Shown here piece by piece: positions 1 through 30,623 of a stretch of 30,623 bases of DNA. Under the pieces are notes generated by a model. It was not told the DNA's origin. It saw only the letters and a list, made by a program, of their open reading frames with translations, and did no database searches. The stretch is from IMG/VR virus record IMGVR_UViG_3300002307_001710, positions 1 to 30,623 of that record, one strand, 5' to 3'. This DNA is from a virus. Its lineage: Duplodnaviria > Caudoviricetes. Position numbers and translations under genes: made by a program. Every line of letters begins with the position of its first letter. Position 1 is the first letter of the stretch.

Positions 1-1749
1 AAAACAAATCAACCATTAACATTTATGGTTACATTTAGTTTATTATCTGTAACTAATTTTACAGAATTACTTGAAAAATTTCTGAGCTGGCGTAAAACTT
101 ATAATGTTACTACTCAAAAGCAATGGCAACGAATTAGGGCCGATGTTCCTTATTTAAAAGAACCGTTACAATACGATATAAACATCTTACCGAAAAAAGA
201 TTTCTTACCATATATGTATAAATCTTTAGAGTTTATTAAAAATAATGTAGATGATACAGATCAAGGAAAATTTAGTCGTATTGAATACGAAAAGTTTCAA
301 CGTCTTATTAAATACATGGAGAAGACAGAATATCCTCGATACAAAGTATTAGAGGGTAGAAGGGATTTTTATGATTGGTTTAAAGAACACGATCGTCGAA
401 GAAATACTGATTTTATAAAAGTTTTTCCGGAAATGAAAGAATTTTATGAAAGTTGCAATATTGAAATGCTAGATTCTATGAAAGAAATAAAAAAGTTTTT
501 TGAAAATACTAATGAAGAAATTCCTAAAAGTGTATGCCCGATACCATGGATGCATTTAAATTTTGAACCTAATGGGAAAGTGGTTCCATGTTGTTTAACT
601 TCTACTCATAATTACTTTGCCGGCGATTTAACAACGCAGACTATTGAAGAAATTTGGAATAGTGATAATATGAAATCACTTCGCGTTCAAATGTTAAAAG
701 GCGAAGAACCATCGATCTGCAATAAGTGTTATGATCGAGAAAAGGTTACTGGTGAGAGTGGGCGATATTATCATGTCAAAACTTTTCCAGAAGTACTTCA
801 AAAAATACCAGACGTTACATTAGAAGATGGTACATGTACCGATATGGTGTTAAAATATTGGGATTTCCGATTTAGTAATCTTTGCAATTTAAAATGTAGA
901 AGTTGTGGTCCTCGATATAGTTCTTCATGGGTGCCCGATGCTAAAAAATTAGGATATACTGATCAAGAAAAAGTATGGAGTATCGATTCAGTTGACGATA
1001 AAACAAACTACGACTTTTTAAAAGATCAAGTAAGGTATGTTAAAAAGATTTATTTTGCTGGAGGAGAACCATTATTAATGCCTGAACATTGGCAAATTAT
1101 GGACATGTTAGTTAAAAATGAACGATTTGATGTTGAGCTTTCGTATAATACTAACTGTTCTGTTTTAACATATGGTGGGAAGAATATTCTTGATTATTGG
1201 AAGCATTGGGAATTTAAGAAACTCGAAGTATGGCCTAGCATTGATGAGATCGGTGAACGAGCAGAACTAATTCGATCAGGCACTGTCTGGCGTAAGATCG
1301 AGGAAAATCTTAAAGAATTATCGAAGCATACTAATATTATTGTACGTCCTGGTATTACTGTTGGCGCATGGAATGTTTTTAGACTTCCCGAAATAATCGA
1401 ACACTTAAAATCAATCGGGGTGATAACTGAATTTCACGAGTATCGAAATTATTTCATTAATCTATTAGAACACCCAACACACTATCACGTTCATATTTTA
1501 CCGGACGTGTTTCGAAAAGAGATAGTTAAAAAACTTGAAAATTTTGTTAATTCTCACGATGAAAAATACCAAGAAAATATTAGGTCAATATTTACACATA
1601 TAATTTATGAGCTTAATAAACCATTTAGTAAGAAAGATGCATTAAGTTTTATTGACATAACAGAAAAACTCGATAGCGTTAGAAATGAAAAACTTTTTGA
1701 AATAATTCCAGAAATGCGTATAATAAAGGAGAATGTCATTGGACAATAA
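1..1749 (+). CDS. Twitch/SPASM radical SAM protein, 5'-truncated, apparently two radical SAM units fused in tandem
   Basis: Frame is open from base 1 (KTNQPLTF before the Met at 25). Contains CPIPW...VPCC...CNKC (Fe-S module), CNLKCRSC (CxxxCxxC), AGGEP, YNTN and a C-terminal DSVRNEKLFEIIPEM. The first ~150 aa end in the analogous HDRRRNTDFIKVFPEM. Confidence 0.88.
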   Translation, partial: KTNQPLTFMVTFSLLSVTNFTELLEKFLSWRKTYNVTTQKQWQRIRADVPYLKEPLQYDINILPKKDFLPYMYKSLEFIKNNVDDTDQGKFSRIEYEKFQRLIKYMEKTEYPRYKVLEGRRDFYDWFKEHDRRRNTDFIKVFPEMKEFYESCNIEMLDSMKEIKKFFENTNEEIPKSVCPIPWMHLNFEPNGKVVPCCLTSTHNYFAGDLTTQTIEEIWNSDNMKSLRVQMLKGEEPSICNKCYDREKVTGESGRYYHVKTFPEVLQKIPDVTLEDGTCTDMVLKYWDFRFSNLCNLKCRSCGPRYSSSWVPDAKKLGYTDQEKVWSIDSVDDKTNYDFLKDQVRYVKKIYFAGGEPLLMPEHWQIMDMLVKNERFDVELSYNTNCSVLTYGGKNILDYWKHWEFKKLEVWPSIDEIGERAELIRSGTVWRKIEENLKELSKHTNIIVRPGITVGAWNVFRLPEIIEHLKSIGVITEFHEYRNYFINLLEHPTHYHVHILPDVFRKEIVKKLENFVNSHDEKYQENIRSIFTHIIYELNKPFSKKDALSFIDITEKLDSVRNEKLFEIIPEMRIIKENVIGQ

Positions 1750-2794
1750 CAATTTAATTTTTATCGATAAAGATTTAAATTACACGACTCTGAGTGCAGA
1801 ATCTGCGCATTCTTTAAACCGCAATCATTTGAAGGGATGGTACTGTAGTGCAGGGTTGCGTAGTTTGTACATCGATTTTGACGGCAATGTATTTAGGGGA
1901 GTTTGCGGTGAAGGAGGATGGATGGGGAATGTGAACAATCCAAACGGAATTGTTCATATGAAACAACTTTCTGATCATGAGTGGATTGAATGTACTAAAC
2001 AAGTCTGTTCATGTGGAGCAGATATGGCGATCCCAAAGGTGAAGAACAAAGGGGACATTAGTAAATTTTTTACCGAGCATACACGTGGGAAATTATTCTT
2101 ACGTACACGGCTCAAAGATGTGGACCCAATTGTGATCTATACTCGAGAACACGAGATGTTTAAAACAATTACCTGGGATATAGGTCGTAAATGTAACTTT
2201 GATTGTTGGTATTGTTCGAGCAATAGTCATAACACATTCGAAAGTGTTAAAAATTTAGACATGTTTAAGGTTGCATTGAGTAGCCTTAGCAAAGGATTCG
2301 TTAACGAACGGACTAAATTTATATTCACCGGTGGTGAACCGACAATATATAAAGATTATCTTCCGTTTGTTAAATTGTTAAAAGAAGCCGATCATATTAT
2401 ACACACAACAACTAACGGCAGTAATCTTGTTAGCTATTATTCAGAGCTTGCTAAATATAGCGATATTGTTTTTAGTATACATTTAAATTATGTTAAACAA
2501 TTTGGAATAGAAAAATTTTTAAATAACATCCAAGCTGCTATCGATACAACTTCTTTGGGTTATAAAGAAGACTCCGAATCACAACACAATTGGGTTATTG
2601 TTAGAATTATGTTAGACCCTGGTAATTTAGATATTGCCCGCGAAGTTTATGCACAATGTGCAGCGCAATTTGAAGAATCTAGTAATTTTGTACTTTCGGT
2701 CGATTTAGTGCATCAAACAGAAAACTCTCATTTGTTACATGCAGATTATACTGATGCAGAATTAGAATGGATAAACTCTATAAATGCTCAATAA
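1733..2794 (+). CDS. Radical SAM protein with an N-terminal twitch-like Cys module
   Basis: CNFDCWYC, FTGGEPT and TTNGS. N-terminal module GWYCSAG...IDFDGNVFRGVC...CTKQVCSC. Overlaps both neighbours. Confidence 0.88.
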   Translation: MSLDNNNLIFIDKDLNYTTLSAESAHSLNRNHLKGWYCSAGLRSLYIDFDGNVFRGVCGEGGWMGNVNNPNGIVHMKQLSDHEWIECTKQVCSCGADMAIPKVKNKGDISKFFTEHTRGKLFLRTRLKDVDPIVIYTREHEMFKTITWDIGRKCNFDCWYCSSNSHNTFESVKNLDMFKVALSSLSKGFVNERTKFIFTGGEPTIYKDYLPFVKLLKEADHIIHTTTNGSNLVSYYSELAKYSDIVFSIHLNYVKQFGIEKFLNNIQAAIDTTSLGYKEDSESQHNWVIVRIMLDPGNLDIAREVYAQCAAQFEESSNFVLSVDLVHQTENSHLLHADYTDAELEWINSINAQ

Positions 2795-3902
2795 AAGTAA
2801 CAGAATAATAATCAATGACCCTACTTTCGGGAGGTTATCTTACCACAAACGTTATATTTCGCCGACACAAATCCCTCTGCACGACAGACTTTGTAGAATG
2901 CCATTTGTATATGCAGAAGTTCGTCGATCGGGCGGAGTTAATATTTGCTGCCCGCAATGGAATCCAGTTGAAATCGGAAATGTGTTGCATGAAGATCTCC
3001 GTGATATTTGGAAAGGAGAAAAATCTAAAATTATTAGAGATTCTATAATAAATGGAAAATATAATTATTGCAATCATGACACCTGTCCGTCTATCCAAAA
3101 CTGGAGAACGCGCCTTATGGTCAAATCGGACCATAAAATCGATGAATTATTAGGCGAGATAGGCGAGATTCCTCAACATGTTTTGTTTGTTGTTGATGAG
3201 AGCTGTAATTTGTCATGCCCGTCATGCAGACAATGTAAAATTAGCCAACTTCCTAGCCAAGAGCAAGACACTGCAAAAAAGATCATAAGTAGCGTATTAA
3301 ATTCTTTATGCTATGAACCGCATAATCGGAAACAAATAATTGGCATGGACGGATCCGGAGAGATTTTTAGTTCCGAAGTTTATCGAGAAATTTTCGAAAC
3401 GGAAACAGTGTTCACCCAAACAGATAACTGGCCAAATTTGGGATTTGCCTTATCGACAAACGGCACAATGATGACTGAAAAGATACAAAAGAGATATTCT
3501 AAATTCTTTAATCAGATTAAAAAAATTGAAATTAGTATCGACGCCGGTAATCAAGAATCATATCAATCTGTAAGGGTCGGTGGGAATTGGAATTTATTGT
3601 GGAAAAATCTTCAATATTTTTATGATAACATTAAGCATAAAACAGACGATGAAATAATTTGGCAATGGAACATTATTGTTCAAAAAAATAATTTTGAATC
3701 GATTCCTGATTTTATAAATATTGCACATAAATTCTCAGAAAAACTCCCTATATTGAATTTTGCAAAGGTATTAAATTGGGGTACATGGACTGACGAGGAT
3801 TATATAAAATATGCTGTTCATTTACCAATAAATCCACAACACGAAGATTATTTAAAAATAATAAATATGCCATTATTGAAGAATTATCCGAAAATAATAT
3901 GA
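2784..3902 (+). CDS. Radical SAM protein with an N-terminal SPASM/twitch module
   Basis: CRMPF...ICC...IGN...IW...CNHDTC, then CNLSCPSC, GSGE, STNG, ISIDAG and YQSVRVGGNW. Confidence 0.88.
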   Translation: MLNKSNRIIINDPTFGRLSYHKRYISPTQIPLHDRLCRMPFVYAEVRRSGGVNICCPQWNPVEIGNVLHEDLRDIWKGEKSKIIRDSIINGKYNYCNHDTCPSIQNWRTRLMVKSDHKIDELLGEIGEIPQHVLFVVDESCNLSCPSCRQCKISQLPSQEQDTAKKIISSVLNSLCYEPHNRKQIIGMDGSGEIFSSEVYREIFETETVFTQTDNWPNLGFALSTNGTMMTEKIQKRYSKFFNQIKKIEISIDAGNQESYQSVRVGGNWNLLWKNLQYFYDNIKHKTDDEIIWQWNIIVQKNNFESIPDFINIAHKFSEKLPILNFAKVLNWGTWTDEDYIKYAVHLPINPQHEDYLKIINMPLLKNYPKII

Positions 3903-5944
3903 TTAAAGTACTTTATGTGACCGGTTGTAGTCATAGTGCAGGTGCAGAGATTACTCATCCAACATCGAGTCGAACTGCTAATGATTTAAATTTATCTTTC
4001 GGAGGGGTGCTAGCTTGTAAATGGAGAGTAATCCACAAAAACGATGCCATTCTGGGAGATTGCAACGAGAACATTGTATCAAATGCAATCCATGGAATAT
4101 TAAAACTGCTCGAAACTTATCGCTCCGACGAAATTTTTGTTATAATTGGGTGGACTGCGGCGTCTCGTTCATCTTATATCTACGAAGGTGTTAGATATAA
4201 ATTCTGCGGCCCTGACGATGAAAAAGAAACATGGCCAGGGGCTGTTAGCATGGCATATAAAAGTTGGGTATTAGCCGATTTTAATGATGCACTGAATAAA
4301 TTTTCAGTAAGTTATCTAACTACGGTGAACTTTTTAGAGTATCATGGCATCGATTATTGTATGTTTAATTCGGTACATCCTGTAGCTTATCCTGATAAAA
4401 ATTTTAGACACGAATTGTATAACAACGAGCCAACACTTAAAATTTTTGATCACATAAAACAAAATTCAAGATATTTGCAACCTTACGATCGGGAAATGAC
4501 TTATTGGCATTACTTAGGTGATATAAAGAATTTTGATGATCGATTAGAAGGCAGATGTTATCATTATAAAGAAGATGCACATAGTTGTTGGGCCGACATT
4601 TTAGAAAAATTTATTCTTTCTAATACGGGTACTATCTCTTCAATCCCATTCGCATTTCAAAACTGGAATTACAATTACGGTTGGTGGCATCCTAACAACA
4701 CTCCTGTTAATTTTATATACGATGGTGAGAAAAAGTTACCAATTTCACACGATTTTATGTGGTTCTCACGTGACAATTGTGGGTTGACGCGAGAAGAAGA
4801 TCTTTCTAACTTTAATAATCCGCCGATTAAATGGGATTTTTTGTTTAAATATAAAAATATTCAATATGAACAGCTGGAAGATCTCGATAACATGCGATAT
4901 ATCTTCCCGATAATGCTTAGAACATGGAATTATTTTTTAAAAAATAAAGATTATGGGCTTACTTTTATAAGCGATAAAGTTTTTGACGACGTTAAAAAAG
5001 GTTTTGCAAAAATTGTATTAATTAATCCGTTAGAAGGATGTTATTGTGAACCAGATTGGGATATATTAGACTCTTGGTGCAACGATAAAAATTTAACAAA
5101 AGATCAGATCTATCTTATTCATGGAAATCTATCCTTACCGACTAAAAATTATAATTTTACATATATTCCGATTAGTGTGTTTGAATTACATCTGACACCC
5201 ACAGACAACGCACTTCCATACGTACCTACAAATACCCAGAATTTATTTTTATGTTACAATAGAGCATTCAGAAAACACCGAATAGTCCTTGTATGCGAAC
5301 TAATCAAGGCACAAATTTTTAACAGAGGAATTATTAGTTGTCACAGTAATGGCCCGAACCAAACAGAATCAAATCTAAAATCATTTGGGAGAGAGGATCT
5401 GTGCGACGCCGGTGTTAAATTAGACGATATGTTTCCATTGGAATTAGAGTACCCTCTTGCAACGACTAATCCAGTATCTGTATTAACTCTATCGCATCAT
5501 ACACTGACGTTTCTATCATTAGTAACCGAAACATTAACCGAATTTGAAATACAAATATTGCATCCAACCCACGACGGAAATAACCCTCCAATTTTCTTTA
5601 GTGAAAAAATTTGGAAACCGATAGCGGCCGGCCAACCATTTATAGTAGTTGCATCTCACGGCTTCTTAAAAGAATTAAGAAATCGAGGTTATAAAACGTT
5701 TGATGGGTGGATTAATGAAGATTATGACCTAGAACCGGATCTTGATAAACGTATTAAAATGATAGTTGAAGAGTTAGAGAATTTATCAATACTTAGTATA
5801 ACTGAATTACAAACTATGCGAGAAAATATGCTTCCGATACTAAATCATAATTTAGCATTGTTTAAAACAACAAGAGATAACTACTGCAATAACGGTGACG
5901 AGCCTGTTTATCAGGAAATAGTAAAAATTTGGAAGAGTTTTTAA
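3899..5944 (+). CDS. Fusion of an N-terminal SGNH-hydrolase-like domain and a C-terminal glycosyltransferase-like domain
   Basis: N-terminus: LYVTGCSHSAG, IIGWT..SR and YHYKEDAH. C-terminus: FLCYNR..R.HR, SLVTET and FFSEKIWKPIAAGQPFIV (GT-B/GT10-like SEK motif). ATGA overlap with the previous gene. Confidence 0.6.
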   Translation: MIKVLYVTGCSHSAGAEITHPTSSRTANDLNLSFGGVLACKWRVIHKNDAILGDCNENIVSNAIHGILKLLETYRSDEIFVIIGWTAASRSSYIYEGVRYKFCGPDDEKETWPGAVSMAYKSWVLADFNDALNKFSVSYLTTVNFLEYHGIDYCMFNSVHPVAYPDKNFRHELYNNEPTLKIFDHIKQNSRYLQPYDREMTYWHYLGDIKNFDDRLEGRCYHYKEDAHSCWADILEKFILSNTGTISSIPFAFQNWNYNYGWWHPNNTPVNFIYDGEKKLPISHDFMWFSRDNCGLTREEDLSNFNNPPIKWDFLFKYKNIQYEQLEDLDNMRYIFPIMLRTWNYFLKNKDYGLTFISDKVFDDVKKGFAKIVLINPLEGCYCEPDWDILDSWCNDKNLTKDQIYLIHGNLSLPTKNYNFTYIPISVFELHLTPTDNALPYVPTNTQNLFLCYNRAFRKHRIVLVCELIKAQIFNRGIISCHSNGPNQTESNLKSFGREDLCDAGVKLDDMFPLELEYPLATTNPVSVLTLSHHTLTFLSLVTETLTEFEIQILHPTHDGNNPPIFFSEKIWKPIAAGQPFIVVASHGFLKELRNRGYKTFDGWINEDYDLEPDLDKRIKMIVEELENLSILSITELQTMRENMLPILNHNLALFKTTRDNYCNNGDEPVYQEIVKIWKSF

Positions 5945-7159
5945 ATGAAAGTTGCAATGATCGGTTGTGGGAAATTAGGATTACCATGTGCAGAAGTAAT
6001 GAATACACATTACGACGTTGTAGGTTATGATGTTATTAAAAATCTCGATTCTGAAATATTGTTGGTTGACACACTTGCAGACGCAATTACAGATAGAGAT
6101 TTAATTTTTGTTGCAGTACCAACCCCACATGATCCAATGTATGACGGTAGTACTCCTATTACTAATCTGCCACCGAAGGACTTTGATTACAGTATTGTGC
6201 AAACCGTCCTAAAGGAAATTAATCAACATACGACATCTGGACAATTAGTTGTGTTAATCAGTACAGTGTTACCGGGCACTGTGAGATTACATTTAGCACA
6301 ATATATTACTAATTGTCGATTTATCTATAACCCTTATCTAATTGCAATGGGTTCAGTAAAGTGGGATATGGTTAATCCCGAATGCTTAATTATCGGAACA
6401 CAAGATGGTTCTGAAACTAGGGACGCTAAACTATTAGTTGATTTTTATAAACCATTAATGGAAAATGATCCAAGAATTAATATCGGAACATGGGATGAAG
6501 CCGAAGCAATAAAAATTTTTTATAATACCTTTATTAGTACAAAAATTAGTCTAGTTAATATGATTCAAGATGTCGCTGAAAAAAATGGCAACATTAATGT
6601 CGATGTTGTTACAGATGCGTTAAAACATTCGACACACCGTATTACTGGACCAAAATATTTAACTGCCGGAATGGGGGATGCCGGAGCATGTCATCCTAGA
6701 GATAATATTGCATTAAGATATTTAGTAGATCGATTAGACCTAGGTTACGATTTATTTCACGCTATTATGAGCAGCCGTGATCATCAAGCTAAAAATCTAG
6801 CAACCAAACTCGTAGACTTATCTAAAAAACATGATTTACCGATAGTAATACATGGAAAGGCATATAAACCATATGTATCATATGAAATTGGAAGTTACAG
6901 TCTGTTAGTCGGACATTATATTAAAGAACAAGGGGTTAAGGCCAATTATGCAGATCCACTGACGAATAATGAATGGTCAGGAAAGGCAGTTATTTTAATG
7001 GCCCATAATCCTTCTGTGACGTATACAGGTACTGGAGTAGAAGTTAGGCCTGAAAAATTCTATTTTAATTTTGAACCAGGGAGTGTAATTTTAGATCCGT
7101 GGAGAACGATCGGCAAGATTCACGGATGCGAAGTTATACATTACGGTAATACAAGGTAA
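5945..7159 (+). CDS. ugd: UDP-glucose/GDP-mannose dehydrogenase family protein
   Basis: GCGKLG Rossmann motif, FVAVPTP, STVLPGT, EAIKIFYNTF, catalytic GACHPRD and G.AYKP. Confidence 0.9.
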   Translation: MKVAMIGCGKLGLPCAEVMNTHYDVVGYDVIKNLDSEILLVDTLADAITDRDLIFVAVPTPHDPMYDGSTPITNLPPKDFDYSIVQTVLKEINQHTTSGQLVVLISTVLPGTVRLHLAQYITNCRFIYNPYLIAMGSVKWDMVNPECLIIGTQDGSETRDAKLLVDFYKPLMENDPRINIGTWDEAEAIKIFYNTFISTKISLVNMIQDVAEKNGNINVDVVTDALKHSTHRITGPKYLTAGMGDAGACHPRDNIALRYLVDRLDLGYDLFHAIMSSRDHQAKNLATKLVDLSKKHDLPIVIHGKAYKPYVSYEIGSYSLLVGHYIKEQGVKANYADPLTNNEWSGKAVILMAHNPSVTYTGTGVEVRPEKFYFNFEPGSVILDPWRTIGKIHGCEVIHYGNTR

Positions 7160-7164
7160 AATAT

Positions 7165-7381
7165 ATGACAACAATAGTAATTTACGGAGATTCATTCGCA
7201 GACGCGCTTTAAATCTTTAGAATTAACCAACAAAGCATGGCCAAATTTATTAAAAAAATATTATAAAATTACAAATTATAGAGCAAACAGGTCTTCGATT
7301 TATTACAGTTATAAAAATTTCATTGATACACATACTCGATATAATAAGATTATTTTTATAAAAAATAAGATTGACTTTTAG
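7165..7381 (+). pseudogene. Frameshifted, truncated SGNH-like gene relic
   Basis: ATG 7165 reads MTTIVIYGDSFAD then stops at TAA 7210-7212. The +1 frame from ~7202 continues ...TNKAWPNLLKKYYKITNYRANRSSIYYSYKNFIDTHTRYNKIIFI to TAG 7379-7381. Confidence 0.7.
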
Positions 7382-7399
7382 ATTACTAAATGTTAAAAT
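7371..7399 (+). promoter_or_regulatory. Sigma70-type promoter with extended -10
   Basis: TTGACT (7371-7376), 17-nt spacer, TGn-TAAAAT (7394-7399). An A/T-tract (UP-like) lies upstream, and the site is 30 nt before ATG 7429. Confidence 0.8.
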
Positions 7400-7428
7400 A
7401 TGATTTTAAACAATATTAGGTATTGCAA

Positions 7429-8616
7429 ATGATTAAAGCAGCAAAAAAGACTAAAGCAAAACGTGTAACAAAAGATAGCATGAGGCAACATGCTGCTAGA
7501 GATCATAGCCCTACATGGGACGATTATGCTTCGTGGACTACAGCAGAATTTACAAAGAATTTTCGAGATGCAATGCAATACTATAATCTCGAATTTTCAT
7601 CTAAGGATTTAAAACCCGCAGTATTAAAGTGGATGAAGCGAGAAGAGTACGATGTAAACATCTATAATGCTTACAAAAAGACTAAAGATTGGCGAACCAG
7701 TATTACAATGGGAGCATTGGCAAGCTGTTTCCTCCGCGGAATGCCTGATACTTTTTCGGGATTCAATGATGATAGAAACTCTCGCCAATGGCTAGACACT
7801 GCAATCATCAATACCATTGGCCGCGGACAAGACGATATCGAAGAAGAGACAGACGATAAATCAACAGAAAACAAAACAACTATTCAAGAACGTGTAAAAG
7901 ATATTGCAATCTCTATGGTGCGTGATATTGATGATATTATTGAAACTTTTTATAAGATTCCTGAAGATTTCAATCCCAAGGCATTTAAAGTTATTAACAT
8001 CCTTAAAAGTAATCAAGTAAAAGCCGGGCATGCTCGTGTAATTAAAGAAATGTACGCGAGTGAAATGGCAGATTATGCTGCATTAGTAACCGGAACTGCT
8101 GATGACGACCTAAAGGAAGGATACATTCATCTTAGCAAATCACAAATTAAGAATATACTTACATTCTATCAAGAAATTCTGTGTGCATGTGATATGCTTA
8201 CTGAACAGGCAAAAGTAACTCGTAAGCCACGTTCTAAAACGCCTGTTGCAAAGGATAAACTTATTGCTAAACTTAAATTTAAGAAATCTGACGATGCACT
8301 TAAACTTGTAAGTATTACACCAACTGAAATTATTGGTGCTAAGGAACTTTGGGTGTTTAATACCAAGACTCGAAAACTTGGCCGGTATATTGCCGACGAA
8401 ATGACCGGGCCATTAACAGTTAAAGGCACAGGGATCGTAGGGTTTGACGAATATAAGAGTATTCAAAAGACAATTCGTAAACCTGAAGAAACATTAAAAG
8501 AATTTAAGACAGCCGGTAAAGTTGCATTGCGCACATTTTTAGATACAATTAATGCAACCGATACTAAAATGAACGGCCGACTTAACGAAGATACAGTGTT
8601 GTTAAAAATTCTTTGA
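7429..8616 (+). CDS. Hypothetical phage protein, probably early
   Basis: Long clean ORF. ATG 7429 follows AGGT and is preferred to TTG 7423. The C-terminus (IIGAKELWVFNTKTRKL...QKTIRKPEE...NGRLNEDTVLL) resembles a hypothetical family I associate with T4-like phages; function unknown. Confidence 0.75.
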   Translation: MIKAAKKTKAKRVTKDSMRQHAARDHSPTWDDYASWTTAEFTKNFRDAMQYYNLEFSSKDLKPAVLKWMKREEYDVNIYNAYKKTKDWRTSITMGALASCFLRGMPDTFSGFNDDRNSRQWLDTAIINTIGRGQDDIEEETDDKSTENKTTIQERVKDIAISMVRDIDDIIETFYKIPEDFNPKAFKVINILKSNQVKAGHARVIKEMYASEMADYAALVTGTADDDLKEGYIHLSKSQIKNILTFYQEILCACDMLTEQAKVTRKPRSKTPVAKDKLIAKLKFKKSDDALKLVSITPTEIIGAKELWVFNTKTRKLGRYIADEMTGPLTVKGTGIVGFDEYKSIQKTIRKPEETLKEFKTAGKVALRTFLDTINATDTKMNGRLNEDTVLLKIL

Positions 8617-9458
8617 TGATAATAGTGACCGGGGCATCGGGATTTATTGGATCTAATTTAATTAAAGAACTATTAAATCGAGGTGAACGCAACATTCGGG
8701 GTATAGACTACGAGTTTAGAAACTATACTCCAGGTGTTGTTTTTTCTCCCGCTGACGACTTCTATAAGAACTTAGGAACTTATTGCAACGATGCAACAGT
8801 TATTTTTCACGAAGGTGCAATATCATCTACTACTGAAACTGATTGGCAGAACCTATTAGATAGGAATGTTAATTGTACATGGAATTTAATATACTATTGT
8901 AGAGATAACAATATCCCTCTACAATACGCATCATCTGCATCAGTTTACGGTAATCCATCTATTGAAGAATGGAAAAATCTTAATAAGAACCTAACTCCAT
9001 TAAACTTGTACGCTAAGTCAAAGCAACAAATAGACTATGTAGCCGATCTTGTTATAAACAGTACACGCCCTCCTAAGTTATTACAAGGTATGCGTTACTT
9101 CAATGTATACGGGCCAAATGAAGATCATAAAGAAGATCAATCTAGTCCCTATTATAAATTTCAAAAACAACTCAACGATCTCGGAAGGATACAACTATTC
9201 GAAGGATCAAAAGAGTTCTATCGAGATTTTATATCAATTGATGACGTTATTACACAAAAATTGTATCATTTTGAAAATAGCCCGTCGGGAATATACGATA
9301 TAGGAACCGGAAATCCAAAATCATTTTACGATGTTGCAATAGAACTGTGCGGGTCAGAAACCTTTATCGAATGGATTCCGATGCCGGACGATTTAAAAGA
9401 TCATTATCAAAAATATTCGTGTGCTATTCAGTCCGATGTACTCCGTTTTCAGCATTAA
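8616..9458 (+). CDS. hldD: ADP-L-glycero-D-manno-heptose 6-epimerase-like SDR
   Basis: IIVTGASGFIGSNL, FHEGAISSTTE, YASSASVYG, PLNLYAKSK (YxxxK), RYFNVYGPNEDHK, LFEGS...RDFI and IPMPDDLKDHYQ. ATG 8616 overlaps the upstream TGA. Confidence 0.85.
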   Translation: MIIVTGASGFIGSNLIKELLNRGERNIRGIDYEFRNYTPGVVFSPADDFYKNLGTYCNDATVIFHEGAISSTTETDWQNLLDRNVNCTWNLIYYCRDNNIPLQYASSASVYGNPSIEEWKNLNKNLTPLNLYAKSKQQIDYVADLVINSTRPPKLLQGMRYFNVYGPNEDHKEDQSSPYYKFQKQLNDLGRIQLFEGSKEFYRDFISIDDVITQKLYHFENSPSGIYDIGTGNPKSFYDVAIELCGSETFIEWIPMPDDLKDHYQKYSCAIQSDVLRFQH

Positions 9459-10131
9459 ATCCTTCAACGTGTATCGGATTCATTGAGATAGTTTTATCAT
9501 GAGGGATATACAAATAATGACACCTCTCCCAGTTACACATGGGTTTACCAAACTCTTCTATCATTGTGTAAAAACATTGCTTAATGATATCAGCATAGTC
9601 GTAAAATAATGATGAACAAAACGAGAATAGTCTAGTTTCAAAATAGGTAACCGTTTCTCTGTGAGTTGTAAAGTTATCAACACTAACATCCCAATCATTA
9701 ATCCTAAAAGCATACTTGCCATTGAACTTAGGATCATTGTACTCTCTTATATCAAATCCATCTGCCAACCTATATCTCGCAGCCATTTTAAAGATTCGCT
9801 TCCCTACTAACGATAACTGTTCGATTTTTGTCAAGGCATGAAATACTAAGGATGCTTCTCCTAACCCTTTAGAACCTACGCCATTTGCAAAAACTGTAAA
9901 TAGGCTAGGCTCAAGATACTCACAAAACTCTGCCTTTGATTCTAATTCACTTTTCTGTTCGTCAGCCAATGGATTAATTGAGTTATCGACAAAAATAATT
10001 ATTGCGTTATCAACCTTTCTTCTAATCGAGTCAAGAGTTCCTAGAGTTTCTTGGAATCTTTTCTCGTTTTCAATTGTACCGATTGAAGCATTTATTGTCG
10101 AACACACTATAAAAGTATAAAAGTCATTCAT
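9424..10131 (-). CDS. Hypothetical protein, possibly glycosyltransferase-like
   Basis: Start re-called at ATG 10131 (TAATG coupling to the upstream stop). Motifs RFQETLGTLDSIR, FVDNS and IFKMAARY.L. The functional guess rests mainly on context. Confidence 0.6.
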   Translation of the reverse strand: MNDFYTFIVCSTINASIGTIENEKRFQETLGTLDSIRRKVDNAIIIFVDNSINPLADEQKSELESKAEFCEYLEPSLFTVFANGVGSKGLGEASLVFHALTKIEQLSLVGKRIFKMAARYRLADGFDIREYNDPKFNGKYAFRINDWDVSVDNFTTHRETVTYFETRLFSFCSSLFYDYADIIKQCFYTMIEEFGKPMCNWERCHYLYIPHDKTISMNPIHVEGFNAENGVHRTE

Positions 10132-11540
10132 TATAAAAACTCTGCCTGAATAAATTCTTTTGCTTGTGACATAGGATCGTTCCACACTTTCGGCTTAACT
10201 TGCCTGAAGAATCTAAAGTTGTCACCGTACCATAAACTAGTATAAGGGGGTCTATCCTTAGGAGTTGTTAGATATGTAAAATATGCTGCGATTGGTACAA
10301 ATACTATCGTTTTCGTTCCTACAGCACCAGCTAAATGTACTACCGAAGTACATGTGGACACTACAATGTCTAAATTTTCAATCAGTGCTAATGTATCGTC
10401 AAAAGAATTAATTTGATCAGCAACATCGAGTAACTCTGGACATTTTCGTGATTCGTCTTCGCCATCACCTTTTTGCAATGAATAGTATTCTACATCATAC
10501 CCGTCAAACGTCTCGTGAAGGAAATCCATCATATTATTAAGTTCAATATGACGATACAGTAATTGATTATTTCTCATGTTACCAATAAACCTAACACCAA
10601 CTTTGAGTTTTTCAGATTCCTGAACCCATTGCCATTTTTCTCTTGCGGTGTTAGATGCCCATAAGTAATTTTCAGTTAGCATGTCTTCGGGTTTCATATT
10701 TAGATACAATGGAACTTCAAATGCAAAGCACCACAATGCATCTTCATCTTCAACATCTTCCCAACGTGTCACCGAAGTATACCCACAACGATTAAAAATA
10801 TCAACAATATCTTGACTAGCATTGCAATATACAGGATTGAATCCTGCACTTTTAAGTTTCTGCCAATATGAAATCGCAATAAAGGAATCGCCAAATCCGC
10901 CGCCAGACATATACATGATTATAGTTTTTCCCGGATATAATCCTCCATTCCAATATTTCAAAGGAATTTCTTTATTGTTAAACCAGAGATCGAGTTTCTT
11001 TACATTGATTAAGAACCCTCCTAACCCTTTTAAGAAGTGCCCGGCCTCCATATCATACGTTCCAAGATTAAAATTTACGATATCCCTATGCCTTTCACCG
11101 AGTAAATGTTCGTTTAACTTCAACTCTCTCAATATTTTCTCAGCAGGAGCTTTCTGTCCATTAAGGAAATAAGAAAATACCATCTCTAATAAAGTATCTG
11201 GATTGTTTGGATTCGCTGCTAAATTTTGTTCTGAATAAACTAAAGACTTAACAGGATCATTAAAATTGTTGTACATCTTACCTAAGTTAGATCGTACGTT
11301 ATATTTCTGTTCTTCTGTTTCACATAACTCTAATGTTTTTAACGAATATTGTTCTGCTTTTTCATAATTCCTTACATCATAATACAGTTTAGCAATACAA
11401 TTAACTGCTTCTATATGCAATGCTGCCGAAGCAAATGCATCGATAACTTGTTCTGCTAGTGGTTCAAGTTGACCCTTGATCAGTTGTTTGACCACAAAGA
11501 CCAACGGGTCATTCCCACCGTACGTATCATTTTGATCCAT
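10131..11540 (-). CDS. TPR-repeat protein with a C-terminal GT9-like (heptosyltransferase-type GT-B) domain
   Basis: N-terminal TPR-like helices (NLGKMY..., NPNNPD...), GGFGDSF, YSLQKG and SFDDTLALIENLDIVVSTCTSVVHLAGAVG. SD AAGGGA upstream. Confidence 0.8.
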   Translation of the reverse strand: MDQNDTYGGNDPLVFVVKQLIKGQLEPLAEQVIDAFASAALHIEAVNCIAKLYYDVRNYEKAEQYSLKTLELCETEEQKYNVRSNLGKMYNNFNDPVKSLVYSEQNLAANPNNPDTLLEMVFSYFLNGQKAPAEKILRELKLNEHLLGERHRDIVNFNLGTYDMEAGHFLKGLGGFLINVKKLDLWFNNKEIPLKYWNGGLYPGKTIIMYMSGGGFGDSFIAISYWQKLKSAGFNPVYCNASQDIVDIFNRCGYTSVTRWEDVEDEDALWCFAFEVPLYLNMKPEDMLTENYLWASNTAREKWQWVQESEKLKVGVRFIGNMRNNQLLYRHIELNNMMDFLHETFDGYDVEYYSLQKGDGEDESRKCPELLDVADQINSFDDTLALIENLDIVVSTCTSVVHLAGAVGTKTIVFVPIAAYFTYLTTPKDRPPYTSLWYGDNFRFFRQVKPKVWNDPMSQAKEFIQAEFL

Positions 11541-11551
11541 TTTTATCCCTT

Positions 11552-12280
11552 CTATAATACCAATTGGCCATGGTATGTGGTTTTATAACAATTATGCCAA
11601 AATCTTTTCAATGTGCCTTTTCCATTTAATACATGAAACGGTAAGGTGTGTATCATTTCTCTTCCGTTGTAATAATAAACAAGTTCCGGGCCCTGATCTA
11701 ATGCCGCAGCAAAATGTGAAACTCCTGTACTCCCCCCGATAAAAATTGTAGACTCCATTATATGTTTTATGTTACTCATAAAATCAATACTGAGAGAAAA
11801 GCCATATAGATTAATGCCTTCTTGTGGAATATCTTTTGCGCAAACTAACTTTTGATAATCGGGGTACTTTTCGGAATATTCTTTCAAAATTTTATCTAGC
11901 AAGTTATCCGGCCAATTCCTATGCACATGATATTCTGCATCGTAAATCGGAAATACTACAATTTTCTTTTTAGTCTCTCTATCATTGGGGATCGATACCA
12001 CATCGCCACATATGTCCCTAAAATCCCATAACATGAGTTCGTGATACGGAAGATCTTGATAACCCTCAGTGTCAGAGAAACAATCTGTCTGGTTCTTTAA
12101 AAAATCATAAAACTTTCGGCAATAGTCTTGATTAACAATCACATTTGGGTGTACATAAAGTTTAATATTAGAATTATCTTCTTGTATTCTAAACCATTGT
12201 AGAAAGTTAATTATGGCAATCATGTCGCCGTTTCGAATGCCGTAATTGTTAAAAGTGCCGGGATAAACGTTATAGATCAT
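11552..12280 (-). CDS. Small GT9-like glycosyltransferase
   Basis: N-terminal NGDMIA, HRNWP and C-terminal IFIGGSTGVSHFAAAL (compare GT9 F.G.DSG..H.AAA). Confidence 0.65.
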   Translation of the reverse strand: MIYNVYPGTFNNYGIRNGDMIAIINFLQWFRIQEDNSNIKLYVHPNVIVNQDYCRKFYDFLKNQTDCFSDTEGYQDLPYHELMLWDFRDICGDVVSIPNDRETKKKIVVFPIYDAEYHVHRNWPDNLLDKILKEYSEKYPDYQKLVCAKDIPQEGINLYGFSLSIDFMSNIKHIMESTIFIGGSTGVSHFAAALDQGPELVYYYNGREMIHTLPFHVLNGKGTLKRFWHNCYKTTYHGQLVL

Positions 12281-12325
12281 ATTGTATTTTATGCTTTATT
12301 ACGCTGGCCGTATTCATTATTGAAC

Positions 12326-12336
12326 TTTGATAAATA
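12326..12336 (+). promoter_or_regulatory. T4-late-like promoter box TTTGATAAATA
   Basis: Sits 18 nt before ATG 12355. The identical 11-mer occurs at 16691-16701 before the giant virion gene. Confidence 0.6.
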
Positions 12337-12354
12337 CTGAAAAAGAGATTAATC

Positions 12355-13860
12355 ATGAGCAAACCATTCGACATCCAAAACGATAAAGTCATTATCTCGA
12401 CTCTGAATCTTCAGAGTTTGGAGGGAACTATAACACATACAGGTTCGCTTGAAGTGTTAGGTAATACTAAATTTCGAAGTAACTTAAATGTTGTAGGGAC
12501 ACTTACGGCAGGAACGCTTCAAGTAGATAACTTAATTGTCAACAATAATCCATTACAAACTAGTGCAAGTTGGAGTGGGACTTCCGAGAATGAGGTTGTT
12601 GGACAAGGTTTAAGTTGGTCATGGGGTAAAGACGGTGTAAAGTTAATATATCGACAAGGTAAAAAGTTATGGTCTAATGCTGATTTCGACCTTGCCGCAG
12701 GACAAACATACAAAATCGATGATATCGAAGTAATCGGGTTTGACTATTTAGGGTCACAAGTTACTAAAAGCAATCTAAGAAAAGTAGGCACATTAGATTC
12801 ATTAGATGTTTCCGGTAATGCATCTGTTGGGCAATTTGCATTCTTTAATGAAGCATTATGCCGTTTAGGGATTAATACAGAGCAACCAAATGGGATCTTA
12901 AGTGTTGCAGAAAATAATGTTGAATTTATTATTGCCGCCCCTAATTACGGTGTGGCTACTGTTGGTACTTATACTAACAGCGATGTGTCAATTATTACCG
13001 ATAACACTCCTCGAGTTACTGTAAAAAATACCGGGGAGGTAATATTCGGTAGCGCACTAACTAACTCGGCTATAGTTACAATTAACGGAACTCTTAATGT
13101 AACTACACTATTATCTGATACTAGAGTTGATACTTACAGTCCAATCGAATTTAAACCAAGCGATAATAATTCAATTTATGGATTAGGACTGGTTTGGAAA
13201 GATACAACAATTCCGACCCGATTCGTTCTACAACCAAATCCAGATCGGTTATTCAGCACCATTTCAATTGATCTCGACGCTAATCAATCATACTATATTA
13301 ATGAACAACCTGTATTATCGAAATCGGGATTAGGAACGACCGTAGTTGACTCAAACCTTACTAGTGTAGGAACATTAAATTCACTATTAGTTAGTGGAAA
13401 TTCGGATGTCGGCGGCGCAATTACATCGCGTACTAGTGTGTTAACTCCTTTATTAAAAGTATCTAATAATAATAGCTCGATTGATTTGACAAGTGATAGA
13501 CTTAATATCAGTAAGAATTTTGCAATCTCGGTAGCATTTGACAATCTGTTTTATGCCGATGCTATGAATATTTCGTTAGGTAATAAATTAAATTCGAATC
13601 GTACAATAAACTTATACGGACAAGTTGGAATCGGGTTATCTAGTATCGACCCATCAGTCAGTCTCGATGTGTCCGGGAGCGTTAGATTCTCTGGAAAGAA
13701 GTTTATTACTGGTAATTCATCTCCGGCTCAAGGGTCATTTGCAAAAGGAGATATTTGCTGGAATCAAACCCCAGTGCCTGGTAGTTACATTGGTTGGGTT
13801 TGTATCGCAGATGGTGGGCCGGGCCAATGGGCTCCGTTCGGTTCCATTTCTCAACAATGA
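12355..13860 (+). CDS. Virion fibre-like structural protein
   Basis: Beta-rich and S/T/N/G-rich, with a duplicated 46-aa unit ending SNL..VGTL.SL.VSGN, LGINTEQP and VGIG motifs, and a C-terminal GDICWN..P..G.YIGWVC...G.PGQW.PFG module seen in phage fibre/spike proteins. Confidence 0.7.
   Translation: MSKPFDIQNDKVIISTLNLQSLEGTITHTGSLEVLGNTKFRSNLNVVGTLTAGTLQVDNLIVNNNPLQTSASWSGTSENEVVGQGLSWSWGKDGVKLIYRQGKKLWSNADFDLAAGQTYKIDDIEVIGFDYLGSQVTKSNLRKVGTLDSLDVSGNASVGQFAFFNEALCRLGINTEQPNGILSVAENNVEFIIAAPNYGVATVGTYTNSDVSIITDNTPRVTVKNTGEVIFGSALTNSAIVTINGTLNVTTLLSDTRVDTYSPIEFKPSDNNSIYGLGLVWKDTTIPTRFVLQPNPDRLFSTISIDLDANQSYYINEQPVLSKSGLGTTVVDSNLTSVGTLNSLLVSGNSDVGGAITSRTSVLTPLLKVSNNNSSIDLTSDRLNISKNFAISVAFDNLFYADAMNISLGNKLNSNRTINLYGQVGIGLSSIDPSVSLDVSGSVRFSGKKFITGNSSPAQGSFAKGDICWNQTPVPGSYIGWVCIADGGPGQWAPFGSISQQ
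12682..13401 (+). repeat. Two 138-nt (46-aa) internal repeat units
   Basis: 12682-12819 DFDLAAGQTYKID...LGSQVTKSNLRKVGTLDSLDVSGN versus 13264-13401 SIDLDANQSYYIN...LGTTVVDSNLTSVGTLNSLLVSGN. Confidence 0.85.
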
Positions 13861-14213
13861 ACGATAACGTTAAAAAAATATTATTACAACATGAGAAAGA
13901 TTTAGCTCGTATAACCTTCCACCGAAAATTATGGTTGTACGCTAGTTCGATTATCTTTTTAGGTATTATTTTTTTAATTTTTTGTTGGGAATGGCTGTCA
14001 ACGTTACACTCTGATGAAATATGGTGGACGGTGGTAAGTGCTATTCTTATAGTTTCAGTTAATTGGTGGTATTGGGCTATGAAGGTAGTTCGTACTATTA
14101 TCAGGTATCAACATCTCGAGTATGATCTTCTCGAAAGTATAATACATGATCTTCAAGAAATTAGAACCGATTTAAAATCTTCAAAGCCTCGAGATATTGA
14201 CAAACACAAATAA
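13857..14213 (+). CDS. Small two-TM membrane protein
   Basis: Start re-called at ATG 13857 (ATGA overlap). Two Trp-rich hydrophobic segments (LWLYASSIIFLGIIFLIFCW and IWWTVVSAILIVSVNWWYW) and a charged coiled-coil-like tail. Confidence 0.7.
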   Translation: MNDNVKKILLQHEKDLARITFHRKLWLYASSIIFLGIIFLIFCWEWLSTLHSDEIWWTVVSAILIVSVNWWYWAMKVVRTIIRYQHLEYDLLESIIHDLQEIRTDLKSSKPRDIDKHK

Positions 14214-14224
14214 TATAGTATAAT
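14197..14224 (+). promoter_or_regulatory. Sigma70 consensus promoter for queD
   Basis: TTGACA (14197-14202), 16-nt spacer, TATAAT (14219-14224). SD GAGGT precedes ATG 14248. Confidence 0.8.
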
Positions 14225-14247
14225 TAACCTATACACTTGAGGTAATT

Positions 14248-14790
14248 ATGACTTATATTATAGACAAAACTTTAGAATGCTGTTATGGGCATCGCGTATG
14301 GACCCAAAAACTTAACGGCGAATATGCAGCCGATCTTAAATGTGCTTGCAGACACTTACACGGCCACGAAGGTAAAATTCAAATACATCTTTCTGCACTT
14401 GTCCTCGATCAGACAGGCATGGTTACTGACTTTAGGCATTTAGAATGGTTAAAGAGGTGGATCAATACTTATATCGATCACCAATTCATTATCGACATGC
14501 ACGATCCATTGTATGATCAGATAATTGGAGCCAGAGAATTAGTACCAGTTTACGTTCCAGAAACAGATTATGTCACTGGTTACCACCTCGACCTAAGCGA
14601 CTTAGATCCTAGCACTCCGGAGTATGAGTATTATGAAGGATTTATGATCGTCGACTTTGTTCCAACAAGTGAAAATCTTAGTAAATGGATGGCTGACTTA
14701 GTTGATGAAAAAATGAAAAAGCTCGGAGTTACAGTTGATAGTGTTGAATGGTGGGAAACTCCTAAGAGCCGTTCTATATATTATCGTTGA
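14248..14790 (+). CDS. queD: 6-carboxy-5,6,7,8-tetrahydropterin synthase, long form
   Basis: YGHR, CRHLHGH, GMVTDF, IDH, PTSENL and WETP (PTPS/T-fold motifs). Confidence 0.9.
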   Translation: MTYIIDKTLECCYGHRVWTQKLNGEYAADLKCACRHLHGHEGKIQIHLSALVLDQTGMVTDFRHLEWLKRWINTYIDHQFIIDMHDPLYDQIIGARELVPVYVPETDYVTGYHLDLSDLDPSTPEYEYYEGFMIVDFVPTSENLSKWMADLVDEKMKKLGVTVDSVEWWETPKSRSIYYR

Positions 14791-14816
14791 CACCCTCGCA
14801 TTTGACCTGTTATAAT
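14787..14816 (+). promoter_or_regulatory. Sigma70 consensus promoter with extended -10, overlapping the queD stop
   Basis: TTGACA (14787-14792), 18-nt spacer, TGn-TATAAT (14811-14816). Confidence 0.8.
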
Positions 14817-14822
14817 CTACAC

Positions 14823-14987
14823 ATGACAACATATACTGTAACAATAGAAAAAGATCCCGATACTGGAGAATTAATATTACCAATTCCGCCCGAGCTTCTT
14901 GAAGAACTAGGATGGAAAGAAGGTGATACATTAGTTTGGACAATTAACAAAGACGACACAGTAACATTACATAAACGCGATGAATAA
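14823..14987 (+). CDS. AbrB/MazE/SpoVT-like small DNA-binding protein (54 aa)
   Basis: GELILPIPPELLEELGWKEGDTLVW is the swapped-hairpin signature. ATG 14823 is preferred because the TTG at 14787 is the -35 box. Confidence 0.82.
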   Translation: MTTYTVTIEKDPDTGELILPIPPELLEELGWKEGDTLVWTINKDDTVTLHKRDE

Positions 14988-15996
14988 AATTGGTTTTGCT
15001 TGTAAGTGGATTGATCATGCCGGACAGGTCAATGGTATTAAACCGACTGACGACTGTAAGAAGTACAACACAGGTACTACTACAGTTGCATGGCTTAGAC
15101 GCCAAACAACAGATGTTGCTAACGAAAAGCTCTGGAACCTTATGGTTCAGAATATAGAAGCAACATACAGGCTTGTAGAACGAGTAGGAGAATTAGATGA
15201 GCATCTTAGAATGGTTCGTATCAGCAGCGATCTTTTACCTGTCTATACACATAATGATTTCAAGCATTTCTGGCATCAAACAGATGTTAGAGATTATGCG
15301 GCAAGGCATTTTGCGGAAATTGGACGTATTGCCCGGAATCGCGGTGTACGTTTGTCTTTTCATCCTGGTCAGTTTTGTTGTATCGTCAGTGATAATCCGG
15401 ATGTTGTTTACAGGAGTTTAGAAGAACTTGAGTATCACACAGATATGTTGCGATGGATGGGGTACGGAAAAACATTCCAAGATTTTAAATGTAATGTTCA
15501 TTTAAGCGGTAGGCTGGGGGTAGATGGGTTTAACGCTGGTTGGAATCAAATGTCTCCTGAACTGCGCAACTGTTTAACTTTAGAAAATGACGAATATCAA
15601 AAAAATATCAACGAATTACTCAAACTAAAGGATAAAGTTGCTATTGTTTTGGATATACACCATCACTTAATTAGCGACGGTGAATATATTAGTACTACGG
15701 ATAGTCGAATTAAACACATCATTGATAGTTGGCGAGGAGTACGACCAGTAATCCATTACAGTCAATCTCGAGACGAATATATTGGAGAATTTTCAAATCG
15801 AATTCCAACGTTAACTGAAATGTTGTCTATTTCAAATAAATCGAAATTACGGGCACATAGTGATTTTTACACTAATCAGCACACCAACAATTGGGCACTT
15901 CAACACTTAGAGTGGGCAGATATTATGGCGGAGTCGAAGTCAAAAAATCTCGGTGCTCAACAATTATTTAATCAGATGTTGGAGAAATGCTATTAA
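14980..15996 (+). CDS. uvsE: UV DNA damage endonuclease
   Basis: IGFAC, RISSDLLP, RLSFHPGQF, LTLENDE, LDIHHH, VIHYS, AHSD and MAESKSK. Confidence 0.92.
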   Translation: MNKIGFACKWIDHAGQVNGIKPTDDCKKYNTGTTTVAWLRRQTTDVANEKLWNLMVQNIEATYRLVERVGELDEHLRMVRISSDLLPVYTHNDFKHFWHQTDVRDYAARHFAEIGRIARNRGVRLSFHPGQFCCIVSDNPDVVYRSLEELEYHTDMLRWMGYGKTFQDFKCNVHLSGRLGVDGFNAGWNQMSPELRNCLTLENDEYQKNINELLKLKDKVAIVLDIHHHLISDGEYISTTDSRIKHIIDSWRGVRPVIHYSQSRDEYIGEFSNRIPTLTEMLSISNKSKLRAHSDFYTNQHTNNWALQHLEWADIMAESKSKNLGAQQLFNQMLEKCY

Positions 15997-16072
15997 GATA
16001 TGATTCCCAACTGCTAACCACTACAGTCTACGCAGATAAACATCAGTTTATTATACATGCGTTATCACAATG

Positions 16073-16099
16073 AAAGGGCTTAAACAGCCCTTTTATTTT
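16073..16099. terminator. Intrinsic terminator, possibly bidirectional
   Basis: AAAGGGCT-TAAAC-AGCCCTTT followed by TATTTT, lying between convergent genes. Confidence 0.78.
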
Positions 16100-16349
16100 A
16101 CTTCTTCTTTGAAGGTCTTCCGCGTTTCTTAGTAGGAGTTGCTTCTACCTTAACTGCTTTTAATGCAGGCTTTTCACGCTTCTTCGGTTCTCTCTTTGCC
16201 GCGGGCTTCTTCGGTAATGCTGCCTTAGGTTTTTTCTTTTCAATTACTATAACTTTTTCTTGTTCGATTACAGGGGCAGGAGTTGCTTCTTCAACTGGGG
16301 CCCAGATGTCTCCACCGATTCCAAACAATTTTTTGAAAAAATCAATCAT
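16098..16349 (-). CDS. Small Lys/Pro/Ala-rich basic protein with a C-terminal AT-hook-like motif
   Basis: SD AAGGAG, N-terminal MIDFFKKLFG and C-terminal TKKRGRPSKKK. Confidence 0.8.
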   Translation of the reverse strand: MIDFFKKLFGIGGDIWAPVEEATPAPVIEQEKVIVIEKKKPKAALPKKPAAKREPKKREKPALKAVKVEATPTKKRGRPSKKK

Positions 16350-16368
16350 ATATTTTCTCCTTTGTAGG

Positions 16369-16659
16369 TTATTTATAATGTCCTATCTGTTTAAGACTTG
16401 AAACTGGCGTATCCCAAAACCGCCGTTGCTCGACTCCTTTTTCTTGAGCGAATCTTTTTGCATCGCAATCGGTACATACATGGTAAAAATTATTGCTTAA
16501 TCGAGACTGGGTCATTGCTCCCTTATCTCGTTGAAATGCATTTCCGCACGAGTCACATCTCAAATGAACAACAGTTTTCTTTCGGTTGTATGTATGCAGG
16601 GTACCTAACTTACTTGTTCTTTCGTGCGTTGTGATAATAAACTCTGTATTAATAACCAT
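16369..16659 (-). CDS. Small zinc-ribbon protein
   Basis: CDSC...CTDC; divergent from the giant virion gene. Confidence 0.75.
   Translation of the reverse strand: MVINTEFIITTHERTSKLGTLHTYNRKKTVVHLRCDSCGNAFQRDKGAMTQSRLSNNFYHVCTDCDAKRFAQEKGVEQRRFWDTPVSSLKQIGHYK
16370..16377 (-). promoter_or_regulatory. T4 late promoter consensus TATAAATA
   Basis: Exact octamer on the minus strand, overlapping the upstream gene's stop, 20 nt before ATG 16349. Confidence 0.65.
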
Positions 16660-16690
16660 AATATTATTTACATTAAGGTTATAAAAATGG

Positions 16691-16701
16691 TTTGATAAAT
16701 A
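16691..16701 (+). promoter_or_regulatory. T4-late-like promoter box TTTGATAAATA
   Basis: Upstream of SD GGAG and ATG 16736; identical to 12326-12336. Confidence 0.6.
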
Positions 16702-16735
16702 TTAAATAGAATCATAAAATGGCTGGAGTTTATAT

Positions 16736-19700
16736 ATGTCACTACAAACAATCGATATTGGTGTTGCAGGGAATGACGGTACTGGTGATAGTATCCGTGA
16801 ATCATTCCGTAAAACTAATGACAACTTTTTAGAATTATATGCTGTACTTGGATTAGGAAAACAAATTAGTTTTTCTTCGTTAAGCGATGCACCTGTTTCA
16901 TATTTGGGTAATCAAATCATCGCTGCAACAGCCGATGCTAAAAGTTTGGCTGCAAAAACAGTTATCGGTGGTACAGGTATTCAAATTGCTAATACTAATT
17001 CTACGTTAACCATTACTTCAACAGCAGCAGGGGTAGCTGGTGATACTCGCCCAACCTTAACAGCACCATTAAATGCAGCAGGATTTCCAATTGGTGCAAT
17101 ACCTGATCCAAGTCAACCATTAGTTGAGTTGTTTAATGCGTTGTATGGTGATACTACTAGCATTACTATAGATCAAATGGCTATTTCTAAAGGATATGCT
17201 GATAACAATTACCTTAAAGTTACGTCATTAAATCAAGTATCAGGACCCCTTAGAGTAAGAGCACAGCCATTGGTTCCTCAAGTCGGAGTCCAAGATTATG
17301 ATTCAACATTAACTAGTAATTATTTGTCAACCGAAGCGATGCAACGTAAAGATGTTGTATACCGCGGCGGTGACGAAATGAGCGGAATTTTGACATTAAG
17401 TGATCATCCCGCACCGTTGTCTGGCTACGGTTCGCCAACCGGACAATCAGACTTACAAGCAGCAACTAAATTTTATGTTGACAACAGCACCTTTGCTAGT
17501 GGTATTAACTTATATGTTTCTACTACTACTGGCGATGATTTACAACAAAGAACACCAGCAGGAAAAGAAGGAAGATTTTGGCAATATGCTTATAAATCAG
17601 TCGGTGCTTCTGTATTGGCTGCGGATACTTTAATTAATCTTTCTCAACAAGAACCAGGTCCGTATCAACAATTAATTTCATACACGCTCGGGCCAGACAA
17701 ATATTTTTCGTCTACATACCCCTCATCTAGCGGATATCGTGTTAATGGTATTCAGGTAACTGGCGGTAATAGCGGAGATATCGGTTATCAGTCTGCTTTC
17801 CAATTATTACAGGCCAATAGAACATTTATACAGAAAGAAACTATTGCATATATTAATAGCAAATATGTAAATCCATTTACATACGATGTTGCGAAATGGC
17901 AACTCGATATTAGTAATATCTTAGATGCAGTCGGCTATGACTTAGTTTTAGGAACTACTTATAATACAACAAGGGCTGCATCTGCATATTTTGATGGGGC
18001 TGCAATCAATATTACTAATGAATTGGTTCAAACTATTGAAGCAATCAAATATATTAAAAATACAATTCTTGGTTATGAATACAACAGTATTGCATTAGAA
18101 ACATATGTAGGAAAAGTCATTGAAGCAATTTGTTACGACTTGATCTTCCAATCAAATTATCAAAGTACACAAGTAGCGTTGTACTTTCCATACGCAAACA
18201 CTGATCTCAGTAATACTCAGATAATTGCAATTATTACTGATCTTCAAAATACATTGTTCGGTATTGCTGCTACACCGACGATTTCAAATGCAACTGTAAC
18301 TAGTACAGTTAGTGGACAAATTAATCAAAATACTGTTACTGTTTTAAACAATACCGGATTAGTGATCGGTATGAATGCTTCTGGAACTGGAATTGCGTCT
18401 GGAGCTGTTATTACAAATATTAATAGTTCTATTATTACATTAAGTATTAATAACTCGGGGCCAGTTAGTGGACCCGGTACATTTGGTACAAATGCTATTA
18501 ATGTTTCAAGTGCCAGTAACATTGCAGTAGGACAAAATGTAGCAGGAATAGGAATTAGTACCGGAACAACTGTACTTAGTGTCGTCAATAATGTAGTAAT
18601 TTTAAGTTATACAGTTACTTCGTCATCAATTAGCGGAACCGGCCAATTCTCAGTTTCTGCAATCTTGAATAGTCCGACAATACCGGCGGCTGCGGCTACA
18701 TCGGTGTCAGTTAACTTCAGCAATATTATTAGTATTATTACAACTGGAAATCTTCCAACAATAGCATTTCCACCGTTAGCATTGACTAATTCAGGTGCAA
18801 TTTCTGCAAAAATCTTATTATTGAATAATTTATCATTCCTACAGGCAGAAACAATTGCATATTTGGGTTCTAACTATCCAACTCTAAGTTATAGCAGAAC
18901 AAAATACAAAAATGATATCAAGTACATTGTTTGGAGTTTAATTTATGACTTTACTTACGGTGGTAACAGTCAAAGTGCATATACTGGATTAAACTATTGG
19001 AACGGGAATGTTGAAAATATTGCAGCAGACGAAGTAGCCCCGATCATTGATGTATTAGGATATATTAATACACTAATGCAAAATATTGTTACTAATACAT
19101 CGGCAGCGACTGTATATCAAACAACAGTCATTCAATATGTTAATTTATCTTATCTAAATGGCAGCAATGCTGTTACGTCATTCAGTGCAAATATCGGACT
19201 TATTAAAAATTTAATTAATAGCAACTTATATTCATATGCAACCGTTCTTCCTACTGTTTCAGCCGCAGATTCAAATCTACAAACAGTTAGAACTTCGATA
19301 CGGGCTAATGAAAATAATTATAAGACAAATGCAAACACATATGCAATTAATAACTTCCCGATTATTACTGATTCGGGCGTATTAACTACTATAACAAATT
19401 TATTTGCAATTATTACTAATTTATTATCATTAGGAATTAGTTCAAGATCAACGCCGGCATTTACTAATCCAAGCGGTTTAAATTCTGGGTATAGCGATGC
19501 GAGAACGTTATTATTAAATTCAACTAACTTAAATTTCATTACTGCCGAAACTAATGCGTGGATTGTTGCGAATAACCTATCATTACCAAGCGATTACGAT
19601 AGTTCGAAAAGCGCACGTGATTTAACATACATTATCGAAGCAATTTGTTATGATTTCACATATGGTGGAAATGCTGCTACTACATATCTTAGCGGGAAGT

Positions 19701-22700
19701 TATATGCAAATCTTGCGGTTGATTTAGTCAGCATATTCACTTCGGCAATAACTTTTGCACAAAGTTTAGCAACTTTAATTGCAACAAATACATCACCGAG
19801 CATTCATTATTCAGCGGCGGCACAATATAAAGATGCAACTGATTATCCAAACGGGTCAGTTGCAGTATCTAGTATTAACAGTTTGTTCAATGCGTTAATA
19901 TCAACCCTTAATACTGGGATCTTACCGACTACTGTATATCCCGTATTATCAAACTATAGCAATACTGTACAAGCGGCTAGATTAGTTATTCTTAACAATT
20001 CAACAACGATCACTAGTAATACTACTGCTTATATTAGTGCAAATTATTCAGGTGGATTTAGTTACAACGAAACAATTTGCTATAGAGATATCGGTTTTAT
20101 TATTGATGGTGTTTCTATCGACATTTTGACAGCAGGAACATATCAGTGTATTAACTCGGGTCGGGCATTCTATAGAAATGCAAGTGCATCTGCAATCGCA
20201 ATAGGGGTAGACCGCGTACAAACAATAGATGGTATTGGGTTTGTGCAAACATTAATAGGGCAGGTGTTAACTCAAACATCTGCAACTCGGTATCAAACTG
20301 TTCAATCACAATATACTAACAACACGTTGACTTCTGCATCACAAGCAATAATCGATGCAAATAACGGCATGACTACGTTGCTTAATATTATTACACAAGG
20401 TTTAGGTGCAGCGCCTACTCCAAGTTTCGGTACAGGATTGTGGCTAGTATCATTTAACAACGGCGGTAATGGCTACGTTGATCAAGGTGCGCCAGGCGAT
20501 GTTAAAATTATTCCTGCAAAAGTATTGGCTGGGTCAACATCCGGCGCATATGGTAGTATTGTAACTTATACCCCGGGGTCAACAACTAATACAATAAATG
20601 ACACAATCGCAGTAAGATTAACTAAGCCCGGATTTTTCCAAACTATTTCAACTACTGCTAGCGGAACCAACGGCACTAACACTATTACTGTAGCAAGCAT
20701 AACTTCCACTAACTTTACAGCGCAAATCGGAATGGGGATAACTGCTTCTAGCGGTATTCCAACCGGAACGGTTATCACTAACATTAATGGACTAGTTATT
20801 ACATTAAGCAAGCCGATAACTGCTACGCTTACTAGTTCTGCTGTATATATCGGGGAACAATTACGATTTGGCGAAACCGTATCTAATCTTAATATCACAA
20901 TTCATATCGAAAGCGGTATTTACTACGAAGATTTTCCATTGAAATTACCGGCAAACGTAACGATCAAAGGTGATGACTTCCGTAGAACAATTATACGCCC
21001 ATTAGACCGAGTGAGCCAAAGCCCATGGCGTAATATTTTCTTCTATCGTGATGCTGTTGTCGATGCATTAGAGATCGGTGTAGTTGACTATAATGGAACA
21101 AACTCTGCTACGAATACTACTGCAACATTGCTCGCAACTACCGGATTAATTACCATTACTCTGTTAAGTGGTCAAGTATCATCTAGTTGGATTGGGCAAA
21201 TTTTTGCCGATAACAATATTAGCAACGGTAATGCTAAGAGGGGCAGGGCAATTATTACATCGGTTAGTGGAAATGAGATGACAGCCACAGTGATATATCC
21301 ATTCCTAGCAGGTAGTATACTTACTTCCGGAAATTGGTTTATCTTCTCTAGTTTAAACTATGGCAGACATTACCTAACTAATCCTTTAGATCCTACTAGC
21401 ACACCGAAAAATAACCAAGATATCGACGTGTTGTTATGTAACGAAGCTGATCGTATTGTAGATATTACTTTCCAAGGTCATAGAAGCTTCTCAATGGTGC
21501 TTGATCCAACCGGTAATGTTAAAACTAAGTCGCCATATGTTCAAAGCTGTTCAACATTTACACAAAGTATTAATGCTAAACAGTTTGCAGGCGGACAATA
21601 CATTGACGCATTTACCGGAAGATTATTTGGTACAATTACCGCTATATCTAATAATGGTTATACTGTAACAGTACAAGGTGGGGTTAACAGCGGATTAGAT
21701 ATTCGTCCTCCTTCTGCACCGTTCTCATTCTATGTCGGTGGTTTCCGTTATCAAGTTGACGATGTTGTAAGTTGGAATTATGACACAGGTACACAATTAG
21801 GTACCGTTGTATTAACTCTCGATGTCGGTACTCCGTATTTGTATGATACTTACGGAAATCTTGTTTACAACCAGACTAAAGCAATGCGAGATATTGGATA
21901 TGTAATCGGTGCTGTAACAACTGACATGGTGTTGGGCACTAATTACCGTTCTATACATGCCGGGTTGGGATATCTAAGACCGTATTCAAGCAATTTAACA
22001 GGTAGTTTAGCAGCACTTACTATATCCAGTATTTCATATGCTGGCACAATAGCAAATAATCTTATTACTAATACTGCTGCACAAACTGCAATTACTACCA
22101 ATATTAATATTATTAATTCAATGATTAACCAGGGAACAACCGGTATCCCTACAATCATATGGACATTGCCAGTAGGCGTAACTATCAGTAACAATCTTGC
22201 TAAAGCACAGGCTATTATTCAGAATAATCGAACATTTATTCAAGCAGAAATTGTGGCATGGATCCAGACAAATTACGTAACAAAATTATATTCGGGATAT
22301 AATTCGTCTATAAGCCAACGAGATATCGGATACATTGTTGATGCGATTACTTACGACTTATTATATGGAGGTAATAGCCAAACTGTCGATAGTGCAGAAG
22401 CATACTGGAGAGGAACAACAAGTTATATACTAGGCCTCGAAGCAATATATGTCGCAGCATATGGTCGATTACAAACTGTACTGGACCAAGTTATTGCTGG
22501 ATCTACTGTGACTGTGTCCGGTGGTAATAATCAAGCTCAAGTTACATCAAATGCTCCGAGCAGCCCAACTACTTACAGCGCAATTACTGATCAATTATGT
22601 GCAATATTAATCGACTATGTTCTTGATGGGACATATACTGCATCATACAGCGGAACATTATCACCGATTTCAATCATTACAACAATTGCATCAAATGGAA

Positions 22701-25700
22701 CGTTTACAACATCATCGGCACATAACATGAATGTTAATGATGCCGTGTTAGTAAACAGTGTAGGTAGCTCGTGCTCAATATCCAACACTACATTAACTGT
22801 AAGCGGAACCATTACAGGAGCGTTTACTGTTGGGCAGTTATTATCAGGAACAGGAGTTGCTGCAAATACTTACATTACCGCAGTTATGTTAGGGGCAGGG
22901 GGGGCAGGGACATATACTGTTAGTATTAGTCAATCAGTTGCTACTACATCTATTACCGGTACAGGAGTATTATATTTTGTTAACGCTACTCCGTTAACAA
23001 CAACATTTACATTATCATTAATACAAGGCGGTACAACATTAACTAACTTTGCAGCCGGAACTGGATTGTCATTACAGGTCGAAACTATCAAGTTCCCAGT
23101 ATTAACAGCACAAGATTCGGGTAAAAAAACAGCATTAGCAACGATTGAAACATCAAGGTTTACGGTTGAATCTAGTGTTATTACCTACTTAAATAACGGT
23201 GCTGGCCAAGCAGTAAATCTAGAACAAGGCGGTAATAAGTCTATGTTAGGAAACGATCACGCCATGCTTAATGACTTAGCATACGGGGTTATTGCCAATA
23301 ACGGTGCATTTAGTGAACAAGTATGTACATTCACTTATTACTGTCATACCGGACACTGGTCAAATAATGGTGGGCAAATTCGATGTGTAGGCTGTTCAAA
23401 TACATTTGGCGATTACGGATTACGTTCGTCAGGATATGATCAGACTGAACTACCAGATTCTATTAATCTGTCAAATGATACTATGCAAACAGCTAGCATT
23501 TATCGAAAAGGTCTGTTTGCATCTTCTGCTACTGCAACTACATTAACTGTATACATTATCGGTTACGAATATACTCCAACTAATGGATCAGAATTAGAAA
23601 TCGATCACGGAGTATTTGGAGGATCGATCACACGTTATGAAATTTCTTCAATTACACACACACTAGTTACGGTTTATGGTCAAAATGTTCTCCAATTAAA
23701 TTTAAGTACAACAGGAGACAATAATACTACATCAACTGGGTTAGCAACTAACTTATATGATGGTCAAATAGTTACTATTAGAGTATTAACAAACATCAAA
23801 TTCTACAATATTGATAACGTAAGACCTACTAGACCGTCAACTGCGTTACAATATTATGCTAATTTAAGTTCAGTATATCGTATTGTTGCATATAATTTAA
23901 CAGAATCGACCGGTGAAATATTAAGCAATAATATTGCTATTTTACAAAGCGATACCTCTTTCTTATATTATCAGCTTGTTACTGATGTTGTTAACCTTAC
24001 ACAACCTTCGCCGAATATCACCCCAGTTACTGCTACATATGTAAGCGGTTCGTTAGGTGCTACTTCAATCGTATTCAATAATGTTACAAACGGCCCTATT
24101 GCGGCAGGGATGTCAGTGTTAGGTACTGGTATTACAAGCGGTCAATATGTTGTTAGTGTATCAGGGTCCGGTAACATTACCGTAGTGTTGAGTTCTGCTA
24201 CCACTAATACTCCAAGCGGAACTTATCAATTCTCAACGTTAACTCAAGGATCTAGAGTAGGTGATACTACAATTGCTGTTACACCAATTGCTGATGGACT
24301 TACAATTAATCAACTTAATACCGGAATTTATATCACAGCATGGTATGGTAGAACATATCAAATAACCAGTTATGTCCCTCCAATACTTAATGCATCGGGT
24401 ATTTTCTTTAGTTGGACTTCGGGAACTTCTACATTGGTTGTATCTAATGTATCCGGAACCATAACTACCGGAATGGCCATTACTGGATATGGAATCACAG
24501 GAACTGTAACTGTTGGTACTATAACTACTGGGGCAACATATACTAATATTGTAGTTAATACATCAGGTGGTGGCAGTATTTCTTCTCCGTCAGGTACAAT
24601 TACGTTCGGAACTGCAAAAAATAGCTACATTACTATAAATCCAATTCCGGTATATAATAATGCAGCTGATGGTACTGCTGTTTCTGCATTAACATTTATT
24701 AGTGCAGTCCCGCAAACCGGAAGTACAAGTGGTTACTTAATAACTTTTGACATTCCTTATAGTAAATTATCAGTATTACCGGTTATCGACAGCGTATTAA
24801 CCGTTGCTAATAATGGAAACACTGGGTATAACGGATCTTATCAAGTTACTAATGTAAATTCGAGTACACTTGTTTCTGTGAGTAGTGCAAGCTCTCTCAG
24901 TATAGGAATGAGTGTAACAACTACAACAGTTGGTGCATATATTCCAACTGGGGCAATTATTACTTCGATAGGAGTCAATCAATTTACAATCAGCCCAGCG
25001 GCATGGATTACTTCTGGTGCAACATTAAATGCCGCTGCGAGCAATACAATTGTTCAGACAATTACTATTAGTAACGTGGGCAGCGGATATACAGTTGCGC
25101 CGACTCTTGTTATTACTAACGGCGGATATAGTATTCAAGCAACCGCAACTTGTACTATTGTTAATGGTGTTATTAATACAGTAACTATAACAAATCCAGG
25201 TTTTGGATATACTAGTACTCCATCTGTTGTTGTATCGGGTGGTGGTGGTGGAATTAATGCAGCATTTACTGTTGTATTAAGTACAATTCCTACTGCTGTA
25301 ACAACAACAAGCGCAGGAACACTTACTAACCAATTACAATTGTTGTATCTATCTGCACCAGGGGTTTATGGCACTGTATATTCAATTTCAGCAAGCGGTA
25401 ATGCTATTGTTTTAAGCTCTAGTGTAGGGTTATCAGCAACTAATCCGATTATATTCACCTTTAGTGGAACATTCGGAAACCTAACTTCTGGTACAACATA
25501 TTATGTATTAACTAATAATACTGCTACTGGATCTATTACTGTTAGTACATCGTCCGGAGGAGGTGCATTTACTCCGGCTGCGAGTACATTAGCAGGAGGA
25601 ACAGTATACACATTCTTTGCTCCCCAATATACATATGGCACTGGTATCACATCATCAGTCGCAGCAGCACCGTCCGGAACAGGACCATATACAGTTGCAT

Positions 25701-28462
25701 TTACTATTGCGTCGTCGTCGATAACAAATGGTGCGTATTATCATGTAACCGGTAGTTCTAATACACTATATAACGGATTCTGGCAATGTACAAGTGCAAC
25801 GTCAGGAAGCGCAACAAGTATTATATTATCATATCCATTAAATCCGGGCACTTTCTCAGGCCCGGTTACTATTACTAAAGAAGTTACTAGTGGAACAAGC
25901 AATCAATACGGTATTGCAAAAGCATTTAATCTAACCAATGTGTTTACTATGAAAGCCGGCTATCCTAGCGGCGTCGGTGGACAAATTATTGTCAAAATTA
26001 GTACATGCCGAGCAACAGGACACGATTTCTGTAATATAGGTACTGGAGGATATAATACTTCTAATATTCCTACTTCTATTTACGGTAACCCAGCATTAGC
26101 GTTCCAACCATCACAACAGATATTAGAAGAAAGTGTAGGACGTTGTTTCTATGTAAGTACTGACGAAAACGGTATCTTCAAAGTAGGTAGATTCTTCCAA
26201 GTTGACCAAGGAACTGGTACTGTTACATTTAGTGCAAGTATTGCATTAAGCAACTTATCAGGATTAGGATTTAAAAGAGGAGTTGTTGTTAGTGAGTTCT
26301 CAACAGACTCTACAATGGTTAATAACGGTACTGACATTGTTCCTGTAGAATCAGCTATCAGAAGTTTCGTCGATTATAGGTTAGGATTAAATTATAGCGG
26401 TGGGCAGTCAGCGATCTTAATTGGCCCAGGATTCCTACCATTAGACGGCTCGTTAAGTATGAAGAAGTCATTTAATATGAACTTCAATAATATCTATAAC
26501 GTCGCTACTCCAGTTAATACCAACGATGCTACAAATAAAACTTATGTTGATACATTAGTAGCAACATACAACGGATTATCTAAATTAATCGATGTTACAT
26601 TTACTTCATTAACTGACGCAAATCAAATAGTTTACAACGGAACCAGTAGCAAATGGGTCAATACTGCTCTACCATCCGGAAATGTTAATATTACATATAG
26701 CGATTTGACTAATACATTGACTACAACTATTCAATCTAATGTAGTTGTTAATTCAATGGTGAGTTCAAGTGCTGCTATTGCTCAAAGTAAACTAAGTTTA
26801 AATTCTGCTACTACTAGAGCAAATGCAACTAATATTACTCAAGCAAACCTTGGACTAGCTAGTTTTGATTCAACGTACTTTTCGGCATCTTCGGGTTGGA
26901 TTAGTTTAGTAAACGGTTCACTTAGCATTGGGAATTTAAGTGCGATCGGTAATGGTTCAATTGTTGCGAACTTTAGCGGTGGTAGTGCAAGTCCACAAGA
27001 GGTGACAGCACAAGCTGTTGTACAGAATGGACTTACTCAAGTATTCGGTGCAAGTGCAGGTATAGTTACGTACGGCGGATCATTAAACTCTACGTCTCTT
27101 ACTTCGGTTACAACCACTGGGTCACCGAACAGTTTAGTTAAAACTGATAGTAACGGATATATTAATGTCGGGCAAATATCACTCAATAGTTATAAGATAC
27201 TAGCAACTTCTGGTACAACTTTACAAGTATACACACCTAGCGGATACAACTTCTTAACATCGGTAGGTAGCACATTAGGAAATACAACTACATCATTTAC
27301 CGGAACTCTTGATGTTACTGGCGGGACATTAAAATCAACTTCATTAACAACCGGTGCAAGTGCTACAAATGGCACAATTATCGGCAATTGGCAGGTGTTA
27401 ACTTCAAGTGCAATAGATTTTTCAAATGGTACATTAAAATCAACAACATTAACTACTGGCACTGGTACTACAGTAGGTTCAGTTGTGGGTAACTGGCAAG
27501 TAGGATCAGGTAGTACATGGGACATATCAAGTGCTACATTAAAATCAACAACATTAACCACAGGGGGAACCACTACACCGGGCACTATTACTGGTGCCTG
27601 GTCTGTTAATGGATCATTATCAATTGGCGGAACTGGCAATTCCATTACTACTACAGGAATTACATCAGGTTCGCCAACTACCGCAGGCACATTAATCGGT
27701 GCTTGGGGATTAACAGGAAGTATGACCGGTATCTGGACATCAACTGGCACCTTAGATGTGACTGCTGGCACATTAAAATCATTAACATTAACTACAGGAT
27801 CGTCGACCACACCGGGAACATTAACTGGGGCATGGAATGTTACAGGATCGTTAACCGGCGGGAACGTTAATGTAGGTACTTCATTAACCGTAACTAGTAT
27901 TACTTCGGGGTCTAGTTCAACCGCAGGATCATTAACTGGTAATTGGTCATTAACAACTGGTAGCACATTAGATTGTACATTGGGCACGTTTAAAACTACG
28001 ACTATTACAACCGGGGCTGATGCAACTCCGGGAACAATTCAAGGCACGTGGAGTTTAATAGGTGCAAGTAAATTACAAGCAACCTACGCTGACTTAGCGG
28101 AATTTTACGAAGGTGATATAGAATACACACCAGGAACAGTATTAGTATTCGGTGGGGATAAAGAAGTTACAACAACTGATATTATGAACGATACTCGAGT
28201 AGCGGGGGTAGTAACAACAGATCCTGCGTATGTAATGAATGCAGACCAAAAGGGCATCAAGGTATGTATTGCGTTGGCAGGGCGAGTTCCATGTAAGGTC
28301 GTTGGAAGAATTAAAAAAGGAGACATGTTAACAACAGGTGCTACACCGGGATTTGCTGTCAAAGCAAGCAATCCTACATTAGGTAGTATTATAGGTAAAG
28401 CGTTAGAAGATAAAGACTACGGCGAAGCCGGAGTAATTCAGATTGCCGTAGGGAGAGCATAA
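16736..28462 (+). CDS. Giant (3908 aa) baseplate-anchored fibre/spike protein
   Basis: N-terminal [25 protein letters not shown] (T4 gp9/gp10-like anchor), [16 protein letters not shown] fibre motifs, pectin-lyase-like [18 protein letters not shown], several repeat families, and a C-terminal YADLAE...GRVPCKV...GKAL intramolecular chaperone. Confidence 0.85.
27326..28070 (+). repeat. ~35-aa tandem repeats LKSTTLTTG....GT..G.W
   Basis: ACATTAAAATCA recurs at 27326, 27431 and 27536 (105-nt period) and at 27770, with more degenerate copies up to the chaperone domain. Confidence 0.85.
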
Positions 28463-28464
28463 TA

Positions 28465-30623
28465 ATGCCGCAAAAATTAATTAATATCGGTTCTTCAGCA
28501 AATGATAAAACTGGGGACCCGTTGAGAACTGCATTTGATAAAGTAAATCAAAATTTTACCGAACTATACCGAGTTGACACAAACACAAAATATCATTTAG
28601 GTGATGATCAAATATTTGTTGATTTAGACCCAGTTAGCGGTACAGTTATTATACAAAGTCAATTTGATTCTAGTATGCCTATCTATATCAAAGGTGCTAA
28701 TTGCAGCAACGGTGGAGTCGGAGGCAACGTTGTTATCGAAGCAGGCGGGGCGCCATTACCAAACACTGGAACAACTGGAAACATTGAACTGGCCGCCCAA
28801 CAAACTACTATTGAATCCAATAATAATATGTGGACATTTGGCGATGATGGTACATTAACATTACCAAATGATACTAAAATTATTCCTGTTGCATTTGACG
28901 GCATTCACTTTAATGTGAACGAAAATATTTGGAACTTTGACGCAAATGGTGTACTAAACTTCCCCAATAACAACGGACAGATAGGACAACTAGAAAGTCC
29001 ATATACAGGATTAGAGTTTCGTACTGGGTCAGGCGCCGACTGGATTGGCATCAGTTACGGTGAGATCAACGACAATAATACTAGCTACTTTTACTTTGAC
29101 AAAGACGGTAATGATTACTTAACTGCTAATCATCAAGCACATTTACAGATTAAAAATCCTGCACACGACGGGCATGTTGAATGGTTATTTGATTCCAATG
29201 GTAATTTAACATTACCGACTAACGGTGATATACAATTTACTAACGGTACAATTAGTACAGTAGATGGCGGACTAACTGCTCGTGCTTACGAAGGTAGTTT
29301 TAAGATTACAGTAGACGAGCATGGTCCGGTAACTGTACCAACAATATCCTGGGAGTTTGATATAGGTGGTACTTTAACATTACCGTCTACAAATATAATA
29401 ACAGCGGCTTTGAGTACTGTTGGCACCATAATATCAGGCATTGAAACTTGGGATTATCATAACTCATCTGGTGATCCATATGCTTGGATTACGGTCGGCG
29501 GTAATGCCCCAGTGTTTCAATCACTATACAATCGAGGCGATGAGATTATTGGATGGAGTTTTTATTCGACTTTTGACCCTGGTAATGTTGTAACTATTAC
29601 ATCTCGTGATGCAGGTGGGCCATCATTGACTTTTAGTGGTGATCTAGGGGCGGCCCCGTATACAGCATATTCACCGGACTATATATCAGTTGTCGGTCAT
29701 CCGGTTGTTATACAAACTAATGGTCCACAATTTCAAGCTAACTGGACTTTTGGCACAACTGGTACATTAACATTACCAAACGGTGCTTCTATTGGAAGTA
29801 GCGACTCGTTATTAGGCATCCCGTTGACCACAGCCCGTGGCACGGTATTGTTTGGCAATACTCCTGAACAATGTGAGCCCCCTACTGCTGATTCGCATTT
29901 CCACATAATGAAATCTGATCCTACAAATGTTGATTTATTCTTTGGTGACGACTTCAACTATGTTAAATTGCCTAGCAATAATGGTGTAATAATCAACACT
30001 TTTGATTTTGTCAATCCGCCACAGCAATGGCAGTTTGGCACAGACGGTAACCTGACAATGCCACTTGAAACCAAACTAAATTCAGGAGGTGTTGGTGTAG
30101 CTAACAGCGCAGAGATTGGTACAACAGTTGTATTTGATGGTCCAGATATTGTTGATAGTGAAATCTTCATGGGCTCAGGCTACGGTGAATTCCGTAGCAT
30201 CTACAACAAAACCAGTCCACTTGACTCAGGTCTAGTCTATGCTGGGGTAGAAGGATTTAACTACACCCAACTTGGCAACGTCAACTTTGCTGGTATGGTC
30301 AGTCAGACTCCTAACATTGACAGCATGTATAGTGTTGGGCTAAATGAAGACAGACAGATTGTCATTGGATTTACACAAAACGAGCAGACACAAGCATCAA
30401 CGGATTGGAGTGTTACAGTAGGAACTCTTAACACCGACATGACTGTTAATGGTTTGTTTGCTAATACTACTACTACTGTGATTGGATCAGGACTCTCATC
30501 TTGGCAGTTTGGTGGTGATGGTAATTTAACACTGCCAGCAGGTGGAGACATTAAAGATAGTACAGGCACAAGTGTACTAGGTGGAGGTGGTGGAAGCACA
30601 TTGGTCAATGGTTCAAAAACTGT
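28465..30623 (+). CDS. Second tail fibre protein, 3'-truncated (absent from the ORF track)
   Basis: ATG 28465 reads MPQKLINIGSSANDKTGDPLRTAFDKVNQNFTELY, the same anchor motif as the giant protein. The frame stays open to the window end and contains seven WxFxxxGxLxxP repeats. Confidence 0.88.
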   Translation, partial: MPQKLINIGSSANDKTGDPLRTAFDKVNQNFTELYRVDTNTKYHLGDDQIFVDLDPVSGTVIIQSQFDSSMPIYIKGANCSNGGVGGNVVIEAGGAPLPNTGTTGNIELAAQQTTIESNNNMWTFGDDGTLTLPNDTKIIPVAFDGIHFNVNENIWNFDANGVLNFPNNNGQIGQLESPYTGLEFRTGSGADWIGISYGEINDNNTSYFYFDKDGNDYLTANHQAHLQIKNPAHDGHVEWLFDSNGNLTLPTNGDIQFTNGTISTVDGGLTARAYEGSFKITVDEHGPVTVPTISWEFDIGGTLTLPSTNIITAALSTVGTIISGIETWDYHNSSGDPYAWITVGGNAPVFQSLYNRGDEIIGWSFYSTFDPGNVVTITSRDAGGPSLTFSGDLGAAPYTAYSPDYISVVGHPVVIQTNGPQFQANWTFGTTGTLTLPNGASIGSSDSLLGIPLTTARGTVLFGNTPEQCEPPTADSHFHIMKSDPTNVDLFFGDDFNYVKLPSNNGVIINTFDFVNPPQQWQFGTDGNLTMPLETKLNSGGVGVANSAEIGTTVVFDGPDIVDSEIFMGSGYGEFRSIYNKTSPLDSGLVYAGVEGFNYTQLGNVNFAGMVSQTPNIDSMYSVGLNEDRQIVIGFTQNEQTQASTDWSVTVGTLNTDMTVNGLFANTTTTVIGSGLSSWQFGGDGNLTLPAGGDIKDSTGTSVLGGGGGSTLVNGSKT

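Follow-up and report, generated by a model that had tools for sequence, protein, structure and literature searches.

Predicted phycobiliprotein-type globin repeats in a giant phage tail-fibre-type protein, with a candidate bilin site in one of them

A giant protein encoded in a stretch of 30,623 nucleotides from a virus of the Caudoviricetes (IMG/VR record IMGVR_UViG_3300002307_001710; this whole stretch is hereafter the window) carries seven helical units that very probably share both fold and ancestry with phycobiliproteins. We propose, with a probability of about 0.5, that the protein is a fibre bearing seven globins of this type, in which the fifth unit attaches a phage-made bilin at Cys1115 and the six units lacking this Cys work as structural beads. 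The conservation of the attachment motif in one unit, together with pigment-making enzymes in several related phages, suggests that the particle is probably equipped with a bilin of its own. The units belong to a large family that includes proteins of the model phages S-PM2 and P-HM2, which have been annotated solely as structural. If the site does bind bilin, many aquatic virions would be chromoproteins, and a candidate would be at hand for the light-dependent adsorption that the available text of PMC6628666 describes as unexplained.

Seven units in a fibre-type protein

The open reading frame at 16736..28462 (+ strand, as for all features below) encodes a tail-fibre/baseplate-appendage-type protein of 3908 aa, with tail-fibre PHROG matches along its length and 226 homologues. 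It begins with a T4 gp9/gp10-type attachment segment (16736..16891), recognized by PF07880 at 25.4 bits (cut-off 25) and by phrog_677 (E 1.7e-11), and ends with a domain (28055..28459) resembling the Peptidase_G2 intramolecular chaperones of fibres (Atlas score 0.98; phrog_19602, tail fibre; PF11962, found on 15-19% of cluster members). This C-terminus has no solved sequence relative, and its likeness to G2 chaperones is a lead only. The baseplate-attachment N-terminus and the PHROG fibre matches together make ends of the trimeric-fibre type, and the product probably forms a trimeric fibre of the phage tail. An earlier note, made from the DNA letters alone, had placed the repeats on a virion appendage, a setting that is backed by these Pfam and PHROG matches. 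A YHYH Pfam match on the same frame was dismissed as compositional or partial. The phage would be a jumbo phage, with the window covering, roughly, less than one tenth of a ~350-kb genome; an identical protein is encoded on a 353-kb contig.

The repeats themselves, of which the earlier note had counted about seven, are real. Indeed, all seven proposed starts fall in frame, and the units score 44.5-143 bits against a family profile built from 2487 units, these seven among them, as compared to a maximum of 4.9 bits when the protein was locally shuffled 50 times. The same profile found the unit in none of the remaining open reading frames of the window. The dimensions have to be revised, as the full unit spans ~150 aa, longer than the motif first described, and the last unit extends to ~22639, beyond the proposed end at 22408. 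Likewise, the helix pair A..LL..N..FI..E is in place in units 1, 3, 4, 5 and 7 and not in units 2 and 6, which start at the RD helix.

The layout is irregular. Unit 1 (17783..18076; site KWQLDI, without Cys) has five predicted helices and lacks the last one in place. The core of unit 2 (18077..18271) begins at the RD-position helix, has a degenerate site (ALETYV) and is interrupted by two beta-rich modules (18278..18655), recognized by predicted strands and by VIA, which resemble small domains of phage virion proteins (Z 8.1 to 8eci_2, 7.3 to 9n71_B). The helix after the insert (18659..18751; predicted helix 307-326) likely completes unit 2 in the model. Unit 3 (18791..19234) is complete, with the Cys-less site KYKNDI, and is predicted to form a phycobiliprotein-like globin. 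A detached helix pair with one further helix (19286..19435; pLDDT blocks of 82-95) likely completes units 2 and 1, as suggested by a larger model of aa 345-907 whose VIA rows cover model residues ~39-559 at ~3 A; these units would then be discontinuous, nested domains. Units 4 (19484..19918; KSARDL) and 7 (22190..22639; ISQRDI), both recognized by the profile, are complete and Cys-less, while unit 5 (19961..20416) is complete and the only one with C-x-R-D. In unit 6 (21842..22153; KAMRDI), also recognized by the profile, the first helix pair is absent in place. A detached segment resembling such a pair (23099..23215), which occurs in 46 relatives and aligns to unit positions 3-27 (hhalign probability 66.6%, E 5.4e-5), possibly completes it; a complex prediction of the two scored 0.30 (mark 0.32).

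Fold and likeness to phycobiliproteins

Unit 5 is predicted as a seven-helix globin (pLDDT 88.8). Its best VIA match is phycoerythrin beta (5aqd_M; Z 14.5, 2.4 A over 140 residues), a score to be read knowing that helical models often reach Z ~13-14; ranks 1-7 are all phycobiliproteins, with photocobilins and sensor globins lower. The Cys-less unit 3 gave Z 12.7 (2.1 A, 116 residues) to 8imk_G. In Foldseek against the PDB, all 33 matches listed for the unit model are phycobiliprotein entries (E 0.02-0.11, none below 0.001). The globin/phycobilin-fold reading of the earlier note is supported by these predictions.

At the sequence level the similarity is weak and rests on the C-x-R-D helix. In particular, the unit profile scores 41.2 against phycocyanin, with 2 of 30 block shuffles reaching 33.5 and 36.2, and this similarity disappears once the motif is masked. 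The suggested comparison with PF00502 gave a mixed outcome: no match on the protein or on its units, and precomputed matches on 19 of 120 listed homologues. The whole-protein cut-off was passed, by summed score, by all four long relatives rescanned, and matches to single units were weak and found in 3 of 85. Sequence searches of the PDB gave a weak match for unit 5 (E 0.083), nine rows out of nine for phycocyanin alpha (E 0.08-2.1) and, in another search, phycobiliproteins in 12 of 13 rows (E 0.25-7.3). The sole row below 0.001 in this 13-row search, Crov588, was dismissed as compositional or partial. Against five cyanobacterial genomes the profile returned six rows (E 0.3-0.9), and the one locus inspected is a phycobiliprotein gene. 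A chance resemblance between amphipathic helices was dismissed, since searches of three kinds all point to a single family and the motif lies on the equivalent helix.

The C-x-R-D site, bilin genes and competing readings

The single Cys that had been noted at the bilin position stands: the TGC at 20078 encodes Cys1115 within ICYRDI, the only Cys there among the seven units, and Arg-Asp is kept in four units, as first read, namely 4, 5, 6 and 7. Cys1115-Tyr-Arg1117-Asp1118 (20078..20089) lines up with the helix that bears the chromophore Cys in phycobiliproteins. Across orthologues, C-x-R-D occupies slot 5 in 108 of 111 proteins, as compared to 320 of 694 units at other slots, and proteins with a single site have it at slot 5 in 16 of 19 cases. 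At least 56 gains or losses of the Cys are needed on the tree, of which only two fall at slot 5. Among 71 canonical seven-unit proteins, Arg and Asp are both kept in all 253 units with Cys; in the 236 units without it, Arg is found in 60 and Asp in 75. Profile columns A65, Y69 and T85 decay together with the Cys within slots. In unit 5 of the window, columns 65 (S for A), 68, 69 (F for Y), 81 and 134 deviate from the consensus of this slot, so that this unit, too, may be in decay. The number of sites per protein ranges from 0 to more than 30, and all eight units of a complete 383-kb genome (G057) carry the motif. Of the three functions that the earlier note had left open, the conservation at these sites speaks for a bound tetrapyrrole in unit 5 and for structural duty in the units without Cys, and we consider bilin binding at unit 5 somewhat probable. 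The window protein is nearly minimal, as it isolates one strongly selected slot together with six natural Cys-less controls, and small lyase-free biliprotein domains might find use as tags.

Genes for making a bilin are present in relatives. Heme oxygenase and FDBR occur on the orthologue-bearing contigs G008, G047 and G053, in the last of which the oxygenase lies ~72 kb from the orthologue, and also on G044 and G057. In 80 of 80 FDBR loci, a set chosen by the reductase, a heme oxygenase lies within 2 kb; the unit is present on all nine FDBR contigs that measure 160 kb or more, a co-occurrence that has no matched control and may mirror clade membership only. On the opposing side, the 30-kb window holds no bilin genes, and the cassette was found on 2 of 45 fibre-bearing fragments in one set and on 0 of 20 in another. 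Neither enzyme was found in G077, a 60% complete genome whose orthologue is 56% identical. Neither psbA nor a lyase was found in 22 uncultured contigs; CpeT was absent from the same 22 and present in S-PM2 and P-HM2, and CpeS was found in none of 26 records. Both enzymes also occur in Pelagibacter phage Mosig, which lacks the unit (best score 7 bits), so bilin enzymes have other uses, and an obligate link between cassette and domain was dismissed on this ground.

The proposed sequence of events starts from seven repeats observed within a protein with fibre-type ends and from a predicted globin fold that is closest to phycobiliproteins, minus their two N-terminal assembly helices. Host heme would be converted to biliverdin, and this in turn to a phycobilin, by the heme oxygenase and bilin reductase of the cassette, carried by relatives and absent from the window. 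The bilin would enter the pocket as the fibre folds inside the infected cell, where Asp1118 and Arg1117 would hold it, the role they have in phycobiliproteins, and Cys1115 would add to it without a lyase, in the manner of the bacterial BBAGs (bilin biosynthesis-associated globins). In the weakest step, the bound pigment would be photo-inert, absorbing light, quenching oxidants and stiffening the fibre in sunlit water; given binding, we put such a passive protective role at about even odds.

It is also conceivable, if unlikely, that the globin module is a rigid bead with no ligand anywhere in the chain, its Cys being engaged in a disulfide or in packing. Six of the seven units lack the Cys, yet the predicted fold persists in unit 3; the units seem nested and broken by beta inserts; the Asp at profile column 53 is 99% conserved independently of the motif; a few orthologues (L283, L288, L291) have no C-x-R-D at all; and ligand-free globins such as RsbR appear in the VIA list. 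However, in none of the 253 units with Cys are Arg or Asp missing, and further columns decay with it; no partner Cys is conserved within slot 5, where no other column has one in more than 12 of 111 units; and an intact-motif unit is also inserted in a nitroreductase-family protein, where a fibre role is inapplicable. Mimicry of the host, with the domains binding phycobilisome parts or partners, is highly improbable and unsupported by this analysis. The cultured carriers are cyanophages, but phycobilisomes are intracellular, the assembly helices are absent, identity is 9-16% and close relatives lack cyanophage photosynthesis genes.

Two further readings keep a ligand and change its nature or its use. 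The slot-5 bilin might change shape in light and gate fibre deployment or adsorption, so that the particle senses day and night. This seems doubtful, and we give equally little credence to its general form, in which aquatic myoviruses make a bilin that their tail fibres bear as a photoreceptor, by which the free particle senses light and times adsorption; if true, it would explain at once why S-PM2 and P-HM2 adsorb in a light-dependent manner and why phages whose hosts lack phycobilisomes have hemO-pcyA/X cassettes. In its favour, the site at slot 5 is tied to its position and hardly varies, and these two phages carry C-x-R-D units in baseplate/fibre-region genes; the accessible part of PMC6628666 holds host receptors and/or tail fibres responsible for their light-dependent adsorption and reports it, for S-PM2, to be independent of host photosynthesis. 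The same text states that phages of heterotrophs are not known to show traits of this kind, however, and the relatives lack psbA (0 of 22); a count of 0 to more than 30 sites looks more like a dose than a switch, and the BBAGs described in the available portion of PMC10151467 are photo-inert. A different ligand, such as heme, non-covalent biliverdin or a host-derived tetrapyrrole or iron, carried for instance as adsorption bait or iron cargo, is quite improbable. Close behind in VIA come photocobilins, at Z 11.1 and 10.8, and heme sensor globins, at Z 10.6 and 10.4; BBAG-2 binds biliverdin without CXRD (PMC10151467, available portion), and section 14 of PMC11480375 discusses hemO as a possible means of supplying iron. 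Yet no His, such as the proximal one of heme globins, is among the top residues of any conserved column in a profile of 1008 units, the motif is the C-x-R-D of phycobilin sites, and the reductase accompanies the oxygenase in all 80 loci, which were chosen by the reductase. Attachment of a phage-made bilin at unit 5 remains our preferred reading.

Comparison with known systems

Phycobiliproteins (PF00502: phycoerythrin, allophycocyanin, phycocyanin and the bilin domain of ApcE) share with the units the predicted seven-helix globin core and the C-x-R-D on a long helix followed by D(L/I)..GG. Unit 5 aligns from their residue 33-35 and the units lack the N-terminal assembly helices of the alpha and beta chains, for which two VIA rows of the larger model borrow unit 2 helices at high rmsd. 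Unlike phycobiliproteins, the phage unit has a ~23-residue extended loop ahead of its last helix, is repeated in tandem or discontinuously along a virion-type chain, lacks the Cys in six of seven copies and has no lyase nearby.

The family comprises 1630 clusters at 50% identity, a single chain having as many as 37 matched stretches, and 288 phage records were matched (279 cyanophages, 9 marine viruses). A search of proteins of 78-298 aa with the unit alignment scored no stand-alone relative, and Atlas gave no usable match for unit 5, neither of which establishes absence. No paper was found in the literature on a fibre-borne repeat family of phycobiliprotein fold. Among known systems, the same repeat occurs, by profile, in the giant tail-fibre/baseplate proteins that T4-like cyanophages encode (S-PM2 p088 and p218; P-HM2 gp7; PHROG 4527, 5342, 701 and 18802), with a Foldseek TM of 0.78 between S-PM2 p088 and the unit. 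The annotation of the S-PM2 and P-HM2 proteins goes no further than structural, tail or hypothetical; they keep C-x-R-D in most units, as opposed to one in the window protein, and the window phage also differs in belonging to a group of ~350 kb that shows no psbA.

BBAGs and photocobilins/photoglobins (8j2w, 8j2y) are bilin-type globins outside the antenna and, as here, are tied to heme oxygenase and FDBR genes. According to the text of PMC10151467 available, BBAG-1 and BBAG-3 are CXRD globins, as unit 5 is, that attach bilins without lyases; those tested have low fluorescence yields, and none is placed in phage structural proteins in that text. BBAGs are bacterial proteins, either stand-alone or B12-fused, whose genes lie in clusters with those of their enzymes, whereas the phage globin is a fibre repeat whose cassette lies tens of kb or more away. 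The phage hemO-pcyA/X cassette (PMC11480375; bioRxiv 10.1101/2020.02.13.942896) is the same gene pair as in the relatives, beside clpS; the portions of these two sources available call its purpose enigmatic, consider host phytochromes or BBAGs as possible acceptors and propose no acceptor on the virion. If the fibre site binds bilin, it would give these enzymes a phage-encoded acceptor.

Repeats in a giant fibre-type protein

The seven helical repeats are a real feature of the 30.6-kb virus record and all lie within a single 3908-aa open reading frame (ORF, 16736-28462). They start where the earlier note had placed them (near 17795, 18065, 18806, 19499, 19976, 21860 and 22205), scoring 44.5-143 bits against a family profile built from 2487 units, these seven included, versus at most 4.9 bits for 50 locally shuffled copies; the same profile found no further copy of the unit in the other ORFs of the window. 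A Cys at the bilin-attachment position is indeed present in one copy only, unit 5 (Cys1115, TGC at 20078), and Arg-Asp in four, as had been read by eye. The full unit spans about 150 aa, and the first helix pair is absent in place from units 2 and 6, and the last helix from unit 1. The repeat region has 226 homologues, the unit family comprises 1630 clusters at 50% identity, and 288 of 50,697 GenBank phage records carry the unit (279 named cyanophages and 9 marine viruses). The longer relatives P0003, P0004 and P0121-P0125 (4,200-6,800 aa) have 22-37 matched stretches each, and the Cys-x-Arg-Asp (C-x-R-D) motif of the putative pigment site is kept by 31 of 34 units in P0003 and 29 of 35 in P0004.

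With its first 43 residues, the ORF exceeds the Pfam threshold for the N-terminal segment of T4 gp9/gp10, and the start, middle and end of the protein match PHROG tail-fibre and baseplate families; by homology, the protein would be located in the virion as a trimer. As a lead, its C-terminus resembles G2-type intramolecular chaperones. Directly after it comes another T4 gp9/gp10-type protein that opens with an N-terminus of that type (28465-30623); it is truncated by the contig end, and its available part has no globin unit. Since a 353-kb contig records the same 3908-aa protein and relatives are found on contigs of up to 373 kb, the virus is a jumbo phage. Just upstream of the fibre gene, QueD-like and UvdE genes occupy 14248-15996, and positions 1-9458 hold one run of genes for a UDP-glucose dehydrogenase, an epimerase and three radical SAM proteins, of which two have SPASM domains.

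Predicted fold and probable kinship with phycobiliproteins

The globin/phycobilin-fold reading proposed earlier is supported by prediction. In particular, the AlphaFold2 model of unit 5 (85-row alignment) has seven helices and a pLDDT of 88.8, and the 33 rows shown by Foldseek against the PDB were all phycobiliprotein entries (E 0.02-0.11, TM 0.48-0.65), with no row under E 0.001. Helical models can reach Z values of the size found on structural comparison (VIA) with 48,161 chains, so that the weight of this result lies in ranking and coverage: phycoerythrin beta came top (Z 14.5; 140 residues at 2.4 A, with model residues 1-145 aligned to 33-184 of the chain), phycobiliproteins took ranks 1-7 (Z 12.4-14.5), photocobilins (Z 11.1, 10.8) and sensor globins (Z 10.6 and lower) followed, and for the Cys-less unit 3 the ranking was alike (Z 12.7; 116 residues at 2.1 A). 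The sequence evidence is weak and points in the same direction. Compared with profiles from 149 extracted phycocyanin sequences, the unit profile reached a probability of 88-89% (E ~2e-6) with alpha and with mixed profiles, as against 13.5% with beta, a signal that was gone once the motif was masked and was approached by 2 of 30 block shuffles. By score, the units are not members of PF00502, the profile suggested for checking them; automatic Pfam labels are present on 19 of 120 listed homologues. Taken together, the motif-bound sequence signal and the predicted fold ranking point to a distant relative of phycobiliproteins that lacks their assembly helices.

Overall confidence is high for the model of aa 345-907 (pLDDT 90.9, pTM 0.79), in which two beta modules interrupt unit 2 and unit 3 is followed by three additional helices. 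Several rows of the structural comparison align a compact bundle (model residues ~39-559, ~3 A), from which the last of these helices would seem to fold back onto unit 1. Further along, aa 2122-2160 form a detached segment resembling the first helix pair in the profile (probability 66.6%). Units 1, 2 and 6 would be discontinuous, nested domains.

Conservation of the putative pigment site and possible bilin supply

Site residues are present in 983 units of 120 homologues, with Cys in 607 and C-x-R-D in 596 of those. In phycobiliproteins, the Cys of this motif links the bilin, which Arg and Asp hold in place. The position of unit 5 in orthologues (slot 5) was located by anchoring on the segment after it, found in 111 of 120 proteins; C-x-R-D is kept there in 108 of 111 cases versus 320 of 694 for other units. 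Single-site proteins have the site at slot 5 in 16 of 19 cases, and slot 5 has no second conserved Cys across orthologues. Of the 120 proteins, 71 have the canonical seven-unit layout; in these, Arg and Asp are kept in 253 of 253 Cys units, while Cys-less units (n=236) keep Arg in 60 and Asp in 75, and within each slot profile columns 65, 69 and 85 decay together with Cys. A tree computed without these columns gives at least 56 changes of Cys state overall, two of them at slot 5. As judged from related sequences, whose counts are not independent events, this is what a ligand pocket would leave if it had been inactivated many times and retained in one slot. Against selection count the window's own unit 5, in which five well-conserved columns differ from the slot consensus, and three fetched orthologues without an intact site.

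We infer the function of the repeats as follows: most likely, a phage cassette of heme oxygenase (hemO) and ferredoxin-dependent bilin reductase (FDBR) would make bilin from host heme, unit 5 would take it up and attach it, lyase-free, to Cys1115, and the remaining units would be stiff spacers. The window has no bilin gene. Both genes stand side by side, adjoining clpS, on 2 of 45 fibre-bearing fragments, and the reductase is on 0 of 20 further ones, the longer members of a set of 80 loci; completeness of these fragments is 2-60%. The oxygenase lies within 2 kb of the reductase at 80 of 80 reductase loci. The unit is carried by 11 of 18 searched long reductase contigs, among them all 9 that measure at least 160 kb, a count with no matched control; the 7 without it are at most 39% complete. 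One contig, G053, has both enzymes and a true orthologue (identity 55% across 334 N-terminal residues) with sites in slots 5 and 6 of its seven units; the complete 383-kb G057 keeps C-x-R-D in 8 of 8 units in five proteins. The bilin link is countered by contig G077 (60% complete), with neither enzyme, and by Pelagibacter phage Mosig (L429), with both enzymes and no unit in its genome. Mosig has its hemO and reductase directly upstream of neck-protein genes; in relatives the cassette follows clpS (L052:10138-13019, L053:7277-8818), flanked in L052 by ORFs resembling, by eye, HSP20 and ATP-grasp ligase.

Neither psbA/D nor a CpeT/CpeS lyase was found on any of 22 uncultured contigs; typical cyanobacteria are thus improbable as hosts, and attachment would be spontaneous. 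CXRD-bearing bilin biosynthesis-associated globins bind bilin without a lyase and with low fluorescence, and the holoproteins described are photo-inert (PMC10151467); by analogy, we favour a passive, protective pigment at slot 5 over a light switch. The switch is less probable; in its favour, the cyanophages S-PM2 and P-HM2 keep C-x-R-D and show light-dependent adsorption, left unexplained in PMC6628666. The UvdE UV-damage endonuclease gene (14980-15996) is consistent with a sunlit aquatic habitat.

Related modules and known systems

C-x-R-D is present in 5 of 5 units of S-PM2 p088 and, in P-HM2, in 2 of 2 units of gp7 and 0 of 3 of a second protein. S-PM2 also encodes a 3779-aa unit-bearing protein, p218 (L460:5953-19268), with cpeT four genes upstream, a candidate lyase-substrate pair; in the S-PM2 record a tRNA cluster is placed within the p218 coordinates, perhaps through an annotation offset. 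Outside fibres, a nitroreductase-family protein of G057 (L295:2035-3159, minus strand; PF00881, 27.6 bits) has an inserted globin unit with one intact C-x-R-D and is encoded among radical SAM genes, which also occur in window 1-9458. This arrangement suggests that enzymes, too, may use the module as an insert for binding ligands. Two smaller G057 ORFs, L294 and L296 (<300 aa and ~750 aa), have intact units, the shorter with no Pfam match.

The hemO/FDBR cassette is called enigmatic in PMC11480375, where a freshwater phage pair makes phycocyanobilin; of two further sources, one lists four large freshwater phages with ho1 and pcyX-like genes (bioRxiv 10.1101/2020.02.13.942896) and the other counts such genes in cyanophages (PMC10452541). 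A literature search, with subscription journals thinly covered, found no description of the fibre repeats; the supplements of these papers may hold automatic PF00502 labels. This analysis adds the result on slot 5, the coupling within slots, the globin unit inserted in a nitroreductase and the counter-example of Mosig.
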